Of a stretch of 62,970 nt of DNA, positions 1-62,970 are shown one piece after another (position 1 is the stretch's first letter; every line of letters begins with the position of its first letter). The position numbers were made by a program, and so were the translations under genes. The DNA is from an uncultured delta proteobacterium (GTDB lineage: Bacteria > Myxococcota > UBA727 > VGSZ01): positions 1-62,970 of the forward strand of contig CAVZJB010000015.1 of NCBI GenBank assembly GCA_963775425.1, read 5' to 3'. The notes below the pieces were generated by a model that was not told the origin of the DNA, made no database searches, and was given only the letters and a program-made list of their open reading frames with translations.

Positions 1-1347
1 GATGCCGCCGCGGGCGGCGTCGCCGCGGTGCTTCCCTTCACCGTCGAGCCCTCGTCGCTCGCCGTGAAATGCGACGTGACGGCGACGCCGAGGAGCGCGT
101 TGGGGGCGCCGGACGCGCGGAGCACGCCGGCCGTCGGCTCCGGTGAGAGCTTCAGCGTCGACGAGACCAGCGACGTGACGCTCTCGTGCTTCGACCCCAA
201 CGACGGGCAGGATCCGCACCTGCAGCTCCCCGTCGATACGACGGGAGTCGAGGTGACGCCGTTGGTCGTGTTCTCGTTCGACGTGGTTCCGGGGACGCTC
301 GTCGTGACCGTCAACGCGGTCGGCGCCGAGCGCTGCGGGCTTCAGGTCGGCGGCAACGAGATCGTCGGCGTCGATCGCCCCGATCCGACGAGCACCTCGT
401 TCGTCCTCGACGCGGACAGCGGGACCGTTCCGTCGACGCCGACGACGCTGGACGTTGCGTGCACGGGCGGCGGCGGCGCCCCAGCCGCGGCGTCCTTCGG
501 CTCCCTGCCGATCGCTCAGGGTGGCAACGTCACCGACGACGCCGGCGTCGCAGCGCTGGCAAACGGAGACGTCGCGATCCTCGTCGGCGACATTGGCCCG
601 ATCAACCCGAGCTCGACGTCGCTCACGGTGCCCTCGTTGCAGTTTCTTGCGGGCGCCTTGAACGTGCAGTGCAACGGCCAGCCGACCCTTCAGAACGTCG
701 ATTTCGAGACGCTCGAAAAGGTCGCCGGTGCGGCGAAGGTGCAGGAATGCGATAGCGACAGCCTCGTGATCCACCTCGGAAGCCATAGTGGCTCCGTGCC
801 TGCGCTGGAGCTCGGGGCGCTCGACATCTCCTCGAACACCGGTCTCGGTTCCCTCAACCTTCCCGCGCTCGCGGCCATCTCTGGCGACATCGACATCTCT
901 TCCAACACCGGTCTCGGTTCCCTCAATTTTCCCGCGCTCGCGGCCATCTCTGGCGACATCGACATCTCTTCGAACGCGGGGCTCGGTTCCCTCAACCTGC
1001 CTGCGCTCGCCACCGTCGACGGCGCGGTGTCCGTCAGGGGAAATCCGGTCCTTGGAAGCCTCACCGCCAACGCTTTGAGGACGGTGACGGGCAACTTCTC
1101 GATCACCGACAATTTTTCGGCAGGAAATGCCACGGGGCTCGGCAGCGTCGCCGCTGCTTCGCTCGCCACGGTTGGCGGGAGCTTCTCGGTGACCGGGAAC
1201 GGGATGCTCACATGCGGCAACGCGACGATTGGCGTCCTCCAGGCTCGCTGCGGTCTCACGAGCCCGCCCGGATCCACGTTGATCGCCAACAACGCCGGCG
1301 GATGCCTCGACCACGCGTTCTCGAGCGCCGACGACTGCATCCCGTAG
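1..1347 (+). CDS. Surface/secreted protein with Ig-like segments and receptor-L-domain-like 23-aa repeats (5' truncated by window edge)
   Basis: Frame is open from base 1; repeats of LNLPALAAISGDIDISSNTGLGS; C-terminal Cys cap; same architecture as 1860..3857. Confidence 0.75.
   Translation, partial: DAAAGGVAAVLPFTVEPSSLAVKCDVTATPRSALGAPDARSTPAVGSGESFSVDETSDVTLSCFDPNDGQDPHLQLPVDTTGVEVTPLVVFSFDVVPGTLVVTVNAVGAERCGLQVGGNEIVGVDRPDPTSTSFVLDADSGTVPSTPTTLDVACTGGGGAPAAASFGSLPIAQGGNVTDDAGVAALANGDVAILVGDIGPINPSSTSLTVPSLQFLAGALNVQCNGQPTLQNVDFETLEKVAGAAKVQECDSDSLVIHLGSHSGSVPALELGALDISSNTGLGSLNLPALAAISGDIDISSNTGLGSLNFPALAAISGDIDISSNAGLGSLNLPALATVDGAVSVRGNPVLGSLTANALRTVTGNFSITDNFSAGNATGLGSVAAASLATVGGSFSVTGNGMLTCGNATIGVLQARCGLTSPPGSTLIANNAGGCLDHAFSSADDCIP
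822..1010 (+). repeat. 69-bp intragenic tandem repeat (~2.7 copies)
   Basis: cgacatctc...ggcgacat units start at 822, 891 and 960 with few substitutions. Confidence 0.9.
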
Positions 1348-1810
1348 TCTGGACTCGTCGACGCTCCGTCGGCGACGAGCTGCACCGTCGGGAGCGACAG
1401 CCACGACCCATCGACGCCCTTCTCCGCCGTGCTCGATGAGAGCAGCACGCTCCCGGTGACGTGCTCGAACGCAGACGCGGAAGCGTCGACGACGATCCTC
1501 GTGCCGGTCCAAGTGTCGCTTTCGAATCTCGACAGGAAGCTTGAAGGTGGACGACAATCCGCTGCTCGAAAAGCTCGACTTCCCGGCGCTGACCGTCGTC
1601 CTCGGCAACTTTGAAGTGTCTGGAAACAGTAGCGGGAGCGGCACCCCGACGACGGTCCAGTTCGATACGCTTCAGCGTGTCGACGGGGACTTCACGATCT
1701 TGAACAACGCGCGGATCGTCCAGACCGATGCAGAGGCAATCGCCACGAGGATCAGCATCGGCGGGACGCCAACGGTGCTGAACAACAACGGAAGTTGCGC
1801 AGCTCGGAAC
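1348..1810 (+). pseudogene. Relic of a paralogous Ig-like/L-domain surface protein
   Basis: No start or signal peptide; an Ig-like piece (ATSCTV...LPVTCSN) in one frame joins an L-repeat piece (KVDDNPLLEKLDFPALTVVLGNFEV...VLNNNGSC) in another frame near 1541. Confidence 0.55.
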
Positions 1811-1859
1811 GACCGCAACACCAGGTTCGCACGCTCGCGATCTGCGCTATTCTGCGCAG

Positions 1860-3857
1860 ATGCCGCGCCTCCTTTTCTGCGGAATCGCATTCCTGATCTC
1901 TCTCGTCATCGCAGGTTGTCCAACGACCCCCGCGAACGGCTGTACGAAGAATTCCGATTGCGCCGCAGGCGAGCTTTGCTTCGGGAACTCGGACGGTGGA
2001 GCAGCATGTGGGCCGGCGAACCCCGGCGAAGGCGAGGGCGAGGGCGAAGGCGAGGGCGAAGGCGAGGGCGAGGGGGAGGGGGAAGGCGAAGGGGACACCT
2101 CCGTTACCCTCATCGCCGACGCTCCGCTCGATGCTGACGACGTGTTGACCACGACGCTCCATTGGACGCTCGAAAATGTCGACGCGGCGACGTGCGCGCT
2201 CTCAGCCAACGGCATCGATGAGGCCGTCGACATCAACGCCGGCAACCTCGAGGTCACGATCACCGCGACGACGGACTATGAGCTCCGCTGTGACGGCGCG
2301 ACGGCTGACACCACCCTGACCGTGCACACGGCCGGAGAGATCAGTGGACCCAGCGTCGTCGCCCAGGGCGACCCCGTATCCTTCTCGCTACCCATCAGCG
2401 ACGTCGCCGCGTGCGTCGTCGGTACGGACGGCGATTCGTCTCAACTGTCCGACGTGACGATCGAAGGTGGCGTCGCCACATTCACGGACGTCGTCGATGC
2501 CGATAAGAGCTACACCGTCAGTTGCGACGGCGCTTCAGTAGGGAGTCTCGTCCGCGAGATCTCGGTCGTCGCGCTGGCGGTATCCGTGGGCGATGTCTCC
2601 CCGATCATCGCAGACTTTGGCGGCGCGTTCGACCTGACCGTGACAACGAACCTCGGCGCCGTTTGTTCGTTGTTCAGCACCGCGCGAGACGGCACCGGAC
2701 GTCGGCAAGAGACGAGCTTCGTTGAAAGCGTCGACGGCGGTGACCACACGTTCACCGTCGACGCGGTCACGGAGCCGCGGGACTACCTGGTCTCCTGCTC
2801 CCAGGAGGGGGCGACCGCCGAGAGCGCGGGCGTCGAGGTGCGGATACGGCCGGTCATCACGGCCTTCGACGTCAATGTCGTCGTTGGCTCCACGGATGTG
2901 ACGGTGACATGGACGGCACAAGGGCAGCCCGACGGCGAGTGTGTCCTGTCCGGAGATCTCGACGGTCCGAGGATCGTGACCGGGTCGGAGACTACGCTGA
3001 CGAGCTTCGCGACCCATGCGACCGAGTTGGTGCTCTCGTGCAAGAGCGCGCCGAGCAATGAGGATCCTGGCGCCAACGTCTCCACGCGTAGGATCTGGAA
3101 TGGAGACGTTGACGCTTCCAACGTCGATCAGGCACTGCCAGAGACTCGTGTCGTCATCGGGTCCGTCCTGTTCGACAGCGTGTCTCTACCGTCCGATATC
3201 GACCAGGGGACCGTCCTCCGGGGCGTCTCAGGTGACATCACGGTCAACAACGTCACGCGGACCGACAGCGGACCTCTCATCTTCTCTCTGCCGCAGCTCG
3301 AGGTTCTCGGGGGTACTCTGACGGTGACGCTGGACACTTCGCTCGATACAGCGGATCTTTCGGCGTTGAGAGAAGTGGGCGGGTCAGCCCTCGTCCAGAC
3401 GAACGCCGTGTTGATCCGTCTGAGGCTTGGAGCCCTTGAGGACGTTGGCGGCGACCTCGACTTCACGAGCCCAACCACCGGCGGACTGACGCTCGCTTCT
3501 CTGGTGAATATCGACGGAAACCTGCGCATCGTCGCCGTCAAGGGGAACGTCTCGCTTCCGGTCCTGAGCAGCGTTGGGGGGTCGTTCCTCGTCTCAAAGA
3601 TCACGGGGAGCACCGTCAACGCGCCGACGTTGAACACCGTCGGTGGAGCCTTCGTTCTCTCCTTGACCGGCACGCTCACCACCGCAACCGTTGGTTTGCG
3701 GTCCATGGACCCTGCGTCCACGTTCGAAGTCCTGGGAACGGGGCTCACGTGCTCCAAGATCGCAGACATCTATTGCAATCTTGTTGCTCGTGACCCGACA
3801 CCTACAATCATCAATAACGCCGAGAGCCCGTGTCCGGACGTGAACAACGGTTGCTGA
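1860..3857 (+). CDS. Lipoprotein with (GE)n linker, Ig-like domains and L-domain-like repeats
   Basis: Hydrophobic leader ending VIAGC; Cys module; (GE)11; repeated LxxLxxVGGxL units. Confidence 0.85.
   Translation: MPRLLFCGIAFLISLVIAGCPTTPANGCTKNSDCAAGELCFGNSDGGAACGPANPGEGEGEGEGEGEGEGEGEGEGEGDTSVTLIADAPLDADDVLTTTLHWTLENVDAATCALSANGIDEAVDINAGNLEVTITATTDYELRCDGATADTTLTVHTAGEISGPSVVAQGDPVSFSLPISDVAACVVGTDGDSSQLSDVTIEGGVATFTDVVDADKSYTVSCDGASVGSLVREISVVALAVSVGDVSPIIADFGGAFDLTVTTNLGAVCSLFSTARDGTGRRQETSFVESVDGGDHTFTVDAVTEPRDYLVSCSQEGATAESAGVEVRIRPVITAFDVNVVVGSTDVTVTWTAQGQPDGECVLSGDLDGPRIVTGSETTLTSFATHATELVLSCKSAPSNEDPGANVSTRRIWNGDVDASNVDQALPETRVVIGSVLFDSVSLPSDIDQGTVLRGVSGDITVNNVTRTDSGPLIFSLPQLEVLGGTLTVTLDTSLDTADLSALREVGGSALVQTNAVLIRLRLGALEDVGGDLDFTSPTTGGLTLASLVNIDGNLRIVAVKGNVSLPVLSSVGGSFLVSKITGSTVNAPTLNTVGGAFVLSLTGTLTTATVGLRSMDPASTFEVLGTGLTCSKIADIYCNLVARDPTPTIINNAESPCPDVNNGC
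2025..2093 (+). repeat. (Gly-Glu)11 hexanucleotide repeat
   Basis: ggcgar/ggggar tandem units in frame within the lipoprotein gene. Confidence 0.95.
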
Positions 3858-3904
3858 CGCGAGCATCGGGGGATCGATGACCACGGCGGACGGTGTGCCG
3901 CCGT

Positions 3905-4453
3905 TCAGGGGGCCTGGCACTCGAAGGAGGTGCCGTCGAAGCCGGTGGTCGCGGGGCATTGGCCTGGCTCCGTGCATCCGCAGGCGCCGCTTGCGAGGCA
4001 GACAGTGCCGTTCCCCGAGAGCGAGCAGTCTGCGTCCGAGACGCAGCGGCAGAAGCCGGTCTCGGTGTCACACGACGGCGGAAGGCCGGCGGCGCTGCAA
4101 TCGGCGTCGTCGCGACAGCCGCAGAGGTGCGACGGGAAGCATCGGGATCCAAAGCCAAAGGTGCAGTCTGCGTCCGAGAAGCACTGCACGCACTGGTGGC
4201 TGGTTTGGTCACACAAGTCGCCTGCGCAATCGTCGTCGACGTCGCAACCCTTGTCCTTGCAGGTGTGATCGGCGCCGTCGCAGCGGAGACGGAACGGGAC
4301 ACAGACGTCGACGGGAGTCCCCTCGATGTCGTTCACCTGCACCACGTAGTCAAAGACAGTGCACGCTCCGCCCTGCGCGTCGTCTTTCGCGCACGCGCCG
4401 GTGACGCCGCTGCCGCCGCTCTGATCGAGGTCGATGCAGTGGGCCGGCGTACA
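3905..4453 (-). pseudogene. 3' part of Cys-rich lipoprotein gene interrupted by IS66
   Basis: CxxDxDC modules; joins in frame to the part at 7384..7752 when the insertion is removed. Confidence 0.85.
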
Positions 4454-4535
4454 GGCGTACAGTCGTGTCCTTCCGGCAAGCGTGCGTGACCGGCCCGCCG
4501 CCGCGAGGTAGCGCCTCCTCCCTCGGAGGTGGCCC

Positions 4536-4916
4536 ATGGGTGAGACGACGTCGAGGAGAATCGAGCGGCTGCGTGGGGAGATCGAGGCGTGGCGCCGCTC
4601 GCGCTACGAGCGCGCGCCCCTGCCAGCGCGGTTGTGGAGCGAAGCCGTCGCGGTCGCCCAGGAGCTCGGCGTCAACCGCGCCCGCGTTGCGCTCGGGCTG
4701 AGCTACCGCGGGCTTCAGGCGCATGTCGACCGCGCGGGGACCGCGCCGACCTTCGTCGAGCTCTCGGGCGCCGACGTCCTCGCTGCGGGCGCGAGCGCGG
4801 CGTGCGGCACGTCGATTGAGATCAGCGGCCGCGACGTCCACGTTGTCGTTCGACTCGGCGGCGGCGCAACGGTCGACATCGCCTCCCTCGTCGACGTCGT
4901 GCGAGGACGCGCGTGA
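4536..4916 (+). CDS. tnpA: IS66 accessory protein TnpA-like (HTH)
   Basis: LPARLWSEAVAVA...LGLSY and PTFVEL motifs; GGAGG RBS; first ORF of the element. Confidence 0.75.
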   Translation: MGETTSRRIERLRGEIEAWRRSRYERAPLPARLWSEAVAVAQELGVNRARVALGLSYRGLQAHVDRAGTAPTFVELSGADVLAAGASAACGTSIEISGRDVHVVVRLGGGATVDIASLVDVVRGRA

Positions 4917-5269
4917 TCCAGGTGACGCCGCAGACGCGCATCCTCGTCGCGCTGGAGCCGCCCGACTTCCGCTGCGGGATCGACGGGCTCGCCAAGGTGT
5001 GCCGCACTCAGCTCGCGGCCGACCCGTTCACCGGCGCCGTCTTCGTGTTCAAGAACCGCCGCTCGACGTCGGTCAAGCTCCTGGCCTACGACGGCCAGGG
5101 GTTCTGGCTCTGCCAGAAGCGGCTCTCCTCGGGCCGGTTCCGCTTCTGGCCGTCGTCGACGAGCGGAGCGTCAACGACACTCAAGGCGCATGAGCTTCAC
5201 GTGCTCCTCTTCGGCGGCGACCCGACCGGTACGCGCGCCGCTCCAGCGTGGCGGCCGGTAAGCGCGTAG
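4913..5269 (+). CDS. tnpB: IS66 accessory protein TnpB
   Basis: PDFRCGIDGL, AVFVFKNRR, KLLAYDGQGFWLCQKRL motifs. Confidence 0.95.
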   Translation: MIQVTPQTRILVALEPPDFRCGIDGLAKVCRTQLAADPFTGAVFVFKNRRSTSVKLLAYDGQGFWLCQKRLSSGRFRFWPSSTSGASTTLKAHELHVLLFGGDPTGTRAAPAWRPVSA

Positions 5270-5349
5270 GCGCTGCCACAACTCGAGCCTGAGCGCGATC
5301 GATCGTGGAGACGATCCCCTCGCGGATCGTGATGTGATCCAACAGCGCC

Positions 5350-5580
5350 ATGGTGAAACGGCTGAAGCGGCGGGCCCCCAAGCCCAGGCTCATCGGCAAG
5401 GAAGAGGCGGACGCGCTCCTCGCGCGCATGCAGGGCGTGATGAGCGACGAGGACATCGCTTTCGTGCGTTCGGCGCTCGAAGCGAACCAGTCGATTGGCG
5501 ATGTGCTCACGTCGTCGATGTCCGAGGCTGACGGCCTCGAACGCATCAAGGCGGCGCTCGCGCGGGTGAGGCGCTCGTGA
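5350..5580 (+). CDS. Small IS66-internal ORF resembling the TnpC N-terminus
   Basis: 76 aa; GTGA overlap with tnpC; helical pattern similar to the first ~65 aa of TnpC. Confidence 0.55.
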   Translation: MVKRLKRRAPKPRLIGKEEADALLARMQGVMSDEDIAFVRSALEANQSIGDVLTSSMSEADGLERIKAALARVRRS

Positions 5581-7247
5581 CCACCCACGGGCCCCAGATC
5601 GTCGATGTCGACGCCGAGTTCGCCGCCGCCGTCGTCGGGCGCGCGCAGGTGCTGATGCCGTCCGGCGATGCAGCGTTCATCGACGCGCTCGTTCAGTCTC
5701 ACGCACTGGTGATGACCCTGCTTCGCCATGACCGCACGACGATCGCGCGTCTCAAGCGACTCTTCGGCATCGCGAACAGCGAGAAGACCGACAGTGTCTG
5801 TCCACCGTCCAGCCCTGCGAGCGAATCCAGCGACACGACCACGACGACGAGCAACGATGACGAGGTCTCCACCGGCAACGACGGCGGTGATCGTGACGAC
5901 GGCGATGGCGGAGCGAAGCCGAAGGGGCACGGTCGCCTTCCGGCGCTGGCATTCCCCGAGGCGCGCCACGTCGAAGTCCGGCACGACAAGCTGCACGCCG
6001 GCGCCACATGTCCGTGCTGCACGCGCGGCAGGCTTTTCGAGATGAGCGAGCCATCGCGGATCGTGCGCATCTTCGGGCAAGCACCGCTCGCCGCCGTCGA
6101 GTGGGACTGCGAGCGCCTCCGCTGCGGTGGCTGCGGCGAGGTGTTCACGGCGAAGGCGCCCGAGGAAGCGCAGGGGCCGAAGTACGACGACAGCGCCGCG
6201 GCGATGATGGCTCTCTTGCGCTACGGCGCCGGTATGCCGCTCAATCGCTTGGACCATCTGCAGAGGAACATGCAGACACCGGTGCCCGCGTCGACGCAGT
6301 GGGAAGTCGCTCGCGATCGCGCCGAGGATCTGCAGCCAGTGTATGAGGAGCTCGCGAAGCGCGCCGCCGCCGGCCGCGTGCTTCACAACGACGACACCCA
6401 GGCGCGTATCCTCGCGCTCATGGGTGATCGTCGCGAGCACCTCATCGAGAAGGGCGAGCTCCCCGACCCCAAGCGCACAGGCCTGTTCACCACCGGCGTC
6501 GTCGCCGAGACCGAGGACGGGCGCATCGCGCTGTTTTTCACCGGGCGCAAGCACGCTGGCGAGAACCTCACGGACGTCCTCGCCGCGCGCGACGGCAAGC
6601 TCGACCCGCCCGTGCAGATGTGCGACGGCCTCGACCGCAACCTGCCCAAGGGGCACACTGTCGTCCTCGCCAACTGCCTGTGCCACGGACGCCGCAACTT
6701 CGTCGACGAGGTGAACAACTTCCCCGACGAGTGTCGCCACGTCCTCGAGGAACTCCGCATCGTCTTCCGCGCCGAGGCGACGTGCCGTAGGAAGTGCCTG
6801 ACGCCCGAACAGCGGCTCGTCCTTCACCAACAGAAGAGCGCGCCCGTGATGGAGCGCCTGCGCGCCTGGATGAACGAGATGCTCGCCGACAAGCGCGTGG
6901 AGCCGAACTCCGGGCTCGGCAAGGCCTTCGCGTATCTCCTCGCGCGATGGGGGCCGTTGACCCTGTTCCTCCACGTCGCTGGCGCGCCGCTCGAGAACAA
7001 CATCTGCGAGCGCGCGCTGAAGATGGCGATCCGCCACCGCAACAACTCGCTCTTCTACAGGAGCGAACGCGGCGCCAATGTGGGCGACCTGTACATGACG
7101 CTCATCCATACGGCAGAGCTCCACGGCGTGAACGCGTTCGAGTACCTCACGACGCTGCTCCGCCATGCGCGCGACCTCGCCGATGATCCGGGGGCCTGGT
7201 TGCCGTGGACGTTCCGCGCGACGCTCGAGCACCGGCGCGCCGCGTAG
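5577..7247 (+). CDS. tnpC: IS66 DDE transposase TnpC
   Basis: KGHGR, CPCC/CGGC zinc ribbon, HNDDT, MCDG, CLCHGRRNF, LENNICERALK, WLPW motifs. Confidence 0.95.
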   Translation: MTTHGPQIVDVDAEFAAAVVGRAQVLMPSGDAAFIDALVQSHALVMTLLRHDRTTIARLKRLFGIANSEKTDSVCPPSSPASESSDTTTTTSNDDEVSTGNDGGDRDDGDGGAKPKGHGRLPALAFPEARHVEVRHDKLHAGATCPCCTRGRLFEMSEPSRIVRIFGQAPLAAVEWDCERLRCGGCGEVFTAKAPEEAQGPKYDDSAAAMMALLRYGAGMPLNRLDHLQRNMQTPVPASTQWEVARDRAEDLQPVYEELAKRAAAGRVLHNDDTQARILALMGDRREHLIEKGELPDPKRTGLFTTGVVAETEDGRIALFFTGRKHAGENLTDVLAARDGKLDPPVQMCDGLDRNLPKGHTVVLANCLCHGRRNFVDEVNNFPDECRHVLEELRIVFRAEATCRRKCLTPEQRLVLHQQKSAPVMERLRAWMNEMLADKRVEPNSGLGKAFAYLLARWGPLTLFLHVAGAPLENNICERALKMAIRHRNNSLFYRSERGANVGDLYMTLIHTAELHGVNAFEYLTTLLRHARDLADDPGAWLPWTFRATLEHRRAA

Positions 7248-7375
7248 CCGCCCCTACAGCACCGCGGCCGTGGCCGTCACGCACGCTTGCCGGAAGCACA
7301 CCGTCCTCCACGACGAAGACGCGGATCCTGCCTGGCACTCGATCGCCCGGGGAGGATCGTCGGCTGGACGGTTAC

Positions 7376-7752
<377 letters not shown>

Positions 7753-7821
7753 CGGGCGAGATTACGTGCCGTTCCTGCGGCCGTCCACGGAGCCGTGCCG
7801 CCGTGGATGTCGTAACGCCGC

Positions 7822-9420
7822 TCAGTGCGGCGCGCGGCGGACGCCGTCGAGGTCGATGCCGCGGACGTCGACGGTGATGCCGCGCGGCGGGGCGTCGGCG
7901 ACGAACGCGGCGAGCACCTCGCGTACGTCGGAGTCGATGAACTCATTCGTGCAATCGAGGATCACGTGCTCGCCGTCCTGCACACCTTCGAGCACCGCCA
8001 CGAGCGCGGGCTTCACGAGGAAGGTGCCGTCGCGCAGGAAGTCGACGTGGACGGTGGCCCCGTCGCGCTTCATCACCACGGTGTCCCGCGTGGCGTGCTT
8101 GAGCACCACGAGGATGGAGACGAGGAAGCCGAGCAGCACACCCTTCAACAGATCGGTGGCCACGACCGCCACGAGCGTGACCCCGAAGGGCACCCAGACC
8201 TCGTAGCCGAGCGCGAGCTGCTCGCGCAGCACGCGCGGCGACGCGAGCTTGCCGCCGACGTGCAGGAGGATCGCCGCGAGGCACGCCGTCGGCACGTGGT
8301 CGAGCAGCGGGGCCATCGCCACCACCGCCACGACGAGGAGGAGGCCGTGGACGAGGGCGGAGAGCTGCGACTTCGCGCCCGCCTGGATGTTCGCCGAGCT
8401 GCGCACGATCACCGCGGTGATCGGCAGGCCGCCGAGGAGCCCGGCGGCCATGTTGGCCACGCCCTGCGCCACGAGCTCGCGGTTCTTCGGCGTGCGTCGC
8501 CGGTCGGGGTCGAGGCGATCGAGCGCCTCGACCGACAGGAGCGTCTCGATGCTCGCCACCAGCGCGATGGTGACGCCGATCGTCCACGTCTGCGACTTGC
8601 GCAGCGCGCTCCACGCCGGGTGCGCGAAGTGCGACCCGCCGTCGAAGACGCTCGGCAGGTGGATGAGCAGATCGCCGGTCAGCGCGAATCGTGGAAACGG
8701 AAGGTGGTCGAACGCGAAGGCGAGCGCCGTGCCCACGACGACCACCACCAGGCTGGACGACATCCATGACACCCGCGCGAGCGGGTTGCTCTTCCACGTG
8801 GCCATGACGGCGATGGACACCGCGGCGACGACGATGGCGCCGGGGGAGACGGCGGCGGCGAGCGCCGCGAGGTGGTCGACGCGCTCCGCGCTCAGGAGGA
8901 GCTTGTCGACGTCGATGGCGGCGGCGGGGACGCCGAGCACGAGGGAGATCTGCTTGAAGACCAGGATGACCCCGATGGCCGAGAGCATCGCCTTGATCAC
9001 CGTCGACGGGACGATGGCGGCGAGCGCGCCCGCGCGAAAGGCGCCGAGGAGCGCCTGAAACGCGCCGCCGAGAAACACCGCGGCGAGGAACGCAGAGAAG
9101 CCCCCGAGGTCACCGATGCCCGTGGCGACGATGGCGGTGAGTCCGGCCGCCGGACCGCTCACGGACAGCTCGGCGCGGCTCAGGAGCGGCACCACCAGGC
9201 CGCCGCAGATGCCGGCGACGATCCCCGCGATGGGCGGCGCGTGACACGCCACGGCGATGCCCAGGCACAGCGGCAGCGCCACGAGGAACACCACGCTGCC
9301 CGCGATCAGGTCGCGCCGGGGCGCCCGCCACAGCGCGCGCAGGCCGGCGACCGGCGCCGTCGGCGTCGAGGCGGGCGCGACGGTCGGGCGAGGAGGCGGC
9401 GGGGGTTGCGGGTGGCCCAC
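7822..9420 (-). CDS. SulP/SLC26 anion (possibly bicarbonate) transporter
   Basis: RDLIAG..VFLVALPLCLGIA, SVSGPAAGL, ELVAQG.AN, VIVRSSAN motifs; short STAS-like tail. Confidence 0.93.
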   Translation of the reverse strand: MGHPQPPPPPRPTVAPASTPTAPVAGLRALWRAPRRDLIAGSVVFLVALPLCLGIAVACHAPPIAGIVAGICGGLVVPLLSRAELSVSGPAAGLTAIVATGIGDLGGFSAFLAAVFLGGAFQALLGAFRAGALAAIVPSTVIKAMLSAIGVILVFKQISLVLGVPAAAIDVDKLLLSAERVDHLAALAAAVSPGAIVVAAVSIAVMATWKSNPLARVSWMSSSLVVVVVGTALAFAFDHLPFPRFALTGDLLIHLPSVFDGGSHFAHPAWSALRKSQTWTIGVTIALVASIETLLSVEALDRLDPDRRRTPKNRELVAQGVANMAAGLLGGLPITAVIVRSSANIQAGAKSQLSALVHGLLLVVAVVAMAPLLDHVPTACLAAILLHVGGKLASPRVLREQLALGYEVWVPFGVTLVAVVATDLLKGVLLGFLVSILVVLKHATRDTVVMKRDGATVHVDFLRDGTFLVKPALVAVLEGVQDGEHVILDCTNEFIDSDVREVLAAFVADAPPRGITVDVRGIDLDGVRRAPH

Positions 9421-9485
9421 GTTCTCTCCGGTAGCAAACGCCTCTTGAGAGAGCCAACCCGTCGTTGCCGATGGCCGTGCACTAC

Positions 9486-9539
9486 TGCTGAAACAGCATA
9501 GAAGCGCCGATTCAGCAGGACATGACTGCCGTTTCAGCG
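9486..9539. promoter_or_regulatory. Three 13-bp palindromic boxes (YGCYG-WWW-CAGCR), candidate regulator binding sites
   Basis: tgctgaaacagca 9486-9498, cgccgattcagca 9505-9517, tgccgtttcagcg 9527-9539 in the divergent intergenic region. Confidence 0.6.
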
Positions 9540-9551
9540 TAGGCTCGGCGG

Positions 9552-10577
<1,026 letters not shown>

Positions 10578-10674
10578 CGCGCGCAGACGCCGCGCGCCCG
10601 ACGACGATGCCGCGCCCGATCGGCCGACGAGGACGGCTCCTGTCGCAGCCGTGACGAGGTGCTATAGACCGCGC

Positions 10675-11595
10675 ATGAGCGGCTTGCCGATCGTCGGACA
10701 ACCCACGGGCGCCGCCGCGCCGGGCGCGCGGCCCGCCTGGCTGCGCGTGCGCGCCCCCGGGAGCGGGCGCACCGCCGAGCTCCACCGCCTCCTCGCCGAG
10801 CACCGGCTGCACACCGTCTGCAGCTCCGCAGCCTGCCCCAACATCGGTGACTGCTGGGCCGCCGGCACCGCCACGTTCATGATCCTCGGCAACGAGTGCA
10901 CGCGCGCCTGCCGCTTCTGCGACGTGAAGACCGCGCGCGATCCCATGCCCGTGGACCTCGACGAGGCCGCGCGCCTCGCCGACGCCGTCGAGCTCATGGG
11001 CCTCCGTCACGTCGTCATCACCTCTGTCGCCCGCGACGACCTCGCCGACGGCGGCGCGCGCCAGTTCGCCCGTTGCCTGCGCGCCGTGCGCGCGCGCGTG
11101 CCCGCGGCCACCCTCGAGGTCCTCGTGCCGGACTTCCAGGGCAACGTCGACTCCATCCGCACCGTCCTCGACGAGGAGCCCGCCGTCTTCAACCACAACC
11201 TCGAGACCTGCGAGCGCCTCACGCCCCGGATCCGCTCCGGCGCCGTGTACCGCCGCTCCCTCGACGTGCTCGCCCGGGCCAAAGCGCTTCGGCCCGCCGT
11301 GCGCACCAAGACCGGGCTGATGCTCGGGCTCGGCGAGACCGTCGACGAGGTCAAAGAGAGCATCGCCGACGCCCGCGCCGCCGCCGTCGACATCCTCACC
11401 CTCGGTCAGTACCTGCGGCCGTCGTCGTGGAACCACGAGGTGGTCCGCTACGCCACGCCGGAGGAGTTCGCGGCGCTCGGCGAATTCGCCCGCGGCCTGG
11501 GCTTCGCGCACGTCGAGAGCGGCCCGCTCGTCCGCTCCAGCTATCACGCCGAGGTGGGCGCCCGCGCTCCCGCCGCCGGCGGCGCCGCGGAGTGA
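10675..11595 (+). CDS. lipA: Lipoyl synthase
   Basis: CSSAACPNIGDC and CTRACRFC clusters, FNHNLET, LGQYLRP, PLVRSSYHA. Confidence 0.97.
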   Translation: MSGLPIVGQPTGAAAPGARPAWLRVRAPGSGRTAELHRLLAEHRLHTVCSSAACPNIGDCWAAGTATFMILGNECTRACRFCDVKTARDPMPVDLDEAARLADAVELMGLRHVVITSVARDDLADGGARQFARCLRAVRARVPAATLEVLVPDFQGNVDSIRTVLDEEPAVFNHNLETCERLTPRIRSGAVYRRSLDVLARAKALRPAVRTKTGLMLGLGETVDEVKESIADARAAAVDILTLGQYLRPSSWNHEVVRYATPEEFAALGEFARGLGFAHVESGPLVRSSYHAEVGARAPAAGGAAE

Positions 11596-11602
11596 CCTCG
11601 TC

Positions 11603-13429
11603 GTGATCCGGCAGAGCGCCACCCTCGAGGACGTCGCACGGCAGACGGCGGTGATCGTCGGGTCCGCGCCCGACGACGTCGTGGAGCTCTTCCCCCACGG
11701 GACGGTGCGCAGCTTTCGCGCCGGCGCCGTCGTCGTGCGCATCGACGAGGACCCCGCGGGCAACGCGCTCGACGTCGAGGCCCGCGTGCTGGACGCGCTC
11801 GCCACCGCCGTCGTGCCGTCGCTGGCGCCGCCGGTGCTCGCGCGTGGGCGCGTGAAGGTCGACGACGGCGACCGCTCCTACATCGCCTACCCGTGGGTCG
11901 CGGGGCGCACGCTCGAGCGCGCCTCCGCCGCCGCCCGCGCCCGCGACGTCGGCGGCGCCTTCGCGCGGCTGCACGCCGCGCGCATCATGGACCTCTTCGG
12001 CCGGCTGCCGCGCGAGCGCTCGCTCACGCTCCTCGAGTCGTTCCGCCGCGCGGTCGAGGAGCTCAAGGGGTGGATGGCGGCGCGTGAGCTCGACGGGCTC
12101 GGCCAGGACCTCCTCACGCTCGCGCTCTCCGATCTGCAGCGGTCGCTGAGGCCGTTCTGCATCGCGCAGGACCACCTGTTCCTCACCGCGCGCCGCCGCG
12201 TGCTCTGCCACGGCAGGGCCACGCCCTCGTTCATCGTCGTGCGCGCAGACGCGCCGCCGGTGCCGGCGCCGCTGTGCTTCGTCGGGCTCGACGCCGCCTG
12301 CCTCGGCGACGCCGCGGAGGACCTCGCCGGCTTCGCCCTCGCCGCCGGCCTCGACGAGGCGGCCGAGGACGCGATGCTGCGCGCGTACGTCGAGGGGCTC
12401 GAGCGCGAGGGGCGGCTCGATCGGCGCTTCATCCCCCGCTACTTCGCGCGCCGCACGTTGGGCTTGTTCGCGCAGCCCGTCTCGCGGCTCGACGCCATCG
12501 CGCGCATGAAGCGCGGGGAGATCCCGGTGCTCGGCGACCCCGTCGTCGCCATCGAAGAGCAGTGCCGCCTCGCGTACGACGAGCTCGCGCGCGCCATGAA
12601 CGGCTTGCGCGAGCTCGGCGGGCGCGCGCGCCCCGTGGGCGTCCCCGAGGTGATGGCCATGGGCCGCCTGCTCGCGGTGGAGGAGCTGATCCTCGCCGAC
12701 CGCGTCTTCCGCATCGCCGTCACCGGCCAGCCCTACGTGGGAAAGACCGAGGTGGCCGCGCGCCTCGCCAAGCGCCTCGGCCACGCCTTCTACGGCACGG
12801 CGGCGCTGTCGCGCGCGCTCGCGCTCGTCGAGCGCGAGCTGCTCGGCACCACCGCGCCGCCGCAGTCGGCGCCGGCGCAGCAGTCGGGCGAAGGCGTCAC
12901 GTCGCGCGCGCTGGTGGAGGCGCTGTTCGCGCGCGGCTTCCGCCTCGAGCCGCTCACCGATCCGCCGTTTTACAAGGCGCACCTCGACGGCCGCGAGGTC
13001 ACCGAGGAGCTGCGCGAGGGAGGCCCGCTGCACGTGCGCGGCGCCCAGCTCCTCGACGACGAGGCCATGATCGCCGCGCTGCGCGACGAGCTCGGCAAGC
13101 GCGCCGCCACGGAGGGCGTGGTCGTCGAAGGCGCGTACGCGCCCGCCCTCGTCACCGGGCGCGCCCACGTCTTCTTCCTCTCCGCCGACGCCGGCGTGCG
13201 CCGCGCGCGCCTGTGCTCGCACCGGCCGGACATCGAGAGCGAAGAGGAGGCCGCCAAGCTGCTGGCGCGCCTCGACGAGACGCTGCCGCCGGTGGCCGCC
13301 GCGGTGGAGCCCACGCGCGTCGACGTCGGCAGCCGCACGGCGGCCGCCGCCACGCTCGAGATCCTCTGGCACCTCCTGCCCGCGGGGCGCCGGCCGCAGG
13401 AAGACCTCTCGGGGAGGGCGCCCTTGTGA
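11603..13429 (+). CDS. Fusion of APH/choline-kinase-like domain and cytidylate-kinase-like P-loop domain (both degenerate)
   Basis: FARLH, VLCHG, GDAAEDLA in the N-half; IAVTGQPYVGKT..AARLAKRLG, VVVEG, FFLSADAGVRRAR in the C-half. Confidence 0.7.
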   Translation: MIRQSATLEDVARQTAVIVGSAPDDVVELFPHGTVRSFRAGAVVVRIDEDPAGNALDVEARVLDALATAVVPSLAPPVLARGRVKVDDGDRSYIAYPWVAGRTLERASAAARARDVGGAFARLHAARIMDLFGRLPRERSLTLLESFRRAVEELKGWMAARELDGLGQDLLTLALSDLQRSLRPFCIAQDHLFLTARRRVLCHGRATPSFIVVRADAPPVPAPLCFVGLDAACLGDAAEDLAGFALAAGLDEAAEDAMLRAYVEGLEREGRLDRRFIPRYFARRTLGLFAQPVSRLDAIARMKRGEIPVLGDPVVAIEEQCRLAYDELARAMNGLRELGGRARPVGVPEVMAMGRLLAVEELILADRVFRIAVTGQPYVGKTEVAARLAKRLGHAFYGTAALSRALALVERELLGTTAPPQSAPAQQSGEGVTSRALVEALFARGFRLEPLTDPPFYKAHLDGREVTEELREGGPLHVRGAQLLDDEAMIAALRDELGKRAATEGVVVEGAYAPALVTGRAHVFFLSADAGVRRARLCSHRPDIESEEEAAKLLARLDETLPPVAAAVEPTRVDVGSRTAAAATLEILWHLLPAGRRPQEDLSGRAPL

Positions 13430-13968
13430 CGCGCACGGTGCCCGAGCCTGCGTTCGACGCGGACGACGCGCCGCTCGTCGACGGCGAGGCGGTGTCGGTG
13501 CCGCTGCCGGCGGGCACGCCGATGACGCTGCGCTTCCCGTCGCCCTTCGAGCCATACCTCACGCTCGGCGGCGCGCGCGTCCTCGACGACGCCGGCGGCG
13601 ACGCGCGCGAGCTGCTGCTGTGGTGCTCGCGGCGGCTCCCCGCCCTGTGGCGCGCGCTCGACGAGCGAACCGGGCTGCGCGCGGTGTTCGTGGCCGGGCC
13701 CGCGGAGTCGCAGATCGTCGTCACCGACCTTGTGTCGCTGCCCCGCGACGACGATCCCCCCGAGTGGTTCGACCACGGCCTCCTGCGCGAGCGCCTCGAC
13801 GCGTCCAACGTCACGCTCGCGCGCTTCTCCTTGCTCGGCCCGCTGTCGACGCGGGCGGAGCTCGAGCGGCGCGTCCGCGCCACATACGCGCCGGGCACCC
13901 TCGTCGAGGTCCGCGTCGAGGAGGGCCGTCGCGTGGTGGGCCGCCGCTGCGTGCGCGTGGGCCGCTGA
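13426..13968 (+). CDS. Hypothetical protein, possible degenerate RNA-ligase (Rnl2-like) fold
   Basis: GTGA overlap with upstream gene; W....LPALWRAL..R, VVTDL, VEVRVEEGRRVVGR recall ligase segments; no KxDG. Confidence 0.5.
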   Translation: MTRTVPEPAFDADDAPLVDGEAVSVPLPAGTPMTLRFPSPFEPYLTLGGARVLDDAGGDARELLLWCSRRLPALWRALDERTGLRAVFVAGPAESQIVVTDLVSLPRDDDPPEWFDHGLLRERLDASNVTLARFSLLGPLSTRAELERRVRATYAPGTLVEVRVEEGRRVVGRRCVRVGR

Positions 13969-14024
13969 CGCGAGACGCCCGTTCGTTGCATGCGTGGCGA
14001 TCGGGGACGTGGTAGGAGTCGGCC

Positions 14025-14276
14025 GTGCGCACGCCCGTCACCGCCCTTGTCCTGCTGGCGCTCGTCTCCCTCCTCCCCGCTTGCCGCGGCCGCTTCGCCG
14101 CGGACAGCCCGCCACCGGCGGCCACAGCCGGGGACCCCGGCGAGGGCGAGGGGGACGCGAGCGAAGGCGAAGGCGAAGGCGAAGGCGAAGGCGAAGGCGA
14201 AGGCGAGCCGCCGGCGGACCCCGGCTGCTCCATCCACATCGAGGTCGTTCAACAAGGCCAGTGCCCGGCGCCTTGA
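14025..14276 (+). CDS. Small (GE)n lipoprotein
   Basis: AGGAG RBS; leader with LPAC; GE tract at 14139-14207; two C-terminal Cys. Confidence 0.7.
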   Translation: MRTPVTALVLLALVSLLPACRGRFAADSPPPAATAGDPGEGEGDASEGEGEGEGEGEGEGEPPADPGCSIHIEVVQQGQCPAP

Positions 14277-14313
14277 GCGGGAGCGCGCGCACGGCGGCAC
14301 CCCGCCCTGACGC

Positions 14314-15774
14314 TCACGGGGTCAGGCGTGTGACGACGCGGCCGGCGCGGATGACGGCGGCGATACGCGTGGTGGCGTCGATGTCGGCGACCGGGTCGCC
14401 GTCGACGAGGACGAGGTCCGCGCTCTCGCCGGGCGCGATGGAGCCGAAGGAAGGCGCGTCGAGGAACAGGTGCGCCGCGCCCGCGGTGGCCTCGTAGAGC
14501 ACCTCGGACGCGGGGATGCCGGCGCGCACCAGCCACGCGAGCTCCTCGTGCAGCGGGCCGCCGGCGGCGACGCCGAGGAAGACGCCGTCGGAGCCGGGCA
14601 CCACCTCGACGCCGGCGTCGTGCAGCGTGCGCACGTTGTCGCCCCAGGCGGCCTCGTCGCGCGCGGCCTCGCCGGCGATCTTCAAGAGGGCGGGCGGCAG
14701 GTCGCGCGCGGCGTCGCCGAGGAACGGCGCGAGCGCCTCGGGCGGCGCGCTCTCCTCGTCGAGGCGCGTCTCCTTCAAGCGCGCGTGCGCGACGTCGGCC
14801 ACGTGGTGGAAGCTCGCCAGCGTGGCGATGACCTTCACCTTGCGCCGCGCGAGCTCCGCCGCCTGATCGGGAGTGATGCGCCCGCGGTAGACGGCGTGCG
14901 CGAGGACGTCGGCGCCGGCGCGCGCGGCGGCGATCGCGTCGGCGGCGCTGCCGATGTGGACGAGCACCTTCTTGCCGTGGGCGTGCGCCGCGTTCACGAG
15001 CGCGGCCAGCGTGGCGGCGTCGAGCTCGGGCGATCCGGCGGGCAGCGCGTCGCGCATGAGCTTCACGTAGTCGCCGTGGTGCCGGAGCTGCGCGTCGACG
15101 AGGCCGGCGGCGTCGCCGGGGCCGCGCGCCTGCGGCACGATGAAGCCCGCGAGCGCGGACGCGGGCCACGGCGCCACCGCGCGGATGAGCGGCAGCGGGT
15201 GCCCGCCGACGGCGGTGATGGGATAGCCCGTGTGGAAGATGCGCGGGCCGGGGACCGCACCGGTGACGACGGCGCCGCGGAGCGCGTCGAGCTTCTTGCC
15301 GTCGCCGCCGAGGTCGTAGACCGTGGTGACGCCCGCGTAGAGCCAGGCCTCGAGGTTGTGCTCCGGCGGCACGCGCACGTCGCGCGTGGGCAGCGCGCCG
15401 CTGCTCTCGATGTGCACGTGCGCGTCGACGAGGCCGGGCAGGAGGGTCTTGCCCCTGCCGTCGATGACGACGGCGCCCTTCGGCAGGAGCGCGCCCGTGG
15501 GCTCCACGCTCGCGACCTTTCCGTCGCGAACGACGACATCGAAGTCCACGAGCCGGTCGCCGTGCGCGCGCTCGAGCGCCGGGAATACGGTGCAGTCGCG
15601 GATGACGATGACGCCCGGCGGCCCCGCCTCGTCGATCTTGACGAGCGGCCGCAGCGTCGCCGACGGCGTACACCCGGCGACGAGGGCGGCGACGAGGGCC
15701 GCGAGGGCGCACCCCACGAGCCGAGGAGCGCGCCCCACGACGCCGGCGCGCCGGCTCAGGGAGCCGTGGTCCAC
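14314..15774 (-). CDS. Amidohydrolase-family lipoprotein (start uncertain)
   Basis: LVAGC lipobox; IDGRGKTLLPGLVDAHVH, YVKL, GSD, G.IAPG..ADLVLVDGDP. Confidence 0.9.
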   Translation of the reverse strand: MDHGSLSRRAGVVGRAPRLVGCALAALVAALVAGCTPSATLRPLVKIDEAGPPGVIVIRDCTVFPALERAHGDRLVDFDVVVRDGKVASVEPTGALLPKGAVVIDGRGKTLLPGLVDAHVHIESSGALPTRDVRVPPEHNLEAWLYAGVTTVYDLGGDGKKLDALRGAVVTGAVPGPRIFHTGYPITAVGGHPLPLIRAVAPWPASALAGFIVPQARGPGDAAGLVDAQLRHHGDYVKLMRDALPAGSPELDAATLAALVNAAHAHGKKVLVHIGSAADAIAAARAGADVLAHAVYRGRITPDQAAELARRKVKVIATLASFHHVADVAHARLKETRLDEESAPPEALAPFLGDAARDLPPALLKIAGEAARDEAAWGDNVRTLHDAGVEVVPGSDGVFLGVAAGGPLHEELAWLVRAGIPASEVLYEATAGAAHLFLDAPSFGSIAPGESADLVLVDGDPVADIDATTRIAAVIRAGRVVTRLTP

Positions 15775-17078
15775 GTCTCGAGGGTCTTCTTCACGTCGGC
15801 CATGAACAGGTCGGCCGTGGCCCCGTCGATGAGGCGGTGGTCGAAGCCGAGCGAGACGACGCTCATGTTGCGGATGCCGATCGCGTCGGTGCCGTCGACG
15901 TCGATGACCACCGGCTGCTTCTGGATGCGCCCCATGCCGAGGACGGCGACGTTGGGCTGGTTGATGACGGGGGTGCCGATGATGGCGCCGAAGTTGCCCG
16001 GGTTGGTGACGGTGAAGGTGGACCCCGACAGCTCGTCGGGCTTGATCTTCCGGGTGCGCACGCGGGTGGCGAGGTCGGTGATGCCGTGCGCGAGCCCGCG
16101 CAGGTTCATCTGATCGGCGTGCTTGATGACCGGCACCATCAAGCCGGGCTCCGGGTCGTCGATGGAGACGGCCATGCCGAGGTGCACGTCCTTTTTGAAG
16201 ACGATGTCGGTGCCGCGGATCTCGGCGTTCACGTAGCTGTGCCGCTTCAGGCACTGCGCCACCGCCGCCGCCATGAAGACGGTGTACGTGAGGCTCACGC
16301 CCTCTTCGGCCTTGAAGCGGTCCTTGTGCGCGCGGCGGATCTTGTCGACGTTGGTCCAGTCCACGTCGAAGAACGTGTGCACGTGGGCCGACGTGTGCTT
16401 GGACGCCACCATGTTTTGCATGATGACCTTGCGCATCGACGACGCCGGCTTCACCAGCTCGCGCTCGCCTGTCGGGATGTTGACGGAAGGCGCCCGCGCC
16501 GGCGCCGGCGCCTCCGCCCGCGCCGCCGGGGCCTGGACGCGGCCCGCGCGCTTGTCCTCGACGTACGCCAGCAGGTCCTTCTTGGTGACGCGCCCGTTCT
16601 GGCCGGTGCCCGGCAGGCCGTCGAGCTCGGCGTCGCTCACCTGGTTGTCGCTCGCGATGCGACGCACGAGCGGGGAGACGAAGCGCCCCGCCGCCGTCGA
16701 CGGCGCGACGCGCGGCGCCATGGCGGGCGCAGGCGCAGGCGCAGGCGCGGCCGCCGCAGGAGCGGCCGCCACGGGAGCGGGAGCCGAAGCCGGGGTGGCG
16801 GGCGTCGAGCGGCCGCCGCCGTTTCCGGGGACGCCCTCGCCCTTGCTGCCCACGTATCCAAGGACGGTGCCGACGTTGACGGTCTTTCCCTCGTCGACGT
16901 CGACGGACAGGAGCACCCCCGTGGTCGGCGCCGGGATCTCCGCCTCCACCTTGTCGGTGGAGATGATCAGCAGATCCTCGTCCTTCTTGACGTCGTCACC
17001 CGGCTTCTTCAGCCAGCGGACGATGGTCCCTTCGGCGATGCTCTCTCCAAGCTGCGGCATCACGATCTTGTCGGCCAT
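15756..17078 (-). CDS. Dihydrolipoamide acyltransferase (E2) of a 2-oxoacid dehydrogenase
   Basis: Lipoyl domain (STDKV), Ala/Pro linker, SPLVRRIA...GTG.NGRVTKKD binding domain, FDHRLIDG. Confidence 0.96.
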   Translation of the reverse strand: MADKIVMPQLGESIAEGTIVRWLKKPGDDVKKDEDLLIISTDKVEAEIPAPTTGVLLSVDVDEGKTVNVGTVLGYVGSKGEGVPGNGGGRSTPATPASAPAPVAAAPAAAAPAPAPAPAMAPRVAPSTAAGRFVSPLVRRIASDNQVSDAELDGLPGTGQNGRVTKKDLLAYVEDKRAGRVQAPAARAEAPAPARAPSVNIPTGERELVKPASSMRKVIMQNMVASKHTSAHVHTFFDVDWTNVDKIRRAHKDRFKAEEGVSLTYTVFMAAAVAQCLKRHSYVNAEIRGTDIVFKKDVHLGMAVSIDDPEPGLMVPVIKHADQMNLRGLAHGITDLATRVRTRKIKPDELSGSTFTVTNPGNFGAIIGTPVINQPNVAVLGMGRIQKQPVVIDVDGTDAIGIRNMSVVSLGFDHRLIDGATADLFMADVKKTLETWTTAP

Positions 17079-17154
17079 GACGGGTGCTCCTCCGCGCGGG
17101 GCCGAATCGCATGAAGCGCTCGAGGTCGCAAGGAATGTGATAGACCCGGGGCTT

Positions 17155-17742
17155 GTGAACGCCGCCGCATTCGCAAAAAAGATGCTGTCCATCGGCGCCT
17201 GCAAGGAGGGCCGCGACTGGATCGAGGCGGGCCACCACGCCGACTACCGGGCGACGTGGAAGGTGTGCCCGGTGCCCGAGTTCCTGTGCTGGCTCACCAC
17301 GCGGACCATGGGCCTCGAGGGCGTCCGCGCGTGCGTCGCGTGCGCCAGGGCGGCGTCCCAGGCGGTCGACGACAAGCTCGTCAAGGCGACCGTGGCCCTG
17401 TGCGAGCAGGTGCTCGACAACAAGAGCAACGACGTCAAGCAGCTCCAGGTGCTCGCCTACGACGCCACCGAGTCCGCGCTCTCGCGCCGGCAGGCGAGCG
17501 GCTCGGCGCTCCTCGCGGCCGCCTACGCCGCGTACGCCGTCCACCACGCCATCCTCGCGCAGCAGGACACGGACAAAGCCGCCAGCCTGAAGCACCTGCT
17601 GAAGGCGGCGCAGCACGCCTCCGACGCCGCCAGCCACGCCCAGCGGGTCACGCCCAAAAAGCCGCTCGCGGCCGTGGTGCGCGCCACGGTCCCCGAGGAC
17701 GTCGCCTACCGCGCGTGGGTGGCCGCTACCAGCGGCGGTTGA
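17155..17742 (+). CDS. Hypothetical alpha-helical protein
   Basis: Host-like codon pattern; ACKEGRDW...WKVCPVPEFLCWL; overlaps the lipB stop region by 17 bp; start could be 17137. Confidence 0.7.
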   Translation: MNAAAFAKKMLSIGACKEGRDWIEAGHHADYRATWKVCPVPEFLCWLTTRTMGLEGVRACVACARAASQAVDDKLVKATVALCEQVLDNKSNDVKQLQVLAYDATESALSRRQASGSALLAAAYAAYAVHHAILAQQDTDKAASLKHLLKAAQHASDAASHAQRVTPKKPLAAVVRATVPEDVAYRAWVAATSGG

Positions 17743-18412
17743 TCTCCGCGATGACCGCGGCCTTGACGTCGTCCATGGCCGGGGTCCGCCCGAGCACGCG
17801 CTCGAGGCTGGTGACGCCGCGCCCGATGAGGCCGCACGCCGTGATGTGCCGGGTGTAGCGCTCGAGGTCGGTGTTCACGTTGAGGGCGAAGCCGTGGCGG
17901 GTGACGCCGCGGCCGACGCCGACGCCGATGGCGACGAGCTTGTGCTCCTCGCGCGTGATCTGGCGGAAGTTGCAGCCGAGCGTCTCGTCGTCGACGACGG
18001 GGCCGTCGCACCACACGCCCGTCAGGCCGTCGACGCGGTGGGGGCCGGCGACGCCGAGGCCGGCGCAGGCGTCGATGAGGGCCTGCTCGAGGGCGCGCAG
18101 GTAGCCGATGAGGTCGCCGTGCGTGCCGGGGGCGCACAGGCGCAGCACGGGATAGCCGACGAGCTGCCCGGGGCCGTGGAAGGTGACGTCGCCGCCGCGG
18201 TCGGTCTCGACGACGTCGATCCCCTCGGCGGCGAGCTTGTCGGCGGGGGTGTGCACGAACGCGGTGCCGCCGGAGCGCGTGGTGGTGATGACGGGCGTGT
18301 GCTCCTGCAGGAGCAACACGGGGCCGTCGTCGTCGACGCGCTCCATGGCCGCGCGCATGGCGTTCATGCCGTGTGCGTAGGGGACGTCGCGGCCGAGATC
18401 GACGACGCGCAT
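17726..18412 (-). CDS. lipB: Octanoyltransferase
   Basis: EH.PV.T, TDRGGDVTFHGPGQLVGYP, KLVAIG, HGFALNV, I.ACG. Confidence 0.96.
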   Translation of the reverse strand: MRVVDLGRDVPYAHGMNAMRAAMERVDDDGPVLLLQEHTPVITTTRSGGTAFVHTPADKLAAEGIDVVETDRGGDVTFHGPGQLVGYPVLRLCAPGTHGDLIGYLRALEQALIDACAGLGVAGPHRVDGLTGVWCDGPVVDDETLGCNFRQITREEHKLVAIGVGVGRGVTRHGFALNVNTDLERYTRHITACGLIGRGVTSLERVLGRTPAMDDVKAAVIAEINRRW

Positions 18413-18500
18413 ACGGGTCCTTGTAGCCACTCGCGCCGGCCCCACAAAGAGCCGGTGTGGCGCGGCGGCTCGTGCGCCGCCGGTCACGCCACGGCAGCCT

Positions 18501-20285
18501 TCACCCGTGGATGGCGCGGCCCGCGGCCATGGCGGCGGCCTCGTAGATGGCCTCGTAGAGCGTGGGGTGCGCGTGCACCGTCGTCGCCACGTCCTGCACC
18601 GTGGTCTCCATGGCGATCGCGAACGCGGGCTCCGCGAGGAGGTCGGTGGCCTGCGGGCCGACGATGTGCACGCCGAGGATCTCGCCGTACTTGGCGTCGA
18701 CGACGAACTTCACGAAGCCGCGCTTCTTGCCGAGGATGGCGGCCTTGGCGTTCTTGGCGAAGTCGAACTTGCCGATCTTGACGTCGACGTTGCGCTTGCG
18801 CGCCTCCTCCTCGGTGAGGCCGCTCCAGGCGAGCGGCGGCTCCGAGTAGACGCACGACGGCGTGTGCTCGTAGTTGAGCGGGGCCGGCGTCTTCGCGTAC
18901 TTGCCGAGGCGGTTGGCGATGGTCTCGACCGCGATGATGCCCTCGGCGCTCGCGACGTGCGCGAGCCACGGCGTGTTCACGCAGTCGCCGATGGAGAACA
19001 CGCCGGGCTCGGCGCTCTCCATGTACGGGTCCACCTCGATGAAGCCGCCGCGGTCGAGCTTGGCGCGCGTGCTCTCGACCCCGATCTCGCGGGTGAGCGG
19101 CGCGCGGCCGACGGCCACGAGGAGCTTCTCGCACTCGACCACGGCCTTGTTGCCGCCGTCGTCGTAGCTCACCGCCACGCCGCCGCCGCCGGTGGACGGC
19201 TTGAGCTCGACGCCGGTGACCTTGACGTTCACCTTGATGTCGCAGCCCTCGCGCTCGAGCTCGCGGTGGAGCTCCTTGGACGCTTCGGCGTCGGCGGGCG
19301 CGACGATGCGCGGGAGCATCTCGAGCACCGTGACCTTGCTGCCGAGCCGCGCGAACAGCGACGCGAACTCGATGCCGATGACGCCGCCGCCGATGATGGC
19401 GAGGGAGCCGGGGATCTTGTCGTAGGCGCCGGTCATGTGATCGGACGAGACGATGCGCTCACCGTCGAACCTGGCGAACGGCAGATCGCGCGGCTTGCTG
19501 CCGACGGCGACGACGACGTTCCTCGTGGTGAGCACCTTCTCGCCGCCGTCGGTGAGCTTGACGACGACCTTGCGCGGGCCGTCGAGGCGGCCGAAGCCCT
19601 TCACGACGTCGACCTTGCGCGACTTCATCAGGTGCTCGACGCCGCCGGCGTTGGCCGACACCACCTGCGCCTTGTGCTTCTGCACGGCGGGCCAGTCGAC
19701 CTTCACGCCCTCGACGGTGACGCCCATCTTGGCGCCGTCCTTGATCTCGCCGACGAGGTCGGCCGCGTGCAGCAGCGCCTTGGTCGGGATGCAGCCGCGG
19801 TGCAGGCAGGTGCCCCCGAGCTTGGGGTCGCGCTCGACGACGGCGGTCTTGAGCCCGAGCGCGCCGGCGCGCGCGGCGGCCACGTAGCCGCCGGGGCCGG
19901 AGCCGATGATGACGACGTCGTACTCCTCGTTGCCGCCGCTCCACGAGGCCGGGGCGGGCTTGGGGCTCGCCCCGCCGCCGCCCGCGGGCGCGGCCTTCGC
20001 GGGCGCGGGCGCGGGCGCGGCCGCCGCGGGCGCGGCGACGCTCTCACCGGCGGCGCCGACGTAGCCGAGGACGGTGCCGACGGCGACGGTGGTGCCCTCG
20101 CCGACGTCGGCGGAGAGCAGCACGCCGGTGGAGGGCGCGGGGATCTCAGCCTCGACCTTGTCCGTGGAGATGACGAGGAGGTTCTCGTCCTTCTTCACGC
20201 TCTCACCGGGCTTCTTCAGCCACTTGACGATGGTTCCTTCGGCGATGGACTCGCCGAGTTGCGGCATCACGACTTTGTCGGCCAT
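18501..20285 (-). CDS. lpdA: Dihydrolipoyl dehydrogenase (E3) with N-terminal lipoyl domain
   Basis: STDKV lipoyl domain; IGSGPGGY, GGTCLHRGCIPTK, IIGGGVIG, HAHPTLYE. Confidence 0.97.
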   Translation of the reverse strand: MADKVVMPQLGESIAEGTIVKWLKKPGESVKKDENLLVISTDKVEAEIPAPSTGVLLSADVGEGTTVAVGTVLGYVGAAGESVAAPAAAAPAPAPAKAAPAGGGGASPKPAPASWSGGNEEYDVVIIGSGPGGYVAAARAGALGLKTAVVERDPKLGGTCLHRGCIPTKALLHAADLVGEIKDGAKMGVTVEGVKVDWPAVQKHKAQVVSANAGGVEHLMKSRKVDVVKGFGRLDGPRKVVVKLTDGGEKVLTTRNVVVAVGSKPRDLPFARFDGERIVSSDHMTGAYDKIPGSLAIIGGGVIGIEFASLFARLGSKVTVLEMLPRIVAPADAEASKELHRELEREGCDIKVNVKVTGVELKPSTGGGGVAVSYDDGGNKAVVECEKLLVAVGRAPLTREIGVESTRAKLDRGGFIEVDPYMESAEPGVFSIGDCVNTPWLAHVASAEGIIAVETIANRLGKYAKTPAPLNYEHTPSCVYSEPPLAWSGLTEEEARKRNVDVKIGKFDFAKNAKAAILGKKRGFVKFVVDAKYGEILGVHIVGPQATDLLAEPAFAIAMETTVQDVATTVHAHPTLYEAIYEAAAMAAGRAIHG

Positions 20286-20381
20286 GGCTTCTCCTCGTCA
20301 AACTCACGTACCGGTCGGATGGATGCCCGGCGACGCCCGCCGCGCTCCTCGCTGACCGACAAAATGAAGCGGGGCCGAGCC

Positions 20382-20549
20382 CTACTTGATCTTGGTCTCT
20401 TTGAAGTCGACGTGCTTGCGAGCGACGGGGTCGTACTTCTTCTTGACCAGCTTCTCCTTCGCAGTCTTGCGGTTCTTGCTGGTCACGTAGAAGTAGCCGG
20501 TGCCGGCCGTGGACTCGAGCTTGATGAGCTCGCGGTTGCTCTTCGCCAT
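20382..20549 (-). CDS. rpmG: 50S ribosomal protein L33 (Cys-free type); not in ORF track
   Basis: Manual translation [55 protein letters not shown]. Confidence 0.97.
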
Positions 20550-20775
20550 CGCTCTGACTCCCTGTCGTCTCTCGACGAAGGCTCGCTGCTAGCGCACCCG
20601 CGAGGCGGCCTCAAGACCGATCGCACGATGTCGTGCACACGGCCGGCCGGCTCGCGGTGGCGCGCTCGGTCGGTGTACTGACAGGTCCCTGACACCTCGT
20701 TGACACGCAACGGCCGTGCGCCTAACCGCGCGTTCGCACGCACGATCCACGACCGCCCCACGCCGCGAGCAACCC

Positions 20776-26526
<5,751 letters not shown>

Positions 26527-26540
26527 CGAGGGGGATCATC

Positions 26541-29348
26541 ATGAACACCATGAGCATCAGCACCATGACCCGCTCCTTGAAAAGCCTCGTCATCGCCCTG
26601 TTCGCCGCCGCCACGGTCCTCGTGGCGTTCGGGGCGCGCCCGGCAAAGGCCGCGCAGACCGGCGCCCTCGAGGGCTACGTCGTCGACGACTCGGGCCTGC
26701 CCATCCAGGGGGCGCGGGTGATCTTGACGTCGCCGCAGATGATCGGCGGCGCCAAGACCGCGGTGACGGACGCCGAGGGCAAGTTCCGCTACTCGCAGCT
26801 CGCTCCCGGCAAATACACGGTGGAGATCAGCCACAGGGACTTCACCGGGTTCAAGGAGGAGGACATCGAGGTCGGCATCGGCGCGCAGGTCATCAAGGAC
26901 TACCTGCTCGAGCCGGCGGCCAAGGTGGACGAGGGCGAGCAGCCGGTGATCAAGGTGACGGCGGCGGCGCCCATGGTCGACACCACCAAGGTGAGCGAGG
27001 GCATCTCCATCCGGCCGGAGTTCACCGACCGCACCGCCACGTCGCGCACCTACCAGGGTGTCGCGCTGTTCACGCCGGGCGTGGTCGACGGCGCCACCGC
27101 GCCCGGCAACGCGTCCATCCACGGCGGCACGCCGTTTTCGAACGTGTACCTGCTCGACGGCCTGAACATCACCGACCCCTCGACCCAGACCTTCTCCACC
27201 AACTTCAACTTCGACGCCATCGGCGAGCTGCAGATCCTCACCGGCGGCCTCGACGCCGAGTACGGCTCCACGCTCGGCGGCATCCAGAACATCGTCACCA
27301 AGTCCGGCGGCGACGACTTCACGCTCGACGGCTCGGTGTATTGGTCTCCCAAGGAGCTGATCCTCACGGACCCCAACGAGACCATCGACAGCAACTCCGT
27401 CGACGCCAACCTCACCGTCGGCGGCCCCATCATCAAGAAGAAGCTGTGGTTCCTCGCCTCCGGGCAGTACACCGACAGCACCTTCCAGTCGCAGTTGCCG
27501 TCGGGGCAGAGCCCCATCTTCCCCGGCGTGGACACCATCCCGCCCGAGCGCTTCAACGCGTTCTTCGGCCTGGGCAAGCTCACGTGGGCGGTGCTCCCGT
27601 GGGAGAAGCTGTCCCTGCTCATGCAGGGCGATCCCACCTGGATCACCAACGAGAAGCAGAGCTTCACCAGCCACCCCGACGCCGAGAGCCAGCGCTTTCA
27701 GGGCGGCGTGAAGATCGTCGGCACGTCGGAGACCACGCTGAGCGAGAGCCTCTTCTGGAAGACGCAGCTCGGCTACGGCGCCGACCGGATCCACGTCTTC
27801 CCCATGTCCAACAACTTCGAGAAGCCCGGCCACATCAACGAGAGCACGGGCACCGAGACCATCAACGACACCAGCGGCATCATCGACACGCGTCGCTACC
27901 GCCTCATCCTGTCGTCGAACCTCACCTACTTCCTCGACAACTTCGTCGGTGATCACGAATTCAAGGTCGGCGTCGAGGGCACGCTGGCGTGGAACGAGGA
28001 CATCAACGACTTCCCGGGCAACCCCGAGGACTGCCAGGCCGGCGGCAGGAAGTTCCCGTCGTGCATCTTCCTCGACAGCGGCATCAGCCGGGCCGGCTCC
28101 ACCATCGACGGCAAGGGCGACCCCTTCCAGATCCAGGTGTTCGACGGGCCGCTCGACAAGACCGTGAGCTCCAACCTCCTCACCGCGTACGTGCAGGACA
28201 TCTGGCGTCCGTTCCGCAGCCTCACCATCCGGCCGGGCCTGCGCTTCGACTCCAGCCGCGGCTACAACGACGTCAGCGACGGCGGCCAGGAGGTCTTCAG
28301 CTTCAACTCGCTGCAGCCGCGCTTCGGCGTCGCGTGGGACCCGTTCGGCGACGGCAAGACCGAGGTCCGCGGCGGCTACTTCATGTACAACGAGACCGGC
28401 CTGCTGCTCGTGCCGCAGTTCGTCGGCCGCAGCCAGGCGTCCACCACCTTCGAGTTCAACCCGGTCACCGAGCAGTACAACAAGAAGGTCGCGGAGTCCG
28501 GCGGCGACTCCGCGGTGATCTTCAAGCCGGGCATGAAGGCCCCGGTCATGCACGAGCTCATCTTCGGCGTGCAGCGCGAGCTGTGGGAGGACTCGGTGGT
28601 GTCGCTCGACGTCACCTACCGTCGTCGCCAGAACATGTTCGAGGACGACGAGTCCAACATCATCTGGAACGCCCAGGGCGACGACGCCGTGGGCTTCCAG
28701 AACGGCGAGCCGCGCTTCATCTTCTCCGTGGGCACGCCCGACGGCGCCATGGGGCAGTACATCGGCCTCGACGTGCGCTTCGAGAAGCGCCTCTCGGACA
28801 ACTGGCAGGCGCTGTTCACGTACACGCTGTCGCGCGACGAGGGCACCACCGAGGACCTCGTCACCTACACCTTCGACAACCCGCGGCAGGCGCCGTTCGA
28901 GTACGGCTTCTTGCTGAACGACGTCCGCCACAACGCCAAGCTCACGATGTCGTATGACCTGCCCTACGGCTTCATCATCGGCGGGACGGCGTCGTACCAG
29001 TCCGGCCGCCCCGACTCCAAGTTCTTCCTCAACAAGTTCTACGGCGGCTTCTTCGATCGGCGCGCGCCCAAGGGCTTCGACCCCAAGAACGTCGACGACC
29101 CCACCGACGACGTCGAGCTCCGCCTCCCGGACACGTTCCAGGTCGACGCTCGTGTCGCCTGGCGCCTCAAGGAGCTCACCACGCAGGACATCTGGCTCAT
29201 CGCCGACGTCTTCAACGTCTTCGACTCGCGGCCCACCATCGCCATCGAGGACCGCGACCTGCCGCCCGGCAGCCCCACGCAGTTCGGCCAGGCCATCGCC
29301 CGCGGCTCGCCGCTGACGGCCCAGCTCGCGGTCCGCTACCTCTTCTGA
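26541..29348 (+). CDS. Oar-like TonB-dependent outer-membrane receptor
   Basis: Signal peptide; carboxypeptidase-regulatory-like N-domain; YLLDGLNITDP, TGGLDAEYG, VTKSG plug motifs; C-terminal Phe. Confidence 0.93.
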   Translation: MNTMSISTMTRSLKSLVIALFAAATVLVAFGARPAKAAQTGALEGYVVDDSGLPIQGARVILTSPQMIGGAKTAVTDAEGKFRYSQLAPGKYTVEISHRDFTGFKEEDIEVGIGAQVIKDYLLEPAAKVDEGEQPVIKVTAAAPMVDTTKVSEGISIRPEFTDRTATSRTYQGVALFTPGVVDGATAPGNASIHGGTPFSNVYLLDGLNITDPSTQTFSTNFNFDAIGELQILTGGLDAEYGSTLGGIQNIVTKSGGDDFTLDGSVYWSPKELILTDPNETIDSNSVDANLTVGGPIIKKKLWFLASGQYTDSTFQSQLPSGQSPIFPGVDTIPPERFNAFFGLGKLTWAVLPWEKLSLLMQGDPTWITNEKQSFTSHPDAESQRFQGGVKIVGTSETTLSESLFWKTQLGYGADRIHVFPMSNNFEKPGHINESTGTETINDTSGIIDTRRYRLILSSNLTYFLDNFVGDHEFKVGVEGTLAWNEDINDFPGNPEDCQAGGRKFPSCIFLDSGISRAGSTIDGKGDPFQIQVFDGPLDKTVSSNLLTAYVQDIWRPFRSLTIRPGLRFDSSRGYNDVSDGGQEVFSFNSLQPRFGVAWDPFGDGKTEVRGGYFMYNETGLLLVPQFVGRSQASTTFEFNPVTEQYNKKVAESGGDSAVIFKPGMKAPVMHELIFGVQRELWEDSVVSLDVTYRRRQNMFEDDESNIIWNAQGDDAVGFQNGEPRFIFSVGTPDGAMGQYIGLDVRFEKRLSDNWQALFTYTLSRDEGTTEDLVTYTFDNPRQAPFEYGFLLNDVRHNAKLTMSYDLPYGFIIGGTASYQSGRPDSKFFLNKFYGGFFDRRAPKGFDPKNVDDPTDDVELRLPDTFQVDARVAWRLKELTTQDIWLIADVFNVFDSRPTIAIEDRDLPPGSPTQFGQAIARGSPLTAQLAVRYLF

Positions 29349-29349
29349 C

Positions 29350-30651
29350 TCAGCGCGCCACGAGCGTGAACTGTTGGATTGCCATGCCCCCGCGGCCGTC
29401 GCCAAGGACGACCGCGAGGGGCTCTTTCGTTCCGGCGGCGGTGCCGGCGGCGAAGGCCACGGTGACGGGCTGCTCCACGGGCAGGAAGATGTTGCCGGTG
29501 AAGGTGCCCGTCGCGTCGGCCGGGCCGACGACGTCGGCCTTGCCGTCGGAGACGTAGACGCGCCACGACAAGGTCTCGCTGGTGGGGCAGTCGAGGTGCG
29601 GCAGCAGTCCCGGCGTCCCCGCGGGGCACTGCCGCGGGTCTCCCACGTTCCCGACCAGCCCCTGGAACTGCTCGGCGTCCGCCTCGACGGTGGGCGCGAT
29701 GTCGAGCGTGCCGCCGACGGGGACCTCGAGGGTGTCGCCGGCGGCGGCGTCGACGGTGCCGTCGCCGGGGTCGCGCGCGTGCGCACCGGTGCGCAGGCCG
29801 AAGAGCACGGGCGCCGCGTTCGTGGTGGGCGGGAAGGTGCACGCCGACGGCGGCGAGAAGGCGCACGGGCTGAGCGCGAAGCACTGCTCGTCGCAGACGT
29901 CCGGCGTGGGCGGGTCGCAGTCCTCGCCGGCCTCGACGATGCCGTCGCCGCAGACGGGGTCGCTGTCGGCCGCGGGGAAGCAGTCCGCGGGGCTGTCGCC
30001 GCAGTCGGAGCCGCCCGACGCGGCGATCAGCGCGGCGCGCTCGTCGGGGGCGATGCCGCCGTCGAAGAGGTCGGTCTGCATGGACATGCCGAGGACCGCG
30101 CTCTCCCGCTCGCGGACGCCGCCGACGGTGCGCGCGACCTCGACGACGACGCGGACGTCGGCCGGCGCGACGCCGAGCGCGTCGCTGCCGCTCTCGAGGA
30201 ACAGCTCGAGCACCTGCGCGCGCGAGAGCCGGAGGGTGGTGGACACGTCGACGGGCCCGAGCGGCTTGTGGGCGTCGGCGGGGAACGTGCCCGAGAACGC
30301 CGGCAGCGCCACCGCCGGCGTCGCGCAGCCCTGCTGCGGGAACGGCCGCGCGCCGCAGATGGAGATGACGACGTCGATGTCGCCGCCGCGGGGATCGAAG
30401 ATCGCCGGCGTCACCTTGAGCGTGAACGGCGCGGGCTCGGCCGCGCCGGTGATGAACGCGCTCGGCAACAGGATGGACGCGGGCTCGGCGACGACGGCGA
30501 GCACCCGCAGGTCCTGTACCCGGTGCTCCGCCGACGGCGTCTGGTCGAAGATCGAGCTCCACCCCGGCCAGCACGACGACGCGCCCAGCGCGGCCGCCGC
30601 CGCCAGCGCCGCCAGCGCCGCGGCGGGGCGGGGGCTCGTCCCGCGCGTCAC
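29350..30651 (-). CDS. Lipoprotein partner of TonB-dependent receptor
   Basis: GTG start overlaps upstream stop; leader ending ASSC; DLRVLAVVAEP; CGDGIVEAGEDCD myxobacterial Cys repeat. Confidence 0.8.
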   Translation of the reverse strand: MTRGTSPRPAAALAALAAAAALGASSCWPGWSSIFDQTPSAEHRVQDLRVLAVVAEPASILLPSAFITGAAEPAPFTLKVTPAIFDPRGGDIDVVISICGARPFPQQGCATPAVALPAFSGTFPADAHKPLGPVDVSTTLRLSRAQVLELFLESGSDALGVAPADVRVVVEVARTVGGVRERESAVLGMSMQTDLFDGGIAPDERAALIAASGGSDCGDSPADCFPAADSDPVCGDGIVEAGEDCDPPTPDVCDEQCFALSPCAFSPPSACTFPPTTNAAPVLFGLRTGAHARDPGDGTVDAAAGDTLEVPVGGTLDIAPTVEADAEQFQGLVGNVGDPRQCPAGTPGLLPHLDCPTSETLSWRVYVSDGKADVVGPADATGTFTGNIFLPVEQPVTVAFAAGTAAGTKEPLAVVLGDGRGGMAIQQFTLVAR

Positions 30652-33415
30652 AGGTCCACCTCGGCGCCGATGAGCGGGAGGATCGGCGGGCCGGGGACCA
30701 GCGTGCGCAGCTCGCGCGAGCGGTAGTCGCCGCCGGGGAACACCACCTCGGGGTTCGGCCAGTTGTACACGTTGATCACCTCGAGGAACGTCACCAGCGA
30801 GCACCAGGAGAACGTGAAGCGCTTGTCCACGCGGAGGTCGAGCCGGTGGAACGGATCCAGGCGCGAGGACTGCAACGTCGACAGCACCGGTTGGTACGTG
30901 TCGCTGTTCAAGTCGTGTCCCGTGGTGATGGAGTCGGCGATGGGCCGCGGGTTGCCCGTGACGAAGGCGAAGCGGCCGCCGACGGTGACGTCCCAGGGCA
31001 GGCTCACGCGCGCCACGGCGACCAGGTTGTGGGTCTGGTCGAACGGGAAGATCACGCTCTTTTCGCGGTGGTCGCCGAGGCTCACCTCGGTGCGTGACAG
31101 CGTGTAGCTCACCCAGCCGAAGAAGTGCTTGGTGGGCGCCCAACGCAGGAACAGCTCGAGGCCGATGGTCTTGCCGGTGCCGAAGCTGTCGTAGCTGCCG
31201 AGCGTCGACAGCGGCGCGATGAGCTGCGGGTTGTCCGGCTGGAACAAGCGCGCGAGCTCCCGGGTGAGGCCCGTCCGCTTGATGCCGTAGACCTGCGCGT
31301 CGAGCGTGACGACGTCGGTGAGCTTGCTCTCGAAGCCGCCGATCACCTGGAACGCCTCGGGCGGCGCCAGCGGGTGGCCGTCGACGTCGTAGGCGGCGCT
31401 CTGCGCGCTCGGGCGCTCGTGAAACAGCCCGAAGGCGGCCTTGAGGGCGTAGCCGCGCACGGGCTGCCAGCGCACCGACACGCGGGGGTCGACGGTCCAC
31501 GCGTCCACCACGCTCTTGGGCCGGCCGTCGTAGATGGGCTTGCCCGTGTCGTCCTCGAAGGTGAGCGAGAACAGCTCCGCGCGGACGCCCGGCGTGATGC
31601 TCACGCCCGCGAGGGGGCCGAGCTGCAGCTCGCCGTAGAGCGCCGCCGTCGACAGGGAGGCGTCGGCGCCCGTGGGGACGTCCTCGGGGACCGCCCCCGC
31701 GAACAGGTCGCCGCCGGGGACGAGCGCGACGGAGTAGGCGGCGCCGTTGTGCTCGAAGCCCGCGAGCGCGCGCACCCACTCGTTGGGCCGCAGCTCGAGC
31801 TCGTCGCGCAGCCCCCAGTTCAGCTCGTCGGTGGGCGAGTCCAGGCTGCTGCCCGACAGCAACGGGACGGCGACGCCCTCGGACAGGAGCCCGCGGCGCG
31901 TGGTGCCCACCCAGGGGCGCAGCGTGTTGGTGACGCCGGGCAGGGGCTTCAGCTCCCAGGAGCCGAGCAACCGGTGGAAGCGGTTGCCGAGGAACGTGTT
32001 GAGGAGCGCCGTCGACGTCGATGGCGTCGCCGTTGGCGTCGAGGCCCGAGCGACGGCGCGTCGCCGAGCACGGCCCAACTGTCCTCTTCGCCGAACATGA
32101 ACAGCGCCAGGGTCGACGACGGAGACACCGGCGCCTCGAGCTTGAGCTGGTAGTCGTAGTACAGCGGCACCGGCAGGAAGGGACGGGCGCGCCGAAGGCC
32201 TGGACGAGCGGGAGCAGCAGCGCCGCGGGGATCTCCGCGTGAGAGCGGCGCGCCGCGAAGCCGATCTTGAGCTTGGGCAGGCTGTCCACCGGCCGCACGT
32301 GGCCGCCGAAGAAGAAGCCGAGGTCGAAGTCGTCGACGTCGAGCTTGGCGTGGAAGGTGTCGTCGTCGAGGGCGCGCGCCTTGACGTCGACGATGCCGGC
32401 GGTGGCGTTGCCATAGCGCACGGGGAAGCCGCCGGCCATGAAGTCGATGCGGTCGATGAAGTCGCCGTTGATGACGCTTGTGAAACCGCCGAAGTGATAG
32501 AGGACCGGGATGGGGACGCCCTCGAAGTGGATGGCGGTGTCGGCGGGGTAGCCGCCGCGCACCATCAGCGCGCCGCCGAGGAGCGGCGCGCGCGCCACGC
32601 CGGGCAGGCTCTCGATCACGCGCAGCGCGTCGCCGTAGGTGCCCGGGATGCCCTGCACCTCCGCGCGCGACAGCGACACGCGCGAGACCGGCGGCTCGCC
32701 GCGCTGCCGGCGCACCACCGTGAGGAAGCCGTTTTGCTCCTTCTGCACGAGCGCGACGTCGAGGTCGTGGCGCCCCGGCTCGTAGTACTCGTCGTCGGAG
32801 AACGGCTCGTATCCGGCCAGGCCCACCTCCACGCGGTACGGCCCCTCGGGGATGCCGTCGAGGCGGAAGCGGCCCTCGTCGTCGGTCATCACGGTGCGCG
32901 GCGGCCCCACCTGGTCGTGCTCGAGGAGCCGGCTGACGTCGACCTCGGCGCCGGCGAGCGGCTGCACGGTCCCCGCCTTGCGCACGCGGCCGGAGAGCGT
33001 GAACGGCTTGCCGGCTTCCACGGGGGCGGCGCCCGCGCCGTCCGCCGGCGCACCGCTGTTGCTTCGCGCGGCGGCTTGTCCGGCGCGGGGGACCTCGAAG
33101 GCGAGCTTGTAGTCGACGGTGACGGCGGCGGGCTTGCCGTCTACCTCGGCCGGCGAGAACACGAAGTTTGTGAGCGCGCCGAGGGCGGCCCAGTCGAGGT
33201 CGGCGCCGGCGCTGTCGACGACGTCGACGCGGGTGACGAGGCCTTCGTCGTCGAGGGTGACGCGCAGGCCGACCACGCCGCCGCGGCCCTCCTTGCGCGC
33301 GCTCTCGGGGTAGGCCGGCGTGACCTGCGTGACGACCGCGGGCGGCCTTGGTGAGGACGCCCTGCGCCGCCACCGAGGGCAGCACGGCGAGCGCCAGGAG
33401 CACGGCGAAGCTCAC
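30648..33415 (-). pseudogene. TonB-C domain + TonB-dependent receptor fusion with four single-base frameshifts (pseudogene or sequencing error)
   Basis: Signal peptide, PAYPESAR TonB-C, IPGTYGDALR..LPGV plug and barrel pieces lie in three frames; shifts near 33347, 32181, 32046, 32010. Confidence 0.85.
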
Positions 33416-34452
33416 GGGATGTCGCGCCCCTCGCCGAAGCCGAGCGCCCAGAACACGGGCGCGGGGTGCTCGTGGTCGAGCGCGGTCAAGAGATCGCGCA
33501 CGGGCTCGTCGTAGCCGTCGTCGGCGAGGCGAAAGGTGCCGAAGTGGATGCCCACGGCGACCCTTGCGCCGAGGTCCTTTTGCGCCTGCACCGCCTGCGC
33601 CGGCGAGGTGTGCACGCCGCCCATGAACCACTGCGGCCGGTAGGCCCCGATGGGCAGCATGGCGACGCGGATGCCGGGGAAGCGCCGCCCGATCTCGGCG
33701 AAGTGCGGGCCGTACGCGGTGTCGCCGGCGAAGTACGCGCGCCCCACCTTGGGGCTGTCGACGACGAAGCCGGTCCACAGGGTCTCGTCGCGGTCGCACA
33801 ACCCGCGGTTCGAGAAGTGTTGGCTCGGCACCGACGTGATCGTCAGCCCGGAGACCTCCGCCGCGCCCCACCAGTCGAGCGCGGTCGCTTCGATACCCTT
33901 GGAAGCAAGGAATTCATCATTTCCCAGCCCGGTGACGAACACCGGGTGGAAGGCGTCGCGCAGGCGCTCGAGCGTGGCCACGTCCATGTGGTCGTAGTGG
34001 TTGTGGCTGATGAGGACGACGTCGATGGGCGGGAGGTCCTCGAAGCGGATGCCCGGCGGGCGGACGCGCTTGGGGCCCGCGAACGACACCGGGCTCGCGC
34101 GCTCGCTCCAGATGGGATCGGTGAGGATGTTCTTCCCGTCCATCTGCAACAGGACGGTGGCGTGGTTCACGAAGGTGACGCGCATGTCGTCGACGCGCGT
34201 GGGCGGCTTGGGCCCGGGCTTTTCATCGATCCAGTCGGGCCACGCGCCGGGCTTCCGCGTGCGCATCCAGCGGAGCATCCCGCCGAAGCCGGACATGCGC
34301 CTGCCGGCCTGGTGGAACGTCTTGCCGTCGAAGTGGTCCGACACCGGCCCGTGGTAGCCAGGCGCCGACAGCGCGCAACACCCAAAGCCCGCGCCGGCGG
34401 CGACGAGCAGCACGACCAGCCCTGCAGCGACGACGAGGGCCCGGCGGAGCAT
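33412..34452 (-). CDS. MBL-fold metallo-hydrolase (RomA/NAPE-PLD-like)
   Basis: ILTDPIWS, SHNHYDHMD, YFAGDT, LPIGAY, IHFGTF; N-terminal signal/TM. Confidence 0.93.
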   Translation of the reverse strand: MLRRALVVAAGLVVLLVAAGAGFGCCALSAPGYHGPVSDHFDGKTFHQAGRRMSGFGGMLRWMRTRKPGAWPDWIDEKPGPKPPTRVDDMRVTFVNHATVLLQMDGKNILTDPIWSERASPVSFAGPKRVRPPGIRFEDLPPIDVVLISHNHYDHMDVATLERLRDAFHPVFVTGLGNDEFLASKGIEATALDWWGAAEVSGLTITSVPSQHFSNRGLCDRDETLWTGFVVDSPKVGRAYFAGDTAYGPHFAEIGRRFPGIRVAMLPIGAYRPQWFMGGVHTSPAQAVQAQKDLGARVAVGIHFGTFRLADDGYDEPVRDLLTALDHEHPAPVFWALGFGEGRDIP

Positions 34453-34503
34453 GCGGAGAGCGCCTCGTGGGGCCGGACGGGCGGCGGACGGCATCGCCCG
34501 AGT

Positions 34504-35961
34504 CTACGCCACCGAGAGCAGCGCGTCGGCCAGCCCGCGCAGGGCGGCGGGGTCGGCGGCGTCGATCTCCGTGTCGACGCCGCCCACCGACAGCGTCCAC
34601 GTGCGGCCGCCGACGCGCACCCAGGCCCGCAGCACCGCGTGGCCCTCGACCGCCGGACGCGCGCGCGGCGAGAACACCACCAGGCGGCGCCCGGGGACGT
34701 CGAGCGGCGACGGCCCCGCCAGGAGCAACTGCGCGCGGCGGTGGGCGATCTCCGGCTGCAGCGACAGCGCCAGCAACGCCAGCTCCTCCTGCACCACCGC
34801 CTGCTCCTCCTTCGACGACGGCGTCCCGTGACCGAGGGCGACGGTCACGAACGACCCGAGCGGCCCGAGGCCGTGCACCAGGTCGGCTTGCAGCCGCGTG
34901 CACAGCCCGAGCACGAGCACCAAGGTCTGCGCCGACAGCTCGGGCAGCTTGTGCCGCAGCTCGGGCGCACGATCGACGACCAGCGTGAGCACGCGGCGCT
35001 CCTCGAGGAGCGGGCTCTCGTCGCGCGTGTAATACAGCAAGCCGCCCTCGGCGAAGCGCACGTCGAAGAGGTCCACCGGCCTCTCCCCCGCCGCCGACGC
35101 GTCGTCGTCGATGCCGGCGCCGACGTACGCCACCTCGGAGCGCACGAGGTTCTCGAAGACGCCCTTGGTGCTCACCGCGTCGAAGCCGCCGGCGGGGTAG
35201 GCGTCGGCGCTCTCCTTGTCGAGCGGCACCTCGCGCACGCGCCGCAGGGCGAGCAGCGCCCCGGGTGGCGCCGCGCCCACGCGCGCGCTCACGGCGTGCA
35301 CGTCGCGGAGCGCGCGCCGGGCGCTCTCGCTCGGGACGTCCTCGAGGTGCGCGATGTCCCAGAGCTCCGCTTCGCCGTACAGCCGACGCGCGGCGAGGAC
35401 GGTCTGGCAGCGGGCCAGGGCGTCGAGGGCGTCCGCGGCCTGGGCCTCGTCAACGGCGTCGCGGATCTGCTCCACCGACGACATCGCGTCTCTCACGTCC
35501 TCGCTGTCGACGAGGGCGCGCACGTGCGCCGGGTTCAAGCGCGGCAGCGGGAGCTCGGCGAGGAGCGGCGCCAGCGCGAGCGCCACCGCGTGGGCGACCG
35601 CCCGATCGCGCAGCGCGAGAGGCGTGCCCGACACCGCGACGTGCGCTTCGAGCACCGTCGCGTCCGTGGCCCAGCGCGCCACCACGCGGTCCTCGTACGC
35701 GAGGCGCACCGCGCGCTCCTCGTCGCTCCACGTGGACACGTGCCTGGAAGAGGCGAAGCGCAGGTCGCGCCCGCGCACGAGCAGGTGACCGAGGTCGTGC
35801 ACGAGGAACAGCGGGATGTGGTCGTGGCCCTCCGACGTGATCAAGAACAGCCAGCGGAGGGCGTCGAGCGCCGCGCGCGGCAGCGCCTCGTCGGCCGCGA
35901 CCATCGACATAGACGCGAGGAGCGCCGGCAGCACCTCCGCGCGCGTGAGGTCGCGGCTCAT
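34504..35961 (-). CDS. Degenerate vWA-like component of FtsH ternary-type system
   Basis: ATGA overlap with MoxR gene; YPAGGF...KG.FENLVRSE, DLFDVRF.EG.LLYY.RDE; LVVDRAP in place of DxSxS. Confidence 0.7.
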   Translation of the reverse strand: MSRDLTRAEVLPALLASMSMVAADEALPRAALDALRWLFLITSEGHDHIPLFLVHDLGHLLVRGRDLRFASSRHVSTWSDEERAVRLAYEDRVVARWATDATVLEAHVAVSGTPLALRDRAVAHAVALALAPLLAELPLPRLNPAHVRALVDSEDVRDAMSSVEQIRDAVDEAQAADALDALARCQTVLAARRLYGEAELWDIAHLEDVPSESARRALRDVHAVSARVGAAPPGALLALRRVREVPLDKESADAYPAGGFDAVSTKGVFENLVRSEVAYVGAGIDDDASAAGERPVDLFDVRFAEGGLLYYTRDESPLLEERRVLTLVVDRAPELRHKLPELSAQTLVLVLGLCTRLQADLVHGLGPLGSFVTVALGHGTPSSKEEQAVVQEELALLALSLQPEIAHRRAQLLLAGPSPLDVPGRRLVVFSPRARPAVEGHAVLRAWVRVGGRTWTLSVGGVDTEIDAADPAALRGLADALLSVA

Positions 35962-36953
35962 CGCTTCTCGGCGGAAAAGCCCAGGAGCGCGCGCACCTTC
36001 GCGCGCACCGCGGGCAGCTCGTGCTTCCGGTTGCCGCAGTACGACAGGAGCAGCAGGTCCGGTGTGTCGACGGCGCCGCCGTGGAACAGGAACGCTCGTG
36101 TGCGGATGAGCTTGTAGAGCTTCACCAGCTTGCGGTCGGAGACGAGCACCTTGTCCTCGGTCTCGAGCGTGCGCACCACGCGCCGCATCTCCGCGAACGC
36201 CGGCGGCGGAAACGCCGCCGCCGCCGTCGCCTCGCCCTTGCCCTCGCGCGCGAACACGAGGTCCATGTAGCGCTTGATCTTGAGGTAGTCGTCGAGGCTG
36301 GCGCTGCCGCGCGCCCAGGGCCTCTGCCCGGTGGCGTTGAACGCCTCGTTGCGCATGCCCGCCTCGATGAGCTCGGCGAAGTGCGTGTCCTTCACCGGGC
36401 GCGTCTCCACCTTGAGGATGAAGCGGTCGGCCATCGCGTCGAGCTCGCTCTGCTCGGGGATGTCGTTGGTGGCCGCGAACAGGACCAGCAGCCTCACCGG
36501 CAGGGGCTCGCCGTCCTGGTAGTACTTGCGCTCGTTCAAGATGGTCAGGAGCGTGTTGAGGATGGCGCTGTTGGACTTGAAGATCTCGTCGAGGAACGCC
36601 ACCCGGCACTCGGGGAGCTTGCCGCGCGTCCGGCGGATGAAGCGGCCCTGCTTCAGGAGGTCGATGTCGATGGGGCCGAGGATCTCCGATGGCTCGGTGA
36701 ACTTGGTGAGCATGTACTCGAAGTAATCGTCATCGTTGAGGCCGGTGGACTCGACCCACTTCACCACGAGATCGCTCTTGGCCGTCCCCGGCGGGCCTAC
36801 GAACAAGAGCGGCTCCTGCGCCGCGGCGCAGAGAGACATGAGGTCGATCTCCTCGGCGCGGTTCACGAAGAACGCATTCAGATCGCGCCGGTGCTGCGCG
36901 ATGCGTCCGCGCACGGCGTCGATCTCCGGCTCGAGCTCATCCAACGACCACAT
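35958..36953 (-). CDS. MoxR/RavA-type AAA+ ATPase
   Basis: GPPGTAKS, LTKFTEPSEILGP, FLDEIFKSNSAILNTLL, ATN, DRF, SDRK. Confidence 0.95.
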   Translation of the reverse strand: MWSLDELEPEIDAVRGRIAQHRRDLNAFFVNRAEEIDLMSLCAAAQEPLLFVGPPGTAKSDLVVKWVESTGLNDDDYFEYMLTKFTEPSEILGPIDIDLLKQGRFIRRTRGKLPECRVAFLDEIFKSNSAILNTLLTILNERKYYQDGEPLPVRLLVLFAATNDIPEQSELDAMADRFILKVETRPVKDTHFAELIEAGMRNEAFNATGQRPWARGSASLDDYLKIKRYMDLVFAREGKGEATAAAAFPPPAFAEMRRVVRTLETEDKVLVSDRKLVKLYKLIRTRAFLFHGGAVDTPDLLLLSYCGNRKHELPAVRAKVRALLGFSAEKR

Positions 36954-36988
36954 CGCGCCCTCCGATGACGCGGGGAGCAAGCCCCCGC

Positions 36989-39900
36989 CTACGTCGTTGT
37001 GGGACCCTGGCACAACAGCCTCCACTGCTGAAGGATGCGGCGCCGGATGACCTGCTCCTCCGCGTCCAGGTACGCCTGCAAGCGGTCGCTGCGCAGGGTG
37101 ACGTCGTCGACCAGGGTCTCCACGAGGCGCTCCGCGATGAGCAACTGGTGCGTGGCGAAGAAGCGGCTGGTGGTGAACGTATCGGTGAAGCGGGTGAGGT
37201 TGGCCGCGATGGTCTCGCACTGCTGTGCGCGCGCCTCGAGGTCCCAGTGTTTGAGCGCCTCGAGGATGGCGGCGCCAGCTTCGTAACGTTCGACGTGCGA
37301 GCTCGAGAGCGCGCGCTGGAGCGCGTGCTCCACCAACATCTGCGCCCGCTCGACGTCACCGAGCTGGAGGAAGCCGTCGGAGAGGGCGGCGAGGAGCGGG
37401 CCGTTTTCGCGGTCGCTCTGCAGCGCCACCGGCTCGAGCGACGACAGGAAGCGCTGCGCGGCCTCCGCCGCGCCCAGGCGCCGCAGGGCGGCGAGCGCGG
37501 GCTTCACCGCGGAGAGCAGATCGCGCACCGAGGGGACGTTGGGGCTGCGGGCGGCGGCGGCGATGCCGTCGAGGCATTGATCGACGAGCTCCGCGTCCTC
37601 GAGCGTGGCGGCGGCGCGCACGCAGGCGCCGAGCACGCGCACGCGGTGGGCGAGGATCTTGATGCGCGGCAACCCCTTGACGGTGGCGAGCGTGGTGGCG
37701 CGGATGAGCTCGTCGCGCCCCGACGCGAGGGCGGCGCGCAACAGCCGCTCCACGGCGCCGGCGACCTCGTAGTCGTACAGCGTGGTGATCTCCTGGATGC
37801 GTGCCGTGGCGGCCGGCGCCTCGTCGACGTTGCGCTCGGCGTCCTGCACCGTTCGCTCGAGCGCGGGCCGCAACGCCTGCGGCATCTCCTCGGGCGGGCT
37901 GGCGCGCAGCCACAGCGAGCGCTTGGTGAGCCACTCGACCACCCGGCGGTCCTCCGGGCGCGGCAGCGACGCGACCACGGCATCGACCTCCTTCTTCCAC
38001 GCTTCGACGGTTCCTTTGGTGAGGAAGTGGGACAGCCGCGCGATGTACAGCCGCAGGAGCGCGCGGATGGGCGCCTCGACGTGCGCGTCCAGCTCGGCCT
38101 CCAGCGCGCGCACGACGTCGGGCGCCTTGCCGCCGAGGCGGCCGAGGCCGACGGCGAAGATGGCGCGCAGGAAGGCGTCGTGGGACTCGGTGAGCTTGAG
38201 GGGCTGCGGCACCAACTTGGCGAACAGCCGCTCGAGGTGCACGAGCTGCTCGTGGCGCGAGCGGTCCACGGGCGCTGCGTCGTCGCCCGGCATCAACGCC
38301 AGCGACGTGCGCACGAAGCGCGGCAGGTCGAGCGTCTCCGAGAGGCCGCGGGCGTTGAGGATGCCGAGCACCGTCTCCTTGGCGCGGGTGGCGCCGAGGC
38401 TGTCTCGCGAGCGCGCGCAGATGGCGTGCAGCACGCTCCACTGGAGCCGCCCCCCGACGAGGAGCCCGTCGCGCAGGAACGTCTTCTGGGCGTGGTGGAG
38501 GATCTCCTCGTCGACGTCGTCGCCGGCCTCGAGCCCCGCCACCACGCGCGCCGCGAGGAGCGACGTGTGCTCGCGCGTGAGCGACGCGGGGTCGGCCAGC
38601 GCGAGCTCCACGAGCGACGTTTCGGCGAGGCCGCCGCCGTGTTCGAGGGAGCGCAGGGCGCGCGCGAGCTCGGCGGCGGCGCCGGGCTCGCCGAGGAACG
38701 TGGACACCTCGAGGCAGGCGCAGGCGTCGTCGGTGTCGTCGAGGGCGAGCTGCAAGCGGCCGAGCTCGTGCCACGCTGCGCCGTCGCCCGCCGACGTCGA
38801 CAGGACCTGGGCTTCGAGCACGCGGCTGCGCGCCCGCATCGCTGCCACGTCCTTGCTCGTGTCGACGTCGACCGTGGTGTCGCGGACCAACGGTGTCCGC
38901 TGGGCGACGGCTGGCGTGCGGGGCGATCGAGGGGCGCGCGCCTCGGCGGCCACCGCCGCGGCCGGATCGGTCCGCTGGACGGGCCGCTCGATGACGACGC
39001 CGGGGAACGATGCCACGGCGTCCTCGAGCAGGCGGTCGAGCTCCGCGCGCCGGTCGGTGGCGATCCACGTCGTGAAGCGCGACAGCGGCGCGTCCTCGAG
39101 CGTCGCGATGCTGATGACGCGCAGCCCGTCGCCGTCCTCGTCGACGACGACCGCGGCCGCGTCGTCGAGCCCGAGCAACGCCTTCAACTGGTCACGCGCG
39201 AGCTGGGGGACGAGGCGGCGCGCGGGCGGCAGGTAGAGGTTGTCGAGCGCGGGGGCGCGCGCGAAGCCCGGCGCGTCGACGAGCGACGCGATGCGGGGCC
39301 CGAGGCGCTGGAGCTGCGGGCGGATGGCCTCGCGCACGACGTACTGCGGGCGGCCGTCGACGCCGGCGACGCGCGAGACGAGGACGCGGCCGACCTCCTC
39401 GGCCGGGCTCGTGCTCACGAAGTCCTCGAGCTTGAAGAGCTGCTCCGGCGACAAGACCCACAGCTCGGGGTCCGCGGGCTCGGCGGTGCCGAGCCGGAGC
39501 CGCACGGGGAACGACAGCGCGCCCGCGGCCGGCGCGAGCACGTCGTGGCGCGCGGCGAGGTTCGGCCGCACGGCGTCGAGGATGGGGCGCAACCCCCACG
39601 CCGCCGTCGGCGACAGCAGGGTCATGCGCCCGTCTTCGTCGACGACGGCGGCGCGCCCCGCCTCACGGAGCCGATCTTCGAGCAGCGCCGCGAGCGGGTG
39701 GGCCGTGCCCCACGCGGTGAACAACGGGGACGCGGCCGAGGAGCGCGCGAACACCCGCACGCCCTCGCCCTCCTCGTCGCGCGCCCGCAGCAGCAGGTAC
39801 AGCGGCGGCGTCGCCACCCGCACCACCACGCGCGCCTCGGTGGTGGGGCGCGCGGCGTCCGTCCCCGTCGTCGCCGGGCCCTCCCCGGCGGACCCGGTGG

Positions 39901-40393
39901 GCCACCCGACCTCGCCGACGAGCGCGTCGTCCCGGTCGAGCAGCAGCAGGCGCTCGAGCGTGCGCTGCGCGCCGCCGCCGTCGACGTCGGCGACGAAGAG
40001 CGCCTCCGCGGGCACGCTGTCGGCGACGCGCACCGGCCGCACGGCCTCGAGCAGGCCGCGCGCGGGCCGCACGCGCGGCGAGCGCGAAACGGCGGGGATG
40101 CCGGCGGCCGCGGCGAGCGCCAGGTCGCCGAAGGCGGCGCCGCCGGCGTCTTCGACGCGGGCGCCTTCGAGGTGGGCGCCTTCGAGGTGGGCGTCTTCGA
40201 GGTGGATGACGTCGAGGCCGCGGCGCACGAGGTCGAGCGCCGTGTCCTGATCGAGCGCGTCGGTGAAGAGATAGACGCCTTCCGGCCCCGCGTGCTCCTC
40301 CCACGAAGCGTCCACGACGTGCGGCGCGCGCGCCGCCAACGTCGACAGCGCCGCCTTGTCCTTCTCCGTCAGCGAGAGCCGCAGCCCGAACAC
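36989..40393 (-). CDS. Large (1134 aa) protein of FtsH ternary-type operon; helical-repeat C-terminal half
   Basis: Long ORF tightly coupled in the operon; NLYLPPARRLVP, LDLPRFVR, YLDAEEQVIRRRI segments. Confidence 0.8.
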   Translation of the reverse strand: MFGLRLSLTEKDKAALSTLAARAPHVVDASWEEHAGPEGVYLFTDALDQDTALDLVRRGLDVIHLEDAHLEGAHLEGARVEDAGGAAFGDLALAAAAGIPAVSRSPRVRPARGLLEAVRPVRVADSVPAEALFVADVDGGGAQRTLERLLLLDRDDALVGEVGWPTGSAGEGPATTGTDAARPTTEARVVVRVATPPLYLLLRARDEEGEGVRVFARSSAASPLFTAWGTAHPLAALLEDRLREAGRAAVVDEDGRMTLLSPTAAWGLRPILDAVRPNLAARHDVLAPAAGALSFPVRLRLGTAEPADPELWVLSPEQLFKLEDFVSTSPAEEVGRVLVSRVAGVDGRPQYVVREAIRPQLQRLGPRIASLVDAPGFARAPALDNLYLPPARRLVPQLARDQLKALLGLDDAAAVVVDEDGDGLRVISIATLEDAPLSRFTTWIATDRRAELDRLLEDAVASFPGVVIERPVQRTDPAAAVAAEARAPRSPRTPAVAQRTPLVRDTTVDVDTSKDVAAMRARSRVLEAQVLSTSAGDGAAWHELGRLQLALDDTDDACACLEVSTFLGEPGAAAELARALRSLEHGGGLAETSLVELALADPASLTREHTSLLAARVVAGLEAGDDVDEEILHHAQKTFLRDGLLVGGRLQWSVLHAICARSRDSLGATRAKETVLGILNARGLSETLDLPRFVRTSLALMPGDDAAPVDRSRHEQLVHLERLFAKLVPQPLKLTESHDAFLRAIFAVGLGRLGGKAPDVVRALEAELDAHVEAPIRALLRLYIARLSHFLTKGTVEAWKKEVDAVVASLPRPEDRRVVEWLTKRSLWLRASPPEEMPQALRPALERTVQDAERNVDEAPAATARIQEITTLYDYEVAGAVERLLRAALASGRDELIRATTLATVKGLPRIKILAHRVRVLGACVRAAATLEDAELVDQCLDGIAAAARSPNVPSVRDLLSAVKPALAALRRLGAAEAAQRFLSSLEPVALQSDRENGPLLAALSDGFLQLGDVERAQMLVEHALQRALSSSHVERYEAGAAILEALKHWDLEARAQQCETIAANLTRFTDTFTTSRFFATHQLLIAERLVETLVDDVTLRSDRLQAYLDAEEQVIRRRILQQWRLLCQGPTTT
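40159..40203 (-). repeat. 15-bp tandem repeat x3 encoding HLE(D/G)A
   Basis: gggcgccttcgaggt at 40159 and 40174; gggcgtcttcgaggt at 40189. Confidence 0.9.
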
Positions 40394-40394
40394 G

Positions 40395-40661
40395 TCATCC
40401 CTTCGCCTTCACCGCCTCGCGCGCGGCAGGGGCGCGGTCGCCCTCCACCGTGCCGACCTTCTGCCCATCCTTCTGCACGCGCTCGACGACGATCTCGCCC
40501 ATGTCCTCGGTGACCGGCATGCCGAGGATGCTCTCCACGAGCTTCTTGTGGTCCTGCTCGTGCTCGTGCGGCAAGGCGTCGGCGTCGCTCTCGAGGTGGA
40601 TGACGATCTCGCGCTTCCCCGTGGTGGCGTCGCGACGAAAGCGAATGGTGATCTCGGCCAT
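40395..40661 (-). CDS. Small protein of FtsH ternary-type operon (88 aa)
   Basis: MAEITIRFRRD.TTGKREIVIHLESDADALPHEHEQDH; GGAGGGG RBS; ATG 2 bp after upstream stop. Confidence 0.85.
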   Translation of the reverse strand: MAEITIRFRRDATTGKREIVIHLESDADALPHEHEQDHKKLVESILGMPVTEDMGEIVVERVQKDGQKVGTVEGDRAPAAREAVKAKG

Positions 40662-40663
40662 GG

Positions 40664-42829
40664 CTAGTTCCCCTCCACCGTCACCGGCACGCCGGCCGTG
40701 GGCGCCGTGGGCGCCGCGGGCGCCGTCCCCGCCTTCAGCGAAGCGAGGGCGGTCGCGTCGAGCACCTTCTTTTCGAGCAGCATCTCCACCAACGCCGCGT
40801 GCAGCGCCTTGTGCTCGCGCAGGAGCGTGCGGGCGCGCTCGATCTCCGTGCGCAGGATCTCGTCGATGGCGCGGTCCACCTCCGCCCAGCGCTCCTGCGA
40901 GAGCTGGTCGTGCGCGCGCTCGTCCTCGAGGAGCACGCGCGGCGGGAGCCCGTCCACCATGCCGTGGCCCACCACCATCGCGCGCGCGGTCTGCGTGCAG
41001 CGCTGCAGGTCGCCGTAGGCGCCGATGGAGATGTCGCCGCACACCATGCGCTCGGCCTCCATGCCGCCGAGGCCGACGCAGATCTCCGCGTGCAGCTCCT
41101 CCGCCGTGATGGCGTAGGGCCGCTGGCGCGCGACGCGCAAGACGTAGCCGAGGGCGCCGTCGACGTCGGAGCTGATGGTGATCTTCTCCGGCGGCGTGGC
41201 CTTTGGCAGCACCATGGCCAGGATGGCGTGCCCCGACTCGTGCACGGCGATCACCCGCTCCTCCGCCGGGCTCAACACGATGGGGCGCCGCGTCTTCCTC
41301 TGCAGCGCCTTGTCGACATCGTCCTGGGTGAAGGCGCCACCGGAGGCGAAGCGGCCCGGCGCGCGCAACTGCTGGCGCTTGAGCGCGCGGCAGACGGCGT
41401 AGATGTGGTCGCCGGTGAAGGGGATGCCCTTTTCGCGGTCGGCGTAGCCCTCGGTGCGGCGCACGAGGTGCGCGATGATCTTGTCGTCGAGGCCGAGCCC
41501 CATCTTCTTGTTGTAGATGTCGAGGATGGCCTTCCTGTCCTCCTGCGTAGGCGCCGGGATCTCGATCAAGAACTCGAAGCGCCCCGGGCGCATGAGCGCG
41601 CCGTCGAGCGACTCGAGGAAGTTGGTGGTGCCCACCACGAAGATCATCTCGTTCTTGCGAAAGCCGTCCATCTCCGTGAGGAGCTGGTTGACCATCGAGT
41701 GCTCGACGCCGCTGCCCGAGTAGGTGCCGCGCTGGTGCGCGAAGGCGTCGATCTCGTCGAAGATCACGACCGCCGGCGCCGCCTGCCGCGCGCGGCGGAA
41801 CACGCGCCGCAGGTTCTCCTCGCTCTCGCCTACCCATTTGCTCTTGAGCTCGGGTCCGCTGACGATGATCACCGTGGCCGACAGCGACGTGGCGATGGCC
41901 TTGGCGAAGTAGGTCTTTCCGGTGCCCGGCGGCCCGTAGAAGATCACGCCGCGCGGCAGGAGGTTCTCGAGCTCCTTGATGTCGGTCTCGTCCTTGATCT
42001 TGTCCTTGCCGAGCACCAGATCGACGAGGTCCTCCTTCAAGCGCTCCTTCACCTCGCCGTAGCCCCCGATGTCGTCGTCGAGGCTGACGTTGGGAAGCTC
42101 GAGGTCGTCGCGCACCGTCTGCTTGCGGATCTCCCGGTAGATCTCGTCGGCGCGCGGCCGCCCGGGCTGCGCCTCGTGCCGGTGCGCGAGCTCGGAGAAG
42201 ATGCGCCGGCAGCGCACGGGGTTGAGGCCGGAGACGTACTTGTAGAGCGCGAAGGGATCGAATTCGGTGGCCGAGATGGCCCGCGCCTCCCGCTGCGTGA
42301 TGATCTTCTCCAGGGCCTCGCGCGGGATGCCGGTGATCTCGCGGCGCGCGGCGAACACGCCCTCGATGACCTTGGGCATGTCGAAAGTGGGATCGCGAAA
42401 CGCGAGGACGGTGGCCTCGGGGTTTTCGAACAACAGCGGGATGGTCTCGCGCGCCTCCAGCGTCAGCCCCGACGTCGTGGTGGTGAGCACGTCGAGGTGC
42501 GGTAGCACCAGCACGGTCTTGTCGACGCCGGAGCGGATGGCGGCGGCGAGCTGCTCGATCATCCGTCCCATCTGCCCGCCCGCGCGCTCGTCGTCGGGGC
42601 CGGGGCGGCCGTCGACGAGGACGAGCTTGGGCCCGTCTTGCTTCTTCAGCCGCTGGCGGATGCCGATGAACAAAAAGAGCGTGAGCTCCTTGTCGCACTC
42701 CACCACCACGCTCTGGCCGCGCAGCAGACGCTCCTCGATGAACGTGAGGTCGGCGGCGCAGGCCGCCTCCACCGCGTCTTCGATGCTCAGCTCCACGGGC
42801 AAAGACGTGATGGGGACGGTCCTCGTCAC
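40664..42829 (-). CDS. Soluble FtsH-like AAA+ ATPase / M41 metalloprotease
   Basis: YGPPGTGKT, IFDEID, TTN...D.ALMRPGRF, AVHESGHA, GG.EAE, GAYGDL; no TM segments; degenerate AAA-like N-domain. Confidence 0.93.
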   Translation of the reverse strand: MTRTVPITSLPVELSIEDAVEAACAADLTFIEERLLRGQSVVVECDKELTLFLFIGIRQRLKKQDGPKLVLVDGRPGPDDERAGGQMGRMIEQLAAAIRSGVDKTVLVLPHLDVLTTTTSGLTLEARETIPLLFENPEATVLAFRDPTFDMPKVIEGVFAARREITGIPREALEKIITQREARAISATEFDPFALYKYVSGLNPVRCRRIFSELAHRHEAQPGRPRADEIYREIRKQTVRDDLELPNVSLDDDIGGYGEVKERLKEDLVDLVLGKDKIKDETDIKELENLLPRGVIFYGPPGTGKTYFAKAIATSLSATVIIVSGPELKSKWVGESEENLRRVFRRARQAAPAVVIFDEIDAFAHQRGTYSGSGVEHSMVNQLLTEMDGFRKNEMIFVVGTTNFLESLDGALMRPGRFEFLIEIPAPTQEDRKAILDIYNKKMGLGLDDKIIAHLVRRTEGYADREKGIPFTGDHIYAVCRALKRQQLRAPGRFASGGAFTQDDVDKALQRKTRRPIVLSPAEERVIAVHESGHAILAMVLPKATPPEKITISSDVDGALGYVLRVARQRPYAITAEELHAEICVGLGGMEAERMVCGDISIGAYGDLQRCTQTARAMVVGHGMVDGLPPRVLLEDERAHDQLSQERWAEVDRAIDEILRTEIERARTLLREHKALHAALVEMLLEKKVLDATALASLKAGTAPAAPTAPTAGVPVTVEGN

Positions 42830-43356
42830 GCTTTGACCTTGATGGTGATCTCGAGCGAGCCGTCCTGTCCGCGCGTCTCCTGCATGGACTGCACGGAGCC
42901 CATCTGCGCCGCCTTCTGCTTGAGCGCCTCGACGTAGACGCGCTGCGCGGCGTCGTCGAGCTCGCTGCGCACGGCGGGCTCGGCGCGCGCGAGCTGACGC
43001 GTGGCACGCACCTTGGCCTCCTTCTTGGCGTCCTCGCTGCGCTTGTCGAGCGCGGCCTTGGCCTCTTGATCGGTGCGGCCGACGCCCGAGACCTCCTGCT
43101 GCGTCTGCAGCCTGACCGTCACGCTCTTGCCGTCCTTGTCGAGGACGGCGACGGCGTCTTCGCCGAGAGACTTCTCGAGCGTGCCGTCTTTGCCGTCGCG
43201 CCACCCGCGGTCCTTGAGCGTCTGCCGCACGATGTCGCGCATGTCGCCCTCGGGGAGGATGGGCAGCATGTCGAGGCCGATGCACAGCGTGTCGCTGGCG
43301 GTCACGGTTCCGCGGGCGACCTGCATGGGGACCTGAATTCGATAACCACGGCTCAT
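42826..43356 (-). CDS. Hypothetical protein of FtsH ternary-type operon
   Basis: MSRGYRIQV, LPILP...M, EALKQKAAQMG motifs; GTGA overlap downstream. Confidence 0.85.
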   Translation of the reverse strand: MSRGYRIQVPMQVARGTVTASDTLCIGLDMLPILPEGDMRDIVRQTLKDRGWRDGKDGTLEKSLGEDAVAVLDKDGKSVTVRLQTQQEVSGVGRTDQEAKAALDKRSEDAKKEAKVRATRQLARAEPAVRSELDDAAQRVYVEALKQKAAQMGSVQSMQETRGQDGSLEITIKVKA

Positions 43357-43359
43357 GGC

Positions 43360-44463
43360 TCACCCTACCGCGCCCGAAAGTACGCGCGCGAGACCCTCGA
43401 CGTCGGCGCGTGTCGACGCGAGCTCGGCCTCGATCATCGGCACGACGACCTGCGCTTCGGCGTAGCGTTCGTCGCCGTATCTCTCCCGGCCGAGGCGCGC
43501 ACGGGCGTCGTCGACGAACAGCCGCAGATCGACGACACCGAGCATGGCGCGCAGCGCCTCGTCGCGATCGGCCATGCCGCTCGTGCCCGGCAGCCGCAGC
43601 GCGTGGTTGCGCACGTCGAGCCCGGCGGGGAACGCGCGCTTTGGAAGGCACGCGAGGAATCGAACCACCGAGCGCGACAGGTCGAGCCGGCCGTGCGCGT
43701 CGAGGAGCTCGAGCCAGACGCGCAGCGTACGAGCGAACGCGCGCATACCGGCGAGGAAGCGTTGCCGCACGCGGGTGTGGAGCAGCACCTGGCGGAACCG
43801 GGACAGCCACGCCTCGAGCAGGGCGTCGTCGACGCACTCGAGGACGCGCAGCGCGCCCGGCGCCATCAGCGCGCGCAGCGACGCGCGGACCGTGTCGTCG
43901 TCGAACGCGGCGTCGTCCGGCGCGAACAGCAGCGCCAACGGCGCCGCCCGCCGCAGCTCGTGCCGCAGCGCCTCCTCGAGCGCCGGGCCGAGGTGCAGGG
44001 ACGCGGCGTGCTGGTGCGCGAGGGCGAAGAAGACCAGATCGCCGACGCCGTCCGAGCCTTCGGGGGCGAGGGAGCGCACCACCCGGCGCTCCTCGCGGCC
44101 GAGCTCGCCGCCGGCGCGCTTGCTGTGCGCGAGCGGCACGAGGTCGCGCACAGTGGCGTGCCAGAAGGAGCGGGTGGCGCGGGTGAAGCGCAGGTCGAAG
44201 CTGTCGTTGAGCGAGGCGTCCCACAGCCGCCCGGACTTGCGCTTGCCGTCGCGCAAGACCGTGCGCTCGCGGCCGCCGCCGCTGCGCAACAGGAACTGCA
44301 CGGCGCCGGCGGCGACGGTGCGCGCCACCGCCTCGAGCAGGGCGTCGCTCGGCGCGGCGACGTCGATGCGCGGCGGCAGCGCGGGCGCCCGGCCGTGCCC
44401 CACGAGGAGCTCGGCGATGCGCAGGGCGTCGCCCTCGACGGCGCTGAGGTGCAGTTGCGTCAC
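43360..44463 (-). CDS. Hypothetical protein of FtsH ternary-type operon
   Basis: GTG overlaps the radical SAM stop; GGGRER..LR.G....GRLWD, GRLDL, YGDERY.EAQ. Confidence 0.8.
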   Translation of the reverse strand: MTQLHLSAVEGDALRIAELLVGHGRAPALPPRIDVAAPSDALLEAVARTVAAGAVQFLLRSGGGRERTVLRDGKRKSGRLWDASLNDSFDLRFTRATRSFWHATVRDLVPLAHSKRAGGELGREERRVVRSLAPEGSDGVGDLVFFALAHQHAASLHLGPALEEALRHELRRAAPLALLFAPDDAAFDDDTVRASLRALMAPGALRVLECVDDALLEAWLSRFRQVLLHTRVRQRFLAGMRAFARTLRVWLELLDAHGRLDLSRSVVRFLACLPKRAFPAGLDVRNHALRLPGTSGMADRDEALRAMLGVVDLRLFVDDARARLGRERYGDERYAEAQVVVPMIEAELASTRADVEGLARVLSGAVG

Positions 44464-45050
44464 GGAATCACCGTGAGCGCCCCCTTGACCGGGTAGCCGT
44501 TGACCGTGACGACGCCGTTTTTGAGCCGGATCTCGAGGGTGTTGTCCTCGGCGAAGCGCGGGTCGCCGGGGTGGTAGCGCTCGCTCAAGAAGTGCAGCTC
44601 CTGGTTGTCGGAGCCGATCCACCGCCGGCTCGTGGTGCGGCGGGCCTCGAGGTAGCGCCCATCGACGAGCAGGTCCGTGTGCGCGAGCAGGTCGTCGACG
44701 GCGGGGTCTTTTCGCCCGCGCAGCTCCGCGAGCGTGTAGCCAGAAAAGACCATGACGCTCTTGCCGTGGGCGCGAACGCCCCGTGCGACGGCGGCGAGGC
44801 CGGCGGCCTGGGCCGTGGGCTCGCCGCCGAGGAAGCTCACGCCCTCGACGCCGGCGGCGGCCGCCTGCGCCACCAGCGCCGACGCGCGCATCGGCGTGGC
44901 GTCCTGTTGCGGGAGCATCTCGGGGTTACAGCAGCCGGGGCAGCGAAAGGGGCAGCCCTGGACCCACACGGCAAATCGCACACCTGGGCCTTCTGCCTCG
45001 GTCCTGGGCACGACCAGGGCGACCTGGAGAGACGGATCTGCCGGGATCAC
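44460..45050 (-). CDS. NrdG-like radical SAM (activase-type) protein
   Basis: EGPG.RFAVWVQGCPFRCPGC, GVSFLGGEP, DLLVDGRY, WIGSDNQ. Confidence 0.93.
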   Translation of the reverse strand: MIPADPSLQVALVVPRTEAEGPGVRFAVWVQGCPFRCPGCCNPEMLPQQDATPMRASALVAQAAAAGVEGVSFLGGEPTAQAAGLAAVARGVRAHGKSVMVFSGYTLAELRGRKDPAVDDLLAHTDLLVDGRYLEARRTTSRRWIGSDNQELHFLSERYHPGDPRFAEDNTLEIRLKNGVVTVNGYPVKGALTVIP

Positions 45051-45149
45051 AACGCCAACCAACCGCCATTCCTCAGGGTTACATCCACGTACCACCACCG
45101 ACAGGGAAACGGGCGTTTTCGGTGGTTAGTCTGTTGGAGAGGTGACCTG

Positions 45150-45479
45150 ATGCGCAAGACGTACCGACTGCAGACCTGGCGCGGCTGGGATCGTCGCATC
45201 GACGCCTGCGCGCGCGACTTCGAAGCGGAGTTCGGGGTCACGCCGAACCTGCTCGTGGCCAACAACGCGACCCTTCGCCGCATGAACGTCGCGGCCGACA
45301 AGGCGCGGGTCGGCAACGACAAGGGCGAGGAGCCGACCGGCTACGTCGAGCTGAAGGGCTTTGCCACGAGCGACTACGAGCTGCTGTTCGTGCAAGAGGA
45401 CGAGGTGCCTGAAAACAGCTTCGCACTCATCCACGCCTTTGGCATCGACGAGGACGCGGAGCTCGTCGCCACGGTGTGA
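45150..45479 (+). CDS. Hypothetical protein (109 aa)
   Basis: GGAGAGG RBS before ATG; divergent from the operon. Confidence 0.75.
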   Translation: MRKTYRLQTWRGWDRRIDACARDFEAEFGVTPNLLVANNATLRRMNVAADKARVGNDKGEEPTGYVELKGFATSDYELLFVQEDEVPENSFALIHAFGIDEDAELVATV

Positions 45480-45483
45480 GGCC

Positions 45484-46338
45484 CTACGCGGCGGCGCGCG
45501 CGGCGTCGACGGCGGCGGGCTCTCCCGAGAGGGTGAGGATGGCCCGGCGCACCTCGGCCATGAGCGCCTCGACGGTCTTTCCCTGCGTGTCGATGGGCGC
45601 GCCGAAGTGCACGGTGCAGGTGCCGTCGTAGCGCACGACGAACTGGTCCGGCGGCAGGATGTCGCGCGCGCCGTCGATCCAGGCGGGCACGATGGGGACG
45701 CCGAGGTCGCGGGCGACGTGAAAGCCGCCCTTCTTGAAGGGCGCGAGCCTGCCGTCACGCGAGCGCGTTCCTTCGGGTGAGATCCAGATGGAGACGCCGC
45801 TTTCGAGCTGCTGCTTGGCGAGCTGGAGCTGCGCGATGGCCTTGTCGCGGTTCCTCCTGTCGACGGGGACGAAGCCCGACGCCACGAGCGCCTGCCCCCA
45901 CACCGGCACCTTGGTGAGCTCCTCCTTGAGCACCATGCGCAGGGAGCCCGGCACCGTCCCCATCATGGCGGGGATGTCGATGAGGGAGCCGTGGTTCGAC
46001 ATCACGACGTAGGCGCGCCCCTTCTCGAAGTGGCGGCGCCCGGTCGCCTGAAGGCACGCGTTGCCCGAGCGAAAGATGCGCGTCCAATAGCTCTCGAGCA
46101 GGCGGTCGCCCAACGCGACCGATCCCTTGCCGCGCAGCGCGCGCGAGAGGAACCGCGCGGAGATGTCGAGCGTGTAGAACATGGTCCGAAACACCGGCAT
46201 GCGATCGGCGCGGCGAGGCACGGAGGGCGCGCGGGACGCGGGGAGCACGATCTCGACGTCGCTCATGGGCATACGGTGCGCGCCCTTCGTCACGGGAGTG
46301 TCAGGAAGGGGCAAAAACTCCGTCTGGAAGGGCCTCAT
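45484..46338 (-). CDS. Lysophospholipid acyltransferase (PlsC family)
   Basis: NHGSLID, PVDR, SPEGTRS, PFKKGGF, VPIVP; start uncertain. Confidence 0.93.
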   Translation of the reverse strand: MRPFQTEFLPLPDTPVTKGAHRMPMSDVEIVLPASRAPSVPRRADRMPVFRTMFYTLDISARFLSRALRGKGSVALGDRLLESYWTRIFRSGNACLQATGRRHFEKGRAYVVMSNHGSLIDIPAMMGTVPGSLRMVLKEELTKVPVWGQALVASGFVPVDRRNRDKAIAQLQLAKQQLESGVSIWISPEGTRSRDGRLAPFKKGGFHVARDLGVPIVPAWIDGARDILPPDQFVVRYDGTCTVHFGAPIDTQGKTVEALMAEVRRAILTLSGEPAAVDAARAAA

Positions 46339-46358
46339 CGCGCCTGCTAAAAAACCGG

Positions 46359-46964
46359 ATGCGCCTCTTTCTCGTCGCCGCTGCCGTCGCGGCGTGCGCG
46401 GCTTGCCCCCAGCCGACGTGCGAGCAAAAGAGCAACCTGCTCGTGAAGGACGCGTGGACGCGGGTCGAGCCCGCCGACGACCCGTTCGCCTCCGACGCCC
46501 CCGCCGGGCTCGTCGAGAAGGACGCCGACGGCCACTACCCCCCCGACGACCCCGGGAGCGACACGCCCCACGACGTCCGCGTCTGCACCGACGCGGAGGT
46601 CTACACCGAGGTGCTCGGGAAGGACGACAGCCTCACCGTCGACACCAACCTGTGCGGCTGGGCCACGGTGGAGCAACCCCTCTCCGCCGACGTCGCGGAG
46701 GGCGACCCCATGTTCGCCCGGGTCTTCTACTTCCAGCAGATCGCGCCCGGCATCGCCGAGGCCCACCTCGAGCTCACCGTCGACGGGAAGCCGTTTTGGA
46801 CCCGCACCATCCCGCTGCCGACGCCCTCGCAGCTCATCGCCGAGGACTTCGACGCCCCCTTCAGCGCCAAGAAGGGCCAGACGTTGATGTGGCACGTCGA
46901 TAACCACGGCGTGAACACGTACAACCTCATCGAGATCTCGAAGAAGACCTGTCCGAAGGGTTGA
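46359..46964 (+). CDS. Hypothetical lipoprotein
   Basis: Hydrophobic leader with CAAC; C-terminal HVDNHG. Confidence 0.75.
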   Translation: MRLFLVAAAVAACAACPQPTCEQKSNLLVKDAWTRVEPADDPFASDAPAGLVEKDADGHYPPDDPGSDTPHDVRVCTDAEVYTEVLGKDDSLTVDTNLCGWATVEQPLSADVAEGDPMFARVFYFQQIAPGIAEAHLELTVDGKPFWTRTIPLPTPSQLIAEDFDAPFSAKKGQTLMWHVDNHGVNTYNLIEISKKTCPKG

Positions 46965-47082
46965 ACCGCCCCGCGTCTGGGCACACGCACACGGCGGCGA
47001 GGCGGCGATCCGCGCGGCCGCTCCCTCCGGTCGCTGATCCGCTTGGCGCCGCGGTGGCATGCGATGTGATCCATATGGCTCC

Positions 47083-48180
47083 ATGGCAAAGCCAAGAAGC
47101 ACCTTCGGCGAGTGGTCCTGGGACATCGGGTCCATCGCCGGCATCACCATTCGTGTTCACCCGACCTTCCTGATCCTCCTGGCGTGGGTCGCGCTCGCGA
47201 GCTTTCTCGCCGGCCACAGCGTGATGGCCGCGCTCAACGGAGCGCTCTTCCTGGTCCTCATCTTCGCCATCGTCGTCGTGCACGAGCTGTCACACGCGCT
47301 CATGGCACGTCGGTTCGGCATCGCCACGCGCGACATCACGCTCCTGCCCATCGGCGGCGTCTCCAGCCTCGAGAGGATCCCGGAGAAGCCCGCCCAGGAG
47401 CTCGCCGTCGCCCTCGCCGGCCCGCTCATCAACGTCGCCCTCGCCCTCGTGTTGTTCGGCATCGACATCCTCCTCGGCGGGCGGCCCTGGGAGGGCGTGA
47501 GCCTCGTCGGGGGCTCCCTGTTGAACCGGCTCGCGTGGGTCAACGTCACCCTCGCGGTCTTCAACCTCATCCCCGCGTTCCCGATGGACGGCGGGCGCGT
47601 GTTGCGCGCGCTCCTGGCGGTGCGCCTGCCTCGCGATCGCGCCACCGACATCGCCGCCGGCGTCGGCCGCGCCCTCGCCGTCGGCTTCGGCCTCGTCGGT
47701 CTGTTCGTGAACCCGCTGCTGCTGTTCATCGCGTGGTTCGTGTGGGTCGGCGCGTCGCACGAGGCGCAGATCGAGCACGCCAAGTCCTTGCTGCACGGGC
47801 TCACGGCGCAAAACGCGATGGTGTCGACGGTGCAGACCTTGTCACCCGACGATCCGATCGCGCGCGCCTTCGCCATCGTGCGCGAGTCCTTCCAGATGGA
47901 CTACCCCGTCGTCGTCCAGGGCGACCACCCCGTGGGTGTCGTCAGCCGCGACGCGCTGTTCGACGCGATGCGCGCCGGCCGCGCGGGTGAGACCGTGAAG
48001 GACGTGATGGAGGAGCCGGTGACCAGCGCGCCGGGCGAGGCGCTCGACGACACGCTGGCCAAGCTCGGCGACACCGGCGCGCACGCCGCCGTCGTCGTCG
48101 ACCACGAGCACCTGCGCGGCATCGTCACGCAGGAGCGCCTCGCGGACTTCCTCGTCTCGCGCACCCGCCACGCGGCCTAG
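47083..48180 (+). CDS. Site-2 protease (M50) with CBS domains
   Basis: HELSH, AGP.IN, FNLIPAFPMDGGR, C-terminal CBS pair. Confidence 0.95.
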   Translation: MAKPRSTFGEWSWDIGSIAGITIRVHPTFLILLAWVALASFLAGHSVMAALNGALFLVLIFAIVVVHELSHALMARRFGIATRDITLLPIGGVSSLERIPEKPAQELAVALAGPLINVALALVLFGIDILLGGRPWEGVSLVGGSLLNRLAWVNVTLAVFNLIPAFPMDGGRVLRALLAVRLPRDRATDIAAGVGRALAVGFGLVGLFVNPLLLFIAWFVWVGASHEAQIEHAKSLLHGLTAQNAMVSTVQTLSPDDPIARAFAIVRESFQMDYPVVVQGDHPVGVVSRDALFDAMRAGRAGETVKDVMEEPVTSAPGEALDDTLAKLGDTGAHAAVVVDHEHLRGIVTQERLADFLVSRTRHAA

Positions 48181-48686
48181 CGCACGAGCTGCATCGACAG
48201 CGGGAACGCGTAGTCCTCGGCCCGCGACGAGGCCATCGCCGCGCGCACGCTGAACACCAGGTCCGCGATGAAGAAGAAGAGGATCACCGGGACCGCCACC
48301 ACCGCGCCCACGCCGAAGGTGACCATCGCGGCGACGACGCAGGCGACGGTCACGAGCAAGCGCGTGATCTGGAAGTTGAGCTGGCCGCGGATGTGTCCCT
48401 TCACGAACTCGTCCTTGTCGTGGAACGCGGCGTAGGCCACCGCGGGCACCACCAGGCTCAACAGGCCGCCCGAGAACACCGCCGCCGCCACCGTGGCCAG
48501 GTGCGTGGCCGTGGCGATGTTCCGGTCCTGCCCCCGGCGCACCGGGAGCACCTCGGGCCGCAGCGCCTCCCTCGGCGCGTCCCTCCGCGCGTCGTTCCGC
48601 GCGTCTCCGGGCGCGCCGGCGTCCGCGCGCAGCTCGCGCTCGGCCATGTCGTTCAGCTCCTGATCCAGCTCCATACTCGTCGTCAT
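48177..48686 (-). CDS. DUF4870-like membrane protein
   Basis: GGAG RBS; D.FV..H....LNFQIT, three TM segments, Y.FPLS ending. Confidence 0.8.
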   Translation of the reverse strand: MTTSMELDQELNDMAERELRADAGAPGDARNDARRDAPREALRPEVLPVRRGQDRNIATATHLATVAAAVFSGGLLSLVVPAVAYAAFHDKDEFVKGHIRGQLNFQITRLLVTVACVVAAMVTFGVGAVVAVPVILFFFIADLVFSVRAAMASSRAEDYAFPLSMQLVR

Positions 48687-48846
48687 CTCTTCGCTCCTGC
48701 GTCTGTCTGACCCGAACAAGCTACGCAGCCGCCCGTTACAAGTCCGGCCCCTCGTTTCCACCGCCGGCAGATCGTTCGCGGCGAGCGTGCGTTTGTCACC
48801 GAGCCGCGCGGCCGCATCGCATAGGGTCCGCGCCGGGAGAACGCTC

Positions 48847-50883
48847 ATGCTGCTGCTTGGCTTGCTGATGGCGGGGACGGTGGGGGCGTCGTCGGGGCCC
48901 GACCTCGACGACAAGGCCACGCCGGTCCCGCTTCCCATCACGGCGGTGACGGTGTTTTCGGACCGGGCGCGGGTGACCCGCTCGGGCCCGGTGCGCTTCG
49001 GTGGCGCCGGCGTCCGCGCGCTGCGCGCGCCGGACCTCCCAGGCGCGGCGATGGCGGACACGCTGCGGGTGACCGCGCAGGGCGCGCGGGTGGTGCGCGT
49101 GGAGACGCACCCGGTGGAGCGTGAGCGCGCCTCCATCGATCAGGTCGACGGGTGGCTCGCCGACCTCGAGAAGGCCGCCGACAAGATCGCGCTCGCGCAG
49201 GGCAGGCTCGCCGACGCGCGGGCCGAGCTGCAGATGTTGTCGGGGCTGCAGGCGGCGCCGCCGGTGGCGGAGAAGGATCGGCTCGGCAAGCCGCCGCCGC
49301 CGCTGGCGCCCGACGCGTGGCGCGGCTTGCAGGACCACCTAGCGGCGCGACGGGAAAAGGCGCGCGCGGCGGAGAAGGCGGCGGAGCTCGACCTGCGCGA
49401 TCGCGAGGCCGAGTACGAGCAGGCCAGGACAGAGGTGCAAAAGCGCGACATCGGCGCCTTCAGCGACAAGAAGCTCGAGGTGCTCGTCATCGTCGACGCG
49501 CAGAAGAGCGACGGCGCGCTCACCGTCGAGTACGCCATGCCGGGTGCCTTGTGGCGGCCCGCGTACGATCTCTCCTTCGATCCCGACGCCGGCACCGTCG
49601 AGCTCAAGGCAGCGGGCCTGGTCAGCCAGGCCACCGGTGAGGACTGGGTGAACGCCAAGCTCGCGCTGTCCACCGCCATCCCCGGCCTCGGCATCGCGCT
49701 GCCGCAGCTCGACACGTGGACGCTCGGCGACGACCGCGAGTTCGTCCCCGTGCCGTCGGCCAAGCGGCCGCCGCGCACGCAGCGGCCGTTTCAGCCGCCC
49801 GCCGCCAGGCCGCGCGTGGCGGAGCTGTTCAAGGCCGCGGACCGGCAGGTGCTCGCGCAGCGCACGCAGCTCTTGGCGTCGTTGTTGTCGTCGGGGGTGC
49901 CGCCGGCCTCCGTCGTCGACGTCAGCGCGCTTGGCGAGGTCGGCGGCGACGTCGGGAGCGCCGAGGGCTACGGAGCCTCGGGCGTGATCCGCGCGCCGTC
50001 GCGGCCGATGCCGGCGGCGAAGGCGCCGATGCCCGCGCCGCCGCCCGCAGCGCCCGACGAGGACTACGGCGGCTCCGTGGACATCACCGAGGAGACGGCC
50101 GCGCCGTCCATGCTCGACAAGGCGTCGGCTGCGGTCGGCGGGCTGTTCGACGGCACGTCCGCCTCGCACCGCGGGCAGACGAGGACGCGGTCGTTGGCGA
50201 TCACCGCCGAGGACATCCCCACGCGGCAGGTGTTCTCGGACCCGACGCTCCCCGCGGTGAGCGCCGGCGGCTTCGACTACGTCTACGAGGCGCCGCTGCC
50301 GGCCTCGGTGCCGTCGCAGGCGGACCAGTTGCGCGTGCCGCTGGCCACGCGCCGCTACACCGTCACCACGTTTTACGAGGCCACGCCGTCGCTCGCGCCG
50401 ACGGCGTACCTCAAGGCGGTGGTGAAAAACGGCAGCCGGCTGCCCATCCTCACCGGGCCCGCCAACATCTTCGTGAAACACACCTTCGCCGGTGACGCGC
50501 TCCTCGCCACCACCGGCCCCGGCGGCGTCCTCGAGCTCCCGCTCGGGGCCGACGAGGACATCCGGCTCACACACACGGTGGTGCCGTCGACGAAGACGCA
50601 AGGCTTTCTGTTCGGCAAGGAGGACGTCACCGACTACGCCGTCACCATCGACGTGGGCAACTACAAAAAGAAGGCGGTCACCGTCCGCGTCGTCGATCAG
50701 ATCCCGAAGACCAACGCGGAGAAGATCAAGGTGGAGCTGGTGAGCGCGTCGCCGCAGCCGGTGGAGAAGCCCAACGGCGAGGGCGTCCTGTACTGGCACG
50801 TCGACGTCCCGGCGGGGAAGACCAAGAAGGTGACGTTCACCTATCGCATCACGCGGCCCAAGGACTGGAGGCTCAGCCAATGA
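48847..50883 (+). CDS. DUF4140/DUF4139 (MuiA-like) secreted protein
   Basis: VTVFSDRARVTR, WRPAYDL, QATGEDW, LPLGADE. Confidence 0.88.
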   Translation: MLLLGLLMAGTVGASSGPDLDDKATPVPLPITAVTVFSDRARVTRSGPVRFGGAGVRALRAPDLPGAAMADTLRVTAQGARVVRVETHPVERERASIDQVDGWLADLEKAADKIALAQGRLADARAELQMLSGLQAAPPVAEKDRLGKPPPPLAPDAWRGLQDHLAARREKARAAEKAAELDLRDREAEYEQARTEVQKRDIGAFSDKKLEVLVIVDAQKSDGALTVEYAMPGALWRPAYDLSFDPDAGTVELKAAGLVSQATGEDWVNAKLALSTAIPGLGIALPQLDTWTLGDDREFVPVPSAKRPPRTQRPFQPPAARPRVAELFKAADRQVLAQRTQLLASLLSSGVPPASVVDVSALGEVGGDVGSAEGYGASGVIRAPSRPMPAAKAPMPAPPPAAPDEDYGGSVDITEETAAPSMLDKASAAVGGLFDGTSASHRGQTRTRSLAITAEDIPTRQVFSDPTLPAVSAGGFDYVYEAPLPASVPSQADQLRVPLATRRYTVTTFYEATPSLAPTAYLKAVVKNGSRLPILTGPANIFVKHTFAGDALLATTGPGGVLELPLGADEDIRLTHTVVPSTKTQGFLFGKEDVTDYAVTIDVGNYKKKAVTVRVVDQIPKTNAEKIKVELVSASPQPVEKPNGEGVLYWHVDVPAGKTKKVTFTYRITRPKDWRLSQ

Positions 50884-52556
50884 TCAAAGCGAGCACGTCC
50901 AAAACGGCGGGCAAGCCACCGCGCGGCGCCGGCGTCGTCGGGCCCGTGGCGCAGGCTGCGCTCCTCGTCGTGCTTTGCGCCGTCCCTGCGGCGGCCGCGG
51001 CGGACAACGACACGGGCAAGGTCGATCGCGTGGTGGTGTTCTCCGATCGCGCCGAGGTCACACGCGCGACGACGGTGGCGTGCAGCGGCGGTGCCGCCAG
51101 CGCCGTCTTCTCCGGCCTCCCCGAGAGCATCGATCCACGCACGTTGCGCGGTGACGCCGACGGGAGCGCCGTCGCCGTCGGCGTCTCCAGCAGCCGGGTG
51201 GCGCTCGCGGAGGCGCGCGACGAGCACGTGCGCGAGCTCGACAAAGACGTCCGTGACCTCGATGATCGGCTCGCGGCGCTCGCGCGCGCGCAGGTCGACG
51301 ACAACGAGCGCTCGAGCACCATGCAGAGCTACGGCACCTACTTTCGCGCGCTCGCGGTCGAGGACATGCGCAACCCCAAGCCGGACGCGGGCCGCTGGGA
51401 CACCATGCTCGACGCGCTCGCCGCGGACCGCGCGTCGATCGTGCACAAGAGCGTGGCGCGCGCCGCCGAGCAGCGCGAGCTGGAGCGCAAGCGCGAGCGG
51501 CTCTCGGCGCGGCTCGCGCGGCTCACGCCGGCGTCGTCTCCGTCGACCTTGCAGGCGACGGTCTCCGTGCGCTGCGGCGCCGCGAGCCAGGCGCGCGTAC
51601 GCCTGAGCTACGTGGTGCCCGGCGCCACCTGGACACCCGAGTACGACCTGCGCTTCACGGGCCCCGCGCATCGAAAGACCGGCGAGGGCAAGGCGATCAT
51701 CACCGTCGCCGGCGTCGTCACGCAGTCCACCGGCGAGGACTGGAGCGACGCCGAGGTGTGGCTGAGCACCGCGCGCCCGAACCTCGGCGGGGAGGCGCCG
51801 CTGCCGAACCCCATCTGGGTGAACGGTCACGAAGAGGAGAAGGAGAAGACGCTGGTGCAGGCGCAGGAGCACCGCGCCGAGGACCTCAAGGCGGGCGGGA
51901 AGGCGTCGGGGGCGGCGCGGCAGGTGCAGCTCGAGGACGGCGGCAAGAGCTTCGTGTTGAAGATCCCGCGACGGGTCACGGTGCACGCCGACGGCAGGCC
52001 GTATTGGTTCCCCGTCGACGACGTCACCACCGGCGCGCGCTCGGCGCTCGTGGTGGAGCCCACGCTCTCGCTGTACGCCTACCAGGTGGCGTCGTTTTCG
52101 AACCCGGCGCCGTACCCGCTGATGGCCGGGCGCGTCCACGTGTTCCGCGGGGCCACCTACGTGGGCGACGTCGACACCGAGTACCGCGCGCCGGGCGAGC
52201 CCATGGAGATCTCGCTCGGCCTCGACGAGGAGATCGCCGTCGAGCGCCAGGACCTGTTGAAGCAGAAGCGGGAGGCGGGCTTCTTCTCCGGCAAGCAGAG
52301 CATCGCGCACGCCTACCGCACCATCCTGCACAACCGCAGCACCGACGACGTCACGGTCGAGGTGCGCGAGCAAATCCCGGTGTCCAAGTCCGAGGACATC
52401 ACCGTGAAGCTCGACGACGACAAGACCGCGCGCGGCTACTCGCTCGACAAGCTCCGCGGCCACCTCACGTGGAAGGTGCCGCTCAAGCGCGGCGCGAGCG
52501 ACAAGCGCGACATCGCTTTCACCATCGCGCTGCCCAGGGATTGGACGCTTCAGTAG
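50880..52556 (+). CDS. DUF4140/DUF4139 (MuiA-like) secreted protein, paralog
   Basis: VVVFSDRAEVTR, WTPEYDL, QSTGEDW, ISLGLDE; ATGA overlap. Confidence 0.88.
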   Translation: MIKASTSKTAGKPPRGAGVVGPVAQAALLVVLCAVPAAAAADNDTGKVDRVVVFSDRAEVTRATTVACSGGAASAVFSGLPESIDPRTLRGDADGSAVAVGVSSSRVALAEARDEHVRELDKDVRDLDDRLAALARAQVDDNERSSTMQSYGTYFRALAVEDMRNPKPDAGRWDTMLDALAADRASIVHKSVARAAEQRELERKRERLSARLARLTPASSPSTLQATVSVRCGAASQARVRLSYVVPGATWTPEYDLRFTGPAHRKTGEGKAIITVAGVVTQSTGEDWSDAEVWLSTARPNLGGEAPLPNPIWVNGHEEEKEKTLVQAQEHRAEDLKAGGKASGAARQVQLEDGGKSFVLKIPRRVTVHADGRPYWFPVDDVTTGARSALVVEPTLSLYAYQVASFSNPAPYPLMAGRVHVFRGATYVGDVDTEYRAPGEPMEISLGLDEEIAVERQDLLKQKREAGFFSGKQSIAHAYRTILHNRSTDDVTVEVREQIPVSKSEDITVKLDDDKTARGYSLDKLRGHLTWKVPLKRGASDKRDIAFTIALPRDWTLQ

Positions 52557-52569
52557 CCGGCCCGGCGCT

Positions 52570-52995
52570 TCACGGCGCGGACAAAAGCGCGAGCAGCGCG
52601 CCCGCGCCGATGAGCACGAGCATCGACAGCGCGACCCCAAAGACCGCGCGCGGGTTCTGCAGGCGGACGAAGTCGCCGTTGACGACGACGTCGTCGTCGA
52701 TGGTGACGGTGACGGGGAAGCCGCGGCCCGAGGTGCCCGCGCCCCACGCGAGCTCCACGCCGTGGTCGACGCCGTCGTTGCGGAACCGCTCGCGCACGCT
52801 GCCCGTGATCTTGCGCTGGCCGCCGGTGTGCAGGACGACGACGCCGTCCACCTCCACGGTGATGTCGGCGGCGGTGTAGAGCGTGCGCGGCAACAGCCGC
52901 GCCTGCACGCGCACCATGTGCCCGCGCCAGCGCGTGCCGATCGCCGTGGGGTCGACGTCGAGGTGCGCGGAGACGGGGGCGGCGGGGGCGGTCAC
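52570..52995 (-). CDS. Hypothetical membrane-anchored protein
   Basis: Beta-rich ORF with C-terminal hydrophobic helix; start inferred. Confidence 0.6.
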   Translation of the reverse strand: MTAPAAPVSAHLDVDPTAIGTRWRGHMVRVQARLLPRTLYTAADITVEVDGVVVLHTGGQRKITGSVRERFRNDGVDHGVELAWGAGTSGRGFPVTVTIDDDVVVNGDFVRLQNPRAVFGVALSMLVLIGAGALLALLSAP

Positions 52996-53033
52996 GGTGC
53001 GAGCATATCGTGGCGTCGGAGCGGCCAGCGACG

Positions 53034-53837
53034 TCAGCCGAAGTGAAACGCGGACACGCGCGCGCCGAGCATGGAGCCGCTCCACGCGAGCCGCCCGGCG
53101 TCGTCGCCCGCGGCGCCGGCGCACACCATGAGCGGCAGCAGGTGCTCCTCGCGCGGATGGGACAGGCGCGCGGCAGGTGCGCGCTCCCAGTCGACGAGCC
53201 GCGCGTCGCGCTCGCGCGGCGCGGCGGTCGCGGCGTCGACGAGCCAGGCGTCGAACCCGGCGGAGACGGCGCGCGCGCGGGGGTCGCCGAAGGCGCGCAT
53301 GTTGTGGAAGCTCATGCCGCTGCCGACGATGAGGACGCCCTGGTCGCGCAGCGGCGCGAGGGCCTCGCCGAGCGCCAGGTGGGTGGCCGGATCGAGGCCC
53401 TGCACGAGCGAGAGCTGCACCGTGGGGACGTCGGCGCGGGGGTACGAGAGCTTGAGCGGGATGAAGGTGCCGTGATCGAAGCCGCGCGCGTCGTCGGTGC
53501 CGGCCTCGATGCCGGCGCCGGCGAGCACGTCGACGACGTGGGCGGCGAGCGCGGGATCTCCCGGTGCGGGCCAGGTGATGGCGTACGCCTCGGGGGGAAA
53601 GCCGGAGTAGTCGTAGAGGATGGGCGGGTGCGCCGCCGTCATCACCGTCGGCCGCGGCTCCTCCCAATGCGCGGACACCACGAGGAGCGCGCGCGGCTTC
53701 TCGTCGCCGAGGAGGGCCGCGTCGAGGCCGCGGAGGTATCCGGCGAGGCTGTCGACCTCGCGCTTGTCCATGCCGAGGTCGACGAAGGGCCAGGGCCCGC
53801 CACCGTGGGGGATGAAAGCGACCGGCATCCGGCTCAT
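53034..53837 (-). CDS. DODA/LigB-type extradiol dioxygenase
   Basis: FIPHGGGP, VSAHW, YDYSGFP, GFDHG, GSGMSFHN, HPREEHLLPL. Confidence 0.95.
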   Translation of the reverse strand: MSRMPVAFIPHGGGPWPFVDLGMDKREVDSLAGYLRGLDAALLGDEKPRALLVVSAHWEEPRPTVMTAAHPPILYDYSGFPPEAYAITWPAPGDPALAAHVVDVLAGAGIEAGTDDARGFDHGTFIPLKLSYPRADVPTVQLSLVQGLDPATHLALGEALAPLRDQGVLIVGSGMSFHNMRAFGDPRARAVSAGFDAWLVDAATAAPRERDARLVDWERAPAARLSHPREEHLLPLMVCAGAAGDDAGRLAWSGSMLGARVSAFHFG

Positions 53838-53896
53838 CGACGCTTTGTAACGTTTCGAGCGAGGCGCGGCGCGGCGGGCGCGCTAGATTCTCTAGC

Positions 53897-54352
53897 GTGC
53901 CCGCGCTGCCTGCGCCCTTCGACGGCCCGCCGTCGCTCACGGATCCGAGCGGGAAGCTGAAGGTGTGGCTGACGGCGCCCGCGGGGATGGTGGACCAGCT
54001 CAGCGACGGCTGCACGTACACCGCGGCCATGGCGCACTGGCTCGTCGGCCCCGCCACCGACGCCATGCTCGCGCTCGGGGCACGCACCGGCGTCGAGCGC
54101 TTCCGCTTCGTCCACGATTGGCGCGGCGTCGCCAGCTACGAGAGCGACGCGCGCATCGCGGTCATCAACTGGGGCCGCACCCTCGGGCGCGGGCGCATCG
54201 AACGCATCGCCATCCTGATCGCGCCGGACTCGGGCACGCTGTTCCGGATGGCCGTGCACGCGGGCACGACGGCGATGGCCGTCCTCGGCATCCACTGTAC
54301 GATCGAAGAGGACATCGGCGCGGCGCTCGTCGGCTTGAAGCCCGCGGCATAG
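53897..54352 (+). CDS. Hypothetical protein (STAS/SEC14-like possible)
   Basis: FVHDW....SYESDAR motif; size; divergent position. Confidence 0.6.
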   Translation: MPALPAPFDGPPSLTDPSGKLKVWLTAPAGMVDQLSDGCTYTAAMAHWLVGPATDAMLALGARTGVERFRFVHDWRGVASYESDARIAVINWGRTLGRGRIERIAILIAPDSGTLFRMAVHAGTTAMAVLGIHCTIEEDIGAALVGLKPAA

Positions 54353-54386
54353 GGCGACGGCGCCGGCGGCCCGCTCGCATCGGGGC

Positions 54387-55484
54387 TCAGCGCGGCGCGT
54401 GCCGCAGGCGGGGCTCCTTCTCGGGCATCGGGATGCGCGCGCGGGCGACGTCGAAGCGCAGCGGCTGTCCGTCGCGGAGGACGTCGAGGCGAACGGAGTC
54501 GTCGGCGTCGCCGAGGATCAGCTCCTGGGTCTCGTGGACGTCGAGCTGACGCACGGAGGCGCCGTCGACGTCGGTGATGACGTCGCCGACGTGCAGCACC
54601 GCGGCGGCGGGCGTGTCCGGGAAGAGCTTGGCCACGAACGGAAGCTGGCCGTCCTTGCCGCCGCCGAGCGCGAACCCGGTGCCGACGTACTCCTCGCTGG
54701 GGCCGCCGTCGACGAGGGCGTCGAGCTCGACGTCGAGCTCCTCGTCGCGGCTGTGATCGCCGCGGACGCCGCCGACGTCGAGCGCGCGATAGCCGCGCGC
54801 GCTCACGTGTACCCGGAAGCGCGCGTCCGGCAGCGAGAGCAGCTCGTAGTGCCCGTCGTCGCCGGTGGTGTCGCCGTCGCAGCCGCGGCACGTCACGCGC
54901 GCGCCCGCGACCGGCTCGCCGGTCTGCGCGTCGCGCACGACGCCCCGCAGGGCGATGGACGCGTCGAGGACCACACGCACGGAGGTGGTCTCGCCCGCTC
55001 GCGCTCGTGCGCGCGCGTAGCCGCTGTCGCGGTAGCGCTCGGCGCTGACGAGGTAGATGAAGACGCCCGGGGGGACGTCGACGGTGACGCGGCCGTCGCG
55101 GTCGTCGACCCGGCGCGTGAGCGAGCCGCGGCGGTCGAACCCCTTCGGCGGCGGGCTGTGCCGGTCCCAATCGGCGGCGCGCATGAACAGCTCGTACGAC
55201 GGGAGCGGCGCGCCGCTTCGGTCGACGACGGTGAGCTCGATGCGCGCGTCGTCGTCGCCGGCCGCCTGGGCGGGCGGGGGCGCGGCGGGCAGGGGCGGCG
55301 GCGCCGCCGGCGGCACGGGGGCGGCGGGCACCGGCGCCTTCACGGGTGCACGGACGGGGGCGCGCTCGACGACAGCGCGGACGTCGTCGCCGGTGTCGTC
55401 GTCGGCGCGGCTGCGGCTCCACCACAAAAAGGCGGCGGCGGCGGCGACGATCGCGATGAGCACGGCCACGACGCGAGCACGCAT
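54387..55484 (-). CDS. Membrane-anchored carboxypeptidase-regulatory-like + PDZ domain protein
   Basis: N-terminal TM, Pro linker, GVVRDA.TGEPVAGA, YVGTGF...PAA..LHVGDVITDVDG. Confidence 0.85.
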   Translation of the reverse strand: MRARVVAVLIAIVAAAAAFLWWSRSRADDDTGDDVRAVVERAPVRAPVKAPVPAAPVPPAAPPPLPAAPPPAQAAGDDDARIELTVVDRSGAPLPSYELFMRAADWDRHSPPPKGFDRRGSLTRRVDDRDGRVTVDVPPGVFIYLVSAERYRDSGYARARARAGETTSVRVVLDASIALRGVVRDAQTGEPVAGARVTCRGCDGDTTGDDGHYELLSLPDARFRVHVSARGYRALDVGGVRGDHSRDEELDVELDALVDGGPSEEYVGTGFALGGGKDGQLPFVAKLFPDTPAAAVLHVGDVITDVDGASVRQLDVHETQELILGDADDSVRLDVLRDGQPLRFDVARARIPMPEKEPRLRHAPR

Positions 55485-55570
55485 GGCGGGAGTCTGACGA
55501 CGGGGGCGGGCGAGCTCAAGCCCCGGCCGTCGTCGTTGCGCGGGGGGCGCGCCCACACTATCCGGCGGGC

Positions 55571-56197
55571 GTGGCGCTCGCGCTCCCCGGTTGGTTCTGC
55601 GAACCGCTCCCCGCGCTCCGCGAGGGCCTTCCGTCGGCGGCGCCGCTAATATTCCACGAGCGCCGCTTCATGACGGGCCGCCGCTTCGCGGAGGTCCACG
55701 GCGCGGCGTGGCAACAGCTCGGCGCGAGCAGGCGCTTCTTCGACGAGCTCAAGGCGCACTGGAGGTCACTCGGCGCCGACGAGCTCGCGGGCGGCGCGAT
55801 CTTCCGGTCGGCGTCGGGCGCCGGGTGGTCGATCAAGGTCTTCTCGGGCGGCGGCGAGGTGCGCGCCTTCTGCGTCTTCGACAGCACCGACGCCGACTGC
55901 CGCGCCGGCATCCGCGGCGTGATCGATCGGCACTGCCCCGTCTACGATCCGCTGCTCCAGCTCGCCGACGAGCGCGGCGACGCCGTGGAGCTGCACCGCG
56001 CGGTGTCGACGAGCGGCGAGACCGCCGGCCTCCTCTTCGCAGAGCACGTCGACGAAAGCGACGTCGCGGCCGTCCTCAGCGCCATGGGCTTCGCGCAGGA
56101 CGGCGACGACCGCTGGCGTGCCCCGGATCAGCCGGCGGTGCTCCTCGTGTGGCGCGTCGCCGATCGTGTCCAGGTGACGATCAACCCGGCGCGCTGA
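55571..56197 (+). CDS. Hypothetical protein
   Basis: 208-aa ORF with host-like codon pattern filling the gap. Confidence 0.6.
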   Translation: MALALPGWFCEPLPALREGLPSAAPLIFHERRFMTGRRFAEVHGAAWQQLGASRRFFDELKAHWRSLGADELAGGAIFRSASGAGWSIKVFSGGGEVRAFCVFDSTDADCRAGIRGVIDRHCPVYDPLLQLADERGDAVELHRAVSTSGETAGLLFAEHVDESDVAAVLSAMGFAQDGDDRWRAPDQPAVLLVWRVADRVQVTINPAR

Positions 56198-56241
56198 TCA
56201 GCGACCGGAGGGAGCGGCCGCCCCTCGTCGCGGTGGCCACG

Positions 56242-56520
56242 TCAGCGGCGGAGGAAGGCGAGCATCGGCGCGGTCGCCTCCGTCCACGACGGCCTCGCCT
56301 CGAGGCGCGCGAGCCAAGCGCGGACCGCGGGGACGTGTCGAGGACGCCCAGCCACTTGGCCACCTCCACCTTGCCTGCGGCGACGGCGGCCTCGTCCGGC
56401 TCGCCGCGGCCGAAGCGCGGCTTCAGGTACTCGCTGACCACCTTCTGCGTGGCGGGCCCGAGGTGAATCGCCTGCCAGAACAACCACTGGTCGACGACGG
56501 CGCGCGCGCGGGGGTCCGCT
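56242..56520 (-). pseudogene. Glutathione S-transferase C-terminal relic
   Basis: DPRARAVVDQWLFWQ...LGVLD, then out-of-frame PAVRAWLARLEARPSW; N-terminal domain absent. Confidence 0.75.
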
Positions 56521-57687
56521 CGATGCATCTCCGAGTCCGGATTGCGCCTCCAGGAGTGCACGGTGAACGACGTCGGCTGCCTGCTCGGGCCCGCGCGGGG
56601 CGGGTCCAACAGCGTCATCTGTCCGTGCCCGGGCGATCGCGACGTGGGCGCGTGCACGTCGCTGTCGTGCGACGCGGACGCCGCCACGATTCAATCCGCC
56701 TGCGCGGCGCGCTGCCCCGAGGCGGCGGAGCGGGCGATCTGCGCGGCGTCGAGCGCGTGCGCCGCCGGGGAGCAGCCGGCGGGGCGCGACAAGATCACGT
56801 GCACCTGCGGCGACGGCACGAGGCCGTCGGCCTGCACCGTCGGCGTCTGCGGCGAGCTCGTCGAGCTCGACAGCGAGTGCGCCGCGCTGTGTGACGGGCA
56901 CGGCGACCCGTTCCCGGGCGAGGCCCGTTGCGACGAGGTCGACGCGAGCTGCGCGCTCGGCGGCGCGGGAGAAAACGGCGTCTCCTGCAATTGCGAGTCC
57001 GCGTTCAACGTCGGCGGCTGCACGGCGCTCGACTGCGACGCGGACGCCGCCTCGATCCAGCAGGCGTGTGACGACGCGTGCGCGCAGCTCAGCATCCCGC
57101 CGGGCGGGTCGGCGCCCGTGTGCACCGCCGACGCGTCGTGCGCCGCGGGCGGCTCGCCCGGAGGCCCTGCGCAGTCCTTCTGCCACTGCGCCGACGACGT
57201 CTTCTTCGAGATCTGCAGCGCGGGATGCGTGGACTGCGAGGGCTCGTGCGCCGACCACGGCGGCCTCTCGGAGCGCCTCGTCGAAGGCTGCAGCGCGGTC
57301 GAGCTCGCGTGCGTCCTCGGCGGCGCCGGCGGGCCGAGCGCGGTCGCGTGCACGTGCAACAACGCCGCCCCCGTCGTGCGCTGCGGCGACGTCGCGTGCG
57401 ACGACGCGTCGGCTGTCGCGGCGGTGTGCGACGAGGCTTGCAGCTTCGCGGGCGGCCAGTCGGCGTCGCCCTCGTGCGCCGCCGACGACCAGGGTTGCGC
57501 CGCGGGCGGGCCGCCGTACGGGCCTTCCCTGGCGGACTGCGGATGCGGCGACGGAACGCACGTGACGACGTGCGTCGCCGACTGCGGTGACTCCCTCGGC
57601 GTCGTGGGCCGCTGCTTCGGCGCGTGCCACGACCACGGCGGGTTCGAGACGTTCTCGTGCGAACCGGATGCGACCTCGTGTCCATGA
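56521..57687 (+). CDS. Cys-rich repeat protein, probably 5'-truncated
   Basis: Repeated CxC...C...CD.DAA.IQ.AC units; no signal peptide or RBS; Cys pattern starts abruptly near 56521. Confidence 0.7.
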   Translation, partial: RCISESGLRLQECTVNDVGCLLGPARGGSNSVICPCPGDRDVGACTSLSCDADAATIQSACAARCPEAAERAICAASSACAAGEQPAGRDKITCTCGDGTRPSACTVGVCGELVELDSECAALCDGHGDPFPGEARCDEVDASCALGGAGENGVSCNCESAFNVGGCTALDCDADAASIQQACDDACAQLSIPPGGSAPVCTADASCAAGGSPGGPAQSFCHCADDVFFEICSAGCVDCEGSCADHGGLSERLVEGCSAVELACVLGGAGGPSAVACTCNNAAPVVRCGDVACDDASAVAAVCDEACSFAGGQSASPSCAADDQGCAAGGPPYGPSLADCGCGDGTHVTTCVADCGDSLGVVGRCFGACHDHGGFETFSCEPDATSCP

Positions 57688-58679
57688 AGCGAAGGGAGCG
57701 CACCATGAAGCTCGCCGGCGGAGCTGCGTCGGTCTTGATGACGGTGGCGGCGCTTTTCGGGTGCGCTCCGGAGCCCGTGCTGCCCGTGCTCCCTGCGCTC
57801 ACCGATCCGTCGGCGGGGGAGCGGGAGGTGCTCACGCTCGACGGGTTCGTCGCCAACAGCGCCATCGCCGTCCCCGACAGCGGCGGCATCACCCTGTTCG
57901 TCGGCCGGATCATCAACGGCCAGGAGAGCATGGTCGCGACGCACTCCGACGACGGCGTCACGTTCGGGCCGACGCGCGAGGTCACCTTCGCTCGAGGGCT
58001 TCATAGCGTCCTCGACGTGTTCCTCGACGGCGATGTCTGGCGCGCGCTCCACGACGACGGCAGCGGCGGCGTCCTGCTGGCGAGCTCGAGCGACGGCATC
58101 CGCTTCGACGACGAGGTGCCGGTCTCGATCTCCGGCGCGTCGGTCCAACCGTTCGCGCCTCGTCTGGTGCGGCGCGACGGAGCGCTCCACATCTACTTCA
58201 TGCGCGACACGAGCGGCGTCTGTGGGGACACGAGCTGTCCGCGCTTTGCCGTCGGGCACGCGTCGTCCGCGGACGCGAGCGGCGCCTTCGGCGGCGCCGT
58301 CGACGTGCTCGCCGATCCAACGCAGAGCGGTGTCTGCGCGGGCTGCGCCGTCGACGTCTGGCAGCTCGTCGACGTCGTGCGGCCGGGCGCCGATCGCTGC
58401 TCGTTTCCGTCGCCCGTATTGACGGCGCTGCGCCCGCACGACGACGGCGTGGACTTCGACTTCGACGCCGTCCCTGTCGGCGATGACGACGTCACGCCGG
58501 GCACCCCGGAGAAGCTCGCGTCGGTGAACGACATCCGCTCGTTGGGAAATTCCGTCGTCGCCACCGAGACCACATATGCGATCTACACGTCGCACTTCGA
58601 CGGCAGCTCGCCCGTTCGAGGCCACGTTCGCGTCACCGTGATCCCGGCGCCGCACGACGCGCGTCCGACGTGCGACTGA
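57684..58679 (+). CDS. Lipoprotein with Asp-box (BNR)-like beta-propeller features
   Basis: LFGC lipobox; HSDDGVTF and SSSDGIRF Asp-boxes; ATGA overlap. Confidence 0.75.
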   Translation: MKRRERTMKLAGGAASVLMTVAALFGCAPEPVLPVLPALTDPSAGEREVLTLDGFVANSAIAVPDSGGITLFVGRIINGQESMVATHSDDGVTFGPTREVTFARGLHSVLDVFLDGDVWRALHDDGSGGVLLASSSDGIRFDDEVPVSISGASVQPFAPRLVRRDGALHIYFMRDTSGVCGDTSCPRFAVGHASSADASGAFGGAVDVLADPTQSGVCAGCAVDVWQLVDVVRPGADRCSFPSPVLTALRPHDDGVDFDFDAVPVGDDDVTPGTPEKLASVNDIRSLGNSVVATETTYAIYTSHFDGSSPVRGHVRVTVIPAPHDARPTCD

Positions 58680-58715
58680 CAAGCAGGCGGGGCCGCCGGC
58701 CGAAGGGGTCTCGTG

Positions 58716-59576
58716 TCATGACGCGGGGCTCGTGAGCTCGACGCCCCGTTTCGCTTGTCGCTGCATGACGCCGCAATAGTCCACGGCCGTGGCGGGACCG
58801 CATGGGTTGTCGAGCACCCATTGGAAGTTCTCGCGAGCGGTCTTCATGTCCTTGTGCTTGAACGCGGTGACCGCGAGCAGGTAGTGGCCGTCGGAGCTCT
58901 CGGGAGCCGCGTCGACCGCCTGCTGCAGGTAGCCGAGGGACCTCTTGAGGTTGGTCATGGGCCAGGGCGCCTCGAGGTAGAACGCGCCCAGGTACACGTA
59001 GCCCATGGCGCCGTTGTAGGCGGGATCGAGCTTCACCAGGGCGTTGGCGGCGTCGCGGTAGGTGTCCGCAGCGCCCGTGAGGAAGGCCTGCACGATGCCG
59101 TAGCTCGAGGATTGGTACATGAACGCCTCGAGGTAGAGCGCCCGCGCTTCCTTGCTGTTCGGCCGCTCCTTCACGAGCTGTTCGCCGAGCTTCACCGCTC
59201 GCGGCCCATAGGTGGACCAGATCTTCCGGTTCTGCGGCGTGTCGACGGTCTTGCCGTCCGCGAGCGGCAGGTTTGCCCCGGTCTGTCGTCGCATGACGGA
59301 GACCAGGGCGTCGGTGAGCTTGCGCCGCAGCTCCCAGCTTTGCGGCTCTTCCTTCACCGCCTTGTCGTATTGGGCGACGGCGGCCTTGTAGCCCTCGACG
59401 GTGTTCGTCTGCATGGCCTTGTCGCCGGTCGCCTCGGCCGCGGTCGCGCTCGCTGCGGCCACCTTGCCCGCAGGGCTCACCGCGGTCCCTTCAGGGGCGG
59501 CGGCGCCCTGCGCTCGAAGGGAGGCGGGAGCGAGGAGCGAGAGAGCGATGAGGATGGGCGCGGATCTCTTCAACAT
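58716..59576 (-). CDS. Secreted TPR-like protein (TatT-like motif)
   Basis: GGAGG RBS; signal peptide; LDPAYNG....YLG.FY..APWP; helical repeats. Confidence 0.8.
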   Translation of the reverse strand: MLKRSAPILIALSLLAPASLRAQGAAAPEGTAVSPAGKVAAASATAAEATGDKAMQTNTVEGYKAAVAQYDKAVKEEPQSWELRRKLTDALVSVMRRQTGANLPLADGKTVDTPQNRKIWSTYGPRAVKLGEQLVKERPNSKEARALYLEAFMYQSSSYGIVQAFLTGAADTYRDAANALVKLDPAYNGAMGYVYLGAFYLEAPWPMTNLKRSLGYLQQAVDAAPESSDGHYLLAVTAFKHKDMKTARENFQWVLDNPCGPATAVDYCGVMQRQAKRGVELTSPAS

Positions 59577-59658
59577 GATGCACCTCCGAATGACGCCGTC
59601 TCTTGCCGACGGCGGCTGCTCCAGCGAGATGCAAGAGCTCAGCCGGCCTTGGCAGCTT

Positions 59659-59712
59659 GTGCGTCGTCGAGGAGCACTCGGCGATGAGCGTGAAGGCCAG
59701 AACCGACCGAGG
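59659..59712 (+). repeat. Copy of the integrase RBS/5' end (relic of a second integrase)
   Basis: 50/54 identity to 61486-61539; reads MSVKARTDRGER then stop. Confidence 0.85.
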
Positions 59713-60499
59713 CGAGCGGTGACGGGCGAAGAGCGCGCGCGGTTCCGTCTTCGCGAGAGCCCGGGGAGCACGAGCATGTAGGAGCTGCGAGCCCGAGCTA
59801 GAGTTGCGCGACGGAGGTGCTGCCGTGGGTCTCGATTGGGTGGGCCGCCATGGGCCCGCGCCATCGAGCGCTCCTGCGCGCGTTCACGTCCGAGGATGAG
59901 CGCTCCGGTCTGTTTCCGTTCTCGATGACGACGACTCTCGTCGACTTCCGTCCAGAGCTTCAGCTCCATGTGCTTCATTGACTCAACGGCTGCGCGCCTG
60001 GGGCGTCTGCCCTGGGCGCGCCATCGGGGGCTGGCAAACGACGGCCGGTGCGGCGCCCTTGCGCGGCTCAGGCTGCTTCGCGCGCTCTGCGCGGCGATCG
60101 ACGTTGCCCTTGCGACGGCGTGCTTTTGTGCGGGCTCGTTGCGCTCGCTGCGCACACCGCGAAGCGGTGCCCGCCACGAAGATGCCCGCATTGGGCAGCT
60201 TCGGGGTCGTTTGCTAGCCCCCACGCTGCTTTGCTTTCTCCTTGTCCGGGCTCGACTTCGCCTTGCCTGGCTTGTCGGATGGCGGGGAGGGGGCTCCCGA
60301 CGCTTCCGCCCATTGTTCGTGATTCGGCGCTGTGAATGGGTGAGCACTCCTGAGCACCAGGTCGCCGGCGTCCTGCTCGCGGCCGGCGGGCCCCTTGAGG
60401 GCTCAGACTCGGGCGACCTGGTTGGGACGCTGGCGTCCCGGTCGCCGTCATCGTCGCCCGCGCTGCGCGCTTCTGTGAGGGCGACGACGACGGATCGGC

Positions 60500-61146
60500 C
60501 TATGGCAGCGGCTCCAGGCAGCCGCAACGGAGCGGAGCTCCCTTCCGCTCGAGCTCATCACAGCTCTTCTCGTCGTGGGCAGCGGGACAGTTCGCCATGC
60601 CCGCGTAGTTGGTGCAGTTGGTTGTGTAGTCGTCAAAGTCTGCGAAGGCGTCGAGAACCGTGACCTCGCCTTTCCGCAGGTCGCAAGTGTTCGCCCACAG
60701 CATACGCGTCTGTGCGTTGCGGTCCTCACGAAGGTCGTCGATGAGCACGAGATCGCAGCCGCCGGGTCTCGGCCGAACCCAGACGGCGAAGCGATCCCAA
60801 TCACGCGTGGTGAAGTTGAGCGTCGCCCTCGCGTAGGCCGCTTCGTGGCACGAATCGAGCGCCGAGCGGATGCAGTCTCGGGCTTTGTCGTTTGGGCCGT
60901 GATCGAACACGACAATCGAGAAGCCGCAGAGGTCGACGCCGGGGAGTTCCGACGATGCTGGTCGATCAGCAGCAAGAGCTTGCGCAGGAGCAGCTCGACG
61001 TCGTGCCGAGGGATCGGGTTTGCGCTCGCCGGTTTGCAGACCTTGTCGGGCCCGGGTGGCGGATACGTCTGCTCCCACACGCAGTTCTCGGGTGGCTCTG
61101 CTCCGCACAGAAGCGCTCCCGCGGCGATGAGGAGAAGCCGGCCCAC
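60500..61146 (-). pseudogene. Probable frameshifted secreted Cys-containing protein
   Basis: Signal-like N-terminus (MGRLLLIAAGALLC) in one frame, plausible C-terminal part in another; switch near 60960. Confidence 0.45.
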
Positions 61147-61224
61147 ACGGTGAGTTTTTAACGCCGGTCACCGCGCGTCCACGGAAGAGCGCGGAACGGC
61201 ATCTCCGTGAGTAGGAGGTGCCGC

Positions 61225-61425
61225 TTGATCCAAGAAGCTCCGTCGTCGCCCTCGGCGAAGGTGTCGCCGTACTTGTCTGCTGCTGAGCTCGCCGTGGTCC
61301 TGAGGACCACGCTCCGCGCCGTCTACGCGCGCATGTACCGCGGTGGCTTGCCGAGGCCGCGCCGCATCGGCCGCAAGCTCCTCTTCAACCGGAAGGAGGT
61401 GATGGCGTGGATCGAGCAGCACTGA
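61225..61425 (+). CDS. Excisionase-like HTH (Xis/AlpA family)
   Basis: AGGAGG RBS + TTG; YLSAAELA..L, GLP.P.RIGRKLLF...EV.AWI; directly upstream of the integrase. Confidence 0.85.
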   Translation: MIQEAPSSPSAKVSPYLSAAELAVVLRTTLRAVYARMYRGGLPRPRRIGRKLLFNRKEVMAWIEQH

Positions 61426-61510
61426 CGCCGGCGATGAGAGCGCGCTTCCTCGACGATCCTGCGCCTGCTACGATGCCAGAAAGCCGTGCGTCGTCGAGGA
61501 GCACTCGACG

Positions 61511-62686
61511 ATGAGCGTGAAGGTCAGACCCTACCGAGGGAAAGACGACGTGTTTGAAGTGGACATCCGGTTCGCTTGGCCCGAGGGCGGCGAGTACCGC
61601 GAGCGCGTGAAGGCTCCGGTCTCGACGCTGTCGGCAGCGAGGCGGTGGGGCGAGCAACGCGAGCGCGAGCTGTTCGCGCAAGGCAAGCGCGCCCTCGAAG
61701 AGAAGGAGGTCGAAGAGCAGCAAGAGCGCGCCAGGCACATCCCGACGGTCGAAGAGTTCATCCCGCGGTTCATCGAAGAGCATTGCCGCGCGGATCGGCT
61801 CAAGCGGTCGACGATCGCTGCCAACGTGCAGGTGCTCACGCGGCGCATCGCTCCGCGCATCGGGAAGAAGCGGCTCTGCGACGTCACGAACACGGACATC
61901 CAGCGCATGAAGGCCGAGCTCGCGGACAAAAGTCCGAAGACGGTCAACAACGCGCTCTGCTCCCTGAACGTGATGCTCAAGAAGGCCGTGGAGTGGGGCG
62001 TCCTCGACGTCATGCCCTGTACCGTCAGGTTGTTGCGGGTCGCTCACGACGAGCGCGCCTTCTACGACTTCGACGACTACGAGCTGTTGCTCGAGGCCGC
62101 CAAACAGGCCGATCCGCGCATCCACCTGGCCATCCTCCTCGCCGGCGACGCCGGCCTGCGGATGGGCGAGGTCATCGCGCTCGAGTGGTGCCGCGTGAGC
62201 TTCGCGCGGGGCGTGCTCGTGGTCGCGAAGAGCGAGTGGCGCGGGCAGGTCACGTTGCCGAAGGGTGGGCGCAACCGCGAGGTGAAGCTCACGCAGAGGC
62301 TCTTGAAGGCGTTGAAGGCGCACCGCCATCTGCGAGGGGAGCGCGTGCTCCTCCTCGACGACGGCAGCGGCTTCAACCGCGAGACGTTCCGGAAGTGGAC
62401 GATGCGCGTCGAGCGGAAGGCGAACCTTCCCCCGACGGGCCGCTTCCACCTCTTTCGCCACACGTTCTGCGCCCACCTCGCCATGCGAGGCGCGCCGACA
62501 AAGGCGATCCAGGAGCTCGCGGGCCACGCCGACCTGACGACGACGATGCGGTACATGCACCTGTCGCCCGTCGCGCGAGACGGAGCGATCGCCCTGCTCG
62601 ACGAGGCGCACGCCACCAAGAGCCACGCGCCGATCGGCGAGCGGCCGATGGGGGAAGGGCGATCGGCGATGGGCGAGGAACGATGA
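61511..62686 (+). CDS. Tyrosine recombinase / phage-type integrase
   Basis: GLRMGE, K in LPKGG, HLFRHTF, LAGHADL.TTMRY catalytic set. Confidence 0.96.
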   Translation: MSVKVRPYRGKDDVFEVDIRFAWPEGGEYRERVKAPVSTLSAARRWGEQRERELFAQGKRALEEKEVEEQQERARHIPTVEEFIPRFIEEHCRADRLKRSTIAANVQVLTRRIAPRIGKKRLCDVTNTDIQRMKAELADKSPKTVNNALCSLNVMLKKAVEWGVLDVMPCTVRLLRVAHDERAFYDFDDYELLLEAAKQADPRIHLAILLAGDAGLRMGEVIALEWCRVSFARGVLVVAKSEWRGQVTLPKGGRNREVKLTQRLLKALKAHRHLRGERVLLLDDGSGFNRETFRKWTMRVERKANLPPTGRFHLFRHTFCAHLAMRGAPTKAIQELAGHADLTTTMRYMHLSPVARDGAIALLDEAHATKSHAPIGERPMGEGRSAMGEER

Positions 62687-62749
62687 AAAAGGCGGACGGG
62701 TTCGTGCGGAGTTTTGGAGAAGTGTTGGGGAAGGCCTGAACGAAAAGGA

Positions 62750-62773
62750 AAACCCTCGGCGGACCGAGGGTTT
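62750..62773. terminator. Rho-independent terminator-like hairpin
   Basis: aaaccctcgg-cgga-ccgagggttt perfect 10-bp stem; T-rich tail on the minus strand, just downstream of the tRNA 3' fragment. Confidence 0.75.
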
Positions 62774-62788
62774 AGAAGAACCTAAAGC

Positions 62789-62811
62789 TGGCGGAGCGGA
62801 CGGGACTCGAA
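62789..62811 (-). other. att site: 3' fragment of a tRNA (Asp-like)
   Basis: Minus strand reads TTCGAGTCCCGTCCGCTCCGCCA (T-loop to CCA); no tRNA body upstream of it. Confidence 0.85.
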
Positions 62812-62970
62812 AGCGACTAACGCTCTGCCCACAACATGGCGACTTGACGCGACTTTCACCCATTTCTCGTCGACAAACGCCGAATTCAGGAGACCCGTTT
62901 CGTTCCGCTCTGTGGCTCGATGCCGCTCGATACCGCTCGTAAGTGCAAAGTCTCGGCAACCTGACGGCAA

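Follow-up and report, generated by a model that had tools for sequence, protein, structure and literature searches.

The window analysed, a 62,970-nucleotide stretch of DNA from an uncultured delta proteobacterium, carries eight tightly packed, co-directional minus-strand genes at positions 34504-45050, as delimited by a GC3 frame plot and the translations (Table 1). From the radical SAM gene (g1) to the ivWA gene (g8), the successive junctions are a 4-bp overlap, a 3-bp gap, a 4-bp overlap, a 2-bp gap, a 1-bp gap, a 35-bp gap and a 4-bp overlap; frame plot, translations and junctions bear out the gene sizes given in the preliminary description of this DNA, and the overlaps or gaps of 1-35 bp that it listed between its eight genes. 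Each of the eight proteins exceeded the gathering score of a curated Pfam family (E-values between 1e-13 and 5e-58), which excludes chance. The search with the Pfam fvmX/FtsH-ternary models proposed in that description returned seven system-specific families above cut-off (fvmX6, fvmX5, fvmX3-analog, fvmX7, bpMoxR, ivWA and ivWA-helical_N). At the level of sequence, the catalytic motifs of the three enzymes (radical SAM, FtsH-like and MoxR) are all intact and conserved. None of the eight proteins contains a hydrophobic stretch resembling a membrane span, suggesting that they are probably cytosolic. Among the eight gene products, Pfam and PADLOC revealed no nuclease, no TIR domain and no pore-forming domain, and the confident structural models of X5 and X6 had no enzyme-fold match, so the earlier remark that no nuclease effector is recognisable holds.

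Table 1. Genes of the operon and its candidate promoter region, with positions in the window.
Feature	Position	Strand	Description
g1 radical SAM	44460-45050	-	196 aa, GTG start
g2 X6 (fvmX6)	43360-44463	-	367 aa
g3 X5 (fvmX5)	42826-43356	-	176 aa
g4 FtsH-like protease	40664-42829	-	721 aa
g5 X3-analog (fvmX3-analog, X3a)	40395-40661	-	88 aa
g6 X7 (fvmX7)	36989-40393	-	1134 aa
g7 MoxR	35958-36953	-	331 aa
g8 ivWA	34504-35961	-	485 aa
Candidate promoter region	45051..45149	-	~100 bp between radical SAM start and divergent 109-aa ORF

Part of the 433 bp that precede the radical SAM gene is coding, since a 109-aa plus-strand ORF occupies 45150-45479; the operon promoter is probably located in the approximately 100 bp between the two. 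A scan for the sigma-70 consensus over 32800-46500 gave no match. A ninth minus-strand gene, 9 bp downstream of the operon (33412-34494), encodes a membrane-anchored MBL-fold hydrolase. In the loci that were searched with this hydrolase by tblastn, it never lay next to the system. The gene after ivWA varies by locus: the MBL hydrolase takes this place here, and a WGR protein, a GNAT or an uncharacterised protein does so in others. The neighbours are those of an ordinary chromosome (PlsC acyltransferase, M50 peptidase, TonB receptor, and lipoate and 2-oxoacid dehydrogenase genes); the neighbourhood contains no further defence gene, and the region is not a defence island.

The FtsH-like protein g4 matched the Pfam families AAA (8.8e-41, residues 295-425) and Peptidase_M41 (6.8e-36, residues 518-696). 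Its conserved N-terminal domain (residues 1 to ~230) lacks a P-loop and precedes the AAA+ and M41 zinc protease domains. The ATPase residues, namely Walker A (299-306), Walker B D358-E359, the pore loop W332-V-G and R414/R417, as well as the protease residues H530-E-x-x-H534 and the downstream E591/E593, were invariant in 14 of 14 homologues. The pore loop, K-W-V-G, presumably resembles that of Cdc48 or Vps4. Compared with canonical membrane FtsH (TIGR01241, with HflK/HflC), g4 keeps the AAA+/M41 module with all catalytic motifs and can be aligned with solved FtsH structures over residues 253-695. However, the TIGR01241 match covers profile positions 162-596 only (281.7 bits against a cut-off of 600), indicating that the membrane part is missing; g4 has no transmembrane or periplasmic part and instead carries the extra 230-residue N-terminal domain, for which hhalign gave no support as an AAA fold (probability 0.75%). 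We predict g4 to be an active, soluble FtsH-type AAA+/M41 protease.

The ATPase g7 matched bpMoxR (5.3e-58), AAA_5 (9.1e-21) and AAA_lid_8 (1.4e-08), and has a variant P-loop GPPGTAKS at residue 53 and a Walker B LDEI at residue 121; the RavA model NF010054 matched its N-terminal ATPase part only, with a score below cut-off. Its neighbour g8 combines an N-terminal helical region (ivWA-helical_N, 1.3e-27, residues 9-241) with a divergent vWA domain (ivWA, 2.3e-37, residues 256-419). Across nine aligned ivWA sequences the MIDAS motif DxSxS was not conserved, the position of the first-strand Asp varying and the Ser positions missing; the invariant blocks were G258-G259-F260, E270-N-L-V and D297-L-F-D...Y311-T-R-D-E-S316. 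Known MoxR-vWA pairs (RavA-ViaA, CbbQ-CbbO, NorQ-NorD and CoxD-CoxE) are maturation factors with a defined enzyme and an intact MIDAS. The present locus resembles them in having an AAA+ MoxR gene beside a vWA partner that couples the ATPase to a target, whereas here the MIDAS is not conserved, no client enzyme is linked, and six more dedicated proteins belong to the set.

The FtsH ternary system was predicted computationally in 2020 (Kaur, Burroughs, Iyer and Aravind, eLife; PMC7159879). In the 'simpler' subtype, as portrayed in the sections of that paper devoted to it, a large all-alpha N-terminal domain precedes the vWA, the radical SAM enzyme is a stand-alone protein, the N-terminal part of the FtsH component lacks the P-loop, and the MoxR P-loop is GxxxTAKS. 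The present locus likewise encodes a GxxxTAKS MoxR, a divergent vWA behind an all-alpha region, system-specific X proteins, an FtsH-type protein with a P-loop-less N-terminus and a stand-alone, activase-like radical SAM enzyme, and the clades involved, deltaproteobacteria (myxobacteria) and planctomycetes, are those named there; nothing differs in kind from the published subtype, of which this is a further member. Because seven system-specific Pfam families scored above cut-off and the architecture is as in PMC7159879, the locus almost certainly represents, complete and intact, the 'simple' radical-SAM subtype among FtsH ternary systems (vWA-MoxR subsystem 3). The match to the systems of the Aravind group, suggested in the preliminary description, was thus confirmed by dedicated Pfam families, published architecture and co-occurrence elsewhere; its statement that no experimental characterisation was known also stood, as full-text literature searches found no experimental work on the system. 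PADLOC contains no fitting model and gave generic AAA matches and a weak viperin-kinase match only. To the sections of PMC7159879 on this subtype, the present analysis adds a strict genome-level co-occurrence even with dispersed genes, the lack of a glycyl-radical client in the genome, an invariant X5 N-terminus and the H-E-x-x-H motif of the X3-analog.

Co-occurrence of the genes as a unit elsewhere, on which the earlier reading had been made to depend, was found in Myxococcaceae-like and Gemmataceae loci and among 301 genomes. By tblastn, all eight genes occur in the same order in three Myxococcaceae-like loci (L053, L063 and L064) and seven of the eight in L055 and L060; four Gemmataceae loci (L001-L004) have six or seven of the eight in order. 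Furthermore, fvmX5 (over cut-off) and ivWA (E<=1e-10) were present in exactly the same 66 of the 301 genomes of the phylum, with no discordant genome, and 63 of these 66 also have an orthologue of the radical SAM enzyme (E<=1e-30). On this genomic evidence the eight genes behave as one functional unit across two phyla, and their products very probably act as one machine.

The radical SAM protein g1 matched Fer4_12 (1.2e-30) and Radical_SAM (1.2e-07) in Pfam. Among the NCBIfam models it matched NrdG best (TIGR02491; 2.1e-25, 89.5 bits, cut-off 126.1), with other glycyl-radical activases ranking next. Its motifs CX3CX2C (residues 33-40) and GGEP (residue 75) were invariant in 15 of 15 sequences, and system-linked orthologues in two phyla share 49-61% identity with it. 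By these motifs and matches, g1 is a small NrdG-like radical SAM enzyme. It agrees with the glycyl-radical enzyme activases NrdG and PflA in size, both motifs and best profile matches, but scores under every NCBIfam cut-off and is tied to X6 and X5 rather than to NrdD or a Gly_radical protein. Neither NrdD nor a Gly_radical domain was found in the window's genome (94.55% complete), suggesting that the enzyme has no canonical client, and NrdD was not found in five of five other system-bearing genomes. The X6 gene adjoins the radical SAM gene in most loci holding both. An orthologue (41-54% identical) is nevertheless present in 17 of 235 system-negative genomes; the eight solo loci examined lie among housekeeping genes or beside Clp-type ATPases, and two distant relatives (L071 and L072) adjoin AAA_2/ClpB-type ATPases. 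Since solo and system-linked orthologues were not separated in the tree, the substrate of the enzyme need not belong to the system. We regard the action of the enzyme on X5 or X6 as possible but doubtful. The solo orthologues, whose substrate may be common to all cells, would fit an enzyme that makes a modified metabolite or nucleotide, viperin-like or a second messenger, which is sensed by the ATPases or blocks an invader, and the viperin-kinase match in PADLOC (E 0.004) and a match to the QueE model (2.6e-4) point the same way. We consider such a small-molecule product very improbable, as the protein-activating models matched far more strongly (NrdG 2e-25, PflA 3e-13), the gene nearly always lies beside that of X6, a protein without an enzyme fold, and Pfam revealed no CARF, SAVED or cNMP-binding nucleotide sensor domain in the operon.

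X6 (fvmX6, 1.4e-13) was modelled by AlphaFold as all-alpha with one beta-hairpin (pLDDT 92.9, pTM 0.91), and Foldseek found no match to the model in the PDB at E<=0.001. X5 (fvmX5, 1.5e-32) was modelled as an alpha+beta domain with a 57-residue helix (pLDDT 89.0, down to 59 at residues 1-10). Its N-terminal arm, M-S-R-[G/A/S]-Y, was invariant in the alignment and the listing of N-termini and flexible in the model; the occurrence of G, A or S at position 4 argues against a classical glycyl radical. At E<=0.001, the fvmX5 family has 747 cluster representatives among 1.84 billion proteins; nearly all of the best 150 of these are 170-200 aa long and start at residue 1. In the X3-analog (fvmX3-analog, 3.2e-29), D28, L30, E33, H34 and R61 were invariant and E35 and H38 nearly so among 19 aligned sequences, placing an H-E-x-x-H motif in a conserved core that is followed by a variable C-terminal tail; its gene lies directly 3' of the FtsH-like gene wherever both are in one locus. 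X7 matched fvmX7 (7.2e-19, residues 124-422) and, weakly and below cut-off, TPR_19; no PDB relative was found by sequence, its alignment has few invariant polar residues, and it is probably a helical scaffold or sensor.

Kaur et al. proposed a small stand-alone protein as the target of the radical SAM enzyme; here this would be the X3-analog or X5. A protease would free from it a modified peptide that serves as a toxin or amplifying signal, the MoxR-vWA-FtsH core controlling this step only (PMC7159879). The small proteins (88 and 176 aa) flanking the protease gene, the rapidly varying tail behind the conserved core of the X3-analog, and the invariant, flexible X5 terminus are consistent with this prediction. 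However, in the module described in that part of the paper the zincin peptidase is a separate protein and the C-terminal peptide is conserved, whereas the present locus has no separate peptidase and its X3-analog is conserved in the N-terminal part, with a variable tail. Moreover, X5 is a confidently modelled 176-aa domain and not a leader plus core peptide, the radical SAM enzyme is of the activase type, with no SPASM or RiPP-recognition domain detected by Pfam, and an exporter gene is absent from the operon. Peptide maturation thus seems unlikely here.

In relatives, the genes are also found dispersed. In the sister genus (genus g4) the parts form four groups, rSAM-X6-X5, FtsH, X3a-X7 and MoxR-ivWA, which in G005 are spread over up to four contigs, and ivWA is located away from the cluster in five of five Gemmataceae genomes, approximately 4 Mb away in one chromosome; in these dispersed operons, which occupy up to four separate loci, every part was retained. 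No match was found by tblastn for ivWA in 72,556 plasmids or for X5 in 50,697 phage records, and most genomes have a single copy of the system. The dispersed genes, together with the lack of a defence island and of plasmid matches, are unusual for a mobile defence cassette, and dispersal with all parts kept fits a resident cellular machine as well. These features, the ordinary chromosomal context and the role of known MoxR-vWA pairs as maturation factors favour a housekeeping function, in which a resident assembly or quality-control machine would serve a cellular complex, the FtsH-type protease removing failed products, with no part in conflict. However, the system is patchy among close relatives: 57 of the 115 genomes sampled from family f14 carry it, as do six of ten from the window's own family (genus g4, 6/6; genus g3, 0/3; genus g2, 0/1). 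No conserved client gene adjoins it, the gene after ivWA differing by locus. Identity is 25-37% for X5, X6, X7 and ivWA as against 48-54% for the enzymes of the same loci, so that the non-enzymatic parts diverge fast, and a partial copy lies on a 113-kb viral contig. In addition, the published account links the system statistically to multicellular bacteria and notes adaptor domains that it shares with conflict systems (PMC7159879). Patchiness and fast divergence suggest a system of accessory character, and we judge a purely housekeeping role improbable.

We instead favour a triggered FtsH-type proteolysis machine, to which, taken as a whole, we assign a probability of roughly 0.55. A MoxR hexamer and a vWA adaptor with a degenerate metal site may form an ATP-driven switch or loader acting on a large assembly, of which the 1134-aa X7 would be the probable scaffold. 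The membrane-less FtsH-type unfoldase-protease would be the executing enzyme, and the 88-aa X3-analog, with its variable tail and its gene 3' of the FtsH gene, may serve it as an adaptor or inhibitor, or be its first substrate. Abstraction of a hydrogen atom from a system protein would fall to the NrdG-like radical SAM enzyme, which almost always comes paired with the helical X6; the flexible, invariant X5 arm may be the best candidate target. In conflict or stress, the machine would respond with triggered proteolysis, directed at host or invader proteins. Taken singly, proteolysis as the output has slightly less than even odds, and a role in defence or conflict about an even chance; defence, kin conflict or regulated death with a proteolytic output is the hypothesis put forward in the published account (PMC7159879).

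The VMAP, iSTAND and beta-propeller vWA-MoxR ternary systems outlined in PMC7159879 have the MoxR-vWA core and the presumed ATP-driven switch in common with the present system. In contrast to them, it has an FtsH-type protease as third component and lacks EAD adaptor domains and caspase, TIR or nuclease effectors. The beta-propeller type additionally has both the bpMoxR family and the GxxxTAKS P-loop in common with the present locus.

With a G+C content of about 70%, the window yielded crowded raw lists of open reading frames, and genes were resolved by third-position GC (GC3) frame plots together with translations. The operon was read in this way as a single uninterrupted series of eight minus-strand genes joined by 4-bp overlaps or 1- to 35-bp gaps, reproducing the sizes, order and spacing in the preliminary description. 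A promoter scan of the operon region found no sigma-70-like promoter, and the matches of a terminator scan, all intragenic, were disregarded. A search for sequencing runs that cover the operon, as evidence of expression, listed none.

Features of the operon and its surroundings, ordered by position in the window
Feature	Position	Strand	Remarks
IS66-family element	4536-7247	+	TnpB_IS66, DDE_Tnp_IS66; not adjacent to the system
MBL-fold hydrolase	33412-34494	-	Lactamase_B_2 6.8e-41; N-terminal membrane or signal segment
ivWA (divergent vWA protein)	34504-35961	-	485 aa
MoxR	35958-36953	-	331 aa
X7 (fvmX7)	36989-40393	-	1134 aa
X3a (fvmX3-analog)	40395-40661	-	88 aa
FtsH-like	40664-42829	-	721 aa
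X5 (fvmX5)	42826-43356	-	176 aa
X6 (fvmX6)	43360-44463	-	367 aa
Radical SAM	44460-45050	-	196 aa
109-aa ORF	45150-45479	+	divergent from the radical SAM gene; coding-like GC3 signal
Phage-type integrase	61511-62686	+	other end of the window; not adjacent to the system

The preliminary description had recognised the operon as an FtsH ternary system, and this identification was upheld both by dedicated Pfam families, which match seven of the proteins, and by the architecture set out in the sections of Kaur et al. (2020; PMC7159879) on such systems. The Pfam comparison it proposed returned the fvmX, ivWA and bpMoxR families, with matches to fvmX6 (1.4e-13), fvmX5 (1.5e-32), fvmX3-analog (3.2e-29) and fvmX7 (7.2e-19), all four exceeding the Pfam gathering scores, as well as to bpMoxR (5.3e-58) and to ivWA-helical_N (1.3e-27) followed by ivWA (2.3e-37). 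The FtsH ternary system is one of the 'conflict systems', large and rich in enzymes, that have been predicted for multicellular bacteria. For its 'simpler' type, those sections give a MoxR-clade AAA+ ATPase, often with the variant P-loop GxxxTAKS; a highly divergent vWA domain, possibly without its metal-chelating aspartates, behind a large, all-alpha N-terminal region; as third component a protein whose FtsH-type AAA+ domain is active and whose second, N-terminal AAA+ domain is inactive, having lost its P-loop and Walker B; and a stand-alone, activase-kind, Memo-Ammecr1-related radical SAM enzyme (PMC7159879). Of these features, the operon combines a MoxR protein with GxxxTAKS, a divergent vWA protein with a helical N-terminus, an active FtsH-type AAA+ protein and an activase-type radical SAM enzyme; it also has four system-specific X proteins, and its components are conserved jointly in other genomes. 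The same sections confine the NEFF1 effector to a subset of the simple type (PMC7159879), and neither the eight genes nor their flanking neighbours gave an unexplained effector-like match. PADLOC, also named as a check, has no model of the system: in PADLOC-DB 2.0 only the generic AAA models IetA and TRIP13 matched the FtsH-like protein, the radical SAM enzyme matched the pVip-kinase model at 0.004, and six of the eight proteins had no match. Close homologues carry source labels of Myxococcota or Myxococcales metagenome-assembled genomes. The locus is a further copy of an already known, computationally defined system, the biology of which is still hypothetical; no experimental study of an FtsH ternary system was found by full-text literature searches.

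Recognisable catalysis in the set is limited to a pair of ATPases, a zinc protease and a radical SAM enzyme; the sole executing activity that can be recognised is that of an ATP-dependent zinc protease. The FtsH-like protein (Pfam AAA, 8.8e-41; Peptidase_M41, 6.8e-36) retains Walker A (G299-T306), Walker B (D358-E359), the pore-loop W332-V-G, the Arg fingers R414 and R417, H530-E-x-x-H534 and E591/E593, all invariant in 14 of 14 homologues from two phyla. Its N-terminal region of about 230 residues is strongly conserved and largely invariant in the same 14 homologues and has no GKT P-loop; an AAA fold was not detected in residues 1-230, which had no Pfam match, a probability of 0.75% against the protein's own AAA domain in hhalign and an empty profile search of the PDB. 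Compared with canonical FtsH (TIGR01241, cut-off 600), the protein reached 281.7 bits, matched only profile positions 162-596, and lacks the N-terminal membrane anchor and any hydrophobic segment. A hydrophobic-segment scan found no membrane-like segment in any of the eight proteins, and the machine is thus probably cytosolic. MoxR carries GPPGTAKS (residue 53) and LDEI (residue 121). In ivWA, DxSxS is not conserved, and nine aligned homologues share invariant motifs of their own, GGF...ENLV...YYTRDES.

The radical SAM protein (Pfam Fer4_12, 1.2e-30, plus Radical_SAM) has CX3CX2C and GGEP motifs that are invariant in 15 orthologues, at identities of at least 49% across phyla. Its best profile matches were to NrdG (2.1e-25) and other glycyl-radical activases such as PflA, all below the cut-off, with 89.5 bits for the NrdG model TIGR02491, the cut-off of which is 126.1. 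A search for NrdD that was positive in six of 14 control genomes gave no match in the genome of the window, which is 94.55% complete; a Gly_radical domain, for which positive controls were detected, was not found there either. Five other carrier genomes, three of them complete, also gave no NrdD match. The reading of the enzyme as a true NrdG was rejected on the sub-cut-off score and the outcome of these NrdD and Gly_radical searches. As no classical client was found, X5, X6 and X3a are the proteins among which to look for the substrate; a protein of the system itself is our favoured guess, tentative as it is, and a peptide-maturation role for the system is a live alternative.

Radical SAM orthologues 41-54% identical to the window's enzyme are also present in 17 system-negative genomes, NrdD being found in one of the five such genomes tested, and in a tree the system-linked and stand-alone enzymes formed an unresolved polytomy. 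The eight stand-alone loci examined had housekeeping surroundings or, in two distant cases (L071 and L072), neighboured Clp-type ATPases. In system-negative genomes of family f19 and its relatives (loci L065-L070), orthologues with 47-52% identity in tblastn lie beside transketolase, pyrophosphatase or rubrerythrin genes.

The confident X5 model (pLDDT 89) shows a beta-sheet and a helix of 57 residues, together with an N-terminal arm that is itself modelled at low confidence. The model had no Foldseek match in the PDB at E<=0.001, and its best hit in a wide VIA-align search (Z 7.5, rmsd 3.6, 100 aligned), among generic alpha+beta domains, was within the noise of the tool. Every full-length X5 homologue examined starts with M-S-R-[G/A/S]-Y; the variation at position 4 (G, A or S) weakens the idea of a glycyl radical on X5. 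The family numbers 747 representatives at E<=0.001, and nearly all of the 150 best representatives listed are 170-200 aa long and match from residue 1. The few longer representatives appear to result from mis-called starts or a frameshift, and the search for longer X5 proteins found no fusion. The single 573-aa X6+X5 protein among the representatives (P0209) was rejected as a true fusion, appearing to be a frameshifted read-through. X6 was modelled as all-alpha plus one hairpin (pLDDT 92.9), again with no Foldseek match in the PDB at E<=0.001; a homologue in the ESM Atlas has a poor model of its own (pLDDT 0.37) and matches all below 0.9. X7, absent from the ESM Atlas and with no relative among PDB sequences, has few invariant polar residues in its alignment, and hhalign detected no relation of X6 to X7 or to ivWA. 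X3a shows an invariant D...L..E-H core, in which E35 and H38 of an H-E-x-x-H motif are nearly invariant, and a variable tail. In the second locus of genome G227 (L057, 10676-13137), a divergent 200-aa X5-like protein without the MSR-x-Y start occurs together with a 108-aa X3a-like protein that has lost H-E-x-x-H and has a His-rich tail; the FtsH gene is absent, and the pair adjoins a 509-aa radical SAM of another kind and a polysaccharide deacetylase.

Joint occurrence of the genes elsewhere, on which the preliminary description had made its reading depend, was found, the same gene order recurring in Myxococcaceae-like and Gemmataceae loci. In tblastn searches with the window's proteins, all eight genes were present in the same order in L053, L063 and L064, from a large-genome family of the same phylum, and seven of the eight in L055 and L060; the X families of L053 were confirmed by Pfam. 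Four Gemmataceae loci (L001-L004) retain rSAM-X6-X5-FtsH-X3a-X7 in tblastn, with MoxR in addition in L003, and five of 13 loci (L008, L010-L013) gave a weak X5-like match only. In a sample of 301 genomes of the same phylum, fvmX5 (over the cut-off) was found in 66 and ivWA (E<=1e-10) in the identical 66, with no discordant genome. X5 and ivWA lie within 8.9 kb, as in the window, in 27 of these carriers, 9-12 kb apart in six, 15-29 kb apart in ten and on different contigs in 23, part of which are merely fragmented assemblies; these co-occurrence and distance counts come from non-independent kin and describe a pattern, not a statistic. A radical SAM orthologue (E<=1e-30) accompanies them in 63 of the 66 carriers; the other three are draft assemblies, one with a fragment at a contig end.

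The distribution was further resolved within the window's own family, where fvmX5 occurred in six of six genomes of a sister genus (g4) and in none of three and none of one genome of two other genera. The operon is split in g4: in the 12-20 kb examined, rSAM-X6-X5 stands by itself, MoxR-ivWA is on a second contig and X3a-X7 on a third, and the FtsH gene is beside X3a-X7 in G003 and G007 and on a fourth contig in G005 and G009. Five Gemmataceae genomes keep ivWA remote from the cluster, at a distance of about 4 Mb in one complete chromosome, and other layouts exist, for example X5-FtsH-X3a separate from rSAM-X6. MoxR adjoins ivWA in every locus holding both, X3a lies immediately 3' of the FtsH gene in every locus with both, and rSAM adjoins X6 in most loci with both, the exception being L062 (about 250 bp between them); L058 has X6 without rSAM. 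In L058 and L059, both of genome G134 (contamination 9%), the FtsH-like gene aligns as two pieces in different frames, indicating a frameshift or assembly error. That the genes are retained together without being linked argues strongly for one functional set, and the eight genes are thus best studied as a single set. Dispersal with co-retention is unusual for a mobile defence cassette, and a housekeeping role for the system is a live explanation. If the system proves to be a housekeeping machine, the published prediction would need correcting; if it is shown to serve defence or death, bacterial immunity would gain a mechanism that is proteolytic and depends on a radical.

The likeliest of the working models is an ATP-driven cytosolic proteolytic machine, in which the MoxR-vWA pair would serve as the ATP-driven switch and the radical SAM step would target one of the machine's own small subunits. 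A more specific scenario, which we consider improbable, is a radical-gated proteolytic switch. X6 would hold the orphan NrdG-type enzyme, and this enzyme would give the invariant N-terminal arm of X5 either a protein radical or a covalent mark derived from a radical; a soluble FtsH hexamer would read this mark through its unique N-terminal domain, and MoxR-ivWA would load or release the complex on an X7 scaffold. If true, this would be the first activase-type radical chemistry to signal regulated proteolysis, not to make a catalytic glycyl radical. The position of NrdG-like enzymes beside Clp-type unfoldases (L071, L072) hints, in this scenario, that radical SAM enzymes and unfoldases may be partnered more widely, in a way so far undescribed. 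The compact and intact eight-gene copy offers a concrete construct for expression and mutation, as do the many further copies in complete genomes of a family in the same phylum that has large genomes and is probably Myxococcaceae.

The genes flanking the operon are ordinary (PlsC-type acyltransferase, M50 peptidase, TonB-dependent receptor and MBL hydrolase), and the IS66 element is 27 kb away. Neither ivWA against plasmids nor X5 against phage records gave a tblastn match, and the X5 profile had no match in viral contigs. The profile of the FtsH N-domain found one viral contig, L073 (IMG/VR, 113 kb, CheckV completeness 55%), which carries at 6292-13104 an X3-analog (3.4e-20) and an FtsH-like AAA/M41 protein 48% identical to the window's over its whole length, adjoined by a radical SAM enzyme of 295 aa that differs from the window's; a search of this contig for ivWA was negative. 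The MBL hydrolase gene starts 9 bp past the ivWA stop on the same strand and is probably co-transcribed with the operon; in tblastn, none of the loci searched has it beside the system. The divergent 109-aa ORF matches no Pfam family at E<=1e-6 and was not detected in the surroundings of the system at any locus retrieved.

Extra genes stand at the edges of the system in L056 (14693-15670), L058 (3368-5158), L053 (3061-4413) and L055 (15070-16434). In relatives' loci, a calpain-type cysteine protease lies upstream of the radical SAM gene in one, a C92 papain-like amidase takes the expected place of the radical SAM gene in one, and a WGR-domain protein immediately follows ivWA in two; these edge genes may be optional effectors. 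Elsewhere in the window, all on the plus strand, 9552-13968 resembles a separate operon, in which the gene of a 341-aa sigma-54 activator precedes those of another, unrelated radical SAM protein of 306 aa, of a 608-aa protein weakly similar to cytidylate kinase and of an uncharacterised 180-aa protein; 20887-29348 encodes a 1879-aa protein rich in thrombospondin type 3 repeats (TSP_3, 1e-83), followed by a 941-aa outer-membrane beta-barrel; and 48847-52556 holds tandem DUF4140/DUF4139 paralogues of 678 and 558 aa.
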